Of a stretch of DNA of 64,000 bases, positions 1-64,000 are shown piece after piece. Position 1 is the stretch's first letter; each line of letters begins with the position of its first letter. A model generated the notes under the pieces. The model saw only the letters and a list, made by a program, of their open reading frames with translations. It was not told the DNA's origin and made no database searches. Source of the DNA: Gemmatimonadota bacterium (GTDB taxonomy: Bacteria; Gemmatimonadota; Gemmatimonadetes; JACCXV01; JAHWKZ01). The stretch covers positions 4,173 through 68,172 of the forward strand of contig JBOHRQ010000005.1 of NCBI GenBank assembly GCA_050732875.1, in the 5' to 3' direction. The position numbers and the translations under genes are program-made.

Positions 1-54
1 GGAGAGCAGATCGGAGCGCTCCGCCGCCCGGATGGCTTCTCTTTCGTCGTACAT
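1..54 (-). CDS. 5' end of an unclassified CDS running off the left edge of the window
   Basis: ATG at 52-54 (minus) opens MYDEREAIRAAERSDLLS...; only 18 codons visible, no motif. Confidence 0.2.
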   Translation of the reverse strand, partial: MYDEREAIRAAERSDLLS

Positions 55-99
55 GGGACCGCGACCAAGGTAGCGTCGGCCGGGCGACCTCGCGCTCGG

Positions 100-1719
100 T
101 CAGCGACCGGTCGTGTCCTGTGGCGCGGCCTCCGTCGCACCCGGGCGGCGCAGCTCCGGCGGGGCCTCGAACGGCACGTACGGGACGGGATCCCGTTCAG
201 GCACATCGTACTGCCGGCGCAGCCTCGCCAGCTTCGTCTTCAGCTCCTGGACCACGTCGGCGTACCACGGGTCGTCATAGACGCTGTGGAGCTCTTCGGG
301 GTCGCGAACCAGGTCGAACAGCTCCCATTCCCCGATCTCGTAGTAGTGGATCAGCTTGTGCCGGTCGGTCCGGACGCCGTACTGGCGCCGCACCATGTGC
401 CAGCCCGGGTACTCGAAGTACTGGTAGTAGATCGCGTCGCGCCAGTCGGGTGGCGTTTCCCCGCGCAGAAGGGGGACGAGGCTCTGCCCCTGCATGCTCC
501 CCGGGATCGGTGCGCCGCCGATTTCGAGGAGCGTCTCGGCGAGGTCCAGGTTCATGACCAGCTCGCGGTTGACGGAGCCGGGCGCGATCATACCCGGCCA
601 GCGGACGAGCAGCGGCGTGCGCAGCGACTCCTCGTACATCCAGCGCTTGTCGAACCAGCCGTGATCGCCCAGGAAGAAGCCTTGGTCCGAGGTGTAGACG
701 ACGACGGTCTCGTCCGCGAGGCCGGCACGATCGAGAACCTCCAGCACCCGTCCGACGTTCGCGTCCACGGCGGCGACGGTGCGCAGGTAGTCCTTGATGT
801 AGCGCTGGTACTTCCAGCGGGTGAGCGCATCGTCCTCCAGGCCCGCGGCGCGGAGGGCTTCGTTCTCGGGACCGTAAGCAGCGTCCCACGCGTTGCGCTG
901 CCCGGACGATAGTCCACCCGGTGCATCGAGCTTGAGGTCCCGCGCGAACAGGTCGAGCGAGATCTTCATCTCGGGGTCCCTCGCCGGCGTGGCCCGCCCG
1001 GCCCCGTCATCCCAGAACGTGGGTGGTTCGGGAATCAGGGTGTCACGGTACAGCCCGAGCTGGTCGGGTCCCGGGTCCCAGTACCGGTGCGGCGCATTGA
1101 ACTGCAGCATGAGCAGGAACGGCCGCTCCTGGTCACCCCTCGCCTGCAGCCACGCCAGCGCGCGGTCCGTGACGATGTCGGGGGTGTAGCCGGTGTGCTG
1201 GGTGCTGTCCGACTCCGAGTACAGTGTCGGGTTGTAGTAGGGCCCCTGGCCCTTCATGATCTCATAATGGCTGAAGCCTTCCGGGAGAGACTTCAGGTGC
1301 CACTTCCCGAACAGCACCGTTTCGTATCCGGCGTCCTGGAGGAGCCCCGGGAACGTGACCGCCGTAGGATGTAGAGAGTCCAGGTTCGTCATCACGCCGC
1401 TCAGGTGGCCGTACTGACCGGTCAGCACGGCGGCCCGGCTCGGCACACAGATCGAGTTGGTGACGAACGCGTTGACGAAGAGCACGCCGCCAGCCGCCAG
1501 CCGGTCGAGATGCGGCGTCCCCGGGAGCCGGGCCCCGTACGACAGATGTGGCCGGTAGGCGGAGAGCGCGTGGGCGGCGTGGTCGTCCGAGAAGAGGAAG
1601 ACGATGTTCGGCCGTGTTTGCGCATCTGCCGGGGAGGATACCGTGAGGACGGCCGCGGCAGCGAACGGCAACGCCGCGGCGATGCGCCGGTTCCTTCGAC
1701 GATGAAGACCGCACCCCAT
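100..1719 (-). CDS. secreted formylglycine-type sulfatase (arylsulfatase / N-acetylglucosamine-6-sulfatase-like)
   Basis: Last 539 codons of track ORF 100..3510. ATG 1717-1719 preceded by GGGAG. Signal-like MGCGLHRRRNRRIAAALPFAAAAVLTVSSPADA. FLFSDDH metal site, CVPSRAAVLTGQ (C-x-P-x-R) motif, GKWH. Confidence 0.9.
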   Translation of the reverse strand: MGCGLHRRRNRRIAAALPFAAAAVLTVSSPADAQTRPNIVFLFSDDHAAHALSAYRPHLSYGARLPGTPHLDRLAAGGVLFVNAFVTNSICVPSRAAVLTGQYGHLSGVMTNLDSLHPTAVTFPGLLQDAGYETVLFGKWHLKSLPEGFSHYEIMKGQGPYYNPTLYSESDSTQHTGYTPDIVTDRALAWLQARGDQERPFLLMLQFNAPHRYWDPGPDQLGLYRDTLIPEPPTFWDDGAGRATPARDPEMKISLDLFARDLKLDAPGGLSSGQRNAWDAAYGPENEALRAAGLEDDALTRWKYQRYIKDYLRTVAAVDANVGRVLEVLDRAGLADETVVVYTSDQGFFLGDHGWFDKRWMYEESLRTPLLVRWPGMIAPGSVNRELVMNLDLAETLLEIGGAPIPGSMQGQSLVPLLRGETPPDWRDAIYYQYFEYPGWHMVRRQYGVRTDRHKLIHYYEIGEWELFDLVRDPEELHSVYDDPWYADVVQELKTKLARLRRQYDVPERDPVPYVPFEAPPELRRPGATEAAPQDTTGR

Positions 1720-1830
1720 CGACTCCCAACGTCGTTCGGGGCGACCGACTTCGCAATCACCGGGGTTGCGTGCCGGGAGCAGCCCTGGTTGGCGACGTCC
1801 GCGCCGCGACCGATGTAGGATGAGGAGCCC

Positions 1831-4017
1831 ATGAACGGCCACGACCACCACACGGATCCCGCCCCGACGCACCGGGACGAGGAGACGCCGGCGAAGACCG
1901 GGCATTCCGGGCACTCGCAGCATCACACACGAAGTCATGGCCGCGGCGGGCACGAGGGCCACGGCGGACACGAAGGCCACGGCGGGCACGAGGGCCACGG
2001 CGGACACGAAGGCCACGTCGGTGTTGAAGGCCGGGTCGGTCATGCGGGCCACGACAAGCACGCCGGCCATTCGGTCGAGATGTTCCGCGACCGGTTCTGG
2101 CTGTCTCTCGCGCTCACGATCCCGACGCTCATCTGGGGACACATGCTCCCCCAGCTCACCGGTTGGCATGCGCCCGCCTTCCCGGGATCGGAATGGATCG
2201 CGCCCGTCTTCGGGACAGCGGTATTCGTGTACGGCGGCCGCGTGTTCCTCGAGGGGGCCGTCCGCGAGCTGAAGGACCGTCTGCCGGGGATGATGACGCT
2301 GATCGCGCTCGCGATCAGCGTGGCCTTCGTGTTCAGCGCGGCGGTCACGCTGGGCTATCCCGGCACGCCGCTCTGGGAGGAGCTGGCCACCCTGGTGACG
2401 GTGATGCTGCTCGGCCACTGGATCGAGATGCGCTCGATCTTCCAGGCCCAGGGAGCGCTGAAGGAGCTGGCGAAGCTCCTGCCGGCGACCGCCGAGCGGG
2501 TCATCGGGGAGCGGACCGAGGATGTGCCGCTGGACGCCCTTCGAGACGGTGACGTCGTGCTCGTCCGGCCGGGCGCCAGCGTTCCGGCGGACGGCATCGT
2601 CCGAAGCGGCAGGAGCTCGGTCAACGAATCGATGATCACCGGCGAATCGCGTCCCATCGCCAAGAGCGAAGGCGATGAAGTCATCGCGGGCACGTCCAAC
2701 GGCGAGGGATCGTTGCGGGTCGAGGTCACGAAGACGGGGGAGAAGACTGCCCTCGCCGGCATCATGCGGCTGGTCGAGCAGGCGCAGACGTCTCGCTCGC
2801 GGGCTCAGGCGCTTGCAGATCGGGCCGCGTTCTTCCTGACGCTGGTGGCGGTCGCCGCGGGCGTGATCACGGCCGTCGTCTGGCTCGCGCTGGATGCGGA
2901 AGGCTCGTTCGTCGTCGAGCGCGTGGTCTCGACGCTGGTGGTCGCGTGCCCGCATGCGCTCGGGCTCGCGATCCCGCTCGTCATCGCGATCTCGACGACG
3001 CTGGGTGCCAGGAACGGGCTCCTGGTGCGCGACCGCCGCGGGCTGGAGGAGGCGAGAAAGCTGGACGCGGTCGTGTTCGACAAGACGGGGACGCTCACCC
3101 TCGGCGAGCACCGGGTCGTGTCGATGCGCGCGGCTACGGGCATGGACGAGTCGGATGCGCTTCGTCTGGCCGCTGCCGTCGAGCGCGACTCCGAGCATCC
3201 GATCGCCCGCGCCATCCTCGCCAGCGCCGAAGAGCGAGGGATCCAGGTGCCGGTTGCGGAGGAATTCGAGGCCCTGCCCGGGCACGGCGTCCGCGCCCGC
3301 GTCGACGGTCGCGTGCTGGAGGTGGGGGGGCCCAACCTTCTTCGGCAGCTGGGATCCTCGCCTTCGCCGGAGCTGGCCGACGCGGCCTCGGAGGCGGCCT
3401 CGAAGGGTCAATCGGCGGTCTATCTCGTCGAGAACGGGCGCGTTCTCGCCGTGTTCGCCATCGCCGACGCGATCCGGCCGGAGTCCGCCGAAGCGGTGCG
3501 CCGGTTGCACGATAACGGCATCGAGGTCGTGATGCTGAGCGGGGACTCGCGCGCGGTGGCCGACGCCGTGGCGCAGGAACTCGGCATCGACACCGTCTTC
3601 GCGGAGGTGGTCCCGGAAGACAAGGTGCGGAAGATCGAGGAGCTGAAGAGCCAGGGGAAACGGGTCGCCATGGTCGGGGACGGCGTGAACGACGCCCCGG
3701 CCCTCCTGGCCGCGGACGTTGGGCTGGCCATCGGCGCGGGAACCGATGTCGCGGTCGAGGCGGGCGACGTCGTGCTCGTCCGAAGTGATCCGCGCGACGT
3801 GGCGCGGATCGTCGAGTTGAGCCAGGCGAGCTACCGGAAGATGATCCAGAACCTGTGGTGGGCGGCGGGCTACAACATCGTCGCCATCCCGCTCGCCGCC
3901 GGCGTCCTGGCACGCTACGGCATTCTGCTGGCGCCCGCAGTCGCCGCGGTCCTCATGTCGGCGAGCACCGTCATCGTGGCCATCAACGCGCAGCTGCTGC
4001 GACGGGTACGGATCTGA
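1831..4017 (+). CDS. copB: P1B-type heavy-metal (copper) translocating ATPase, CopB-like with His-rich N-terminus
   Basis: 728 aa. N-terminal (GHEGHG)n. TM CPH motif (VVACPHALGLAIP), DKTGTLT phosphorylation site, GDGVNDAPAL hinge. RBS GAGGAG before ATG 1831. Confidence 0.93.
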   Translation: MNGHDHHTDPAPTHRDEETPAKTGHSGHSQHHTRSHGRGGHEGHGGHEGHGGHEGHGGHEGHVGVEGRVGHAGHDKHAGHSVEMFRDRFWLSLALTIPTLIWGHMLPQLTGWHAPAFPGSEWIAPVFGTAVFVYGGRVFLEGAVRELKDRLPGMMTLIALAISVAFVFSAAVTLGYPGTPLWEELATLVTVMLLGHWIEMRSIFQAQGALKELAKLLPATAERVIGERTEDVPLDALRDGDVVLVRPGASVPADGIVRSGRSSVNESMITGESRPIAKSEGDEVIAGTSNGEGSLRVEVTKTGEKTALAGIMRLVEQAQTSRSRAQALADRAAFFLTLVAVAAGVITAVVWLALDAEGSFVVERVVSTLVVACPHALGLAIPLVIAISTTLGARNGLLVRDRRGLEEARKLDAVVFDKTGTLTLGEHRVVSMRAATGMDESDALRLAAAVERDSEHPIARAILASAEERGIQVPVAEEFEALPGHGVRARVDGRVLEVGGPNLLRQLGSSPSPELADAASEAASKGQSAVYLVENGRVLAVFAIADAIRPESAEAVRRLHDNGIEVVMLSGDSRAVADAVAQELGIDTVFAEVVPEDKVRKIEELKSQGKRVAMVGDGVNDAPALLAADVGLAIGAGTDVAVEAGDVVLVRSDPRDVARIVELSQASYRKMIQNLWWAAGYNIVAIPLAAGVLARYGILLAPAVAAVLMSASTVIVAINAQLLRRVRI
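1945..2016 (+). repeat. perfect 36-nt x2 tandem duplication inside the copB His-rich coding region
   Basis: ggcgggcacgagggccacggcggacacgaaggccac occurs at 1945-1980 and identically at 1981-2016; encodes GGHEGHGGHEGH twice. Confidence 0.9.
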
Positions 4018-4049
4018 AGATCAGCCGCCTCGGAAACTGCGGGCCTGGC

Positions 4050-4067
4050 ATCGCATGATCATGCGAT
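4050..4067. promoter_or_regulatory. 18-bp perfect palindrome ATCGCATGATCATGCGAT between copB and the peroxidase gene (operator or hairpin candidate)
   Basis: Read directly; 33 nt after the copB stop and 98 nt before ATG 4165; not followed by a T-tract. Confidence 0.3.
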
Positions 4068-4164
4068 AGCGGACCGCCTGCCGCGGCGCAAGAATAACTC
4101 ATGACAGAAAGCTCAGGTCCGGAACTTTCCGTGACGTGTTCCGAAGGCCGAACAGGAGGAGACC

Positions 4165-5610
4165 ATGCGATCCGCCTTCCTCGCGAATATCGCCGTTTCG
4201 GCGCTGCTGGCCGTGACCCTCGCCGCGTGCGGCGAAGATCCTAACGACCTCACTGCGCCGCAGGTCGAGGAGACCCGGGGCGACAAGGCTCCAGCGATCG
4301 CACGAGGTCTGGATGCGGAACTCGTGCGGGTCCTCGGGGAGTGGGGCTTCACGGGAGGGATCGGATCGCAGCTCCAGGTCCGCCTCGGGCGGCCCATCGA
4401 TCGCCGGCTCGCTCGCGTCGGCGGCCTGGTGTTCTTCGATCGTGTGACGGGGCTGAACGGCGACAACAGCTGCTCCGGCTGCCACGGACCCAACGCGAGC
4501 TTCAACGATACCCAGTCCATCGCCATCGGAGTCGAGAACAACGGCGTGGTCGGACCGGGCCGATCGGGCCCCCGGAACCAGCGGCGCTCCCCCACGATCG
4601 TGAACGCCGCCTTCTACCCGCGGCTCATGTGGAACTCTCGCTTCGAGGCGCTGTCCCGCGATCCCTTCAACAATTCGATGGGGTTCCTGTTCCCGGCGCC
4701 GGAAGGCCTCTCGCTGTCGCACATGGACCACCTGCTCGGCGCTCAGGCGCATATCCCGTTCACCGAGCGGGTGGAGATGGCCGGCTTCGAGTTCCCGGGG
4801 GACAACGATGATATCCGCGGGGAGGTTCTCCGGCGGCTGAACGAAATCCGCCGATACCGGACGCTCTTCGGCCAGGTCTTTCCCGCGGTGAAGGCGGGCG
4901 GGCCGATCACCTTCGAGCACGTGGGGGCCGCGATCGCGGAGTTCTCGTTCACCCTCGTGCGCGCCGATGCGCCGATCGATCGGTTCGCCCGCGGCGACCA
5001 CAACGCGCTCAGCGGCGACGAGAAGCGCGGGGCCTTGCTGTTCTTCGGCGAAGCCGGGTGCGTGCGGTGCCACAGCGTCGCGGGTGAGTCGAACGAGATG
5101 TTCAGCGACTTCGAGGAGCACGTCCTCGGCGTCCCCCAGGTGGCGCCGTCGTTCGGGAACGTGGCCTTCGACGGCCCCGGAGCGGACGAGGATTTCGGGC
5201 TGGAGCAGATCACCGGCGACGCGGCCGACCGCTACAAGTTCCGGACCTCTCCGATCCGCAACGTCGGCCTGCAGCCGACATTCATGCACAACGGAGCGTT
5301 CGTCACCCTCGAGGACGCGATCCGCCACCACCTGGATGTCCGGGCGTCCCTGGAGAGCTACACGAGCCAGGCGCTCGACGCCGACCTCCAGGTCCGGCTC
5401 GGTCCCATGGAGCCGGTGCTCAGTCGGCTGGACCCGCGGGTGCAGACACCGACCGCGCTGTCGGACGAGGAGTTCCAGCAGCTCGTGAGCTTCGTACGGC
5501 ACGGCCTCACCGACCCCGCCGCACGCCCGGAGCGTCTCCGGCATCTGGTGCCAGGCGCCCTCCCGAGCGGCGAGCCGGTGCATGTGTTCGAGTTCAGCTT
5601 CGGAAACTGA
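4165..5610 (+). CDS. di-haem cytochrome c peroxidase (CCP/MauG family), lipoprotein
   Basis: 481 aa. Lipobox LAACG. Two haem c sites CSGCHG and CVRCHS. RBS AGGAGGA before the ATG. Confidence 0.88.
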   Translation: MRSAFLANIAVSALLAVTLAACGEDPNDLTAPQVEETRGDKAPAIARGLDAELVRVLGEWGFTGGIGSQLQVRLGRPIDRRLARVGGLVFFDRVTGLNGDNSCSGCHGPNASFNDTQSIAIGVENNGVVGPGRSGPRNQRRSPTIVNAAFYPRLMWNSRFEALSRDPFNNSMGFLFPAPEGLSLSHMDHLLGAQAHIPFTERVEMAGFEFPGDNDDIRGEVLRRLNEIRRYRTLFGQVFPAVKAGGPITFEHVGAAIAEFSFTLVRADAPIDRFARGDHNALSGDEKRGALLFFGEAGCVRCHSVAGESNEMFSDFEEHVLGVPQVAPSFGNVAFDGPGADEDFGLEQITGDAADRYKFRTSPIRNVGLQPTFMHNGAFVTLEDAIRHHLDVRASLESYTSQALDADLQVRLGPMEPVLSRLDPRVQTPTALSDEEFQQLVSFVRHGLTDPAARPERLRHLVPGALPSGEPVHVFEFSFGN

Positions 5611-5668
5611 CTGGCCGAGGCCCCGCGGCCATCGCACGGGCGCCGGCCTGCTTGTCAGGATCTGTTCA

Positions 5669-6694
5669 TCAGGAGCCGTTTCTGGCGCTGGCCGTTCCCG
5701 CCCGCGCCTCCCCGAGCACGCGCCAGACGTTGAATACGTGCAGCCCCTCGAGGAAGGCGCGCGTCTCCCGGTCGATGTCGCCAGGTATGTAGGAATCCGG
5801 CAGCGGGAAAGCCGCCAGGGCGGTCTCGAGCGTGTCCTCCGACCGGGCCGGGCCGGACACCAGGGCGCTCAGGTAGCTCAGGTAAGCGCCGAGAATTCCG
5901 CTCGGCACGATCGGGCCGTGGCCGGGAACGATCGTTTCGACGTCGAGCGCGGCCGTGAAGCGCTCGATGGTTCCGAGGTACGCCTCGGCTCCGCCCTCGA
6001 TCAGGAACGGTATTCCGACTCCCAGCACCAGGTTGCCGGTCCAGGCGACCCTGGCCTCCGGCACGTACACGATGGCGTCTCCAGGGGTGTTGCCGGGGCC
6101 GAAGTGGTAGAGCTCCACCACGCGCCCGCCCAGATCGAGCCGCAGGGAATCGTCGAACACGATGTCCGGAAGGCGCAGCTGGACGTCGTCATAGACGCTC
6201 GGGTCGCCGTTCACGGTCGCCAGCAGGAATTCCTTCTCGGCCTCGAAATCCTGCATCCGCTGGGCGGTCGCTCGATGGGCCACGATCCGCGTCTCGGCGG
6301 GGAACGCGTAGTTCCCGAACGTGTGGTCGCCGTGGTAGTTGGTGTTGACCAGATAGAGGATCGGCCTGTCGGTCACCGCCTTGACCGCATCCTGGATCTG
6401 GCGGGCCATCCCGGCGTTGATGTGGGCGTCGATGACGAGAACCACCCGTTCGCCGACCACGAAGCCGCTGTTGTCGACCCCGTTGTGGTCCGAGACGAGC
6501 GCGTAGACCCCGTCACCCAGCTGACGGGTTTGGAGACGCGCTCCGCCGGGATGGAGCGGCGGCGGGATGAACGCCGCCGGACGCTCGGACAGATCCGGGA
6601 TCTGGGCGCGAGCGACCTCCGTGCCGGCCGGAATGACGAAGGTGGACGCCGCCAGGACGGCCAGGAAATGGAAGGTTCGCGAGTTGGGGCCCAT
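5669..6694 (-). CDS. secreted MBL-fold metallo-hydrolase
   Basis: 341 aa. Signal peptide ...FVIPAGTEVARAQ. NTNYHGDHTFGN (N/HxHxDH-type metal motif). RBS GAGGAG. Confidence 0.8.
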   Translation of the reverse strand: MGPNSRTFHFLAVLAASTFVIPAGTEVARAQIPDLSERPAAFIPPPLHPGGARLQTRQLGDGVYALVSDHNGVDNSGFVVGERVVLVIDAHINAGMARQIQDAVKAVTDRPILYLVNTNYHGDHTFGNYAFPAETRIVAHRATAQRMQDFEAEKEFLLATVNGDPSVYDDVQLRLPDIVFDDSLRLDLGGRVVELYHFGPGNTPGDAIVYVPEARVAWTGNLVLGVGIPFLIEGGAEAYLGTIERFTAALDVETIVPGHGPIVPSGILGAYLSYLSALVSGPARSEDTLETALAAFPLPDSYIPGDIDRETRAFLEGLHVFNVWRVLGEARAGTASARNGS

Positions 6695-6710
6695 CGTCTC
6701 CTCGGATTAA

Positions 6711-6722
6711 GTGTATATACAT
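6711..6722. promoter_or_regulatory. GTGTATATACAT box upstream of the MBL hydrolase gene (contains 10-bp palindrome TGTATATACA); candidate MarR operator / -10 region
   Basis: 17 nt upstream of ATG 6694; near-identical copy at 7198-7209. Confidence 0.35.
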
Positions 6723-6758
6723 CTGTCCGACGAAAAAAAGGGTGCGAAGAATGAGTCG

Positions 6759-7193
6759 CTAGGCAGCCTCCGCGGCGCGGGTCACTTCCACTAGCCGCTC
6801 CAGGAGGAACGACCAGCTCTCGTCGCCGAGTGCCTTTCTCAGTCGAGCCTGAGCGGATTCCCAGTGCGGCAGGGCCGCCTCCAGACGGCGTCTTCCCTTG
6901 AGGGTGAGCCGGACCCAGCGCTCGCGACGATCGTCGCCTGGGCGGGAGGCCACCCATCCCTGTTCCTCGAGCCGGCCGAGGGTGCGGGTCAGCGTGGTGG
7001 AGTCGATGGCCAGCCGTTCGGCCAGCTCCCCCTGCGTGACATCGTCCAGCCGAGACAGCGCCATCAGCAGCGTGAACTGGGTCGGCGCGAGCCCGCTCTT
7101 GCGGATCTCGGAGCCGTACAGGCGTCCCACCGCGCGCTCGGCCCGGCGCAGGTTGGCTGAGAAGCAGGGGAGATCCATGAGAGGAGGTGTCAT
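6759..7193 (-). CDS. MarR-family transcriptional regulator
   Basis: 144 aa. Winged-helix segment LAPTQFTLLMALSRLDDVTQGELAERLAIDSTTLTRTLGRLEEQGWV. Confidence 0.88.
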   Translation of the reverse strand: MTPPLMDLPCFSANLRRAERAVGRLYGSEIRKSGLAPTQFTLLMALSRLDDVTQGELAERLAIDSTTLTRTLGRLEEQGWVASRPGDDRRERWVRLTLKGRRRLEAALPHWESAQARLRKALGDESWSFLLERLVEVTRAAEAA

Positions 7194-7197
7194 GTAG

Positions 7198-7209
7198 GTG
7201 TATATGCAT
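7198..7209. promoter_or_regulatory. GTGTATATGCAT box immediately upstream of marR (11/12 identical to 6711-6722)
   Basis: Ends 4 nt from marR ATG 7193; on the coding strand reads ATGCATATACAC-CTAC-ATG. Confidence 0.35.
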
Positions 7210-7273
7210 CATTTTGGACCAAATGTCAAGATCGGGTTGACGAAAGACCCAGGCCTCTTCCGTGGAAGCCTCC

Positions 7274-7671
7274 TCAGGAAGACTGATAGTCAGCGATCTC
7301 GATGCCCGGGACGCGTCGGAAGTGTTCGGCATTCTTTGTCACGAGCGGCATGTCATTGGCGAGCGCCGTGGCGGCGATCCAAAGGTCGTTGGTGCCGATC
7401 AGCATACCGTTGGCCTGCAGGTGTCGAAAGGTCGCCCCGTACCTCCAGCAGACCTCCCGGGTGGCGCTCAGAATATGAAAGGGTGCCAGAAAATCAGACC
7501 ATGCCTTAACGGTTTCCAAAACTCTTCATGGCCGCCAGCTCACCGGCCACCGTGAAGGTGATGGAACAACCACTTCCCTCCGTGAAATCTCGAGAACCGG
7601 TGCGCGGGTCCCTCCTGGCCCCGCCCTCGTTCCCGTTCCAGGTCGATCAGGTAGGTCGTCTCGAGAATCAG
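7274..7671 (-). pseudogene. vapC: PIN-domain VapC toxin gene disrupted by two frameshifts
   Basis: Three frames carry consecutive VapC-like text. LILETTYLIDLERERG...PAHRF (from 7671, abutting the antitoxin stop), then ...CSITFTVAGELAAMKS (stop near 7513), then ETVKAWSDFLAPFHILSATREVCWRYG...NDLWIAATALANDMPLVTKNAEHFRRVPGIEI (7274..7519 track ORF). Confidence 0.7.
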
Positions 7672-7916
7672 ACGGTCTTCCACTTGTCCTCGGGCGCTCG
7701 CTCCTCTCTCTTGCCGCGCTCGATCCGGTTGAGCTCCTCTTCGGTGAAGAACGGCCCCCTCCTCCGGTACCAATCCAGGAGTTCGGCCCCGGTGACGGTT
7801 TCCTCCGGCCAGCTTGCCCGAAGCACGATCTCGCTGAAGGACTCGCCTGAATAACGCCGGGCGCCCTTGAGCTTCTCGTAGGCGTCGAGTCGCAGGGAGA
7901 TCGTCTTGGATGCCAT
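7668..7916 (-). CDS. vapB: VapB-type antitoxin (archaeal/bacterial 'putative antitoxin' family)
   Basis: 82 aa from ATG 7914-7916. MASKTISLRLDAYEKLKGARRYSGESFSEIVL matches the KTISLxxEAYExLK...GESFSxVI antitoxin pattern. Its stop abuts the PIN gene start. Confidence 0.65.
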   Translation of the reverse strand: MASKTISLRLDAYEKLKGARRYSGESFSEIVLRASWPEETVTGAELLDWYRRRGPFFTEEELNRIERGKREERAPEDKWKTV

Positions 7917-8134
7917 GCGCAGAAAATGCATATTGTGTGTATTCTTGGTCAAGGCATATCCGCAGCCTGGATCGGCGAAGCGCAAAAGCGGCCTGAGCCG
8001 TAAGAAATCCGCTGGCCAGGCACGAAGGAACACAACTAGGGTCAAGTGACGAGACCTCACACGATGACATTGGAAAGAGAGATGCAAAAGAGGGGGGAAC
8101 GCCATCCGACGGATCGCCTCCCGAGGCCTCCTCG

Positions 8135-8725
8135 ATGAGCGCGGATACTCTGGACGAGTACCGCCGGAAGCGTGACTTCCGGAAGACGAAGGAGCCACGT
8201 GGCGGGAGGAAGGGGAAGGCGGGCCGCCGCTTCGTGATCCAGAAGCACGACGCATCGTCGCTACACTACGACTTCCGCCTGGAGGCCGACGGCGTGCTCA
8301 AATCCTGGGCCGTCCCCAAGGGACCCTCCACCGATCCCCGGGACAAGCGGCTGGCCATGCCGACCGAGGACCACCCGCTGGGCTACCGCGACTTCGAGGG
8401 CGTGATCCCCGAAGGGGAGTACGGCGCCGGGGCGGTGATCGTCTGGGACCGGGGGACGTACCGGAACCTGACGGACGAGGACGGAGAGGAGACCCCGGTC
8501 GCCGATGCCATAGACGGTGGACACCTCAAGATCTGGCTGGACGGTGAGAAACTGCGCGGTGGCTTCGCGCTGACCAGGATCGGCAAGGCCAAGGACGAGC
8601 GCTGGCTCCTGGTCAAGATGGACGACGACGAGGCCGACGCCCGCCGCAACCCGGTCGGCACCGAGCCCCAGTCCGTTCTCACCGGCCGCACGGTCGAGGA
8701 GGTCGCCGAAGAGGAAGGCGGATGA
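8135..8725 (+). CDS. ligD: stand-alone LigD 3'-phosphoesterase (PE) domain protein
   Basis: 196 aa. FVIQKHDASSLHYDFRLE...LKSWAVPKGPS...EDHPL.Y..FEG.IP.GEYGAG motif series. Stop overlaps the next start (ATGA at 8722-8725). Confidence 0.88.
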   Translation: MSADTLDEYRRKRDFRKTKEPRGGRKGKAGRRFVIQKHDASSLHYDFRLEADGVLKSWAVPKGPSTDPRDKRLAMPTEDHPLGYRDFEGVIPEGEYGAGAVIVWDRGTYRNLTDEDGEETPVADAIDGGHLKIWLDGEKLRGGFALTRIGKAKDERWLLVKMDDDEADARRNPVGTEPQSVLTGRTVEEVAEEEGG

Positions 8726-9729
8726 AGGACCCGTTCGGGCCGCTCTCCGACGACGTGCGCGGGAAGCTGCGGAAGCGGACGCATCCTGTCTGGGTCCAGC
8801 CCATGCTGGCGACCCTGACCGACCAGCCCTTCTCTGACAAGGACTGGATCTACGAGCGCAAGCTGGACGGCATCCGATGCCTCGCCTTCCGCGACGGCGA
8901 CCGGGTGCGGCTCCTGTCGCGGAACCAGAAGAGCCAGAACGAAACCTATCCCGAGCTGGTCGACGCGATCGCCGCTCAGAAGCCGCGCGACTTCGTGGCC
9001 GACGGCGAGATCGTCGCCTTCGATGGGAGCGTGACCAGCTTCTCCCGCCTTCAGCGGCGGATGAAGATCGCCGACGCCGGGACGGCCCGCCGCTCGGGCG
9101 TGGCGGTGTACTACTACCTCTTCGATCTCGTCCATCTGGACGGCCGGGACACGACGCGGCTCCCGCTGCGAGATCGGAAATCCCTCCTCGAGCGCGTGGT
9201 CCGGTTCGAGGACCCGCTCCGCTTCTCGGCCCACCGGGACGCCGAGGGCGAGAAGTACCTGGAGGAGGCGTGCCGCAAGGGGTGGGAAGGGCTGATCGCC
9301 AAGCGCGCCGACTCGACCTACGTGCACCACCGCTCCCGGGACTGGCTCAAGCTCAAGTGCGTGGCGCGCCAGGAGTTCGTGGTCGGCGGATGGACCGAGC
9401 CGCGCGGCAGCCGGGTCGGACTGGGCGCGCTCCTGGTCGGCGTCTACGACGACGGCGACCTCCGCTACGCGGGCAAGGTCGGGACCGGGTACGATGACGA
9501 GACCCTGCGCGATCTGAGCGCGCGGCTTTCCTCGATCGAGCGAAAGACCCCGCCCTTCCGCGATTCCGACGGGATCGCGAAGAAGGGCGTCCACTGGGCA
9601 TCCCCGAAGCTGGTGGCGGAGGTCGGCTTCACCGAGTGGACGACCGACGGAAAGCTCCGCCATCCGCGCTTCCTGGGCCTCCGTCGCGACAAGGATCCGA
9701 AGTCGGTGGTGCGCGAGCGGCCGCGATGA
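8722..9729 (+). CDS. ligD: stand-alone ATP-dependent DNA ligase (LigD ligase domain)
   Basis: 335 aa. Adenylation motif I ERKLDGIRCLAF (KxDG). OB-fold tail. ATGA overlap with both neighbours. Confidence 0.9.
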   Translation: MKDPFGPLSDDVRGKLRKRTHPVWVQPMLATLTDQPFSDKDWIYERKLDGIRCLAFRDGDRVRLLSRNQKSQNETYPELVDAIAAQKPRDFVADGEIVAFDGSVTSFSRLQRRMKIADAGTARRSGVAVYYYLFDLVHLDGRDTTRLPLRDRKSLLERVVRFEDPLRFSAHRDAEGEKYLEEACRKGWEGLIAKRADSTYVHHRSRDWLKLKCVARQEFVVGGWTEPRGSRVGLGALLVGVYDDGDLRYAGKVGTGYDDETLRDLSARLSSIERKTPPFRDSDGIAKKGVHWASPKLVAEVGFTEWTTDGKLRHPRFLGLRRDKDPKSVVRERPR

Positions 9730-10643
9730 GCAGGTCGAAAGCCCTCGAGCTGGAGATAGGCGGCCGCGCGATCGGGGTGTCGAGCCCCGACAAGGTCCTT
9801 TTCCCGGACGCGGAGATCACCAAGGCGGATCTGGCCGACTACTACGCCCGGATAGCCGACAAGATGCTGCCCCATCTGGCGGGAAGACCGATATCGATGC
9901 AGCGCTTTCCGGACGGGATCGACGGCGAGACCTTCTTCCAGAAGGATGTCCCCGACTACTTCCCGGACTGGATCCGGACCGCGAAGGTGAAGAAGGAGGA
10001 CGGGAGCCTCCACATGGTGATCGCCGAGGAGGCGGCCACGCTGGTCTACCTGGCCAACCAGGCCTCCATCACCCCGCACGTCTGGCTGTCGCGAATCGAC
10101 CGACCGCATCGGCCGGACCGGCTGATCTTCGATTTCGATCCCTCGGTCGACGATTTCGGATCCGTGCGCGACGCGGCGCGCGGGATGCGGGACCTGCTCG
10201 AGGAGACGGGTCTCGTCCCGTTCGTCATGACGACCGGGTCGAGAGGGCTCCACGTCACCGTCCCGCTCGACCGGAGCGGAGATTTCGACGCGGCCCGCGG
10301 CTTCGCCCGCCGCTGCGCCGAGCTTCTGGTCGCCCGCCGTCCCGACGACCTCACGGTCGAGCAACGAAAGGCGAAGCGCGGCGACCGGGTCTACATCGAC
10401 ACCATGCGGAACGCCTACGCGCAGACCGCGGTCGCGCCCTACTCCGTCCGGGCCCGGCCGGGTGCGCCGGTCGCGACCCCGCTCGGCTGGGACGAGGTGG
10501 GTCGTGCCAGGCCGGACGGCTACACGATCTCGAACCTGTTCCGCCGGCTGGCCAGGAAGGATGATCCATGGGCAGGGATCGACCGCGAGGCGGGAGCCGT
10601 CAATCGGGCGTCGGCGCGACTGCAGGAGATAGAGCAGGGCTGA
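9726..10643 (+). CDS. ligD: stand-alone LigD polymerase/primase (AEP) domain protein
   Basis: 305 aa from ATG 9726 (inside track ORF 9636..10643). LSSPDKVLFPD..ITKADLADYY...LAGRPISMQRFPDGI...FFQKD pattern. Confidence 0.88.
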   Translation: MSRSKALELEIGGRAIGVSSPDKVLFPDAEITKADLADYYARIADKMLPHLAGRPISMQRFPDGIDGETFFQKDVPDYFPDWIRTAKVKKEDGSLHMVIAEEAATLVYLANQASITPHVWLSRIDRPHRPDRLIFDFDPSVDDFGSVRDAARGMRDLLEETGLVPFVMTTGSRGLHVTVPLDRSGDFDAARGFARRCAELLVARRPDDLTVEQRKAKRGDRVYIDTMRNAYAQTAVAPYSVRARPGAPVATPLGWDEVGRARPDGYTISNLFRRLARKDDPWAGIDREAGAVNRASARLQEIEQG

Positions 10644-10687
10644 TCGCGCGGCTTGAACCGTACAGGTTTTCGCGCGAGCGTTGGGGG

Positions 10688-11344
10688 ATGCCGATCCCTC
10701 TCCCCGCTGGCCGACAGGGGGTGGTCGCGGGCGCAATCGTCGCCGCGCTCCTGGTGGGCGCCGTCCTCTTCGTGGCCGGCTCGCTCGACCGTCCCCGACC
10801 GCCGGAGTTCGCGCCCACCGTGAGCGCCCCGGAAGAGGTAGGCCGGCGCCTGGCGGGACCACGCCGCTACACGATCGACGCAACCCACGAGCGCGAGTGG
10901 CGCTACTTCGACTTCTCCCGCGGCTCGCGCATCGACGACCCGGAGCCGCTGGGTTGGGACCTCGCTTTCCGCCGCAACCGGATCATCGTCAACGGGGGAG
11001 AGGCGTTCCCGGGGCAGGGAGGGGTGGCCGACCTGGGGGAGGTCCGCTTCGACCGGGTCGACGCGGCGCCCCCCGGCGGCTACCGGGGGACGATCGCCGG
11101 CCGGGACAGCGTCCAGCCGGCCCTCGAGGAGTGGTACGATTACGGGTTCACGAGCCACGTACTCGAAGCGCGGCCGCGGGTCTATGCCATCCGGACGGCG
11201 GATGGCCGCTACGCGAAGCTCCAGGTGGTGAGCTATTACTGCCCAGGGGCGCGCGGCGGATGTGTGACCTTCCGCTACGTCTACCAGGGGGACGGCTCAC
11301 CCGTATTCGATTCTTCCGGCGCCGCATCCGCCCTCGGGCGCTGA
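10688..11344 (+). CDS. membrane-anchored HmuY-like domain protein
   Basis: ATG 10688, N-terminal TM VVAGAIVAALLVGAVLFVAG. C-terminal ...VYAIRTADGRYAKLQVVSYYCPG...CVTFRYVY resembles the HmuY family signature. Confidence 0.5.
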   Translation: MPIPLPAGRQGVVAGAIVAALLVGAVLFVAGSLDRPRPPEFAPTVSAPEEVGRRLAGPRRYTIDATHEREWRYFDFSRGSRIDDPEPLGWDLAFRRNRIIVNGGEAFPGQGGVADLGEVRFDRVDAAPPGGYRGTIAGRDSVQPALEEWYDYGFTSHVLEARPRVYAIRTADGRYAKLQVVSYYCPGARGGCVTFRYVYQGDGSPVFDSSGAASALGR

Positions 11345-11357
11345 CTCCTTACCCGCC

Positions 11358-11363
11358 TATACT
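11358..11363 (+). promoter_or_regulatory. -10-like TATACT 9 nt upstream of ATG 11373, no SD (leaderless-type promoter candidate)
   Basis: cctTATACTctccgccccATG read directly. Confidence 0.4.
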
Positions 11364-11372
11364 CTCCGCCCC

Positions 11373-12869
11373 ATGTCCGGCATCGTGATCCCCAAGCGTA
11401 ACGGCCAGCGGCCGACCACGCTGGACGCGGTCGTCGTCGGCTCGGGTCCGAACGGCCTCGCGGGGGCGCTGGCCCTGTCCGGCGCTGGACACGCCGTCCG
11501 CGTGATCGAGGCGGAGGCGGAGCCGGGCGGCGGCCTGCGGACGGCTGAGCTCACGCTGCCGGGGTTCCGTCACGACGTCTGCTCGGCGATCCACCCGCTG
11601 GGCGTCGGCTCGCCGTTCCTGCGCACCTTGCCGCTCGGGAAGCACGGGCTCGAGTGGGTGCATCCACATGCCCCTCTGGCGCATCCGCTGCCCGGCGGAG
11701 GGGCCGCGATCCTCGAGCGATCGCTCGACGAGACCGCGCGTGGGCTCGGACCCGACGGCGACGCCTGGCGTTCGTTGATGGGACCGCACGTGAAAGCGTG
11801 GCCCGACATCGAGGCGGACGTGCTCGGACCACCGCGCCCGCCCCGCCATCCCATCGCCATGGCCCGTTTCGCGAGGCATGCCCTGCGCTCGGCCGAGGCC
11901 GTCGGGCGCCGCTTCCGGGGCGAGAAGGCAGCGGCCCTCTGGGCCGGTCTCGCCGCCCACTCGATGCGGGGACTGGACCGCCCGCTGACGGCCGGGATCG
12001 GGCTCATGCTGACGGTTCTCGCCCATCGCGTCGGGTGGCCGTTCCCTCGCGGTGGTTCCGACCGGCTGGCCCTGGCCATGGCGTCGCTCCTGGCGGAGCG
12101 GGCGGGGGAGATCTTGCTCGGCCAGCGCATCGAGTCGCTGGACGACGTCCCGACCGCCAACGCGGTCCTGCTCGACGTCACGCCCCGACAGCTCCTGCGG
12201 ATCGCCGGGGAGAGACTTCCGCCCGGCTACCGGCGGAGCCTGGCCGGTTTCCGTTACGGCACGGCGGCCTTCAAGGTCGACTGGGCGCTGGACGGTCCGA
12301 TCCCATGGCTCGCCGAGGAGTGCGGCCGGGCGGGGACCGTGCACGTCGGGGGGACGGCGGCCGAGATCGCGGCCGGCGAGAAGGCCGTTGAGCGCGGGGA
12401 GCATCCCGAACAGCCCTTCGTTCTGCTCGCCCAGCCTTCCCTCTTCGACTCCGAGCGCGCGCCCGAGGGACGCCATATCGGGTGGAGCTACTGCCACGTG
12501 CCCAACGGCTCGACCGTTGACATGACCGAGCGGATCGAGCGCCAGGTCGAGCGCTTCGCGCCGGGCTTCGGGGAACGCATCCTGGCCCGGCACATCATGG
12601 GACCCGCGGAGCTGGAAGCCCACAACGCCAACCTCGTGGGTGGCCACATCAACGGCGGCATCCAGGATCTCCGCCAGACCTTCGCCCGACCGGTCGCGAG
12701 ACTGGATCCGTATTCGACGCCCGTTCCGGGGGTCTACATCTGCTCATCTTCGACTCCGCCGGGCGGCGGGGTTCATGGGATGTGCGGCTACCACGCCGCG
12801 CAGTCGGCGCTCCGCGGATCACTGGCCGGGCGTGGTCCGACCCGGGTCTTCATGCCCGCGGGGCCGTGA
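11373..12869 (+). CDS. FAD/NAD(P)-dependent oxidoreductase, phytoene-desaturase (CrtI)-related family
   Basis: 498 aa. Dinucleotide fold DAVVVGSGPNGLAGALALSGAGHAVRVIEAEAEPGGG. Confidence 0.8.
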   Translation: MSGIVIPKRNGQRPTTLDAVVVGSGPNGLAGALALSGAGHAVRVIEAEAEPGGGLRTAELTLPGFRHDVCSAIHPLGVGSPFLRTLPLGKHGLEWVHPHAPLAHPLPGGGAAILERSLDETARGLGPDGDAWRSLMGPHVKAWPDIEADVLGPPRPPRHPIAMARFARHALRSAEAVGRRFRGEKAAALWAGLAAHSMRGLDRPLTAGIGLMLTVLAHRVGWPFPRGGSDRLALAMASLLAERAGEILLGQRIESLDDVPTANAVLLDVTPRQLLRIAGERLPPGYRRSLAGFRYGTAAFKVDWALDGPIPWLAEECGRAGTVHVGGTAAEIAAGEKAVERGEHPEQPFVLLAQPSLFDSERAPEGRHIGWSYCHVPNGSTVDMTERIERQVERFAPGFGERILARHIMGPAELEAHNANLVGGHINGGIQDLRQTFARPVARLDPYSTPVPGVYICSSSTPPGGGVHGMCGYHAAQSALRGSLAGRGPTRVFMPAGP

Positions 12870-12900
12870 CGCCGGGGATCGAGTCGCCGTGAAGCGCCGG

Positions 12901-13842
12901 ATGAGGACGGACGGGTACACCGTTCTCGTGTGGGTCCCGCGTGTGGCCCTGCTCTTGGTGGGCCTTTTCCCGGCGCTGACCATGATGGGCCTCCCCCCGG
13001 CGCGCGCCGGAGCCCCGCTCGCGCCGCCGGTCCGTCTGCCGTCCCAGCCGCCCGAACTCTACTTCGAGGCGGACGGTGAGGGACCGACGATCGTCTTCGT
13101 GCCCGATTGGGCGGGCGACTCCTCGGTCTGGTTCCGGATCCTTCCGCTCCTCCGGGACGGCCACCGGCTCGTGCGATACGATCCACGCGGACAGGGTCGA
13201 TCGGAGGCCCCGGAGGACGGCGATTACTCGGTGGAGGCGCATCGAGACGATCTCTTTCGGGTGATGGACGCGCTCGACGTCGAGACCGCGGACATCGTGG
13301 CAGCCGGGCTGGGCTGTCGGATCGCGATCAAGGCCGCGCTCGCGCGCCCGGAGCGGTTCGCGTCGCTGACCCTGATCGAGCCTCACCTGGCCTGGACGAA
13401 CGACGAGGCCTCCTTCTGGGGGCGGTTTCTGCAGGCGTGGGAGAGGACCGGCCGGCCCTCGCTCGGCGAGTACGCCGCCGTCATCGTGGGTCACCGGTTC
13501 GACGAGCAGTTCGTGATCCGCGAGCGCTGGATCGTCGACTTCTATGACCTCCTCCTTCGGCGCCAGGATCCGGAGGAGCTGATCGCCTCACTGAGGACAT
13601 GGCTTTCCTCGGTCCTGGCCCTGCCCGATTCGCGGAACCCCGTTCCCGTGCTCATCGTGCGGGGCGGCGGGCCCGGCGACATCGAGCCCCTGGGCGACCC
13701 CCGTATCCGGGCCACTTTTTCGTACACACGCCGGGTCTGGATCCCGGAGGCCGGCCGGACCCCACAGATCGAAACCCCCCGCGAGCTCGTCGAGCGGATC
13801 GGTGAGCGGTGGGTGGCACTGGGGCAGCGGGATTCCATGTAA
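12901..13842 (+). CDS. alpha/beta-hydrolase-fold protein with non-canonical nucleophile elbow, N-terminal TM/signal
   Basis: ATG 12901 (GTG 12890 possible). [15 protein letters not shown]...[10 protein letters not shown] typical of the fold. The GxSxG position reads AAGLGC (no Ser). Confidence 0.7.
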
Positions 13843-13873
13843 GTCTTGGCGGTGCAGCAGGTTAAGGCCACAT

Positions 13874-13889
13874 AGTACGATATCGTACT
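13874..13889. promoter_or_regulatory. 16-bp perfect AT-rich palindrome AGTACGATATCGTACT
   Basis: 32 nt after the hydrolase stop, about 240 nt upstream of the rRNA promoter candidate. Confidence 0.25.
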
Positions 13890-14126
13890 GACGAGTCGGG
13901 CCCCCGATGTGTCCTGCTCGCGACAAGGTCGAGCTAGCCGCTCCGCGGTGCCCGGGTTTGCCTCTTTGGGCCGGGGACTCGTGACCCGGTCGCAAGAGGA
14001 TCCCGTTTGACCGCAGGCCCGGGAACCGGTAAATTCTCTCCACTTCGAGATGACTTCCCATCGGCGTTGCGATCCAACAGGATCGGGGCGCCACCGGGTA
14101 GCGGGTGAGCATGAATCTCCCGCCAT

Positions 14127-14155
14127 TTGACGATTCCCGGGCGGAAGCGTATCTT
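14127..14155 (+). promoter_or_regulatory. sigma70-type promoter candidate for the 23S-5S operon
   Basis: TTGACG (14127-14132), 17-nt spacer, TATCTT (14150-14155); lies just upstream of the processing stem. Confidence 0.5.
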
Positions 14156-14161
14156 GATGAT

Positions 14162-14211
14162 CCCTCGAAAAACGCATCGGGGCCCGCTCTTTGACAATTG
14201 AAGTGTCTGTC
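14162..14211 (+). other. 5' arm of the pre-23S processing (RNase III-type) stem
   Basis: ccctcgaaaaacgc..ggcccgctctttgacaattgaagtgtctgtc is complementary, with a few bulges, to 18712-18754. Confidence 0.75.
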
Positions 14212-16048
14212 CTAATAGCAAAAGCCGAAAAACCTCTCTCGAGGATTTTGGTCAAGCTACCAAGGGCGCACGGTGAATGCCTTGGCTCGAGCAGGCGAAG
14301 AAGGACGTGGTAAGCTGCGATAAGCCCCGGGGAGCTGCAAACAAGCTTTGATCCGGGGATTTCCGAATGGGGCAACCCCCGCGCTTCATCGCGCGGTATC
14401 CGCCGGCTGAATTCATAGGCCGGTGGAGGCCAACCCGGGGGACTGAAACATCTAAGTACCCGGAGGAAGAGAAAGCAACCGCGATTCCGTGAGTAGCGGC
14501 GAGCGAAAGCGGAACAGCCCAAACCGGTGTGGTGTCAAGCCTGCAAGCGTTGCCACATCGGGGTCGTGGGAACTGCGAGGAGGCCGTTGCAGCGGTTTCC
14601 GGGAGTCACAAAGGCGATCGCTAGCCGAATCATCCTGGAAAGGTGACCCAGAGAAGGTGAAAGTCCTGTAGGCGAAAGCGACTCGCTCTCCCGCGGCAGT
14701 TTCCCAAGTAATGCGGGACCCGAGAAATCCTGCATGAATTCGCGAGGACCATCTCGTAAGGCTAAACACTCGCTCGAGACCGATAGCGAACCAGTACCGT
14801 GAGGGAAAGGTGAAAAGGACTCCTGACGGAGAGTGAAATAGAACCTGAAACCGTGTGCCTACAAGCTGTAGGAGGTTGGCCGGCCTTCGGGTCGGTACGA
14901 CTGACTGCGTGCCTTTTGCATAATGAGCCGGCGAGTTGCTGCTACGTAGCGAGCTTAAGGGGAAACCCCCCGAAGGCGTAGCGAAAGCGAGTCCGAAATG
15001 GGCGACTGAGTTGCGTGGCGCAGACCCGAAGGGTGGTGATCTACCCATGGCCAGGTTGAAGCGGAGGTAACACTCCGTGAAGGACCGAACCGGTGAAGGT
15101 TAAAAACTTCTCGGATGAGCTGTGGGTAGGGGTGAAAGGCTAATCAAACCACCTGATAGCTGGTTCTCCCCGAAAGATATTTTGGTATCGCCTCGCGAAT
15201 GAGTGTGCCGGAGGTAGAGCACTGGATGGGCTAGGGGCCCTACCAGGTTACCAAACCCAACCAAACTCCGAATGCCGGTCACATGCTTCGCGGGAGGCAG
15301 CTGCTGGGGGATAAGCTCCAGTGACGAGAGGGAAACAACCCAGACCGACAGCTAAGGTCCCCAAGTTCTGGCTAAGTGACAAAGGATGTGGATTTGCACA
15401 GACAACTGGGAGGTTGGCTTAGAAGCAGCCATTCCTTGAAAGAGTGCGTAACAGCTCACCAGTCAAGTGGATCCGCGCCGATAATTCACGGGACTCAAGC
15501 CAGGCGCCGAAGCTTCGGGTTGTGGCGGTCTGCGGACCGCTGCAGCGGTAGGGGAGCGTTCCATGCGGGCAGAAGTCATGCCGGAAGGCGTGGTGGACTG
15601 CATGGAAGTGATGATGCCGGCACGAGTAGCGATAATGAGGGTGAGAAACCCTCACGCCGAAAACCCAAGGGTTCCTGAGGAAGGCTAATCCGCTCAGGGT
15701 CAGTCGGAGCCTAAGGCGAGGCCGAAAGGCGTAGCCGATGGGAAACAGGTCAACATTCCTGTACCAGTCTGTGCGCGTTATGAGCTATGGGGTGACGCAG
15801 AGGTGAATCCCCATCCGGTGATGGATGTCCGGGTGCAAGGCTGTACGGAGGTCGGGTAGGCAAATCCGCCCGATCAATCCCGAGAGCCGATGCGGAGGGC
15901 CACCAGGCCCACAAAAGGGGAATAAGCTGACTGCCAGGAAAAACCTCTATGCCAGTTCACAGGCTGACCGTACCGTAAACCGACGCAGGTGGGTGGGGAG
16001 AGAATCCCAAGGCGCTCGAGAGAACTCTGGCTAAGGAACTCGGCAAAA

Positions 16049-16079
<31 letters not shown>

Positions 16080-16135
16080 GGGTGGGTGAACACCTTGCGT
16101 GGTAAGCCTGCCCGGGCCGCAGAGAATCGGCCCAA

Positions 16136-16166
<31 letters not shown>

Positions 16167-16288
16167 TAAGTCGTGAAGACGACGTATAGGGTCTGACGCC
16201 TGCCCGGTGCCGGAAGGTTAAGGGGAGCGGTTAGGGTTTCGGCCCGAAGCTGCAAACTGAAGCCCCGGTAAACGGCGGCCGTAACTAT

Positions 16289-16676
16289 GGTGCAAGGACC
16301 ACCGTAGTTCCGAGAACAAATCTGGCTATATGCTGGGACACCCGGTTGATGCACCGGTACTCGCCACTAGGCTGATGCGGCCGAAGAAGGTGGCAGTGAA
16401 AATCCGGTGCGGACGGGCAATCAGCAGGAAAGGCTCGAATGCTCGAGGTCAATCGCATCCAAGTTTGACCGAGAGCTGGCTTTCGATTCCCACGAAGGGA
16501 AGCGGAGGATGCGCGGGCGAGACGCTCTTCGTCCGGTTCGAGAATCCTCAGAGACTGCACGCCAGACCGCCGGCGCCTGCCGGCGGATGATACAGTCCGG
16601 ACTGCATGGCAACATGCAGAGCGCGGCAGAAATGATCGCGCCCACCGTCACGCCCGTGACGGTGAGTAACAAATCG
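16289..16676 (+). mobile_element. group I intron 1 in 23S rRNA (after E. coli U1917), 388 nt, no credible ORF
   Basis: Follows exon ...GUAACUAU and ends in G before AACGGU. Guide GUAGUU (16304-16309) pairs with exon AACUAU with a U-G wobble. P7 GACUG 16553-57 / CAGUC 16593-97. Core strings CAGAGACUGCACGCC and GAUACAGUCCGGAC. Confidence 0.85.
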
Positions 16677-16682
16677 AACGGT

Positions 16683-16912
16683 CAACCTTAGAGGCCGTTC
16701 TGAAATCCGGCTATATGCTGGAAACTCCGTCGAATCCGGCGCTACCAGCCTGACGCCAGTCGGGCGGTGACAATGCGACCGGTGCGGACAATCAGCAGGA
16801 AAGACCGGTGATCGGTCAATCGATCGCCGGAATCCTCAGAGGCCATACGCCGGACACGCACTGCGTGAAGAGATGGTCCGATCTGCATGGCGACATGCAG
16901 CTAACACAAATG
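16683..16912 (+). mobile_element. group I intron 2 in 23S rRNA (after E. coli U1923), 230 nt, paralogue of intron 1
   Basis: Follows the 6-nt exon AACGGU (16677-16682) and ends in G before CCUAAGG. Guide GCCGUU (16694-16699) pairs with AACGGU. P7 GGCCAU 16841-46 / AUGGUC 16873-78. Shares blocks GGCTATATGCTGG, CAATCAGCAGGAAAG, GAATCCTCAGAG, CTGCATGGCRACATGCAG with intron 1. Confidence 0.85.
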
Positions 16913-17713
<801 letters not shown>

Positions 17714-17993
17714 AAGTTCCGACCTGCACGAATGGCGTAACGACTTGGGCGCTGTCTCGGCCAGAGACTCGGTGAAACTGCAGTATCGGTGAAGATACCG
17801 ATTACCCGCGACAGGACAAAAAGACCCTGTGCACCTTTACTACAACCTGATATTGGGTTCTAGTTGGTCTTGTGTAGGATAGGTGGGAGGCTATGAAGCG
17901 CGGGCGCTAGCCCGCGTGGAGCCAACCGTGAAATACCACCCTTGGTCAATTGGAATTCTAACCCGCGGCCGTGAAGCCGGCCGGGGGACAGTG

Positions 17994-18027
<34 letters not shown>

Positions 18028-18231
18028 CAAAGAGTAACGGAGGCGCGCAAAGGTTCCCTCAGTGCGGTCGGTAATCGCACGTAGAGTGTAAAGGCAGAAG
18101 GGAGCTTGACTGCGAGACATACAGGTCGAGCAGATGCGAAAGCAGGCCTTAGTGATCCGGCGGTTGTGAATGGAAACGCCGTCGCTCAACGGATAAAAGG
18201 TACGCCAGGGATAACAGGCTTATCTCCCCCG

Positions 18232-18333
<102 letters not shown>

Positions 18334-18498
18334 TACGCGAGCTGGGTTTAGAACGTCGTGAGACAGTTCGGTCTGTATCCGTCGCGGGCGGAGGACACTT
18401 GAGGGGTTCTAACCTTAGTACGAGAGGACCGGGTTGGACGCACCGCTGGTGTACCTGTTGTGGCGCCAGCCGCAGCGCAGGGTAGCTATGTGCGGATG

Positions 18499-18531
<33 letters not shown>

Positions 18532-18711
18532 TGCCCCGAGATTAGGTGTCCCGCGGCGCAAGCCGCCTGAAGGGCCGTGGGAGACGACCACGTTGATAGG
18601 CCGCAGGTGCAAGCACAGAAATGTGTTCAGCCGAGCGGTACTAATCGCCCGTGAGGCTTGACCAACTTCTTCTTGAGAGGTTCAACGGCTCCGGTCGCTT
18701 CGGCGATCGGC

Positions 18712-18754
18712 GACAGACACTTCAATTGTCAGAGCGGCCCTGCGTTTTCGAGGG
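18712..18754 (+). other. 3' arm of the pre-23S processing stem
   Basis: gacagacacttcaattgtcagagcggccctgcgttttcgaggg is complementary to 14162-14211. Confidence 0.75.
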
Positions 18755-18803
18755 CGGCTATCGGAGATCGGCGATCGCCGCGAGCGGCGGTCGTCTTCGG
18801 TTT

Positions 18804-18917
<114 letters not shown>

Positions 18918-18926
18918 TCTTTCAAG

Positions 18927-18968
18927 AGGCCCCCGTGCCGGAAGGTGCGGGGGCCTTCGTGTTGTGTG
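18927..18968 (+). terminator. intrinsic terminator of the rRNA operon
   Basis: 9-bp GC stem AGGCCCCCG / CGGGGGCCT (18927-35 / 18948-56) followed by TCGTGTTGTGTG. Confidence 0.7.
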
Positions 18969-19170
18969 CCAGGGGATGGTAGACGGTGAAGAGGTCCGTC
19001 GCGCTTGATCGCGTTCGAGACCGGCCCCAGAGCGTCCATCCCTGCCGGGAGGTGGCGTGGTCGGGGCTGTAATCCCAGATCGCACACGTGCTCTTGTAAG
19101 GCCGGGGCTCACGATAGTACTTGTACCCCGTAGGGGATACACAGAGAAGCAGAAAGTGAGGATTGATTTG

Positions 19171-19437
19171 GTGACCAAGAAGAGTGCCTATGTCCGGGCC
19201 CGCACCGAGCCCGAGCTGAAGAAGCGAGCCGAGGCGGTTTTCCGCCATGTCGGCCTTACGCCCTCGGATGCCATCAACATGCTGTATCGCCAAGCAGCCT
19301 TGCGAGGCGAGGTGCCTATCGAGCTAAAGCTTCCCAATGAAGTAACACGCCGAGCGATTGAGGATGCCCGATCCGGTCGGAAACTGATAGAAGCCAAGAC
19401 AGCAAAGGAATTATTCGCGCTCCTCGAGGCTGAATAG
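19171..19437 (+). CDS. relB: RelB/DinJ-family antitoxin
   Basis: 88 aa from GTG 19171 (RBS GTGAGGA). YVRARTEPELKKRAEAVFRHVGLTPSDAINMLYRQ... is the DinJ ribbon-helix-helix pattern. Confidence 0.8.
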   Translation: MTKKSAYVRARTEPELKKRAEAVFRHVGLTPSDAINMLYRQAALRGEVPIELKLPNEVTRRAIEDARSGRKLIEAKTAKELFALLEAE

Positions 19438-19714
19438 TTGACGAGACGAAGCCCGCGCGCGACGCGTCAGTTCAAGAAGGACTGGCACCGGATGAAAGCG
19501 CGCGGCCTGCATTTGACCACGCTCCGTGACGTTCATGACTGAGCTGATCACCGGGGAGACACTCGAGTTAAACCGACGGCCCCATCCCCTCAAGGGGGAG
19601 TACTGGGATTGCATGGAGTGCCACCTGGGTGGCGATTGGCTCCTCATCTGGCAGCAGATCGAGGACGAAATCGTGTTCGTGCGGACCGGCACGCACGAGG
19701 ATCTGTTTGGATAG
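19438..19714 (+). pseudogene. yafQ: YafQ/RelE-family mRNA interferase toxin gene with a +1 frameshift
   Basis: TTG 19438 opens LTRRSPRATRQFKKDWHRMKARGLHLTTLRDV then hits TGA 19540. The continuation MTELITGETL...HPLKGEYWDCMECHLGGDWLLIWQQIEDEIVFVRTGTHEDLFG is in the next frame (track ORF 19526..19714). One extra C near 19533. Confidence 0.75.
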
Positions 19715-19726
19715 ATTCCGAGGGTC

Positions 19727-20192
19727 TCAGACCCTAGAGGAAATCGCCGCCTGCGTGAACAGCGCGCTCGGCAACCCCACCCCCAGCATATGGATCAGCA
19801 GGCCGTTGACGACCACGGGCCACGTCTTGGTCCCGACGACGACCGCCGAGAGCGGTACCACGACCACGTTCATGACGGCGTAGACGAGAAGGCCATAGAG
19901 CGGGCCGAACAGGAACGGCCGCCGGGCAAGGATGGGAAGCCGCCGGCTTGCAACGAAGTAGGTCGTCACGATACCGAACGCGATGAAGAAGTGGAGCAGC
20001 ACGCCGAGCGCCGCGGTCCCCGCCCCGCCTTCGTACGCCGCCCGTCCCAGCAGCCCCGATGCGATGCTCTGTGGAATCAGGATCGGGGGCGACGCCCCGG
20101 AGGCCGAAGAAGACGAGCGCATCGAGCAGATCGAGGATGCCGACGACCAGGGTCCCGTAGAGGATCGCCCGCCCCGGGGACATCCGGATCAT
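19727..20192 (-). pseudogene. small polytopic membrane protein gene with a frameshift in a G5/C5 run
   Basis: ATG 20190-20192 opens MIRMSPGRAILYGTLVVGILDLLDALVFFGLRGVAP. The natural continuation ILIPQSIASGLLGRAAYEGG...(track ORF 19727..20122) is in another frame. The junction is at run 20085-20089, and the 466-nt span is not a multiple of 3. Confidence 0.6.
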
Positions 20193-21072
20193 CGAGCCCG
20201 GTCCGTGTGCCAGAGCCAGAGGTCGGCCCAGTAGGCGAGCCCGCACCACTGTCCCCACTTCTCGTAGACCCCGAGCATCCGCGCGTCGGTCACGGGCTTC
20301 CGCGCGCGCGGAAAGTACTTCTGCCGCACGAAGCTGCGGAAGGCGGTATCGATCCCAATCCGGTCGAAGCGGCCGAGCAGCATGAGGACGTGGGCGGTGG
20401 CATAGGGACCGAGGCCGGGGACCCGCCCGACCTCGGCCTCGAGGTCGGCGGTCGTCCCGTCCCATGCCTCCCAGCGGTGGAGATCGATCTCGCCCTCGGA
20501 GACCGCCTCGGCGAAGCCGGCCAGGTAGGGCGCCCGGTATCCCCAGCGCCCTTTGGACGCCAACCGCTTCGCACCGATCCCGGTCACCTCGTCCGGGCAC
20601 GGGAACTCCTTCCCGCCCGTCATCCCGACCAGGTTCCGCACCATCGCCACCGTGCCGCCCCAGGTGGTGTTCGTGGTGGCGAGGATCTTGACGACGTCCT
20701 CGAAAAGGGTGGGTGAGCGGAGCAGGCGGCCGAAGCCGCGGCCGACGGCCGCGGCGAACCCGTCGCCCGCCGCTTGCGCGAGCGCCTCGAACTCGATCAG
20801 ATCCCGGTCGAGCTGGAGCATGCGGATCAGGTCCCGCTCCACGACCACCCAGCCCGCGTGATCCAGCCCGCGCCGGCTTCCACGGCCGCCCACGATCCTG
20901 GCTCGGATCGGCCCGCCGCGACCCTCGGGCTGCTCGAGGTCGATCCGGGAGACGCCACCGGGGACGCGGAGGGGGCGGGAGAGCCGCCCCTCCCTGTCAT
21001 CCCACGCGAACGGCGCCAGGAGGCGCCACCCGTGGGAGCACGCCGTTGTGCGGAAGTCAAACCTCGGAGGGG
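20189..21072 (-). CDS. DNA-3-methyladenine glycosylase II family (AlkA-like, HhH-GPD) protein; start unresolved
   Basis: Track ORF 20189..20893 holds the HhH-GPD core (...VPGLGPYATAHVLMLLGRFDRIGIDTA...). The same frame stays open upstream and encodes the family's N-terminal FDFRTTACSHGWRLLAPFAWD, but has no ATG/GTG/TTG before GTG 20893. Confidence 0.7.
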
Positions 21073-21147
21073 TCCGGATCGACCTCTCGGTCGCGAGGCT
21101 GACGGTCGTCTGCCTGTTCGGAGACGCCGTAGTGGGCTGTGCCGGGC

Positions 21148-21825
21148 TCAGGCCGCCTTGCGGATCCCGTGAACGCGGCAGATTCCGTCCAGCAGGCCGT
21201 TGACCGCGTCCAGCGCGATCGCCGCGCCGCGCTCGGCTTCGACGAGATCGTCATCGCTGACCATGTGCCGCTCGAGGAGCTCGCGGGTCTCCGCGGCGTG
21301 CTCGACGTCGAGCGTCCGGTGGACCTCGAAGTAGTCGGTCGCCGGGGACCCTTCGACCCCATAATGCTCGGCCAGGCCGCGGATCTTCTCGGCAGCCACT
21401 GCGGGGACCATCGACTCGTAGGCGTAGAGCGCGGCCAGCCCGCGCACGACCGGTCCCTCGCCGACCGCCGAGCGGAACCCGGCGATCGCTCGGGCTGTCT
21501 CGGGCCAGACTTCACCGCCATCGGGCTCGCCGCAGCCGACCGCCTCGGCGAAGCGCCGCCACAGCGTGGGATGGTTCTCTGCCCCTTCCTCCTCGTCGCG
21601 CAGGTTCTCGAGCAGCGCCTGTCGCGTTTCGAGGTCCTCGCAGCGGCTGTGGAGGGCCGAGATGTAGGTGGGGAAGGCGCTTACGTGACGATAGTACTGG
21701 GCTGCGTAGTCACGCAGGGCTTCGGCGCTCAGCGTGCCGTCCTGCCAGGCCCGGTAGAAGGGGTGCTTGAGCAGGTGCCGCTCGGCAATCAGGGCATCGA
21801 TGGTCGTCAGCGAGGGACGCGACAT
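21148..21825 (-). CDS. CADD/CT610-like haem-oxygenase-fold di-metal protein (pABA synthase family, TenA/PqqC superfamily)
   Basis: HPFYRAWQDGTLSAEALRDYAAQYYRHVSAFPTYISALHSRCEDLETRQALLENLRDEE closely parallels Chlamydia CT610 as recalled. Metal-ligand blocks DEEEGAENH, YAYES, EVHRTLDVEH. ATG 21825 has CAGGAG upstream; GTG 21849 is an alternative. Confidence 0.8.
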   Translation of the reverse strand: MSRPSLTTIDALIAERHLLKHPFYRAWQDGTLSAEALRDYAAQYYRHVSAFPTYISALHSRCEDLETRQALLENLRDEEEGAENHPTLWRRFAEAVGCGEPDGGEVWPETARAIAGFRSAVGEGPVVRGLAALYAYESMVPAVAAEKIRGLAEHYGVEGSPATDYFEVHRTLDVEHAAETRELLERHMVSDDDLVEAERGAAIALDAVNGLLDGICRVHGIRKAA

Positions 21826-21926
21826 GGGCAGCTCCTGATAAGGGGTCACGGGACGATCGCAAAGACGGGCGCCAATCTAGCGCGCCTGGCCCGCGCCGAC
21901 ACCGCGAGGATCCGGCGGCTTCCGCC

Positions 21927-23525
21927 CTACGGCCGCAGCTCAACCTCGGTGACCTTCCCCGCCTCGACCTCAACCGCCCGGTAGACCCGGCGCCCGTCGA
22001 TCTCCACCCCCAGGACATAGCGTCCGGGCCGGACGTCGCCGATCACGAAGTGCTCGCCGAACACGGGATCGGGATGGGCCTTGTCCTCGTAGGTCTCGGC
22101 GAAGCTGAACGGAGTCTCCCGGGGCTCGGGTTTGGTCACCCCGTAGACCCGGGCGCCGAGAACCGGGTCCCCGGCGCTGTCCAGGACGCGCCCGGCGATG
22201 ACCCCCGTCATCTTCATGGGCTCGATCCAGAGCAACGGGTTGACGGTGTACGGGGGAAACCGCTGCTCGGGGTCCACCACCGCCGTCACGTCGTCCGTGG
22301 GGGTCACGTGGATCTCGAGATGGAGATGGTCGTTGGTGGCCCGTCCCGTCGAGCCGACATGGGCGATCAGATCGCCGCGGGCGACGCGGTCCCCGACCGC
22401 GACCGTCAGGTCGGCGTTGTGGTAGTACGTGGACCACACGTAACGATCGTCGAGCCGCCGGTCGTGGAGGATGGCCACCGTGTTGGAGCCCGCCTCGGCC
22501 GGCCCGGCGAACGCCACGACGCCGTCCCCGATCGCATGGACCGGCGTCCCCTCGGGGTTGTTGAACTCGACGCCCTGGTGCTGCTGGAAGTTCCCGCCCA
22601 TCGTCGAGCCGTAGGTGTAGGTCTGATCGACGAAGCGGTTCCCGCCCTGCCCGGGCGGAGCTTCGAACCAGCCGGCGATCGGGCGATCGAACCAGAAGTG
22701 CTCGCGCGCTCCCGGCCTGGCCAGGGGCTCGCCGGGGTCGGGGTAGTCGCGGAACTGGCCCTTCCACGACTGCAGATCATGGCCGAGGGCGGTATAGGGT
22801 GTGTCATCACCGAAGCCGGCGTTGCGGCCGTCGATGAGGATGGCGCGCCAGACTCCATTGCCGGGGGCCCAGGTCCGGCCTCCGTCCGTGCTCTTGTCGT
22901 AGCCCGCGAGGCTCATGACGCGCACGATGGGGGAGCTGGCGCCCCGGTCCACGTCGAGACTGAGGAGATACCGGCTCCGGAGCCCCCGTGCCTCGGTGAC
23001 GTCGCGCCACGTCTCGCCCCCGTCGGGCGAGATCCGGAGGCCGTCGGCGGTGGCGACGTACACGGTGTCGCTCACGACCTCGATCCCGTGGGGCGCGACG
23101 TACAGCCAGCGCGGGCCGAGCTCGTCGAAGGTCCAATTGCGCCAGGTCCGGCCGCCGTCCCGGGAGACGCCCCAGCCGTTCCCGATCGTCCCGTACCACA
23201 CCTCCCCGGAGGGCCCGAACGCGCCCGAGGGCCCGAACGCGATCGCGTTGACGAAGTCCCACGAGATGTCGGTCGAGTCGCGGCTCCGCAGGTTCTCCCA
23301 CTCCCGGCCGGTGCCGTCCCGGCTCACGTAGATCCCCTGGCCGTAGGTGCCCACCCAGACCGACGCATCGGGACCTTCGGCCACGGTGAGGACGTGGGTG
23401 CCCCAGCCGGTCGAGTCGGGAAGCGGGGATTGGAGCGGCGGCATAGCGGCCTCCTGGGCCGGGGCGCACGGCACCGAGGCGCCGAGCAGCCCGATAGCGA
23501 AAGCGATTGCGCTAGAAATCCTCAA
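21927..23525 (-). CDS. secreted M23 (LytM-type) metallopeptidase with N-terminal BNR/Ycf48-like beta-propeller repeats and C-terminal carboxypeptidase-regulatory-like domain
   Basis: 532 aa. Signal peptide. Repeats S.DGG.TW. M23 core HQGVEF....GTPVHAIGDGVV...YYHNADL.V..GD.V..GD.IA.VGSTGRATNDHLHLEI. Confidence 0.85.
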   Translation of the reverse strand: MRISSAIAFAIGLLGASVPCAPAQEAAMPPLQSPLPDSTGWGTHVLTVAEGPDASVWVGTYGQGIYVSRDGTGREWENLRSRDSTDISWDFVNAIAFGPSGAFGPSGEVWYGTIGNGWGVSRDGGRTWRNWTFDELGPRWLYVAPHGIEVVSDTVYVATADGLRISPDGGETWRDVTEARGLRSRYLLSLDVDRGASSPIVRVMSLAGYDKSTDGGRTWAPGNGVWRAILIDGRNAGFGDDTPYTALGHDLQSWKGQFRDYPDPGEPLARPGAREHFWFDRPIAGWFEAPPGQGGNRFVDQTYTYGSTMGGNFQQHQGVEFNNPEGTPVHAIGDGVVAFAGPAEAGSNTVAILHDRRLDDRYVWSTYYHNADLTVAVGDRVARGDLIAHVGSTGRATNDHLHLEIHVTPTDDVTAVVDPEQRFPPYTVNPLLWIEPMKMTGVIAGRVLDSAGDPVLGARVYGVTKPEPRETPFSFAETYEDKAHPDPVFGEHFVIGDVRPGRYVLGVEIDGRRVYRAVEVEAGKVTEVELRP

Positions 23526-25038
23526 GATACCGTACCTCCCCCTGGGGACCGATCAGGGCCACCCGGATCCAGTTGGGCGGCGCGTCGAAGTCGAACTTCT
23601 CGAGCTCGTAGGCGGTGTATTCCTCCATCAGCCGGTAGGCGCGCCCGGCCTCCTCGGTCCGCCAGAACTGGATCGTGTCGATGGCGAGCGGCTCGTCGGG
23701 AGCGACGGCGAAGATCTGGACCGGCCGGTGGACGCGCCGCCTGGCCCGCTCGGCCAGGGTGTGGCGGGCCGACTCCTGGCGGGCCTCCTCGGCCTGGACC
23801 GGGAGATCCGTGGGGGTCCCGGGCTGGAGCGCGGGATCCGGGGCCGTTCGCTCGCAGGCTTCGCGAAGGGCGGCCAGCTCGTTGTAGAGATAGACGTCCT
23901 TGAGGGACTTCCGCTCGAGCGCCCCGTGTCGGATCGTCATCACCCGCTCCAGGCGCTGGACGATGCTGTGACCTTCGGCGGGAGCGGCATAGGAAGCGTT
24001 AAGCGGCAGCACGAACAGGAGGTCGCACTTCTCGATGCCGGTCCCGAAGTAGATCGGCAGGTTGTCGATCGTCCCGCCGTCCTCGAAGACCTCGTCGCCG
24101 ATCCGGGCATACTCGAAGAGGGGCGGGATGTCCATGGAGGCGAACACCGCCTGTTCGAGATCCTCGAGGGTCCGGGCCGACCGCCAGCGGTCGGGGAGCA
24201 CCAGCGGACGCCGTCGTCCGGTGAAGTTGTCGAGGCCCTCGAGATCCGTCCGGTTGGTCGAGAACTCGAGGTGCGCCCGCTCGACGTTCGTGCGGGTGAG
24301 GTAGAAATGCAGGTTCCCCTGCGCGTCCGGAGAGTGCAAGTGCTGGTTGAGTCGCTCTCTCGAGGCGGGGTCATCGACGAACAGGGTACGGAACGCGCTC
24401 CGCCAGGGATCGGCCGAGAGGACGTAGTTGCGCCAGGCGGGCAGGTAGTACGTCGGCGCCACGATCTCCGAGAGGTCGACCCGGCTCCACCAGCTGCCGA
24501 GCGTGCCAGGGTCCCCGTCGGCCACTCTCCCGGCCAGCCAGAAGCAGGCGTTCCAGGCGCCGATCGATGAGGCGGCGATCATCCGGACATTGCCGAGCGC
24601 CGCGTGGTCCTGGAGAAAACGATGCAGCGCGCGCAGCGAGCCGGCCTGGTAGGCCCCCTTGGCCCCACCCCCGGCCAGGATGATGCCGATCCGCTCGTGG
24701 CGGCCGAGCGGTCCCGTCGGGGGAGATGGGGGCGGGGAACCGGGTTCGCCCGGTTGGAACCAGGCCACCGGTCGTGGAGGGAGCAGGCGATAGGCGGCCG
24801 TCCCGATCCAGAGGGCCAGGAGAAGGCCCGCCCCCGCCAGCGCCAGGGTAAGCGCGGCCGCCAGCACGGTGCCCAGGCTGAGGACGTCCAGGGGAGGGGC
24901 CGAGACGAGCGGGACCAGGCGCTCCACGAGCCACGGGAAGACGAAGACCAGCCAGGCCAGAAAGGCCAGGACGGTCGGAACGCTGAAGCGCGGGGAGAAG
25001 CGCAGGAGGAGCCACTGATAGGCGAGCCCGGATGTCAT
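23512..25038 (-). CDS. membrane-anchored patatin-like phospholipase
   Basis: 508 aa. Three N-terminal TM segments. GGGAKGAYQAG oxyanion loop, AASSIGAW (GxSxG variant), DGGTIDNLP catalytic Asp. 14-nt overlap with the M23 gene. Confidence 0.85.
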   Translation of the reverse strand: MTSGLAYQWLLLRFSPRFSVPTVLAFLAWLVFVFPWLVERLVPLVSAPPLDVLSLGTVLAAALTLALAGAGLLLALWIGTAAYRLLPPRPVAWFQPGEPGSPPPSPPTGPLGRHERIGIILAGGGAKGAYQAGSLRALHRFLQDHAALGNVRMIAASSIGAWNACFWLAGRVADGDPGTLGSWWSRVDLSEIVAPTYYLPAWRNYVLSADPWRSAFRTLFVDDPASRERLNQHLHSPDAQGNLHFYLTRTNVERAHLEFSTNRTDLEGLDNFTGRRRPLVLPDRWRSARTLEDLEQAVFASMDIPPLFEYARIGDEVFEDGGTIDNLPIYFGTGIEKCDLLFVLPLNASYAAPAEGHSIVQRLERVMTIRHGALERKSLKDVYLYNELAALREACERTAPDPALQPGTPTDLPVQAEEARQESARHTLAERARRRVHRPVQIFAVAPDEPLAIDTIQFWRTEEAGRAYRLMEEYTAYELEKFDFDAPPNWIRVALIGPQGEVRYLEDF

Positions 25039-25045
25039 CCCGCCA

Positions 25046-25051
25046 ACTGTA
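25046..25051 (-). promoter_or_regulatory. -10-like TACAGT 7 nt upstream of the patatin ATG (leaderless-type promoter candidate)
   Basis: Minus strand reads gGTACAGTtggcgggATG; no SD. Confidence 0.4.
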
Positions 25052-25164
25052 CCGCCGTCGCGGACCGCGCTAGGTTCCGGACACCCGCGACCCGAACGGG
25101 ATCGTCCGTTTTGTGCGGGTCACGAACCCGACATCGCTCCGGGACCTGAGAAAAGGAGGAACGT

Positions 25165-25419
25165 ATGGGTATCCTCGCATGGATCGTGCTGGGGCTCGTG
25201 GCCGGGGCTCTGGCCAAGCTCATCATGCCGGGCGAACAGCGCGGCGGCTGCATCATGACGACGCTGCTGGGTATCGCCGGCGCCCTGGTGGGTGGGTTCA
25301 TCGGTCGGGCCCTTGGATACGGCGGGGTCGAGGAATTCTCTTTTGCCAGCCTCCTGTGGGCGTTCATCGGAGCGTTCCTCCTGCTTCTGATCTTCGGCTT
25401 CCTGTTCAAGAAGAGGTAA
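25165..25419 (+). CDS. GlsB/YeaQ/YmgE-family stress membrane protein
   Basis: 84 aa. MGILAWIVLGLVAGALAK.IMPG......I.T.LLGIAGALVGGF... is the family signature. RBS AAGGAGGA. Confidence 0.88.
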   Translation: MGILAWIVLGLVAGALAKLIMPGEQRGGCIMTTLLGIAGALVGGFIGRALGYGGVEEFSFASLLWAFIGAFLLLLIFGFLFKKR

Positions 25420-25422
25420 CTC

Positions 25423-26532
25423 TTACTGGGAGGAGGGGGAAGGCGCCACGACGGCTGCGGATCGTTCGCCTCGCACACGCTCGAGGAGGAGCCGGCCGAC
25501 ATCGGCGTTCGTGCGGATGCCCGCGAAGGCCTCTGCCCCGGGACCGATCGCGAACAGCGGCACCAGCTCCAGCGAGTGCCCGGTCGTCACGTATTCGGCC
25601 TCGAGCGCCCCGGTAGAGTCGGGGACCACGGCCAGCCCGCCCGTCTCGTGGTCGCCGGTCACGACGATCAGCGTCTCGGGACGTCGCGCGCGGTAATCGA
25701 GAGCGACCCGGATCGCCCGATCGATGTCCGCCACCTCGGCCTGGATCGTGGCCAGCGGCGCGTTGTCGTGGGCTCGGTGATCGGTGTGCTCGTTCTCGAC
25801 CAGCAGGAAGAACCCGTCGGGGTCGCGATCCAGGATCGCGAGGGCGGTGCCGGTCATCTCGGCCAGGGAGGGCGCGCGCTGGTCGGGATCGGACACCCGG
25901 TCGATGTCGAAGAGTCCCAGGACGCGCGCCACTTCGTCGACGTCGACCGCGCGGAGCTCTTCGGGGGTCGTGACGACGGTGTACCGCTCGCGGATCGGGA
26001 GGCTGTCGAACCAGGCCAGCCCGTCGCCCATCAACACCTCGATGTCCTGATCCAGCATCTGGCGGGCGATCCTCGCCCACTGGTTGCGGCTGGAGACGTG
26101 GGCGGCAAAGGCGGCCGGCGTCGCGTCCAGGAGGAAGGTCGTCGTGACGAGCCCGGTCGCGAGCCCGCCCGCCTCGGCAACTTCGAGAACGGTCGGCCGC
26201 GGCTCCTGGTCGGCGCCGACACCGATCGCACCGTAGATCGTGCGCTCGCCGATCGCGAACGCGGTGGCCGAGGAGGCGCTCTCGACGTGGCTCCCGGTGG
26301 TGTTCCCCGTATCCACGAGGCCGACGACGGGAAACGCGGCGACCGCCAGGCTGTCCCCCTCGAGCCAGGCGGCGCTCCAGTGCGCGATCCCGGCGCCATC
26401 GGCGACGAAGAAGATCGTATGCGAGGCCGGCGCCGGGTCCGGCAGCGCCTGGTTCGCGGGGGCCTCGGCTCCCCAACCGATTGTCACCGCGACCAGGAGA
26501 GGGAGCCCGGGCATGACAGGGAAATCCCGCAT
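25423..26532 (-). CDS. alkaline phosphatase (PhoA family)
   Basis: 369 aa from ATG 26530-26532 (inside track ORF 25423..26754). DGAG, active-site DSASSATAFA, VVTGDHETGG, HS... motifs. Confidence 0.88.
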   Translation of the reverse strand: MRDFPVMPGLPLLVAVTIGWGAEAPANQALPDPAPASHTIFFVADGAGIAHWSAAWLEGDSLAVAAFPVVGLVDTGNTTGSHVESASSATAFAIGERTIYGAIGVGADQEPRPTVLEVAEAGGLATGLVTTTFLLDATPAAFAAHVSSRNQWARIARQMLDQDIEVLMGDGLAWFDSLPIRERYTVVTTPEELRAVDVDEVARVLGLFDIDRVSDPDQRAPSLAEMTGTALAILDRDPDGFFLLVENEHTDHRAHDNAPLATIQAEVADIDRAIRVALDYRARRPETLIVVTGDHETGGLAVVPDSTGALEAEYVTTGHSLELVPLFAIGPGAEAFAGIRTNADVGRLLLERVRGERSAAVVAPSPSSQ

Positions 26533-26541
26533 CGGGGCCCT

Positions 26542-26547
26542 ATCATA
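26542..26547 (-). promoter_or_regulatory. -10-like TATGAT 9 nt upstream of the phosphatase ATG (leaderless-type promoter candidate)
   Basis: Minus strand reads gcTATGATagggccccgATG. Confidence 0.4.
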
Positions 26548-26575
26548 GCACGCGCCTGCGCATGCGACCGCCGAC

Positions 26576-27790
26576 ATGCCAGGTCGAGGGACGGCGATCG
26601 CGGGTTCGGCACCTCCCCCCGGCAACGCGCGCGACCTAAGATTGACGATCGTGGACCCCGCCGACCCGCGCCCCGACGAAGCCGACCGGGAACACGAGCA
26701 TCCGCGTCCCGATCTCGGGAGGCTGCTCGAGTTCTTCTCGGGCCCCGTCGACATCCGCTCGATCGCGCTGAGCGGGATCTTCGTCCTGCTCGTCCTCTAC
26801 ACGCTCTACTTCGCGCGGGACTTCGTCCTTCCGGTGGTGCTGGCGCTCCTGCTCACGTTTCTCCTCGCGCCGGTCGTTCGCGCGCTCGGGCGGATGCGGG
26901 TGCCGCCATCGATCGGGGCGGGGCTGGTGATCCTGGCGCTCCTCAGCGCTGTCGTGTACGGGGGCTACTCGCTCTCGGGCCCGGCCGCCGCCTGGGTCGA
27001 GCGGGCGCCCCAGGGGATGCGCCGGGTCGAGCAGCGGATCCGCGAGATCCAGCGGCCCGTCGAGGAGGTGCGCCAGGCGGCGGAGCAGGTCGAGCAGCAG
27101 GTGGAGGAGATGGCTGGCGGCGGACGCCAGCCGCGGGAGGTTCAGGTGGAGGGAGAGACGCTGACCGGGGCGGTGCTCAGCCAGACGCAGTCGTTCCTGG
27201 CGGGCGCGGTGGTCATGACCATCCTCCTGTTCTTCCTGCTCGCCTCCGGGGATCTCTTCCTGCGCAAGCTCGTCCGCGTCCTCCCCAGGCTGAGCGACAA
27301 GAAGGCGGCGATCGAGATCGCCCGCGCCACCGAGGAGCACATCTCGAGATACCTGGTCACCGTGACGCTGATCAACGCCGGGCTCGGGGTGGCCGTCGGG
27401 TTCGCGATGAAGCTCGCGGGCATGCCGAACCCGGTTCTGTGGGGCGTGGCGGCGGGCCTCATGAACTTCGTCCCTTATCTCGGGGCGCTTGCCACACTGG
27501 GGATGATCACGCTCGTCTCGCTGCTCACTTTCGAGGGTCTGGGTCGGGCGCTCGTAGCGCCGGGTCTGTATCTGGGGCTGAACGCCCTCGAGGGATACCT
27601 GATCACGCCGATGCTGCTCGGTCGGCGGCTTCTCCTCAACCCGGTCGTGATCTTCCTCGGCATCATCTTCTGGGGATGGCTGTGGGGGATCCCGGGAGCG
27701 CTGCTGGCGGTGCCGATCCTGGCGACCTTCAAGATCTTCTGCGACCACATCGAGCCGCTGTCGCCGATCGGGGAGTTTCTGGGGCGGTAG
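26576..27790 (+). CDS. AI-2E family (PerM/YdiK-like) transporter
   Basis: 404 aa, multi-TM. ...PNPVLWGVAAGLMNFVPYLGAL... and ...FWGWLWGIPGALLAVPILA.FK family blocks. Confidence 0.85.
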   Translation: MPGRGTAIAGSAPPPGNARDLRLTIVDPADPRPDEADREHEHPRPDLGRLLEFFSGPVDIRSIALSGIFVLLVLYTLYFARDFVLPVVLALLLTFLLAPVVRALGRMRVPPSIGAGLVILALLSAVVYGGYSLSGPAAAWVERAPQGMRRVEQRIREIQRPVEEVRQAAEQVEQQVEEMAGGGRQPREVQVEGETLTGAVLSQTQSFLAGAVVMTILLFFLLASGDLFLRKLVRVLPRLSDKKAAIEIARATEEHISRYLVTVTLINAGLGVAVGFAMKLAGMPNPVLWGVAAGLMNFVPYLGALATLGMITLVSLLTFEGLGRALVAPGLYLGLNALEGYLITPMLLGRRLLLNPVVIFLGIIFWGWLWGIPGALLAVPILATFKIFCDHIEPLSPIGEFLGR

Positions 27791-27827
27791 GACTCGTCGT
27801 GCCTTCCCGGGGCCTGTCGGCGGCGGT

Positions 27828-27833
27828 TAGTTT
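27828..27833 (+). promoter_or_regulatory. -10-like TAGTTT 7 nt upstream of ATG 27841 (leaderless-type promoter candidate)
   Basis: gtTAGTTTggcggacATG read directly. Confidence 0.4.
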
Positions 27834-27840
27834 GGCGGAC

Positions 27841-28704
27841 ATGGTCGATAAGACGGAGCTGCGGGAGCACTGGCGGGCGGCCGCTCCGGGATGGTTGATG
27901 CACGGTGACTTCGTCCGCGAGACGACGGAACCTGTCTCCCGGGCGATGATCGAGCGGGCGGCTCCGGTTCCGGGGGAGTGTTGGCTCGACGTGGCGGGCG
28001 GAGTGGGGGACCCGGCGCTCTACGTGGCCCTGGCCCTCGACGGCGGCGGGCAGGCCGTGGTCACGGACCTCGTGGTGGAGATGGCGGCAAAGTCGCGCGC
28101 GGTGGTACGGGAAGCGGCACCTGCGCTCCGCGTCAGCGCCGTCGCCGCGTCCGCCGACGAGATGCCGTTCGAAGGCGCATTCGACGGACTCACCTGTCGC
28201 TTCGGGGTGATGTTCTTCCCCGAGCCTCTACCGGCGCTGGTGGCGCTTCGCCAGACGCTCAAGCCCGGCGGTCGCGGGGTTTTCGCGGTCTGGGCGGAGC
28301 GCGAACGGAACGCCTTTTTCCGCGAGGTGAGCGCGGCCGTGCTGGCCCGCTTCCCCGAGATGCCGGTCCCCGACCCCGACGAGCCCCACACCTTCCGCTT
28401 CTCTACCAAAGGCGAGCTCGCGGAGTTTCTGCGGATGGCGGGATGGACGCACGTGGGGGAAGCCGACCTCCCTTTCGTCATGTCATCGCGACGAACAGTC
28501 GATCAGTTCTGGGATCACCTGACCGGGCTCAGCGTCGAGCTCCGCGGGCTGGTGAGCGAGATGCCTGCGGAAGAGGCTCGCAGCTTCCGCAGGGACATCG
28601 AGGATCGGGTGGCTCCGTTCTTCGAGAGCGGCTCGATGCGGCTCCCGGCCCATGCCCGGCTCGTATGGGGTCGGGCTCCCGGGGGGATCAGAGGCGTCGC
28701 GTAG
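27841..28704 (+). CDS. class I SAM-dependent methyltransferase
   Basis: 287 aa, the last part of track ORF 25576..28704. Motif I WLDVAGGVGDPAL. Post-I acidic D (VTDL). FDGLTCRFGVMF. Confidence 0.8.
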   Translation: MVDKTELREHWRAAAPGWLMHGDFVRETTEPVSRAMIERAAPVPGECWLDVAGGVGDPALYVALALDGGGQAVVTDLVVEMAAKSRAVVREAAPALRVSAVAASADEMPFEGAFDGLTCRFGVMFFPEPLPALVALRQTLKPGGRGVFAVWAERERNAFFREVSAAVLARFPEMPVPDPDEPHTFRFSTKGELAEFLRMAGWTHVGEADLPFVMSSRRTVDQFWDHLTGLSVELRGLVSEMPAEEARSFRRDIEDRVAPFFESGSMRLPAHARLVWGRAPGGIRGVA

Positions 28705-30421
28705 ATCGCCCGAGCCACCCCGGTCCAAACGTCCGCGCCACCACCCACGCCAGTGAGGCCAGCCAGACCAGGTAGGCGACGAGGCGAACCGGGTGGAAGG
28801 CGATCGTCGTCACGACATCACCCGTGAGACCGAGCCCGTGCTCGAGGACGAGGCGTGAGACCTGCTCGGCCGTGAACCATCCCCACAGGAAGATCGACCA
28901 GTACATGCCGACGAGCTTCCAGCGCGGCATCCTGAGACGGGGTGGCAGATGGCGTGTGTTCATGATCGCGATCACCGCCGTGAACAGATACATCGAGGCG
29001 ATCGTGAACGGTCCGGCGACGAGGACCAGGAAGTCGGGCTGGAGGGCCCCCAGGCTTTCGCCCCCCAGCCAGGAGAGGACGATGACGCCCATGCTGGCGA
29101 GGGCGAAGACGGTGAGGAGGAACAGGAACGTCCGCTTGAGCGTGAGCGTGGGCCGCCTCCGGCCGACTCGCTCGTAGAGGATGTCGCCGGTGATGCGGGT
29201 GACGGTGTCGACGATCCCGACCTGGGTCGAGAAGAGGACCAGCGCGCCCCCCAGGAGGAACACGATCTCGAGCCAGGCGCCACCCTGACGGCGGAGGATC
29301 TCGGCCTGCTCCATAACCATGCCGGTCAGGTTGCCGGCCAGGTCGGCCCGCCCGGTCCCGACCGTCTCGGCGACCAGCAGGGTCGTGATCACGACGCTGA
29401 AAATGATCAGGACGACGAACGTCACGAACAGCTCGCGCTCGGCCAGGGCCATCCAGCGGCGAAAGCGGGCCAGTGCGGTTGGCTGATCCGCGGAGAAGGC
29501 GAAGCCGCGCTCGCTCACCGGCTCGTTCTGGCCACGGATCCCGGCGATCCGTCCCTGGTAGGCCCCCATCCCGAAGCCCTTGTCGCGGATCCAGAGCGAC
29601 TGGGCGAGGAGAAGCGTCCCGCCAGTGCCGGCGTACGCAACGGCGATCAGGAGGGTCGGGAACTGATCCCCCGATAGAAGGTCACGCGGCACGCTGCCCA
29701 CCGAAACCGCTCCCTTCGCCAGCTGCGCCACGTCCCCCGGGAGCACCCCGACCGCCACCAGCGCGATGAAGAGGAGGGGAAAGAAGACGATCACGAGGGC
29801 GATCTCGAACCGCTCCAGCGCGTTGTAGACGACGCGGGAGATCGCGAGCGCGCACCAGATGAAAGCCAGCATCGCCAGCGCGAGGGGCTGCCAGTCGGCG
29901 ATCACCTGGCGGCCGGCCAGTAGGTTGACGCTGACCCGCGTGAAGTCGGCCGACTCGGCGGCCCAGCCCGGCCAGAAGAAGGAGACCAGGGTGGCGATCA
30001 GGAAGAACCAGGGCCAGAAGGGCTTTCGTGTGAGGCGGGCCATGCCGTTGAAGACAGACTCCCCGGTGGCCATCGTCCAGCGTTCGATCTCGCTGATCAC
30101 GACGAACTGGCTCAGGACCCCGACCCAGAACAGCCACCAGATCGAAAAGCCGTTGACGGCGACCAGGTTCGGCCACAGCAGGAACTCGCCCGCGCCCAGG
30201 CCGATTCCGAGCGCGATGACCGACGGTCCCACCACGTCGCGCAGCTTGGGCACGCGGGGGACGTCGTCCAGGCGGTGGAAGGGCGGACCGGTGCCCGGGT
30301 CGGGGAAGTCCGGTGCCTCGGGAGCGTCGGGGAGAGCCGCCGTGTCGACCGGCCGGTAGATGCCTTCCCGAAAGAGGAGGCCTTCCTCAGGTGGGCAGAT
30401 TATGTCGGGATCGTGGCGCAC
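28688..30421 (-). CDS. Nramp-superfamily-like polytopic membrane transporter
   Basis: 577 aa, at least 11 TM. GPSVIALGIGLGAGEFLLWP... N-terminal block resembles distant Nramp-related carriers, but no DPGN motif. GTG start. Confidence 0.5.
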   Translation of the reverse strand: MRHDPDIICPPEEGLLFREGIYRPVDTAALPDAPEAPDFPDPGTGPPFHRLDDVPRVPKLRDVVGPSVIALGIGLGAGEFLLWPNLVAVNGFSIWWLFWVGVLSQFVVISEIERWTMATGESVFNGMARLTRKPFWPWFFLIATLVSFFWPGWAAESADFTRVSVNLLAGRQVIADWQPLALAMLAFIWCALAISRVVYNALERFEIALVIVFFPLLFIALVAVGVLPGDVAQLAKGAVSVGSVPRDLLSGDQFPTLLIAVAYAGTGGTLLLAQSLWIRDKGFGMGAYQGRIAGIRGQNEPVSERGFAFSADQPTALARFRRWMALAERELFVTFVVLIIFSVVITTLLVAETVGTGRADLAGNLTGMVMEQAEILRRQGGAWLEIVFLLGGALVLFSTQVGIVDTVTRITGDILYERVGRRRPTLTLKRTFLFLLTVFALASMGVIVLSWLGGESLGALQPDFLVLVAGPFTIASMYLFTAVIAIMNTRHLPPRLRMPRWKLVGMYWSIFLWGWFTAEQVSRLVLEHGLGLTGDVVTTIAFHPVRLVAYLVWLASLAWVVARTFGPGWLGRSTRRL

Positions 30422-30562
30422 GACGGCGGTCTACCCTAAACGGCTCGCTCGCCATCGCGCAAGCGTGCTCTTCAGGCGCACGATTCTTGCCTTCGAGCAA
30501 TTTAGCGATACAGGGCCGTCATTCCGTGAGGTTCCAAACCGATAGCTGATTCGCGAGGAGGA

Positions 30563-31756
30563 ATGACCGCCTCCACTCGACAACGGCTGCGTGCGCGGGC
30601 ATGGATCAGCCTGGTCCTTCTGGCTGGCTTGCTGATCGCCGCCACCCGCTGGCGTCTGCATGTCGACAGCGAGAAGAGGTTTGCGATCGGAGCGGCGGTC
30701 GAGCCTGGATTGCCTGTCCCCGCGGCCGAGGGCCTGGCCATTCCCGTCGCGGTCGACACCGTGCGTCAGGGCTCGCTCATCCTCCAAGTGTCGGCCACCG
30801 GACAGACCGAGGCCTCCGACCGGGCGACGGTGGCGGCGCGTGTGGCGGGGCGGATCGCGGCCCTGCCGGTCACGGAGAGCGATCCGGTCGGCCGTGGGCA
30901 GGTCGTAGCCCGGATGGACGCCCGCGAGTACGTGTTGGCGGTTCGACAGGTCGAGGCCGAGCTGGCCGAGGCCGAAGCCCGCTACCGCGAGATGACGCTC
31001 TTCGACGACCGGATCGAGGATCCCGCGATCCTCGGTGAGCGGACTCAGGCGGCGCGCGCCAAGAGCGGTCTCGACCGCGCCGAGATTGCACTGAGCCGCG
31101 CCCAACTCGACCTGGCCAACACGGCGCTCACCGCCCCCTTCGCCGGTCACGTGGCGAACGTGCTCGTGGGCGAGGGAGGGTACGTGGCGTCAGGGGAGGA
31201 GATCCTGAGCGTTGTCGACGTCGACCCCGTCCTGGTCGAGGTCCAGGTCGTGGAGAGCGAGCTTCGTTGGCTCGCGGAAGGGGGAATGGCCGCGATCACA
31301 GTGGCCGCCTTCCCCGACAGCACCTTCCGCGGACGGATCCGATCCATCAACCCGGTCGTCGACCCCGAGACCCGGACCGCCCGTGTCACGGTCGTGCTCG
31401 CCAACCCGGATGGGCGGATCCTGCCCGGCATGTTCGCCCGGGTGAGCCTGGAAGGCCGGGCATTCGAGGACCGTATCATGGTCCCCAAGGAAGCCATCGT
31501 CGAGCGCGACGATCGGACGCTCGTCTTCGTGTTGGAGCCGATCCCCGACGGGCCGCCCGGCTTGGGGCTCGTCAAATGGGTCTACGTCACGACTGGGCTC
31601 GCGAACGATCGCTACGTAGAGCTGGTCGAGAGGGAGGAGACCGAGATCCCTGAACCGCGGTCATTGGTCATCACAGGCGGAAACTACACCCTGATCCACG
31701 ATGCCCGAGTGCGGATTGCTTCCGACGCGGGCATGGCGGAAGAGGAAGGGCCTTGA
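30563..31756 (+). CDS. RND efflux periplasmic adaptor (MFP/HlyD family)
   Basis: 397 aa. LTAPFAGHV..V.V.EG.YV..G..I..VVD.DP..V.V.V.E lipoyl/beta-barrel blocks. RBS GAGGAGGA. Confidence 0.9.
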   Translation: MTASTRQRLRARAWISLVLLAGLLIAATRWRLHVDSEKRFAIGAAVEPGLPVPAAEGLAIPVAVDTVRQGSLILQVSATGQTEASDRATVAARVAGRIAALPVTESDPVGRGQVVARMDAREYVLAVRQVEAELAEAEARYREMTLFDDRIEDPAILGERTQAARAKSGLDRAEIALSRAQLDLANTALTAPFAGHVANVLVGEGGYVASGEEILSVVDVDPVLVEVQVVESELRWLAEGGMAAITVAAFPDSTFRGRIRSINPVVDPETRTARVTVVLANPDGRILPGMFARVSLEGRAFEDRIMVPKEAIVERDDRTLVFVLEPIPDGPPGLGLVKWVYVTTGLANDRYVELVEREETEIPEPRSLVITGGNYTLIHDARVRIASDAGMAEEEGP

Positions 31757-31981
31757 TCAGGCGGGCGTGGCAGTCCGTGGAGCGCGCGCTGGGAGGGACG
31801 AGAGCTGGAGCTGGGTCAGATCGGTTCGCTCACTGGCATGATCGATCTCGATGCCGACCACTTCACCCGCCGCGTTCAGATCGAGGATGATATCCCGTGC
31901 AACCTCACGCGCATCTGCACCAGATCCCTCTCGAAGCTCGATATAAAGTGTATCCGTCTCGGAGTAGTAATCGAAGCGCAT
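31757..31981 (-). CDS. DUF2283-family protein (putative antitoxin partner of DUF4258)
   Basis: 74 aa. MRFDYYSETDTLYIELREG...ILDLNAAGEVVGIEIDHAS is the DUF2283 pattern. Its stop is back-to-back with the MFP stop (TGATCA 31754-31759). Confidence 0.75.
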   Translation of the reverse strand: MRFDYYSETDTLYIELREGSGADAREVARDIILDLNAAGEVVGIEIDHASERTDLTQLQLSSLPARAPRTATPA

Positions 31982-31983
31982 CC

Positions 31984-32217
31984 TTACCTCGGCTTGAAGC
32001 CTCTGTCTGGGAAGGCGGTGTGGACCGTCTCCCCGTCCTCCAAAGTTACGACCCGCAAGTATTTACCGAGTTCCTTCACGTAAAACCAGTGCCGAACTCT
32101 CCCATCTTCCTGAACTTCCTTGTACTCGGGATTCTGGATCGCTCTCTGACACCATTGCAGCTGAATGTAGGGGCGTTGCTGGAGGACACGGTGCTCGAAG
32201 TATCGGGTCCACTTCAC
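31984..32217 (-). CDS. DUF4258-family protein (putative toxin)
   Basis: 77 aa from GTG 32215-32217 (inside track ORF 31984..32331). ...NPEYKEVQEDGRVRHWFYVKELGKYLRVVTLEDGETVHTAF. 2-nt gap to the DUF2283 gene. Confidence 0.6.
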   Translation of the reverse strand: MKWTRYFEHRVLQQRPYIQLQWCQRAIQNPEYKEVQEDGRVRHWFYVKELGKYLRVVTLEDGETVHTAFPDRGFKPR

Positions 32218-32249
32218 ATGAATCGTCTTGATGCAAGCCTGGAACCAGA

Positions 32250-33668
32250 ATGTTGAGATTGTCGAGGGTGCGATATCTGTTCGTCGCGGCTTTCGCGATT
32301 GTAGCGCCGCCGGCGAATCACGCATTCGCACAGGAACCAGCCATCAACGCTACGACGGCGAACTCGATCTTCACCCTCGCGCACGCCCTCGAACTCGCCG
32401 GCCACCATAATCCCGACATCGTCCAAGCGGGGAACGCGGTCGGTGCGAGCGGCGCCGAGCGGCTGGCTGCTCGGGCCGCTTTCCTGCCGAGCGTCAGCGC
32501 TTCGACATCCTTCGACGTGACTCGCGTCAAGGCTTTTACGACGACGGACGTGTTCGGCGACCCGGCCGAGCGCGAGGAGGCGGTGGAGGCGACGACGCGT
32601 GGAGCACGCCAGGGGGTCTTCCTCGACCTCACGCTGTTCGACGGGGGCGAAACCCTGGCTGGGGCACGTGCAGCGGGGGCTAGGTACGAGGCAGCTCAGG
32701 CTGCCGTGGGAGCAACCGTGAACCGGGTCCGGGCCGACGTGGCACGTGCCTACTTCGACCTTCTCGAGCGGCTGGCGACGACCAATGTGGAGCGTGAGAT
32801 CCTGGAGGCGCGCCAGCGCGACGTCGAGACGACGAAGCGGCTCTTTCGCGTGGTGGCGGCGGACCAGATCGACGTGTTGGGGGCTCGGATCAAGGCCCGT
32901 CGGCAGGAGGCGGCGGTGGCGACCGCTGAGGAATCTGCCGTGGCGGCCCGACTCGAGCTAAGCCGTGTCGTGGGAACCGAGATCGATTCTGAGGCGCAGC
33001 TGGAGGTCCCATTCGAGCCATTCGATCCCGAATCTCTGGATGTAGAGGAGCTCGTCAGGGAAGCGCTCGCCTCGCATCCCGAGATCGAAGGACTGGCATC
33101 CGATCTCGACGCTGCCGACGCCGAGACTTGGGACGACGGCTGGCTCGCCTATCTCCCGCAGGTCTCGGCCACGGCGGCCTATCGTCGGAGCGAGTTCGGC
33201 GGCACCGCGCAGCCACTCTTCGAGCTGGATCCGCGCGACACTGCGTACTCGTTCGGCCTGCAGCTGACGCTCCCCCTCTTCGACCGGCTCGCCCGGCACG
33301 TCGAGCGGGCGCGGGCGAGCACGACGGCCGCCGAGGCGCGGGAGGCGCTCCGCGCGAGGCGCCTCCAGGCCGAGACCGAGGTCCACTCGCGCTTCCTCGA
33401 TCTGCGCGCCGCGTGGCGTGATCTACGGCTCGAAGAGGAGACGACGGCGATGGCCCGCGAGCGCTCCGAGCTCGCGCGCGAGAAGTATGAGATCGGAGCC
33501 ATCGATTTCACCCGACTCCAGGAGGTGGTGGACGACGCGACGGCGGCCGAGCGGGCGCTGGTCCAGCGGCGGTTCGGCTACTATCGGGCGATGGCCGAGC
33601 TCGAGCGCGCGGTGGGCCGGCCGATCGCTCTGCCCTCGGCCGGAGGAGCGGAGCCAGGCGATCCGTGA
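32250..33668 (+). CDS. TolC-family outer-membrane efflux protein
   Basis: 472 aa. Signal peptide ...PPANHAFAQE. Two-repeat coiled-coil/beta-barrel pattern (LTLPLFDGG-type turns). 4-nt overlap with the next gene. Confidence 0.88.
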   Translation: MLRLSRVRYLFVAAFAIVAPPANHAFAQEPAINATTANSIFTLAHALELAGHHNPDIVQAGNAVGASGAERLAARAAFLPSVSASTSFDVTRVKAFTTTDVFGDPAEREEAVEATTRGARQGVFLDLTLFDGGETLAGARAAGARYEAAQAAVGATVNRVRADVARAYFDLLERLATTNVEREILEARQRDVETTKRLFRVVAADQIDVLGARIKARRQEAAVATAEESAVAARLELSRVVGTEIDSEAQLEVPFEPFDPESLDVEELVREALASHPEIEGLASDLDAADAETWDDGWLAYLPQVSATAAYRRSEFGGTAQPLFELDPRDTAYSFGLQLTLPLFDRLARHVERARASTTAAEAREALRARRLQAETEVHSRFLDLRAAWRDLRLEEETTAMARERSELAREKYEIGAIDFTRLQEVVDDATAAERALVQRRFGYYRAMAELERAVGRPIALPSAGGAEPGDP

Positions 33669-36600
33669 GCCTCCCCGGGCTCGCCGTCCGCCGGCCGGTC
33701 GCCGTCGCGATGTTCTTCCTCGCGGTAACCCTGATCGGCGCAGTCAGTCTCTTCCGTATGCCGGTCTCACTTCTCCCCGAGGTCGCCTATCCGCGCCTGG
33801 TCGTCTGGACGGCCATCCCCGATGTCGCCCCCGTCGAGGTCGAACGCTACGTGACCGAGCCGATCGAGGCGGCGCTCTCGGCGGTCCCCGGAGTGCTCGC
33901 GATCGAGAGCGTGTCGGCCGAGGGGCGGTCGCTCGTCACCGTGCGCTTCCCATGGGGGACGGACATGGAGTTCGCCCAGCTCCACGTCCGGGAGCGGCTC
34001 GACAACCTGGCCGGGACGCTGCCCCAGGGGGCCGAGCGGCCGACCATCCTGAGGATCGATCCCGGGGCCGAGCCGATCCTGATCGCGAGCGCGATGGCGG
34101 CGCGGGCCGTATCGACGGCTGCAGGGACTCCGCCGCCGGCCGCGGCACAGACGGGCCAGGCGACCGTCGAAGGCCAGCCCGACGAGGTGGAGCCATCCCG
34201 ACCCACGGTCAGCCTCCGCGAGATCGAGCGGCTCACCGAGACCGTCTTCCGGCGGCGCCTGGAGCAGCTCGAAGGCGTGGGGCGGGTGACGGTCGTGGGC
34301 GGCGCCGAGCGGGAGATCCGGGTCGACGTGGACCCGGCGCGGCTCGAGGCTCACGGTCTCTCCATCGAGGACGTGGCCACGTCGCTCGACCAGGCCAACG
34401 CCTCGGCTCCGGGCGGAACGATTCGCCGTGGCCGGCACCGCTATGCCCTCCGGGCGCTCGGCGAGCTGACCACCCTGGATGAGGTGGCGCAGGTTGTCGT
34501 GGCGAGCGGTCCCCGGGGCGGGACGATCACGGTCGCGGACGTGGCGACCGTCGCCGACAGCGTGGCCGAGCGGGACGCGGCCGCGTACCTGGACGGCCGG
34601 CCCTCGATCGGACTCCTGGTCTACAAGGAGAGCGGGGCCAACACCGTGACCGCCGCAGGCCGGGTCGAGGAGACGTTCGATCAGCTGGAGCGCCAGTTCG
34701 CGGGGATCGACCTGACGACGGTGACCGGTCAGGCCGGATTCATTACGTCCGCCATCCGCAACGTGGTCTGGGCGCTCGTTCTGGGCGGACTCCTCGCCTA
34801 TCTGGTCCTCTTTCCCTTTCTGAGGGACCCGCGCTGGCCCGGGGTTCTCGCGCTCGCGATCCCGATCTCGGTCGTGGCGGCCTTCGTGCCCCTCTATTTC
34901 AGCGGGGTCTCGCTCGACATCATGAGCTTGGGCGGGCTCGCCCTCGGGGTCGGGATGCTGGTCGATGCCTCGATCGTGGTGCTGGAGAACGTCTTCCGGC
35001 ACCGGGAACAGGGACTCCCCGCCGATGCCGCGGCGATCCGTGGCGCCGAGGAGGTGCAGGGAGCGATCACCGCGTCCACGCTTACGACGATCGCCGTGTT
35101 CGGGCCCATCCTCTACGTCTCGGGACTGGCGGGCGCGCTCTTCGAGGAGCTCGCGCTCGCGGTGACCTTCTCGCTCCTGGCCTCGCTTCTGGTCGCGCTC
35201 ACCCTGCTTCCCGTCCTGGCCGCGCGGCTTGGGGCGCGGGGCGACCGGACGGAATCCGGCGATCGGCGGGAGACAAATCCGGGCGTGGATCCCGCGAGCC
35301 CTGGAGAAGAAGGCGGGGGTCCCCTCCACCACTGGCTCGCGCGCTTCGAGGCCGGATTCGCCCGGATCGCGGCCGCCTACGAGCGGTCGCTCGCCCGGGC
35401 CCTCGACAGGCCGCGGAGGGTCCTGGCGTGGACGGGGGGCGCCCTCGCCCTGACCTTGATCGTGGCCCTTCTCCTTCCGCGAGACGTCCTTCCCGAGGTG
35501 GACCAGCGCGCCTTCACGGGGCGGCTGACGCTTGCGCCAGGGACCCCCATCGAGCGGACCGAGAAGATCGCGCTCGGGATGGACGATTGGCTCCGCGATC
35601 AGCCGGAGGTCGAGGCCGTCCTGACGCGGGTCGGCTTGGCCTCGGCCGCCGAGGCGGCACGGGCCGGGGAGCGAGGCTCGAACACGGCCGTCCTCGATGT
35701 CCGGCTGGGACCGGACGGCTCCTCGACCCGCGACGTCATGGCGCGGCTTCGCGAGGCGTTCGACGACCTTCCGTCCGGAGCCCTCGCCCTGGAAACGGGG
35801 GGTGCGACCGAGCTCGGGACCGTTCTCGGGACCGCCGAGGCGGATCTGGTGGTCGATGTGCGGGGCGAGAATCGGGAAGGCGTCGGTCTCATCGCCGGGG
35901 AGACCGTGCGGCGACTGGCCGCTCTCCCCATGCTGGCGGATGTGGGCTCGGGGCTCGAGCAGGGCCATCCGGAGATCCGGGTCTCGCTCGATCGGGATGC
36001 GATCGCCCGCCACGGACTGGGGGTCCAGGAGGTCGTCTCGACACTGACCGACCGGACGCGCGGCCGGATCGCCACGCAGTTCGTGGACTTCGATCGCCGG
36101 GTGCCGGTCGTCGTCCGGGCGGGCGAAGCGGAGCGCCGGGATCTGGACCGGGTCCTGGGCGGCTCGGTGGATGGAGTTCCGCTCCGGCTCCTGGTCGAAG
36201 TCGAAGAAACGGCCGGACCGACAGCGATCCGCCGCGAGAACCAAGAGCGGATTGTCCCGGTCACGGCCGACGTCGTGGAGGGCGGGCTCTCGGGAGCGAT
36301 CGGGACCGTCGAGGAAGCGCTCCGTGATCTCGATCTCCCGCCGGGCGTGAGGCTCGAGGTGGGAGGCGGCGGCGAGGAGCTCCGACGGAGCTTCCGCGGG
36401 CTCGCCTTCGCGTTCCTCCTGGCGCTCCTTCTCGTGTTCATGATCCTGGCCGCCCAGTTCGAGTCGCTGGTCCTGCCGTTCGTCGTCCTCCTCGCCGTGC
36501 CGCTCTCCCTGATCGGCGCCATCCTCCTCCTCGCCCTCGCGGGGAGCGGCCTCAACACGATGAGCCTGATCGGGATCGTGGTCCTGGTCGGGATCGCCGT

Positions 36601-36880
36601 CAACGACGCGATCGTCAAAGTCGACTTCATCCAGCAGGCGCGGGCCGCTGGCGCCCCCGTGCGGGCGGCGATCGAGGAGGCCGGCCGGGCGCGGCTCCGG
36701 CCGATCGTGATGACCTCGGTGACCACGATCCTGGGCCTCCTCCCGATGGCGATCGGGTTGGGCAGCGGGGCCGAGCTCCGTTCCCCCCTCGCGATCGCGG
36801 TGATCGGCGGCCTGATCACCTCGACGGCTCTCACCCTGTTCGTCGTCCCCGTCTTCTACCAATGGGCCGTCCGGTCGTGA
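33665..36880 (+). CDS. RND efflux permease (AcrB/AcrD/AcrF family) 1
   Basis: 1071 aa. RRPVAVAMFFLAVTLIGAVS start. 12-TM architecture. conserved ...GIVVLVGIAVNDAIV... block. Confidence 0.92.
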   Translation: MSLPGLAVRRPVAVAMFFLAVTLIGAVSLFRMPVSLLPEVAYPRLVVWTAIPDVAPVEVERYVTEPIEAALSAVPGVLAIESVSAEGRSLVTVRFPWGTDMEFAQLHVRERLDNLAGTLPQGAERPTILRIDPGAEPILIASAMAARAVSTAAGTPPPAAAQTGQATVEGQPDEVEPSRPTVSLREIERLTETVFRRRLEQLEGVGRVTVVGGAEREIRVDVDPARLEAHGLSIEDVATSLDQANASAPGGTIRRGRHRYALRALGELTTLDEVAQVVVASGPRGGTITVADVATVADSVAERDAAAYLDGRPSIGLLVYKESGANTVTAAGRVEETFDQLERQFAGIDLTTVTGQAGFITSAIRNVVWALVLGGLLAYLVLFPFLRDPRWPGVLALAIPISVVAAFVPLYFSGVSLDIMSLGGLALGVGMLVDASIVVLENVFRHREQGLPADAAAIRGAEEVQGAITASTLTTIAVFGPILYVSGLAGALFEELALAVTFSLLASLLVALTLLPVLAARLGARGDRTESGDRRETNPGVDPASPGEEGGGPLHHWLARFEAGFARIAAAYERSLARALDRPRRVLAWTGGALALTLIVALLLPRDVLPEVDQRAFTGRLTLAPGTPIERTEKIALGMDDWLRDQPEVEAVLTRVGLASAAEAARAGERGSNTAVLDVRLGPDGSSTRDVMARLREAFDDLPSGALALETGGATELGTVLGTAEADLVVDVRGENREGVGLIAGETVRRLAALPMLADVGSGLEQGHPEIRVSLDRDAIARHGLGVQEVVSTLTDRTRGRIATQFVDFDRRVPVVVRAGEAERRDLDRVLGGSVDGVPLRLLVEVEETAGPTAIRRENQERIVPVTADVVEGGLSGAIGTVEEALRDLDLPPGVRLEVGGGGEELRRSFRGLAFAFLLALLLVFMILAAQFESLVLPFVVLLAVPLSLIGAILLLALAGSGLNTMSLIGIVVLVGIAVNDAIVKVDFIQQARAAGAPVRAAIEEAGRARLRPIVMTSVTTILGLLPMAIGLGSGAELRSPLAIAVIGGLITSTALTLFVVPVFYQWAVRS

Positions 36881-39800
36881 TCAGTGTGGCGATCCGCCGG
36901 CCGGTGGCGACGGTCATGGTATTCGGCTGCCTGACCGCGCTCGGGGTCGCGAGCGCCGGCCGGATGCCGCTCGAGCTCCTCCCCGACGTGGAGTTCCCTC
37001 GGCTCGAGGTCCAGACCTTCTGGCCGGGAGCCTCGCCCGAGCAGGTCGAGGCGTTCTTAACCTCGCCGATCGAGGCCGCGGCGCAGGAAGTCCACGGTGT
37101 CCGCTCGGTGAGCTCGACCTCGTACCCTCAACGCTCGGCGGTGACGGTCGAGTTCGCTTCCGGGACCGACATGGAGTTCGCCCGCCTCGAGCTCGGCGAG
37201 CGGCTGGCCGCGCTGGGCCCCGAGCTTCCCGCGGGAGCCTTCACGCCTGAGGTTCAACCATGGGTCCCCGACGAGTTCGCGGAGGGAAGCCAGGCGCTGC
37301 TTATCTACACGCTGGCCGCTCCGGGTGTCCTCGGGGCACTGCGTGAGTTCGCCGAGGATGAGATGGCCCCGGAGCTGGCCGCGGTGCCCGGGGTGGGCGC
37401 CGTGCGGGTGGCGGGTGGGGCTGACCGCGAGCTCCAGGTGCGGCTCGATCCCGCGCAGACCGCCGCTTTCGGCCTGACTCCGGACGATGTCCGACAAGCG
37501 CTCGCCGGGCTCAACGTCACCGGGACGGGCGGCGCCCTCCGCCGCAACGGCCTCGAGTATACGATCGCGATCGAGGACCGAGCGCAGGGGGTTCCCGACG
37601 TGGAATCGCTGGTCCTCGAGCCCGCGACTCCGAGGCGGCCAGCGGTCCGTCTCGGCGAGGTGGCGAGCGTCGCCCTCACGTATGCCGATCCGCCCGGCCT
37701 TCACCGCGTGGATGGGGTTCCCGCGGTCTCGATCTACCTGTTCCGCCAGCCGGGGTCCAACGCGATCGGGGTGGCGGACCGGGTCCGCGAGCGCCTGGAG
37801 GAGCTGAGCGGAACGCTCCCCGCCGGCTACCGGGTGATCGAGGACTATGACGGCAGCGAGAAGATCCGCGAGCAACTCTCCGATCTCGGCAATCGCGCGC
37901 TCCTGTCGGCCGCGCTCGTGCTGCTGGTCCTTCTGATCGCCTTCCGGCGCTGGCGACCGGCCTTCCTCCTCTTTGGGACGATCGCGGCGAGCGTCCTGGT
38001 GACGCTGAACCTCATGGCGCTGGGCGGGCTTTCGCTCAACCTGCTCACCTTGGCGGGACTCGCGATGGGGATCGGGCTCATCGACGACAACGGGATAGTC
38101 GTCCTGGAGTCGATCGAGGCGCGGCGTGACGCCCACGTCGGCACGCGCCAGGTGGTCCAGCCGATCCTGGCCGCCACGCTGACCAACGTCATCGTCTTCG
38201 TCCCCTTCCTCTATCTCCAAGGGGAGCTGCGAGCCTACTACGTGCCGTTCGCGGTGACCGTCGGGCTGGCGCTCCTGGTGAGCCTGGCCGCCGGGTTCAC
38301 GCTGATCCCGGCTCTTCACGCGCGTCTGCGGCGGCCCGCGCCCGCATCCGCCCAGCCCGGAGCAGAACCTCTCGAGGCGGCGACACGTGCGGCCCGCCTC
38401 GGAGCCCTGCGCGCGCGGGACCTCTATCGCGACGCCGTGACGTGGACGGTCCGCCATCCCTGGCCCACCGTCGGGGCGGCGTTCCTCTTCCTGGCGGGAA
38501 GCGTCTGGCTCTTCGTCGAGAAGGTCCCGCGCGGTCGCACCTGGGCCGGCTGGGGTGAGGAAACTTACCTGAGCGTCCAGATCACGATGCCGCGCGGGGC
38601 CGAACTCGATCGGACCGACGAGATCGCGCGCCGGGTGGAGGCGCGGCTCGTGGAGATTCCCGAGGTGGATCGGTTTGTGACGAGGGTCCGTCCGGAGCAC
38701 GCCTCGATCCGTGTCACGTTCCCCGAATCGCTCAAGACCACGTGGGCCCCGCTCGCGGTCAAGGAGCGGCTGGTCGCATACTCCCACACCTTCGGCGGCG
38801 CCGAAGTCCGGGTCTGGGGATTCGGGCCCAGCTTCTACGGTGCCGGGGGCGGACCTCCGAGCTACAGCCTGGAGCTCAAGGGCTACGACTACAAGGAGCT
38901 GGAGCGCATGGCGGTCGACCTGGCGGCGCGGCTCGAGCGTTTCCCACGGATCCGCGACGTCGATGCCGACGCGGCCGGTCACTGGTTCGAGCGCGACAAG
39001 CAGACCGAGCTCGTCCTGGGGCCTGACCGTGATCGCCTGGCGGCCTACGGGCTGACGGCGGACGGGCTCCTCGGGCGCATCTCCGCGTACACGCGCGGGC
39101 AGCTCACCCGCGACGTGGCTACCGTGGCCGGCGAAGAGGTCGACCTCTCGCTCAAGATCGAGGGCGCCGAGCAGTCGGACGTCGGAAGTCTCATGGATCT
39201 CATCGTCACGACCGACAAGGGCGCTCCCGTGCGGGTGGCCGACGTGGCGACGATCGACGAACGGCGGACGCTGGGCCGGATCGTCCGCGAGGACCAGCAG
39301 TACCAGCGGATCGTCGCCTACGAGTTCAGGGGGCCGCGGAAGCTCGGCGACCTCGTGCGTGACGCGGTCGTCCAGGCGACCGTCCTGCCCGCCGGCTACG
39401 CGCTCGATCCAGAGCGCTCATTCTGGGAGTACGAGGAAGGGGAGCGTGCGGAGCTGGCGCTGGTCGTGGCGCTCGCGCTCCTCCTCGTCTATTTGGTGAC
39501 GGCGGCCCTCTTCGAGTCGCTCAAGGCGCCGCTCGTCGTCCTGGCGGCCGTGCCGCTCGCCCTGATCGGCGTCTTCCTCCTCTACTTTTATCTGGGTGAG
39601 ACGTTCACCCGCGAGGCCTGGATCGGGGTGATCATGATGTCCGGCATCGTTGTCAACAACGCGATCCTCGTGGTCGACCGGATCGGCGCGCTCCGCCGGG
39701 GCGCGGACGGGCCGGCCCTGCCGCTGGAGGCGGCGGCCGTGCGCGGCACGCTCGATCGTGTGCGGCCGATCCTCATGACGACCGGGACGACGGTGCTGGG

Positions 39801-39993
39801 ACTCCTGCCGCTGGTGCTGTTCACCGAGCCCGGAACCGAGAGCCTGTGGCGGGCGCTCGCCCTGGCCACGATGGGCGGGCTCGTGGCCTCTACGCTCCTC
39901 GTTCTGCTGACGATCCCGGCCCTGTACGTGGTGGTGCAGCCCGGGCTTGCGGGGCCCATGTGCTTCCAGCCGCACCAGCCTACAAGCGGCTAA
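36862..39993 (+). CDS. RND efflux permease 2
   Basis: 1043 aa. IRRPVATVMVFGCLTALGV start. ...GIVVNNAILVVD... block. 19-nt overlap with permease 1. Confidence 0.9.
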   Translation: MGRPVVISVAIRRPVATVMVFGCLTALGVASAGRMPLELLPDVEFPRLEVQTFWPGASPEQVEAFLTSPIEAAAQEVHGVRSVSSTSYPQRSAVTVEFASGTDMEFARLELGERLAALGPELPAGAFTPEVQPWVPDEFAEGSQALLIYTLAAPGVLGALREFAEDEMAPELAAVPGVGAVRVAGGADRELQVRLDPAQTAAFGLTPDDVRQALAGLNVTGTGGALRRNGLEYTIAIEDRAQGVPDVESLVLEPATPRRPAVRLGEVASVALTYADPPGLHRVDGVPAVSIYLFRQPGSNAIGVADRVRERLEELSGTLPAGYRVIEDYDGSEKIREQLSDLGNRALLSAALVLLVLLIAFRRWRPAFLLFGTIAASVLVTLNLMALGGLSLNLLTLAGLAMGIGLIDDNGIVVLESIEARRDAHVGTRQVVQPILAATLTNVIVFVPFLYLQGELRAYYVPFAVTVGLALLVSLAAGFTLIPALHARLRRPAPASAQPGAEPLEAATRAARLGALRARDLYRDAVTWTVRHPWPTVGAAFLFLAGSVWLFVEKVPRGRTWAGWGEETYLSVQITMPRGAELDRTDEIARRVEARLVEIPEVDRFVTRVRPEHASIRVTFPESLKTTWAPLAVKERLVAYSHTFGGAEVRVWGFGPSFYGAGGGPPSYSLELKGYDYKELERMAVDLAARLERFPRIRDVDADAAGHWFERDKQTELVLGPDRDRLAAYGLTADGLLGRISAYTRGQLTRDVATVAGEEVDLSLKIEGAEQSDVGSLMDLIVTTDKGAPVRVADVATIDERRTLGRIVREDQQYQRIVAYEFRGPRKLGDLVRDAVVQATVLPAGYALDPERSFWEYEEGERAELALVVALALLLVYLVTAALFESLKAPLVVLAAVPLALIGVFLLYFYLGETFTREAWIGVIMMSGIVVNNAILVVDRIGALRRGADGPALPLEAAAVRGTLDRVRPILMTTGTTVLGLLPLVLFTEPGTESLWRALALATMGGLVASTLLVLLTIPALYVVVQPGLAGPMCFQPHQPTSG

Positions 39994-42340
39994 ACACCCA
40001 TCCCGCCAGGAGATAGAGCGCCGCGGCGAGGAGCAGAACCCCGCGGAAGCCGATCGCCAGTGCCACCAGAGGCGCGGCCGCGGCGCCGATCACCGACAGG
40101 AAGCCGTTCACGCCCCAGCACCAGGGGATCAAATCCGGGCGCCCATCCGCGACTCGCTGAAGGCCGAGAGGAAACGGCATCCCCATGCAGAGGGCGAGCG
40201 GCGCCAGGAGCCCGATCGCCAGCGCCATCCGCGTCGACAAGGGTACCGCGGCGAACATCTCCCAGAGCGCCTGTCCTCCCAGATAGGTGAGCGGCGCGAG
40301 GACGGCGATCGCGAGGAAAGGGAGCCAGGGGGATCGAAGCCGGTCGGGCGTGACGAGGCGGCGCGCTGACAGGCTGCCAAGACCGGCGAAGACGAGGAAG
40401 GCAGCCAGCACGATGGCGGCCGCGTAGACCGGATCGCCCAGAAACAGCACCAGGCGCTGGATCGACGAGACCTCGAGCAGCATGAAGGCGAGACCGAGAA
40501 GGGCGAAGTAGAGGAACGGGGGCCCGCGGCCGTTGCCCAGTGACCGCGTCCTGGCATTCCGCGTCACGACGGCGCGGCCCGCTCGTGGCAGGAAAACGAG
40601 CGGCAGCAGGATCAAAAGCGCCGCGATCGGGATCGCCTGAACGAGGACCAGAACCTGCGCCACAAGCCCCCATTCGAAGTAGGGAAGCGCGAGCCGGCCC
40701 CCCGTCCGCCACAGCTCGAGCAGCCGGTCGAGCGGCAGGAAGTGGAAATAGAAGGGCGCCTCGTCGGTCACGGGATCGACCTCGAAGGGATAGCGCCCGA
40801 GGAAGTCCTCGGGCCTCGGGCCTAGGAGTCCCTCGGCGGCCGCCCAGTACCAGTCGGGCTCCAGGATGTTGTAGCGGTTGGCGGCCACCTCTGGGACCCC
40901 AGGCGCCCAGGCGATGTCGAAGAAGCGCGCCTCGGCCCAGGCGCGAAGCCGGGCGACCTCCCCGGGAGCGAATGGTCGCCGGCTCACGAGGAGGGTCACC
41001 GTTCCCCAGCTTCTGAGCAGCGCGATTCGCGGACCGGCCGCGACCCCTTCGGCGTCGAGGACATCTCGGATGGTGGCCAGGAGGCGCGGAATCTCCCGCG
41101 GCGGCTGGATGGCCCAGCGCGTGATCGCCAGGATGCCGTCGGGATCGAGGGCTTCCCACATATCCGCCATCCCCTGGACGGTGAGCAGGTAGGAGGCACC
41201 AGCTGCGCCCATGCCCCCGGCCGCTCCGTGGAGCGAGCCGATCTCGGCGACCACGATCCGGCCGTAGCGCCGATCCGTCGCGTGCAGAAACGCCCGCGCG
41301 CCCATTGCGACCCGGCGGACGTCCGGCCCGAGCGTCTCTGGCGCCAGCAGCGGATCGACCCGCCGATCGGGATCCACAACCGTGATCGAATCGGCGCCGG
41401 AGGCTCGCGCCAGATAGATTGCGGAGCCGCCACCCAGGCCGAGGACCAGGATCTCGGACGCGGGCTCGCCCACGATCGCGAAGGCGGACGCTCCCGTGGT
41501 CTGGCGCAGGAGCGCCGTGTCCGCGGCCAGCGCGCGCGGTCCGAGCGGCTCCCCGTTCAGGTAGAGGACCGGCCGTGGCGGCACGGGGCGATCCAGGGCG
41601 AGGCTCGTTCCGGGGAGATAGCGCAGCGCCGGCGCGGCCACGACGTCCAGGCGCCCCAGCGGCCCATCGCGGCGCGCGGTCACCCGGGCCTCTGGGAGCT
41701 CGAGCGCGAGGCTCTCCTCCTTGTACGGAGACATCGGGACCGGTGGTGGCGGCAGGAACGCCAACGCCCCTGCGATGGCCGCGGGCACCAGGACCCAGCG
41801 GGCGAAACCCGACCCGTGCCAGACGAGGAGCGGCAGCAGGCCGATACCGGCGACGATCCCGACCGCCGTCGGGAGCCGCGCGGCGGGCAGCCACGCGACG
41901 AGCGCCAGCCCGAGCAGGCTGCCGATCCCCGAGCCGGCCAGGTTGGCGGCGTAGACGCGTCCGATCCGTTCCGGGGCGATCAGGAAAGCCAGCGCGACCG
42001 CCGCTCCGGCCAGGAAGAACGGGGTCCCCAGCACGATCCAGGTCACGCCCAGGTAGAGGAACTGCCGCGGCACGGCGATCAGCTCGAAGGCGTCGAACGG
42101 AATCATCGCGGCGAGGCGGTAGGCCGGATCGAACGTCAGCGCGGCCAGCGCAACGGCGATCACGAAGGCGGGGCGCTCCCTGCCCGCCAGGCCGCCTCCC
42201 CTGCGGCGAGCCACGGCCAGCGCGCTGCCGCTGGCCCCGAAGCCGAGCAGGGCGAGCCCGATCACGAGCGCGGCGAAGTGGCTCCAGTGGATGATGGAGA
42301 AGAGATGGACGAGCGCGACTTCATAGGCGAGGACGGCCAC
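39980..42340 (-). CDS. polytopic membrane protein fused to a spermidine-synthase-like (class I MTase fold) domain
   Basis: 786 aa. N- and C-terminal TM bundles flank ILVLGLGGGSAIYLARASGADSITVVDPD. GTG start is uncertain (frame open upstream). Confidence 0.65.
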   Translation of the reverse strand: MAVLAYEVALVHLFSIIHWSHFAALVIGLALLGFGASGSALAVARRRGGGLAGRERPAFVIAVALAALTFDPAYRLAAMIPFDAFELIAVPRQFLYLGVTWIVLGTPFFLAGAAVALAFLIAPERIGRVYAANLAGSGIGSLLGLALVAWLPAARLPTAVGIVAGIGLLPLLVWHGSGFARWVLVPAAIAGALAFLPPPPVPMSPYKEESLALELPEARVTARRDGPLGRLDVVAAPALRYLPGTSLALDRPVPPRPVLYLNGEPLGPRALAADTALLRQTTGASAFAIVGEPASEILVLGLGGGSAIYLARASGADSITVVDPDRRVDPLLAPETLGPDVRRVAMGARAFLHATDRRYGRIVVAEIGSLHGAAGGMGAAGASYLLTVQGMADMWEALDPDGILAITRWAIQPPREIPRLLATIRDVLDAEGVAAGPRIALLRSWGTVTLLVSRRPFAPGEVARLRAWAEARFFDIAWAPGVPEVAANRYNILEPDWYWAAAEGLLGPRPEDFLGRYPFEVDPVTDEAPFYFHFLPLDRLLELWRTGGRLALPYFEWGLVAQVLVLVQAIPIAALLILLPLVFLPRAGRAVVTRNARTRSLGNGRGPPFLYFALLGLAFMLLEVSSIQRLVLFLGDPVYAAAIVLAAFLVFAGLGSLSARRLVTPDRLRSPWLPFLAIAVLAPLTYLGGQALWEMFAAVPLSTRMALAIGLLAPLALCMGMPFPLGLQRVADGRPDLIPWCWGVNGFLSVIGAAAAPLVALAIGFRGVLLLAAALYLLAGWVFSRL

Positions 42341-42405
42341 CGAGAGAAGAGCGAGCGAGGCGAGCAGCGCCGCGTGGGACGACGCCCGCTGTGGGCTCGC
42401 TGGGT

Positions 42406-43155
42406 TCAGTGCTCGCCCGTCAACGGAACGAACTGGACCGGCAACACGCTGCGGGTCGTGATCGATCCGTCAGCCGCCTTCTCCACCAGCACCAGGTTCT
42501 GGACCTGGAAGGGACCGCCCACGGGGATCGCCATCCGGCCGCCCGGCACGAGCTGCTGGACCAGCGGCGGCGGGATGTGCCCGGCGGCGGCGGTCACGAA
42601 GATCGCGTCGAAGGGGGCGTGCTCCTCCCAGCCGTAGTACCCGTCGGCGCTGCGCACTTCGACATCGCGGTAACCCTGTTCCTCGAGCCGCTCGGTCGCG
42701 CTCGCGGCCAGGTCGGGGACGATCTCGATCGTGAAGACCGAGTCCACCAGCATGCTCGCCACGGCCGCTTGATAGCCGGAACCGGTCCCCACCTCGAGCA
42801 CCTTGTCACCGGCCTCGAGCTCGAGCATCCCGGTCATGAACGCCACGATGTACGGCTGGCTGATCGTCTGGCCGTGGCCGATGGGGAGAGGGTAGTCTCC
42901 GTATGCCCGGTCGCGGTGGGTCTCGGGGACGAAACGGTGGCGGGGAACGGCCAGCATGGCGCCCAGGACCCCCTGGTCCTCGATCCCACGCTCGGCGATC
43001 TGCCGGCGCACCATCTCTGCGCGCTCTTCGGCCCGCTCGGAGGGAGCCGCCTGCGCGTACAGGGCTCCCGACGAAGCCGCGACGAGCGCGGCAAAGCCCG
43101 CTGCTCGGAAGGCGGCCAGGCTGGCCGCGCGGACGGCGGCGGCTGAAAGATTCAT
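42406..43155 (-). CDS. pcm: protein-L-isoaspartate O-methyltransferase with an N-terminal signal peptide
   Basis: 249 aa from ATG 43153-43155. ...GQTISQPYIVAFM...VLEVGTGSGYQAAV...GGRMAIPVG. N-terminal AAFRAAGFAALVAASSGALYAQA. Confidence 0.9.
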   Translation of the reverse strand: MNLSAAAVRAASLAAFRAAGFAALVAASSGALYAQAAPSERAEERAEMVRRQIAERGIEDQGVLGAMLAVPRHRFVPETHRDRAYGDYPLPIGHGQTISQPYIVAFMTGMLELEAGDKVLEVGTGSGYQAAVASMLVDSVFTIEIVPDLAASATERLEEQGYRDVEVRSADGYYGWEEHAPFDAIFVTAAAGHIPPPLVQQLVPGGRMAIPVGGPFQVQNLVLVEKAADGSITTRSVLPVQFVPLTGEH

Positions 43156-43224
43156 CGCCAGCTTCGCATACCCCGGGAACCCGAGAGAGGGTTCCGTGCC
43201 GCTTGCGCGCCACGACCGCCCCGC

Positions 43225-43230
43225 TAGACT
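43225..43230 (+). promoter_or_regulatory. -10-like TAGACT 8 nt upstream of ATG 43239 (leaderless-type promoter candidate)
   Basis: ccgcTAGACTcgcgtcggATG read directly. Confidence 0.4.
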
Positions 43231-43238
43231 CGCGTCGG

Positions 43239-44234
43239 ATGCGCATCGGTTCCTCGCTTGACGCCCGGGTCGTCTACTCGCCCGCCTACGAGGCCGACAT
43301 CGGCCCCCACGTCTTCCCCACCGAAAAGTATCGCGGCGTGCTCGAGCGCCTCCGGGCCGAGGGCCTTGGCGAGGTGCTGGAGCCCGAGCGGTCGTCCAGG
43401 GAGGAGCTTCAGAGGGTCCACGGGGCCGAGTACCTGGACGACCTCGAGGCCCTGCGCTGGACCCCTCGCACGTGGCGCAGCGAGCTCCCGATATCGGCGG
43501 AGATCGTGCGCTGGTTCGAGCTCTCCTGCGGCGGGACGACGCTCGCCGCGCGGCGCGCCCTGGAGGCCGGCTGGGCGGCTCACCTGGGGGGCGGGTTCCA
43601 CCACGCCTTCGCCGGTCACGCGGAGGGCTTCTGCTACCTGAACGACCTGGCGGTCGCGGCACGCACGCTGCTGGCCCAAGGCGCGGTCGACAGGGTGGCG
43701 GTGATCGACGTGGACGTCCATCAGGGGAACGGCACCGCCGCGATCTTCGCGGATGATCCCGCGGTCTTCACGTTCTCGATCCATCAGGAGGACAACTACC
43801 CGGTCAAGGAGCATAGCGACCTCGACATCGGGCTCCTCTCGTACGATCGGAGCCGGCCCGGATCTCCGTACGTCACCGACGGACTCTACCTGGGCCTGCT
43901 CGAGCCGGCCGTCCTGGGGATCCTGGACGATTTCGGCCCCGATCTCGTCCTCTACCAGGCGGGCGCCGATCCCTACGAGCGGGACCGCCTGGGCGGCTTC
44001 CGGCTGACCCAATCGGGTCTCGCCCGGCGGGACGAGATCGTCCTCGACGGCTGTCACGCGCGCGGGATCCCGGTAGCGACGACCTATGGTGGCGGCTACG
44101 CCGAGGACCTGGCCGACACGGTCGCGATCCACACGGAGACTGTGCGGACGGCGGCGCGGATCTGGTCGTCGGTCGCCGCCGGATCGGGAAGCCGCGCAAG
44201 CCGCGGAATCGACGCGGAGGAAGACGGCGAATGA
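43239..44234 (+). CDS. histone-deacetylase-family (acetoin utilisation / acetylpolyamine amidohydrolase-like) enzyme
   Basis: 331 aa. GGGFHHAFAGHAEGFCYLND, DVDVHQGNGT, YQAGADPY motifs. Confidence 0.88.
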   Translation: MRIGSSLDARVVYSPAYEADIGPHVFPTEKYRGVLERLRAEGLGEVLEPERSSREELQRVHGAEYLDDLEALRWTPRTWRSELPISAEIVRWFELSCGGTTLAARRALEAGWAAHLGGGFHHAFAGHAEGFCYLNDLAVAARTLLAQGAVDRVAVIDVDVHQGNGTAAIFADDPAVFTFSIHQEDNYPVKEHSDLDIGLLSYDRSRPGSPYVTDGLYLGLLEPAVLGILDDFGPDLVLYQAGADPYERDRLGGFRLTQSGLARRDEIVLDGCHARGIPVATTYGGGYAEDLADTVAIHTETVRTAARIWSSVAAGSGSRASRGIDAEEDGE

Positions 44235-45535
44235 GCGACGTCGAGTGGGACCCCACGTCGGAGACCCCTCTCGAGTCACCGCTCCTGACTCCACCCACCG
44301 AGGCCAAGCCGCCGCCGGTGGAGCCAGTGCCGGGTGGTCCCTTCGTGGCTTTTCATCACCCCGCCTTCCGGCTCTTCTGGTCGGGGGCCCTGGTCTCGAA
44401 CATCGGCTCGTGGATGCAGAACGTGGCCCAGGGGTGGCTCGTGCTCGAGCTCACCGACTCGGCGTTCATGCTGGGGCTGGTCGGCTTCGCGGGCACGATC
44501 CCGATGCTGTTCTTTCTCCTCGTGGGCGGGGTCTACGCGGACCGGCTGGACCGGCGGCGATTGCTGGTGGTCGCGATGTCCGCCATGCTGGTGTGCGCGA
44601 CCGCGCTCGCGGTCCTGACCTATCTCGGGATCGTGGTGGTGTGGCACGTGTTCCTGTTGTCGCTCCTGTCGGGGACGGCGCTGGCGATGGCGGCGCCCGC
44701 ATATCTCGCGTTCGTCCACGACCTGGTGGGGCGCCGCGACCTGCAGAACGCGATCGCGCTGAACTCTGCGCAGTTCAATCTTTCGCGCGTGGTCGGACCG
44801 AGCCTGGCGGGCATCGTGATCGGGCCGATCGGCCTGGCCGGCTGCTTCGGGCTGAACGCCATGAGCTATCTGGCGGCGATCGGCTCGCTGCTCCTGATCC
44901 AGGTGACGACCCGGCGGCGGGAGACCCCGCCCCCCCTCTGGCAGAGCCTGGTGGAAGGCTTCAGCTACGTGCGTCAGCGTCCACGCGTCCAGTCGCTCCT
45001 CATCCTGACCGCGTTGCTCAGCGTTTTGGCGATGCCGTACGCGACGCTCCTGCCGATCATCGCCCGCGATGTCCTCGATCTCGACGCTTCGGGCCTCGGC
45101 TACCTGTTCGCGGTGGGCGGGGTCGGAGCGGTGATCGGCGCGATGTCGCTCGCCTTCCGGGGGCTATTCCGGCGCCGCGGCGTGTATCTCCTGGGGTGCG
45201 TGATCGCGGCCGGCCTGGCTACGATGACCCTGGGCCTGGCGCGGTCGCTGCCCGTGGCGGTGCCGGCCCTGGTCGTCCTCTCGTTTGCCGCGACCAGCTC
45301 GATCGCGCTCATGAACACGCTCCTCCAGGAGCTCGCCGAGGATCGGATGCGGGGCCGCGTGCTCGGGATGTACGGCCTCGCCTTCATGGGCACCTTCCCG
45401 ATCGGAAATCTCCTGTCCGGGACCCTCGCCGAGCTCACTTCCGCCTCGACGACCCTGGCCTTGACCGGCGCGGTGCTCGCCACCGCCGGGATCGCCATCG
45501 CCGCCACCCGACCGAGGCTCCGGGCGCTGGAGTAG
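44231..45535 (+). CDS. MFS transporter (EntS/MFS_3-like)
   Basis: 434 aa, 12 TM. FRLFWSGALVSNIGSWMQNVAQGWLV typical start. ATGA overlap with the HDAC gene. Confidence 0.85.
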   Translation: MSDVEWDPTSETPLESPLLTPPTEAKPPPVEPVPGGPFVAFHHPAFRLFWSGALVSNIGSWMQNVAQGWLVLELTDSAFMLGLVGFAGTIPMLFFLLVGGVYADRLDRRRLLVVAMSAMLVCATALAVLTYLGIVVVWHVFLLSLLSGTALAMAAPAYLAFVHDLVGRRDLQNAIALNSAQFNLSRVVGPSLAGIVIGPIGLAGCFGLNAMSYLAAIGSLLLIQVTTRRRETPPPLWQSLVEGFSYVRQRPRVQSLLILTALLSVLAMPYATLLPIIARDVLDLDASGLGYLFAVGGVGAVIGAMSLAFRGLFRRRGVYLLGCVIAAGLATMTLGLARSLPVAVPALVVLSFAATSSIALMNTLLQELAEDRMRGRVLGMYGLAFMGTFPIGNLLSGTLAELTSASTTLALTGAVLATAGIAIAATRPRLRALE

Positions 45536-46467
45536 TGAGCCGGCCCGCCATCTGGGGACTGGTCGCCCTGCTTTGCTTCATCTGGGGTTCGACCTGGCTG
45601 GCGATCAAGATCGGGCTGGGCGACCTCCCTCCGCTCCTGGCCGCCGGCGTGCGGTTCGTGATCGCGGCGGTGATCCTGGCCGGGCTGGCGATGGTCCGAC
45701 GCGTCCCGTTCCCCCGCTCCGGTCGCGCGCAGGTGCTTCTCCTGGGAGTGGGGCTCTCGTCCTTCGGGCTCTCGTACGGGATCGTCTACTGGGCCGAGCA
45801 GTTCATTCCCTCGGGGCTGACCGCGGTCCTCTTCGCGACCCTCCCCTTCTTCACCCTCCTGATCGCCCACATCGCGCTCCCGGCTGAGCGCATGACGGTC
45901 CGCCGCATCGCGGGCGTCATGATCGGGTTTCTCGGAGTGCTGCTCGTCTTTCGCGGCGATCTGTCGGTCGAGCATCCGCGCGGCGCCGTGGCGGCCCTTG
46001 TCCTGCTCCTGAGCCCGCTCGCCTCGGCGGCGGCCAACGTGGGGGTCAAGCGATGGGGGATGGATCTCCACCCCTACCAGCTCTCGATCCTGCCGATGAT
46101 CTATGGAGCCCTCGCGCTTCTCGGGACGTCGCTCATCGTGGAGGACGTCTCGGCCGCCGAGTGGACGCCGGTGGCGATCGGCTCCGTCATCTACCTGGCG
46201 CTCTTCGGCTCGGCGTTCGCGTTCGTCGGCTACTATACGCTGCTGCGCCAGGTGCCGGTCACGACCCTGAATCTCATCTCCTATGTCTTCCCGATCGTGG
46301 CGGTGGTGCTGGGCTTTCTCGTCCTGGATGAGGCGCTCGATTCCCTCACGCTGGCGGGCGCGGCGCTCGTCCTGGCGGGGATCGCGGTGGCGACCTGGCG
46401 GAGGCGTCGCCCCGGCCCACCGCCGTGTCCGGAGCCTTCTGGCGGTGCCGTCGATCGCGGAGATTGA
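45535..46467 (+). CDS. EamA/DMT-family transporter
   Basis: 310 aa from GTG 45535 (overlaps the MFS stop). ALLCFIWGSTWLAIKIGL... and a second EamA repeat. Confidence 0.85.
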   Translation: MSRPAIWGLVALLCFIWGSTWLAIKIGLGDLPPLLAAGVRFVIAAVILAGLAMVRRVPFPRSGRAQVLLLGVGLSSFGLSYGIVYWAEQFIPSGLTAVLFATLPFFTLLIAHIALPAERMTVRRIAGVMIGFLGVLLVFRGDLSVEHPRGAVAALVLLLSPLASAAANVGVKRWGMDLHPYQLSILPMIYGALALLGTSLIVEDVSAAEWTPVAIGSVIYLALFGSAFAFVGYYTLLRQVPVTTLNLISYVFPIVAVVLGFLVLDEALDSLTLAGAALVLAGIAVATWRRRRPGPPPCPEPSGGAVDRGD

Positions 46468-46474
46468 AGACGAG

Positions 46475-46675
46475 CTACTCCTCCAGCCACCCGGCCGGGT
46501 CGTCCTCCTCCCAGCGCACCCACTCGAACACGGTTCGGCAGCCCTTGCAGTAGAACTGGCGGGTCATGAGCGAGGAGCCGAAGGGGGCTTCCAGATCGAC
46601 GTCGGTCGACCCGCAGTGGGGGCAGGCGGGCTGGGCCCCGATGGGCCCCGGCTCAGGCGGTCTTGAAGGCGACAT
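46475..46675 (-). CDS. paaD: stand-alone zinc-ribbon protein corresponding to the C-terminal part of PaaD
   Basis: 66 aa from ATG 46673-46675 (23-nt overlap with the paaC end). CPHCGSTDVDLEAPFGSSLMTRQFYCKGCRTVFEWV matches the PaaD tail pattern CPxCGS....FGS......C..C...F. Confidence 0.6.
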   Translation of the reverse strand: MSPSRPPEPGPIGAQPACPHCGSTDVDLEAPFGSSLMTRQFYCKGCRTVFEWVRWEEDDPAGWLEE

Positions 46676-47471
46676 TCTTGGTGCCCCGGAGCTCGTCCAG
46701 GATCGCCTGGTCGGGGCCGGCGGGGTCGAGGCGGCGGCGGATCGGGTCCCAGCCGGCCCAGTCGAGCGGCTCGGCGAGCGACCATGCGCCGTCCGCCGCC
46801 GCGAGGCCGACCGCCGACGGATCGTCGAGGAGACCGGCGACGCGTCGGAAGAGCCGTTCGCGGAGATCCTCGTCACCCCTCTTCTTCAGCCCTTCCTCCA
46901 GCAACCTCGCGTCGTGATCCGGCGGACCGAAGAACGCCGCCGCATCCTCGAGCGCGCGCCGGAGGCTTTCCCGCGTGGCGTCCCGCGGGGCTCCCTGACG
47001 CCCCTCCATGAGCCGGACCCAGCCCTCGGCGTGAGCATGGTGGAACTTCTCCTCCATCAGCATCTTGCCGACCACGCGGGCCATCGGCTCCCAGGCCGAG
47101 TCGACGAAGGCGCTCAGGGCCAGGGACAGCGCCTGGTCCACGACCGCGTTGGCGGCGACGACGTCGGCCCAGCTCGCGAAGGGGCGGTCGAGAAACGCGA
47201 TCGAGGCGAATGCCTCCGGCGGGCGCGTGTCGTTCAGCGGATCCACCTCGAGGTCGAACTCGCGCTTGAGGATCCCGTTCAGGAGCCGCCCGTGGCCGAA
47301 CTCCTCCTGCGCCATCGAGCAGGCGGCGATCCCGGCCTCGATCGCGGGCGGACCGAACGTCCACTCGCCGTAGTGGTAGCCGAGAAGGAGCTTGGTGTCG
47401 CTGAACGCGACGATCGTGGATCGCAGCTGGTCGCGCGCAGCCTCGTCGAGGGCCGGCTCCTGAGGGCTCAC
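46653..47471 (-). CDS. paaC: 1,2-phenylacetyl-CoA epoxidase subunit C-like
   Basis: 272 aa from GTG 47469-47471 (GTGA overlap with paaB). ...LLLGYHYGEWTFGPPAIEAGIAACSMAQEEFGHGRLL... Confidence 0.8.
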   Translation of the reverse strand: MSPQEPALDEAARDQLRSTIVAFSDTKLLLGYHYGEWTFGPPAIEAGIAACSMAQEEFGHGRLLNGILKREFDLEVDPLNDTRPPEAFASIAFLDRPFASWADVVAANAVVDQALSLALSAFVDSAWEPMARVVGKMLMEEKFHHAHAEGWVRLMEGRQGAPRDATRESLRRALEDAAAFFGPPDHDARLLEEGLKKRGDEDLRERLFRRVAGLLDDPSAVGLAAADGAWSLAEPLDWAGWDPIRRRLDPAGPDQAILDELRGTKNVAFKTA

Positions 47472-47698
47472 GGCCCGCCGTCCGGCGATAGAGACGCGGG
47501 CAGATTCGCGGGGTGCGCGCTCACGATCGCCGAGCGGGGGACGACCCACATGTCCGCCCAGTCCTCCTCGTCGTAGATCTTCCAGGCATAGACGCGGGCG
47601 AGCTCGAGGTCGGGTGCGTTCAGGGTGCCGATGTGGGACATGGGGTCGCCGGGGGCGATCCGGCAGAAGACCTCGAAGACCTCCTCGCCTCGGGCCAT
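47468..47698 (-). CDS. paaB: 1,2-phenylacetyl-CoA epoxidase subunit B-like
   Basis: 76 aa. FEVFCRIAPGDPMSHIGTLNAPDLELARVYAWKIYDEEDW..MWVVPRSAI. Confidence 0.85.
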   Translation of the reverse strand: MARGEEVFEVFCRIAPGDPMSHIGTLNAPDLELARVYAWKIYDEEDWADMWVVPRSAIVSAHPANLPASLSPDGGP

Positions 47699-47706
47699 CC
47701 GCGCGG

Positions 47707-48027
47707 TCAGACGCTGAGGCCCGCGGCGTGGAGGAGCTGGCGCCCACGCGGGGAGAGCCGGGCCTTGGTCCAGGGCGGAGACCAGACGACTTCGATTTGG
47801 ACATTGGTCACGCCGGGGATCCCCCCGACGCCGGCCTGCACGTCCTCGAGGATCATCTCCATCCCCGGGCAGCCGATCGAGGTGAAGGTGAGGTCGATCA
47901 CGACCCCGCCGGCCTCGTCCACGGAGACATCGTACACCATCCCCATGTCGACCAGGGAGACGGGAAGCTCGGGATCGGTGATCCCGGCCAGCGCCTCCCA
48001 GACGGCGGCTTCGATCGATCGTGTCAT
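47707..48027 (-). CDS. paaD: DUF59 (metal-sulfur cluster assembly, PaaD N-terminal-like) protein
   Basis: 106 aa from ATG 48025-48027. VWEALAGITDPELPVSLVDMGMVYDV....V.IDLTFTSIGCPG.EMI.EDV. Confidence 0.8.
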   Translation of the reverse strand: MTRSIEAAVWEALAGITDPELPVSLVDMGMVYDVSVDEAGGVVIDLTFTSIGCPGMEMILEDVQAGVGGIPGVTNVQIEVVWSPPWTKARLSPRGRQLLHAAGLSV

Positions 48028-48130
48028 CGCGGGGAATCTACCGCCCGCCCCGGAGGTGGGACCAACGACCCACGCGCCTGCGACCGGCGGGGAGGGGGGC
48101 GCCGCTAGGCTGTCGCGCGTTTCCGGTTGT

Positions 48131-48243
48131 GGAAGGCCCACCTTCCCGGGCCCCGCGAACGCCAGCGTGAGCAGGACCGCGATCAGGAGGAGGTTGAACT
48201 CGTATCCTCCCTGACCGGGCCCGATTACGTAGAAACCGTTGCG
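48131..48243 (-). pseudogene. possible C-terminal remnant of a DoxX-family gene
   Basis: In-frame text NGFYVIGPGQGGYEFNLLLIAVLLTLAFAGPGKVGL resembles DoxX C-termini. No start, and no N-terminal part in the 248-nt gap between paaA and the DUF59 gene. Confidence 0.3.
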
Positions 48244-48275
48244 CCGTGGACCAGGAGGATGCCCGCGGCCATCGC

Positions 48276-49244
48276 CTACCGCCGCCCGGCCCCATTCCCG
48301 GCGCGGACCCCGTTCCCGCCGAAGAGATCGCTTCCGCGCCCCTGGATCATCTCTACGTAGCGCTGGTTCATGGGTCCGCGACCGCGCCAGCGGTCCCACA
48401 CCTGCTCCCAGGTAATCGTCTCTTCGAAGAGCCAGCGCTTCGCATCCGGATCGAACTCGCACGGCAGCTCGTACTCGAGGTCGTACTCGCCCGTGCCGGC
48501 GTTGTAGTGGGCGGGGATGTCGATGCCGATTTCCTCGGACAGCGGCACGATCGATTCCATCCAGGTCTGGCGGAGCTGGTCGTTGGTCTTGCCCTTCAGG
48601 CGGAACTCGAGCTGCCCCGAATGACGCTTGAGCTCGTCGGGAAGCCCGAACCACTCGATCCCCGTCGGGAACATCCAGTCGACGGCGCGCTGGAGCATCT
48701 CGCGGACCTCGCCGCCGGCCTTCGACAGCCGCCGCATCCACGACTCGCCGTGGCGGAGGTGGAAGTACTCCTCCTTGTCGACCTTGACGAGCGCACGCTT
48801 CAAGGGCCCGTAGGAGGTGTTCTCGTGGACGTCGGACAGGAGCACGATACCGGCGCGGTCGAAGAGGCCGTTGGCGACCGCCATCTCGGCCCAGTTCTCG
48901 AGCGCCTGGTCGAAGCCATACGGGTTCTTGAACTCGTCCGGTTGGCGGCCGAAGACGAGCTGCTCCTTGTCCTCGCCGAGGTCCTCCAGCAGGCGGTAGG
49001 CGATGTTCGCGTGCCCGAGTTCGTCCTGGATGACCGCGCTGACCGCGATGCGGCTCGAGATCGTGGGTGCGTCCTTGGCCGCCATGTAATACGCCGGCGC
49101 GCTCATCAGCTCGGTGTCGCCCTGGACCAGCATCTGGGTCTTCAGGGCCGAGAGGTAGCCGGGCGTCATGTCGTCCATCGACTCGACCACGAAGCCGTTG
49201 GCGATACGTTCCTTGAGGGTCTCGTCGGGGCTCGTTTCAGGCAT
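48276..49244 (-). CDS. paaA: 1,2-phenylacetyl-CoA epoxidase catalytic subunit A-like (di-iron)
   Basis: 322 aa. ...QGDTELMSAPAYY...IQDELGHANIAYRLLEDLG...VDKEEYFHLRHGESW... (ExxH di-iron motifs). Confidence 0.9.
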   Translation of the reverse strand: MPETSPDETLKERIANGFVVESMDDMTPGYLSALKTQMLVQGDTELMSAPAYYMAAKDAPTISSRIAVSAVIQDELGHANIAYRLLEDLGEDKEQLVFGRQPDEFKNPYGFDQALENWAEMAVANGLFDRAGIVLLSDVHENTSYGPLKRALVKVDKEEYFHLRHGESWMRRLSKAGGEVREMLQRAVDWMFPTGIEWFGLPDELKRHSGQLEFRLKGKTNDQLRQTWMESIVPLSEEIGIDIPAHYNAGTGEYDLEYELPCEFDPDAKRWLFEETITWEQVWDRWRGRGPMNQRYVEMIQGRGSDLFGGNGVRAGNGAGRR

Positions 49245-49252
49245 GGATCACC

Positions 49253-49756
49253 TCACGGATGAGTCTTCCAGATCTCGGCATACGTTCGTACCCAGCCGGC
49301 GGCCGAATGAGCCGGATGCGGCCCGGTCGCCAGATCGAGGTACGCATCGCCCTTGGATGCGTGGAGCACGTCGGAGGGCGGATCGGCCGGCCCCATCTGC
49401 ACCGTCCATCCCGCCTCCTCCAGGGCGTCGCGGTACCAGCCAAAGACGGTGCCCGGCTCGCCCTGGGCGACGATCGTCACCGTGCTCCACGTGCCGGTCG
49501 AGCCCTCGCGGGCCGTCGCTTCGACCACCGTGCTCTCGGGCGCGATGGGAAAGTCGTCCGGGAAATCGCTGGGCAGCTCGACCGGCGTGAAGACGGGCTC
49601 CACTGCGTTCGCGCCCTCGGCCCCGGCCGTGTCCCTCGATGAGTCGGCGTGCGCCACGCTGGCGGGTCCGGCGTCCTTGACCCTATCGTCCCGCTCCCCG
49701 CCGCAAGCGGAGAGCGAACAGAGCAGACCGAGCGCGGCAATCGCCCGCAGGGTCAT
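49253..49756 (-). CDS. lipoprotein of unknown function
   Basis: 167 aa from ATG 49754-49756 (RBS GAGAGG). Lipobox LSACGG. No recognised domain. Confidence 0.6.
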   Translation of the reverse strand: MTLRAIAALGLLCSLSACGGERDDRVKDAGPASVAHADSSRDTAGAEGANAVEPVFTPVELPSDFPDDFPIAPESTVVEATAREGSTGTWSTVTIVAQGEPGTVFGWYRDALEEAGWTVQMGPADPPSDVLHASKGDAYLDLATGPHPAHSAAGWVRTYAEIWKTHP

Positions 49757-50368
49757 CGATGCCTCTCGGATGGCGGCACGGACACGGAGTCGAGGGGAGA
49801 GCGTACGGAGAGCCCGCAGAAGCGTCAAGGCCGGCGGGCCTGGACCGTCGGCCACTCCAACCTGTCTCTGGCCGATTTCCTTGCGCTCATCGAGCGCCAG
49901 CGGATCGAGCGTGTGGCCGACGTCCGGCGCTATCCGGCCTCGCGACGGCACGGTCATTTCGATTCGGCGGCGCTGGAAAAGGCGCTTCTGGCGCGGGGGA
50001 TCGGTTATCGGTGGTTCGAGGACCTGGGGGGACGGCGCAGCGGGTCGGGGCCTGGCTCGCCGAACGAGGGAATCGAGAACGCGGGTTTCCGCGGCTATGC
50101 CGATTACATGCTGACCCCACGATTCGCGCACGCCTTCGATGCCCTGGTCGACGAGCTCGACCTCGGACGCACCGCGCTCATGTGCGCGGAGGCTCTGTGG
50201 TGGCGATGTCATCGGCGGCTCCTGAGCGATCTCCTGGTACACCGTGGGACAAAGGTGATCCACCTCCTCCCGGACGATCGCACCGCGCGTCACGAGCTGT
50301 GGGATCTCGCGCGTCCCACCCCTGAAGGGTTAGTCTATCCTCCCATCCAATCCGAGCTGGAGATCTGA
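49649..50368 (+). CDS. DUF488-family protein (start uncertain)
   Basis: Core AWTVGHSNLSLADFLALIERQRIERVADVRRYP.SRRHGHF....L...L...GI.Y.W...LGGRR ... CAEALWWRCHRRLL. No canonical start close to the core, and the track start GTG 49649 overlaps the opposite-strand lipoprotein gene. Confidence 0.65.
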   Translation: MRHAGGSGVLDPIVPLPAASGERTEQTERGNRPQGHRCLSDGGTDTESRGERTESPQKRQGRRAWTVGHSNLSLADFLALIERQRIERVADVRRYPASRRHGHFDSAALEKALLARGIGYRWFEDLGGRRSGSGPGSPNEGIENAGFRGYADYMLTPRFAHAFDALVDELDLGRTALMCAEALWWRCHRRLLSDLLVHRGTKVIHLLPDDRTARHELWDLARPTPEGLVYPPIQSELEI

Positions 50369-50413
50369 CCGGGTCCCGGGAAGGCCGTCGCGTTCCGAGG
50401 CGCGAGGTGACGA

Positions 50414-51010
50414 ATGAGGGAGCTTGCAACCGGCGTTCACGGCTGGAGCGTCTACTCCGAGCGTCTGGGATACGACCTGAACGGCTTCGCATGGCGGGCT
50501 GTTCGCCAGACCGTGGTCGTCGACCCTCCGGATCTCACCCCGCCCGCCGAGCGTTTCTTCGACGAAGGTGGCTGGCCGGCTCTGATCGTCGTCACGAACC
50601 GGACCCACTGGCGGGCCACCGACGCGCTCCGGACGCGATCGGGGGCGGCGGTCGCCCTGAGCGCCGTGGACGCGGACTCCGTGGAAGGCACGGTCGACCG
50701 GATCCTGACGCCCGGCGAGGAGCTGCCCGGCGGCTGGCGCGTGCTCGACATGGCCGGAAAGACCCTCGGGGAGATCGGGCTCTTCCGGAAGGTAGAGGGG
50801 GGCGTCCTGCTCCTCGGAGACAGCCTGATCGGCGATCCGCCCGGCCGATTGCGGCTCCTCCCCGACGAGAAGATCGAGGACAGGGAGCTGCTCGTCGCCG
50901 CGCTGGAAAGGATCGCGGACCTCGATTTCGAGGTCCTTCTCCTGGGCGACGGGCAGCCCGTTCTGGAAGGCGCCGCAGGCCGCGTGCGGGCCTTCCTGCG
51001 CTCGCTCTAG
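50414..51010 (+). CDS. MBL-fold-like protein with degenerate metal motif
   Basis: 198 aa. RBS GAGGTGA. Fold-like layout, but the HxHxDH position reads TNRTHWR. Confidence 0.5.
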   Translation: MRELATGVHGWSVYSERLGYDLNGFAWRAVRQTVVVDPPDLTPPAERFFDEGGWPALIVVTNRTHWRATDALRTRSGAAVALSAVDADSVEGTVDRILTPGEELPGGWRVLDMAGKTLGEIGLFRKVEGGVLLLGDSLIGDPPGRLRLLPDEKIEDRELLVAALERIADLDFEVLLLGDGQPVLEGAAGRVRAFLRSL

Positions 51011-51012
51011 CG

Positions 51013-51990
51013 GTGTCCTCGGCACTCGAGATCCTCTTCGTCATCGACCCTCTCGAAGCCCTCATCCTCGAGACCGAGACGTCGCTCCTCCTGATGAGCG
51101 AGGCCGCCCGGCGCGGGCACGCGCCCTGGATCACCTATCTGCGCGAGCTCTATCTGCAGGATTCAACGGCCCGCACGCGCGCGCGGCCGATCGCCATCGA
51201 CGAGAGCCTGCGTCCCTTCTATCGACTGGGATCCGCCGAGGACCGCGCGGTCGACTCGTTCGCCATCGTCCTGATGCGCAAGGATCCGCCGGTCGACGTC
51301 GACTATCACAACGCGCTGGCGATCCTCTCGCGCGCGCGGGGCAGCGTGCCCGTCCTCAATGACCCGGTCGGGATGTGCCGGAGCAACGAGAAGCTCCTGC
51401 CGCTCGAAATCACGGGGGCCGCCCCGCCCTCCGTGGTCACCGCCGACCCGGAGGTCGCCGCCGCGTTCGTCCGCGAGCACGGGGACGTCGTGCTGAAGCC
51501 GCTCAACGAGTACAGCGGTCACGGCATCCGCAGGGTGCGCGTTCCGGAGAGCGCCTTCGACTCCGGCATTCTCGAGTCGCTGGCCGCCCAGCCCGGCCGC
51601 CACGTGCTTCTCCAGCGCTTCCTGTGCGACGTGGAAAAAGGGGACAAGCGGGTCCTGGTGCTGGACGGAGAGGCGCTGGGGTGGGTCAACCGGGTGCCTC
51701 GGCCGGGCTCCTTTTACGCCAACATCCATCAGGGCGCGGTCGTCGAGTCGACCGAGCTGACCGGGCGCGAGCGGGAGCTCATCCTGAGCGCCGGTCCCCT
51801 GCTGGCCGAGCGGGGCCTCGAGATGACCGGATTCGACTTCATCGGGGGCTGGCTTACGGAGATCAACTTCACCAGCCCTTCCGCCCTTCGGCAGATCGAC
51901 CAGGTGATGAAGAACCGCCTCGAGACACGGGTCCTCGATTATCTGGAGCGCCGCGCGGCGGAGGGCGTGCGCATGCCCCTGCCCGTGTGA
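51013..51990 (+). CDS. gshB: glutathione synthetase (prokaryotic ATP-grasp type)
   Basis: 325 aa from GTG 51013. ILFVIDPLE.L....DTS..LM.EA..RGH.........L...... then ...VVLKPL...GG.GI.R... and ...EIN.TSP. Confidence 0.85.
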   Translation: MSSALEILFVIDPLEALILETETSLLLMSEAARRGHAPWITYLRELYLQDSTARTRARPIAIDESLRPFYRLGSAEDRAVDSFAIVLMRKDPPVDVDYHNALAILSRARGSVPVLNDPVGMCRSNEKLLPLEITGAAPPSVVTADPEVAAAFVREHGDVVLKPLNEYSGHGIRRVRVPESAFDSGILESLAAQPGRHVLLQRFLCDVEKGDKRVLVLDGEALGWVNRVPRPGSFYANIHQGAVVESTELTGRERELILSAGPLLAERGLEMTGFDFIGGWLTEINFTSPSALRQIDQVMKNRLETRVLDYLERRAAEGVRMPLPV

Positions 51991-52064
51991 GGACCGCGAC
52001 CCCCAGCGCTATGGGGAAGCCCCCGGAGGAACGGCACCACAGAAGGAAGCGGCATCAGAAAGAA

Positions 52065-52092
52065 GGGGCGCCCGGTTCGCACCGGGCGCCCC
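52065..52092. terminator. bidirectional GC-rich hairpin between convergent gshB and the porin gene
   Basis: GGGGCGCCCGG-ttcgca-CCGGGCGCCCC, perfect 11-bp stem. Confidence 0.65.
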
Positions 52093-52125
52093 TCATGCGC
52101 GCTTAGCGCGTTACCTCAGGCGCGA

Positions 52126-52689
52126 TCAGAAGAGGAACGAGATCCCGCCCGAGAACTCGAAGTTGTTCGTCGCCTCGCTGTCGTCGTCGCCCGAGTCGAC
52201 GAAGATGATGTTGTCGCGGACCTCGCCACGCAGCGCCCAGCCCGCGTTAGCGGGCGAGCCGTTATACCACTTCACCCCGCCTGCCAGCGGGAGCAAAAGA
52301 TTGGTTTCGCTGTCCTCGAAGGGTTCGGGAACGTCGGACACCTTGATGGTCGCAGCTCCGACGCCGGTTCCGACGAAGAACTTGAGCGGGCTCGTGGTCG
52401 GGAACATGTATTCGAGCCCAAAGCTGTAGAGGTACATATTCACATCGAAGTCGTCCCCCCCGAAGTCGGCGTTGGAGGGGACCCAATCGAAGTTGCCGCC
52501 CCAGGCAAGCCCGCTGTTGTACTGGAGCATCATCCGCGCGCCCAGGATGCCGTCAGTGTCGTCGGCGTCGTCCAGGGCCAGAGCCCCTCCGTGCAGGTTC
52601 AGCTCGTACCAGTTCTGGGCCCGTGCGGGTTCCGCCGTGAGCAGGGCGACCAGCAGCCCCAGGGCCGCGACCAACGATAGCCGGTGCAT
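52126..52689 (-). CDS. small outer-membrane beta-barrel protein, paralogue 1
   Basis: 187 aa from ATG 52687-52689. Signal ...TAEPARAQ. Alternating beta-strand pattern. C-terminal NFEFSGGISFLF with terminal aromatic residue. Confidence 0.75.
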   Translation of the reverse strand: MHRLSLVAALGLLVALLTAEPARAQNWYELNLHGGALALDDADDTDGILGARMMLQYNSGLAWGGNFDWVPSNADFGGDDFDVNMYLYSFGLEYMFPTTSPLKFFVGTGVGAATIKVSDVPEPFEDSETNLLLPLAGGVKWYNGSPANAGWALRGEVRDNIIFVDSGDDDSEATNNFEFSGGISFLF

Positions 52690-52872
52690 GGAATCACCTC
52701 TCGAGTTGAGGTCCACGATGAGAAACTCGTGCATGGGTACCCGGCGTCCGGCGGTCATGTTCCGACCATAACCTAAGTAGAAAAGCATGTATATATCCGA
52801 CGGCTATATATAGTGATCAAGATTGAGAGAACAGCATCATATCCATCAAGCTGGCTACGCTCCGAAGAAGGG

Positions 52873-53514
52873 CTACGCTCCGAAGAAGAACGAGATGCCG
52901 CCCGAGAGCTCGAGGTTGTGGGTGGCCTCAGGATCGACGTCCCCCTCGTCGGTATCGAAACGGTCCCGCCAGATGATGTTGTCGCGAACCTCGGCGCGGA
53001 ACGCCCAGCTCTGGCGCGTCGTCCGGCTGAACCACTTCAGGCCGACGGCGAGCGGGACGAGGAAGTCCGTCTCGCTGTCGTCGAGGCTCGAGGGCGCGTC
53101 CTCGAGGCTGATCGTCGCGGCTCCGACGCCGCCTCCCAGGAAAAGGTGGAGGCGGTTCGGGGACGGGAACGTGTAATCCACCTCCGCGCTGTACAGAAAC
53201 ACGTTGATGTCGAGGTCTTCGTCGTCCGCCGAGGGGCCCAGGTCGATCTGCGCGGCGGGAACCCAGTCCAGGTTCGCGCCGAACCCCCATCCGGGGGCGG
53301 TATTGTAGAGGAAGCGCAGGCCGACCATCCCGTCGGTATCGTCGGCCTCCCCGAGCGAGCTCGCGAACTCGTCGTCGAGAAAGAGCGCGCCGGCATGGAG
53401 GTTGAACTCGTAGTTGTTGTCGTGGTAATGGGAAGCCGGGGACTGGGCCTGGACGGTGCGTGGCATGAGCCCGAGCGCGAGCAGCGCCCCGAGCACGAAG
53501 CCGGCGGTCTTCAT
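52873..53514 (-). CDS. small outer-membrane beta-barrel protein, paralogue 2
   Basis: 213 aa. Signal ...PRTVQAQ. YEFNLHAGALFLDD..., VRDNIIWRD, C-terminal NLELSGGISFFFGA. Colinear with paralogues 1 and 3. Confidence 0.75.
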   Translation of the reverse strand: MKTAGFVLGALLALGLMPRTVQAQSPASHYHDNNYEFNLHAGALFLDDEFASSLGEADDTDGMVGLRFLYNTAPGWGFGANLDWVPAAQIDLGPSADDEDLDINVFLYSAEVDYTFPSPNRLHLFLGGGVGAATISLEDAPSSLDDSETDFLVPLAVGLKWFSRTTRQSWAFRAEVRDNIIWRDRFDTDEGDVDPEATHNLELSGGISFFFGA

Positions 53515-53650
53515 CGATCGCTCCCTTCGCCTTGGTTTGCGGGATGGGGCTATGTCATGGTTCGAATGCGAGCGGTGGGGTGGTCGAAAAGGTAGGCGTG
53601 GCGTCCCCGGGCGGGCAACGCGGCCCTACCACGAACGGTGTCCCGGGATG

Positions 53651-53658
53651 GATCCGGA
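53651..53658. repeat. left copy of the 8-bp target-site duplication GATCCGGA
   Basis: Immediately outside IR-L; identical octamer at 56567-56574 immediately outside IR-R. Confidence 0.75.
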
Positions 53659-53680
53659 GGTAGTGGGTCAGTTTGAATGA
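53659..53680. repeat. IR-L of the IS1-family element
   Basis: ggtagtgggtcagtttgaatga; contains the transposase stop codon. Confidence 0.8.
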
Positions 53681-54516
53681 CCCGCCCTCTCCCGGTCCTC
53701 CAGGAGCGCCACAATGTCCTCGATCTTCCAGAGATGGTCGGTTACGCCCGCCGCCATAGCCGGGGTCATCCGGAGGCTCCGATGTATCCGGCAGTAGTTG
53801 TAGTACATGGAATGTAGGGCCACGGCGTGCGCCAGATTCGACCTTCTTGGAGAAGGCGTTTTAGCCGGGTGAACCGCCGCATGGACATACGCATCGTGAG
53901 GTTCTGCCGCTCCACGTAGGATGTACTGATACGGTGTGGGTCGGGATTGCCCTGGATCGTCTCAATGTCGATCCCGATGCACTTGGCCGGACTGTACCGC
54001 TTCTGCGGCTCGGGGTCGGTCCCGTAGATCTTCTGGAGCATAGCGTAGTCTACGCCCGCCCCGAAGGCGTCCTCGACGGCGCTCAGATACATGGAGTGCC
54101 TGTCCGTCGTGATCTGCGCCCGGCTGGCGAGCCGGGAGGCCAGGTCCTGCATGAAGTCGGTCGCCGTCCCCACGTCCCGCGAGCCGATCCGCCAAGTCGG
54201 GACGAGCTTTGAATCGGCGCAGATCGCCGTGAACGTCCAAACGTCCCCGTAGCCGAACGTCCGTTTGTACTCGTCGCGCAGGTTCTTCTGCTTCGCGTGG
54301 CAGAACGACCATATTTCATCACATTCCAACACTTGCAGGAGAGATCCAGTAGCTGCTCGTCCTGGTAGTCGGCGCAAACCGCGCCCAGGTCCCGTAGGAG
54401 CTTCAAGACCGTCCCTTTCGCCGTGTCGGTCATCCGGCAGGTCGCCCGGATCGAATTGCCCTCGACCAGGGCGGCGACGATCTGGCAACGCTTCTCTCTC
54501 TACTCAGCTTGTTCAT
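53668..54516 (-). pseudogene. IS1-family transposase gene broken by at least four frameshifts
   Basis: Consecutive family text lies in different frames. (1) MNKLSRE (ATG 54514-16; extra GA in the gagagagaag run). (2) EKRCQIVAALVEGNSIRATCRMTDTAKGTVLKLLRDLGAVCADYQDEQLLDLSCK. (3) LECDEIWSFCHAKQKNL...ISTSYVERQNLTMRMSMRRFTRL. (4) NAFSKKVE. (5) NLAHAVALHSMYYNYCRIHRSLRMTPAMAAGVTDHLWKIEDIVALLE...HSN*. Confidence 0.8.
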
Positions 54517-54582
54517 GGTTATAGTATACCTGACCGGTCAAGCATTTGTCAAGAGTACCTTCAAACCAGGAAGGGCGTACCC

Positions 54583-55062
54583 TTACGCTTCTACGGCCAC
54601 CCTGGACTGTTCTTCTGTCTGGATTTCTTGTCTCTCCGGTCGGAACACAGGAATGACGATGCCCCCCAGGCCCACCCGCGCCCCAATGGATTGCACACAT
54701 TCGCGCAGGTACGGCCAAGCATTATACGGCCCGTTCAATTCAGCGAAGTATTTCAGGGCGTCTTCCGGATAGGTCGCAGCACTCTCCAGCCGGTAGATGA
54801 GATCAAAGCCCACTTCGAGGAGCATGAGATTTTCGCCACCATCCTCGGCATTCACTTCAAAGCGCTGATCCACTCGAACAAAAATATGGTTGGGATGCTC
54901 GTCCGGAAGCCGGTACGCGGCACGGAAGCCAAGGGAAATCCCCATCTCCGCAGGAACGGCAAGGGGATCGAGATTCGTCGTCAGGTCAGCGGACGCCAGG
55001 GTCACGGACTCCAATTGAACCTGGCGCGCAACAATGCTCGCTCGTTCGATATTCGTAGTCAT
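54583..55062 (-). CDS. SecB-like chaperone (TAC-system chaperone)
   Basis: 159 aa. ...LMLLEVGFDLIYRL...LKYFAELNGPYNAWPYLRECVQSIGARVGLGGIVIPVF parallels E. coli SecB ...[32 protein letters not shown]. Confidence 0.8.
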   Translation of the reverse strand: MTTNIERASIVARQVQLESVTLASADLTTNLDPLAVPAEMGISLGFRAAYRLPDEHPNHIFVRVDQRFEVNAEDGGENLMLLEVGFDLIYRLESAATYPEDALKYFAELNGPYNAWPYLRECVQSIGARVGLGGIVIPVFRPERQEIQTEEQSRVAVEA

Positions 55063-55071
55063 AGTGCCCGC

Positions 55072-55458
55072 CTAGGCCACAAGCGTGTAGTTGTCCGGGA
55101 CAGGGCGCTCCGGATTGTCTTGGGCCGCGATCTTCTTGGGCTGTGGATAGCGCACCAGTCGAACCGGATGCTCAAAGTACTCTCCGACTTTCAGCGGTTC
55201 AAAATCGACCCGAACCCTGCTATCACAGGAGAACGCAAGATTCGCCAAAGTCCGAAGCGTCATGTTTCGGGACCCCCCCAGGACTTGAGTGATGTGAGAG
55301 GGGGTCGTTTCAAGATCGCGCGCCATATCGGCCTTGCTCTTTCCAGCCGTCTTCATGGCCCGAGCGACGATCTCCGTCGCCCACACAATCAGACGTTCCT
55401 GTTCATAAAGCCGTCGATTGGTGGGATTCCTGAGGATCTGCTTCATCCGCTCGTTCAT
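55072..55458 (-). CDS. higA: HigA-like XRE-family HTH antitoxin with a C-terminal extension
   Basis: 128 aa. HTH KSKADMARDLETTPSHITQVLGGSRNMTLRTLANLA. An approx. 50-aa tail beyond the HTH (candidate chaperone-addiction segment). 4-nt overlap with the toxin gene. Confidence 0.8.
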   Translation of the reverse strand: MNERMKQILRNPTNRRLYEQERLIVWATEIVARAMKTAGKSKADMARDLETTPSHITQVLGGSRNMTLRTLANLAFSCDSRVRVDFEPLKVGEYFEHPVRLVRYPQPKKIAAQDNPERPVPDNYTLVA

Positions 55459-55832
55459 TTGCGCCTCTCCAAAGCCTTAAAGTAGGCGGCCCTTACGTTC
55501 TCAGCTTTAGTAATGTCAGCCTTCTTATGCTTGTGCTTCTTCTTTTTCGTCCCATCGACCAGAATGAATTCTTTCCTCGGAGTAAAGAACCCCAGGATTC
55601 TGACCTGATGATGCTTAACCTCGAAGATTCCTTCGGAACCCTCGATCTTCTTGAATCGTTCCTTGTTGTGCAGCACGCCTTCATCGCCCAGCTTCTCAAA
55701 AGTCGGCTGCAGACTAGCGCTTTCCGAGTCCGAGAGAGAGCGGATGAAGTCGTCGGCTGGACAGCTGCCATCCTGGTATTCAACGCAGCGTATGGTCAGC
55801 TTACGCCCTTCATAGACAGGTTCCCTAGCCAC
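55455..55832 (-). CDS. higB: HigB/RelE-superfamily toxin (phage Gp49-like, DUF891 type)
   Basis: 125 aa, GTG start. ...KKIEGSEGIFEVKHHQVRILGFFTPRKEFILVDGTKKKKHK..KADITKAENVRAAY matches the Gp49-like pattern. Intact reading frame. Confidence 0.78.
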   Translation of the reverse strand: MAREPVYEGRKLTIRCVEYQDGSCPADDFIRSLSDSESASLQPTFEKLGDEGVLHNKERFKKIEGSEGIFEVKHHQVRILGFFTPRKEFILVDGTKKKKHKHKKADITKAENVRAAYFKALERRK

Positions 55833-55866
55833 ACGTTCGACAGGTAGCGTCCATCATGGGCCTGGA

Positions 55867-63777: not shown

Positions 63778-64000
63778 TCAATTCGATCCCCCGCCCGCTA
63801 CCGTCAAGACCAATGTGAGGGTCGCGCGCTCATCCGGCGTCAGGCTGCCGACGGACCACACTCCAGTCGCCGCATCGTAGCTCCCCCGGCTGGTGGTCGC
63901 TGACGTCAGCGCGAGCCGGGGCGGGATCCGCTGGGTGAGCTGGACGCCAGTGGCGGTCGCCGGTCCGCCGTTTCTCACCGTGACGACGTAGGCGACATTC
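63778..64000 (-). CDS. C-terminal part of a DUF11 (conserved repeat domain) surface protein; continues beyond the window
   Basis: ...NGGPATATGVQLTQRIPPRLALTSATTSRGSYDAATGVWSVGSLTPDERATLTLVLTV is a typical DUF11 repeat. The frame is open to the window edge. Confidence 0.6.
   Translation of the reverse strand, partial: NVAYVVTVRNGGPATATGVQLTQRIPPRLALTSATTSRGSYDAATGVWSVGSLTPDERATLTLVLTVAGGGSN

Follow-up and report, generated by a model that had tools for sequence, protein, structure and literature searches.

Two group I introns of 388 and 230 nt lie in tandem in the 23S rRNA gene of a Gemmatimonadota bacterium, separated by an exon of six nucleotides (AACGGU), and both belong to a single homologous family. 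We consider it likely that they are two separate, complete and ORF-less ribozymes of one widespread family, which occupy the known insertion sites L1917 and L1923 and arrived there independently of each other. Intron 1 belongs to an L1917 lineage that is common to other Gemmatimonadota, and intron 2 to a different lineage, the closest listed members of which are found at L1923 and L1931 in distant hosts. Below, the window is the whole stretch of DNA that was analysed, 64,000 nucleotides in length.

The intron pair of the 23S rRNA gene

The 23S rRNA gene of the window exceeds the bacterial model by about 1,490 nt, and three insertions around helices 69-71 account for most of this. The 5S rRNA gene follows it, and a search with Rfam found no 16S rRNA gene within the 64-kb window. 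To number the introns we aligned the exons to the E. coli 23S rRNA, and used as anchors the pseudouridines of helix 69 at positions 1911, 1915 and 1917. The features of the gene are as follows.

14250-18665, forward strand: 23S rRNA gene (Rfam RF02541, 2665.7 bits, full-length, model positions 1-2925), host of three introns
16289-16676, forward strand: intron 1, ORF-less group I intron of 388 nt at L1917, following E. coli U1917 within the helix 69 loop
16677-16682, forward strand: micro-exon AACGGU, 6 nt, 23S positions 1918-1923 by the E. coli alignment, loop and 3' strand of helix 69
16683-16912, forward strand: intron 2, ORF-less group I intron of 230 nt, after U1923 (L1923)
16941-17713, forward strand: intron 3 at L1951, 773 nt, a neighbour outside the pair; the exon resumes at 17714
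17042-17683, forward strand: LAGLIDADG homing endonuclease gene of intron 3 (Pfam PF00961, E = 1e-23; 213 aa in the source record)
18803-18919: 5S rRNA gene, 3' of the 23S rRNA gene

The order of exons and introns is GGCCGUAACUAU(1917) / 388 nt / AACGGU(1918-1923) / 230 nt / CCUAAGGUAGCGAAAUUCCUUGUCGGGU(1951) / 773 nt / AAGUUCCGACC, and the exon directly after intron 2 reads CCUAAGGUAGCG in the E. coli alignment. The original prediction had described two ORF-less introns of these lengths in tandem with the 6-nt AACGGU between them, and its coordinates are exact, because the alignment of the exons to E. coli gives the same boundaries. AACGGT occurs only once in 16289-16912, at 16677, and relatives in which just one of the introns is present keep the micro-exon intact. 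Since both introns are complete and a genuine exon lies between them, we rejected a classification of the pair as a twintron. Intron 3 was set at L1951 because U is required as the last nucleotide of the 5' exon, although a boundary 3 nt later is possible. The bacterial LSU model of Rfam reads both introns and the micro-exon as a single insertion of 621 nt, so that rRNA annotation merges the pair and the micro-exon is lost. The open reading frames that overlap the pair (16407-16691 on the forward strand and 16285-16560 on the reverse strand) have no credible Pfam match and were judged spurious, and the description of introns 1 and 2 as ORF-less is therefore correct.

The group I model of Rfam (RF00028, gathering score 50) recognizes intron 2 with 64.1 bits and intron 1 with 48.3 bits (E = 9e-11). 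The score of intron 1 is marginally under the gathering score because of its large peripheral insertions, and the orthologues of intron 1 in two other Gemmatimonadota, L060 and L072, score 50.8 and 67.8 bits, respectively. Matches to the Rfam families c-di-GMP-II and Chlorobi-1 were below threshold and were taken as chance. From the insertion sites and sizes (230-388 nt), both introns probably belong to subgroup IB4, a label that is uncertain because introns at L1917 and L1931 have been described as IC1-like and without P2 (PMC1995217). The parts of the two ribozymes are listed below.

16295-16300, forward strand: AGGACC, putative P10 strand of intron 1, predicted to pair in register with GGUCCU at exon positions 1921-1926
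16304-16309, forward strand: guide of intron 1, GUAGUU, forming P1 with the 5' exon AACUAU, with a U1917.G wobble at the splice site
16433-16541, forward strand: P6 region of intron 1, enlarged to about 110 nt (intron 2, 27 nt; L060, 19 nt) and including GGTCAATCG
16602-16619, forward strand: P9 hairpin of intron 1, CUGCAUG-GCAA-CAUGCAG, with a GNRA loop (family helix 6)
16676, forward strand: omega-G of intron 1, read from the sequence, at the end of the family 3' motif UAACA...G
16694-16699, forward strand: guide of intron 2, GCCGUU, forming P1 with the entire micro-exon AACGGU, with a U1923.G wobble at the splice site
16883-16900, forward strand: P9 hairpin of intron 2, CUGCAUG-GCGA-CAUGCAG, identical to the hairpin in the L1931 introns of L002 and L054
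16912, forward strand: omega-G of intron 2, read from the sequence

It had been proposed from the sequence that the internal guide of each intron matches its own 5' exon, and this is what we find: each guide forms a contiguous P1 of 6 bp, including the U.G pair, with its own exon only, and neither fits the site of the other. The same logic holds across the family, in which all 37 of the L1917 introns and 77 of the 100 L1923 introns that were collected have a contiguous 6-bp P1 with their own exon, with almost no fit to the other site. In relatives with the exons AACCGU or AAGGGU, which are variants of the helix 69 stem, the guide of the L1923 intron is altered to match. As had also been proposed, the micro-exon supplies all of the P1 substrate for intron 2 and at the same time begins the 3' exon of intron 1.

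To assess the conservation of the core we took helices P3, P4, P5, P6, P7 and P9 from the pairings in intron 2 and scored them on an alignment of 20 members of the family, leaving out P8 and P5abc because they align poorly. The 32 core pairs, which include the P3/P7 pseudoknot, are paired in 97.6% of the cells of the alignment, compared with 33-42% after a shift of the 3' partner by one to three columns. Fourteen of these pairs change on both sides, a covariation score reached in none of 500 shuffles, and intron 2 forms all 32 pairs and intron 1 forms 30. The covariation in P7 that had been claimed between the two introns is compensatory (alignment columns 303/354 and 304/353), and in the P9 helix of the family 5 of the 7 pairs show changes on both sides. 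The extra peripheral sequence ascribed to intron 1 consists of the P6 region (110 nt, compared with 27 nt) and a tail of 57 nt after P9. Some members of the family lack the omega-G.

The near-identical blocks that had been noted in the same order in both introns are indeed present and collinear. An alignment of intron 1 with intron 2 under lenient gap penalties has 176 identities in 214 columns, the blocks are also recovered as direct repeats (D1-D3), and the local alignment score of 75.4 compares with 18.2 +/- 2.3 for 200 shuffles, the maximum of which was 26. However, almost all of these blocks are features of the family as a whole and are no evidence of a local duplication. Of 153 members of the family, 80 contain GGCTATATGCTGG exactly, 76 contain CAATCAGCAGGAAAG and 73 contain GAATCCTCAGAG; 32 have exactly this P9 hairpin, distributed across L1917, L1923 and L1931.

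Relationships and origins of the two introns

The relationships within the family were derived from neighbour-joining trees of about 230 core columns aligned with MAFFT, with 200 bootstraps; the deep branches of these trees are weak. With P1 excluded, the cores of introns 1 and 2 are 67.6% identical, a value that ranks intron 1 55th of 58 in similarity to intron 2 and intron 2 17th of 58 in the reciprocal comparison, and in an earlier, smaller set intron 1 was the last of 26 in similarity to intron 2. Ranked by alignment score among 161 introns, the two are 108th and 73rd to each other, and they appear as near-sisters in 0 of 200 bootstraps. Each is closer to introns of other organisms. Compared with the L1917 introns of L060 and L072, intron 1 has alignment scores of 372 and 275 and core identities of 85.5% and 82.7%, and it groups with both in 200 of 200 bootstraps. 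With the same scoring throughout, intron 2 reaches 150-183 with foreign introns at L1923, L1931 and L1917 but 75 with intron 1. Its best core identities among the matches listed are with the L1923 introns of L227 (82%) and L139 (80.5%), and its sister in the tree is the L1923 intron of L227 in 110 of 200 bootstraps and the L1931 pair of the Dormibacteraeota L002 and L054 in 64. The hosts of these closest listed relatives have 23S sequences that are 71-84% identical to that of the window (71-78% for L227).

L060 is a Gemmatimonadota MAG and a near relative of the host. Its 23S exons are 97.8% and 99.0% identical to those of the window, and upstream protein genes are common to both. L060 carries the orthologous L1917 intron, an ORF-less intron at L1951 and a different insertion at L1931, and it has no L1923 intron, because AACGGU-CCUAAGG is intact there. 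This host context makes intron 1 look inherited within the lineage, and intron 2 look either gained separately or lost in L060. Intron 2 would have been acquired once the lineage had separated from its closest relative in the sample, or that relative would have lost it; likely routes of acquisition would be homing or recombination involving an allele that bears the intron, or else reverse splicing.

Relative to L060, the window is a mosaic. Identity is 97.9% up to nucleotide 146 of intron 1, 77% in the remainder of intron 1 and 99% after the L1951 intron, a pattern that is expected from recombination or co-conversion around mobile introns. The breakpoint inside intron 1, near 16434, would also agree with another explanation, in which introns 1 and 2 had independent origins but later exchanged sequence by local gene conversion in P6, or in which each retains a piece of one lost endonuclease gene. 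We regard this as improbable. The P6 regions of both introns contain GGTCAATCG(C)ATC, whereas in the 51 other ORF-less P6 regions no match of 9 nt or more to either intron occurs (shuffle P about 0.0095), and the patch is flanked by blocks of 15 and 12 nt that are identical in both introns and could support recombination; the same word also appears in endonuclease genes of L1917 introns, at their WEVNR codons. However, the pattern was picked post hoc, a word of 9 nt is short, it lies in a loop of intron 2 but in a stem strand of intron 1, and the P6 insert of intron 1 is only weakly similar to endonuclease genes. Under very lenient gap penalties the nucleotide z of the insert against these genes is at most 5.4, with a median of about 1.9, and short collinear peptide echoes of LAGLIDADG genes (LEVNRI and GKRR..LR) can be seen in it. 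We did not adopt the insert as a LAGLIDADG remnant, the best blastx result for the insert alone being E ~0.3.

The original prediction had instead seen one intron lineage copying itself to a second site 6 nt away, by reverse splicing or retargeting of the guide, so that introns 1 and 2 would be recent sister paralogues, duplicated within the lineage. Some observations agree with this: the introns are homologous and collinear, their guides differ as retargeting would require, the family has changed its site at least nine times, and among ORF-less members the 9-mer in P6 is common to only these two. Nevertheless, sister paralogues formed by a local duplication should be each other's closest relatives, and introns 1 and 2 are not, as the core identity of 67.6%, the rank of 55 among 58 (and the last place of 26 in the earlier set) and the absence of a near-sister grouping from all 200 bootstraps indicate. 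Other organisms have, at the site of each intron, relatives that are much closer to it, the shared blocks are family-wide, and other tandems of L1917 and L1923 introns are also made of non-sisters. We therefore find a local copy very hard to sustain. The idea of site hopping with retargeted guides does describe the family as a whole, with its at least nine site changes and with guides that fit their own sites, but not the origin of this pair. The two separate arrivals of our preferred explanation do not require the limited exchange between neighbours at which the 9-mer in P6 hints.

Predicted splicing of neighbouring ribozymes

Group I introns splice by a standard two-step pathway that is initiated by guanosine. 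We infer that introns 1 and 2 would be active, each splicing by this ordinary pathway with its own guide. For its P1, intron 2 would need only the 6-nt exon, and it would consume all of AACGGU. The predicted P10 of intron 1 has 6 bp when intron 2 is removed and 4 bp when intron 2 is in place, and most L1917 introns of the family have a predicted P10 that reaches C1924. As the P1 of intron 2 and the predicted P10 of intron 1 overlap on G1921-U1923, they could not form together, and as this P10 spans the L1923 junction and overlaps the nucleotides of P1, the two introns could not use the micro-exon simultaneously. Departure of intron 2 first would give intron 1 its best 3' exon, and sequential splicing with intron 2 first is plausible from these complementarities, as is the ordered or interdependent splicing that the original prediction had deduced from the shared exon.

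A stronger version of this proposal is that splicing is obligatorily ordered, again with intron 2 first, and that an exon as short as 6 nt couples the ribozymes mechanically, with P1 and P10 competing for the same nucleotides and P10 complete only once intron 2 has left. We hold this to be doubtful. If such a coupling were true, the locus would, together with the site hops of the family and the possible conversion patch, be a natural system for studying the interplay of ribozymes and the retargeting of guides in bacteria that live freely.

It is also conceivable that at least one of the introns has decayed and lost self-splicing, so that the rRNA would be fragmented or processed by nucleases of the host, the 624-nt region would be removed as a single unit, or the gene would be a pseudogene. 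The score of intron 1 under the Rfam threshold and its large insertions fit with this, as does the lack of endonuclease genes from both introns, which corresponds to a late stage of the intron life cycle, and the omega-G is absent from some members of the family. However, the 23S gene is otherwise full-length and 98-99% identical to that of a relative, the guides, the U.G pairs and the omega-G are all present together with 30 and 32 of the 32 core pairs, and removal as a single unit would delete six conserved nucleotides of helix 69. Decay thus appears highly improbable, and two complete introns that each would splice on their own are the reading that we retain.

Distribution of the family and known tandems

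We gathered introns by their exon junctions, and not by intron sequence, to avoid bias; the samples are not random, since the matches listed from both the genome scan and the metagenome scan were chosen by junction patterns, and the frequencies of the sites are lower bounds. The genome scan looked for an occupied L1917 with the pattern GGTRAACGGCGGCCGTAACTATB, which assumed that A1918 is universal, and most of the listed matches were rejected as introns since they reflect a natural A1918G variant in Planctomycetota and Spirochaetota. At least about 35 loci carry real introns, and the host genome itself is not among the matches listed. Tandems of L1917 and L1931 introns, separated by an exon of 14 nt, are present in at least 11 genomes of Dormibacteraeota, Solirubrobacterales and Gemmatimonadota, some of which have an L1951 intron as well. 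Among the genome loci in the matches listed, L1923 is occupied only in the 23S gene of the window.

The metagenome scan, in which the 3' end of a family intron was required to join C1924, presents L1923 as a commonly occupied site in environmental bacteria. L1923 introns of the family are found in at least 100 contigs. At least 83 contigs have an L1923 intron alone after AACGGU and at least 13 more after AACCGU or AAGGGU, so that relatives with only one of the two introns, for which a search had been suggested, exist for both sites: at least 96 contigs for L1923, and L060, from the genome scan, for L1917. At least seven contigs carry L1911 and L1923 introns around an exon of 12 nt, and at least four (L146, L235, L239 and L241) have exactly the layout of the window, L1917 + AACGGU + L1923, with the same ribozyme core, guide logic and hotspot. 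The compact family, the core of which is strongly conserved, thus occupies L1911, L1917, L1923 and L1931 across a number of bacterial phyla, and on a tree of 59 introns the insertion site is strongly clustered, with at least 9 site changes compared with 23.9 when the labels are shuffled. The L146-type tandem is found in an unrelated host with a lower GC content (47-48%), has an endonuclease gene in its L1923 intron, and is also made of non-sister introns. As this pair is unrelated to that of the window and its members are not sisters, the layout has arisen at least twice, in each case because two hot sites were colonised independently.

These contigs also bear on whether the tandem could be an assembly artefact, a chimeric join of the rRNA operons of two strains in a MAG, which has hardly any probability: the locus is known from a single MAG contig (exact-protein look-ups of a 223-aa ORF, the 213-aa endonuclease and a flanking oxidoreductase returned no independent assembly and at most the contig itself), rRNA operons are prone to mis-assembly and the identity to L060 drops abruptly at nucleotide 146 of intron 1, just past a family-conserved block, but L1917-only and L1923-only strains would have no more than 6 nt in common at the join, which an assembler could not bridge, each intron is complete with guide, core and omega-G, the sequence past the breakpoint is still that of an L1917 intron of the Gemmatimonadota clade, and the layout recurs both in at least four diverged contigs of different samples and in the finished genome of a chloroplast (PMC4487195).

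That chloroplast genome is also a close precedent outside bacteria. The rrl gene of Tydemania expeditionis has group I introns annotated at 1917, 1923 and 1931 (PMC4487195), and so the same two sites are occupied in a bacterial-type 23S, with the same 6-nt exon between them and a further neighbour 8 nt downstream. The comparison is by annotation only, and by annotation the three Tydemania introns are 776-1049 nt long and all carry LAGLIDADG genes, whereas the pair in the window is ORF-less, measures 388 and 230 nt, belongs to a free-living bacterium and has its third neighbour at L1951 and not at L1931. In Archaea, introns of subgroup IB4 are known at LSU/1923 and LSU/1931, in tandem in KP308720.1 (Nawrocki, Jones and Eddy 2018, PMC6125680). 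These are similarly compact (203-392 nt), share the sites and form a tandem of one subgroup with a micro-exon of 8 nt, but their hosts are archaeal and the pair is 1923 + 1931 instead of 1917 + 1923. Mini-exons between organellar introns are a regular occurrence (PMC10352661). An exon of 6 nt between two group I introns had been thought to be without a described bacterial precedent, but with at least four metagenome contigs and the Tydemania chloroplast (PMC4487195) showing the same layout, the tandem is not unprecedented and is a new bacterial case of a known arrangement.

In bacteria, group I introns clustered at helices 69-71 of the 23S gene also exist in Coxiella burnetii, in which L1917 and L1951 are occupied as in the window. 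Raghavan and colleagues are said to have described in 2007 that these two introns flank an exon of 34 nt, which differs from the 6 nt seen here. Previous compilations of bacterial 23S introns give L1917, L1931, L1951 and L2593 (Synechococcus C9, Thermotoga, Simkania and Coxiella; PMC1995217), and a 2024 survey of rRNA insertions in CPR gives 1917, 1931, 1952, 2593, 2604 and 2657 (PMC11270868); 1923 is absent from both lists.

By itself the tandem is of little weight, as organelles, archaea and a few bacteria are already known to have clustered group I introns around helix 69. Its value is modest and lies in the wide colonisation of L1923 and the helix 69 hotspot by one compact family in soil-type bacterial phyla, a family that extends across Gemmatimonadota, Dormibacteraeota, Solirubrobacterales and others and whose introns turn over fast between close relatives, which also bears on surveys that use primers or probes. 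The 6-nt exon is, in addition, a compact natural substrate for the question of whether neighbouring ribozymes splice in a fixed order. Where members of the family have endonuclease ORFs, these overlap the ribozyme core, as has been described for L1917 (PMC1995217).

Identity of the window to a near relative

We compared the window with L060, a Gemmatimonadota MAG that is a near relative of the window host. The two are 97-98% identical across the upstream 23S rRNA gene and nt 1-146 of intron 1 (the L1917 group I intron, 16289-16676), but only 77% identical across nt 147-388 of the same intron, and identity returns to 99% downstream of the L1951 intron. The breakpoint falls near 16434, directly 3' of the block CAATCAGCAGGAAAG, which is conserved in the family of compact group I introns found at L1911, L1917, L1923 and L1931. 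This mosaic (16289-17713) suggests recombination or co-conversion, and possibly reflects instead a strain-level assembly mosaic.

Within the mosaic, the L1951 intron of the window (16941-17713) is 773 nt long and carries a gene for a 213-aa LAGLIDADG protein, whereas the L060 intron is ORF-less, 315 nt long and 88% identical to it over the common part. An endonuclease gene has been gained or lost here between close relatives. The Rfam group I model RF00028 makes no call on the window's L1951 intron, even at E <= 1. L060 also carries a 635-nt insertion between exon positions 1931 and 1932 (L1931), for which we found neither an RF00028 call at the gathering score nor BLAST similarity to the intron family.

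Introns 1 and 2 (the latter being the L1923 group I intron, 16683-16912) have in common the 9-mer GGTCAATCG, located in the P6 region of each (16447-16455 and 16814-16822, respectively). It is absent from every other ORF-less family member compared (shuffle P about 0.01), and L1917 endonuclease genes contain the same word within their WEVNR codons. The sharing could represent a conversion patch, a relic of an endonuclease gene or chance.

Family members at other loci

Introns of about 700 nt occur at L1917 in eight loci of the genome scan (L030, L106, L107, L016, L005, L023, L089 and L119), and in each a LAGLIDADG ORF runs uninterrupted across the ribozyme core, with P3/P4 coding for NSAICW, P5'/P4'/P6 for ADNQQER and P6'/P7 for RILRDYTP, so that the most conserved "RNA" blocks of these endonuclease-bearing introns are dually constrained. 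At least seven metagenome contigs (L165, L192, L212, L176, L219, L135 and L213) have an intron of the same family after U1911 (...G|AACUAU AACGGU|...), with an L1923 intron 12 nt further on, which makes L1911 a fourth site in helix 69 occupied by this family. Several L1931 introns (L002, L054, L010, L029, L049 and L016) appear to lack a canonical omega-G, as their last base, directly before A1932, is A rather than G, and their P1 clearly makes U1931 the last exon base before the 5' splice site.

Many 23S genes of Planctomycetota and Spirochaetota naturally have A1918G in the loop of helix 69 (CUAUGACGGU). It is seen in about 80 of the matches listed as L002-L121 (for example L006-L009 and L056), and is a source of false positives when introns are searched by junction.

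Surroundings of the rRNA genes

No 16S gene was found upstream of the 23S-5S pair (14250-18919), neither in 1-14249 nor anywhere else within the 64-kb window, so that the rRNA operon is unlinked; unlike the window, L072, a Gemmatimonadota locus of more distant relationship, has a 16S gene directly upstream. The upstream protein-coding genes of the window are also present in L060. A c-di-GMP-II riboswitch match at 17879-17950, within the 23S rRNA, scores 24.7 bits (E = 0.021), short of the 53.5-bit cut-off, and was taken as chance. Genes for a LigD-type ligase and a primase-polymerase lie 5' of the rRNA genes (window about 8135-10643; L242 3763-6271), and a RelB/YafQ toxin-antitoxin pair follows shortly after the 5S gene (window about 19170-19715; L242 14799-15342).
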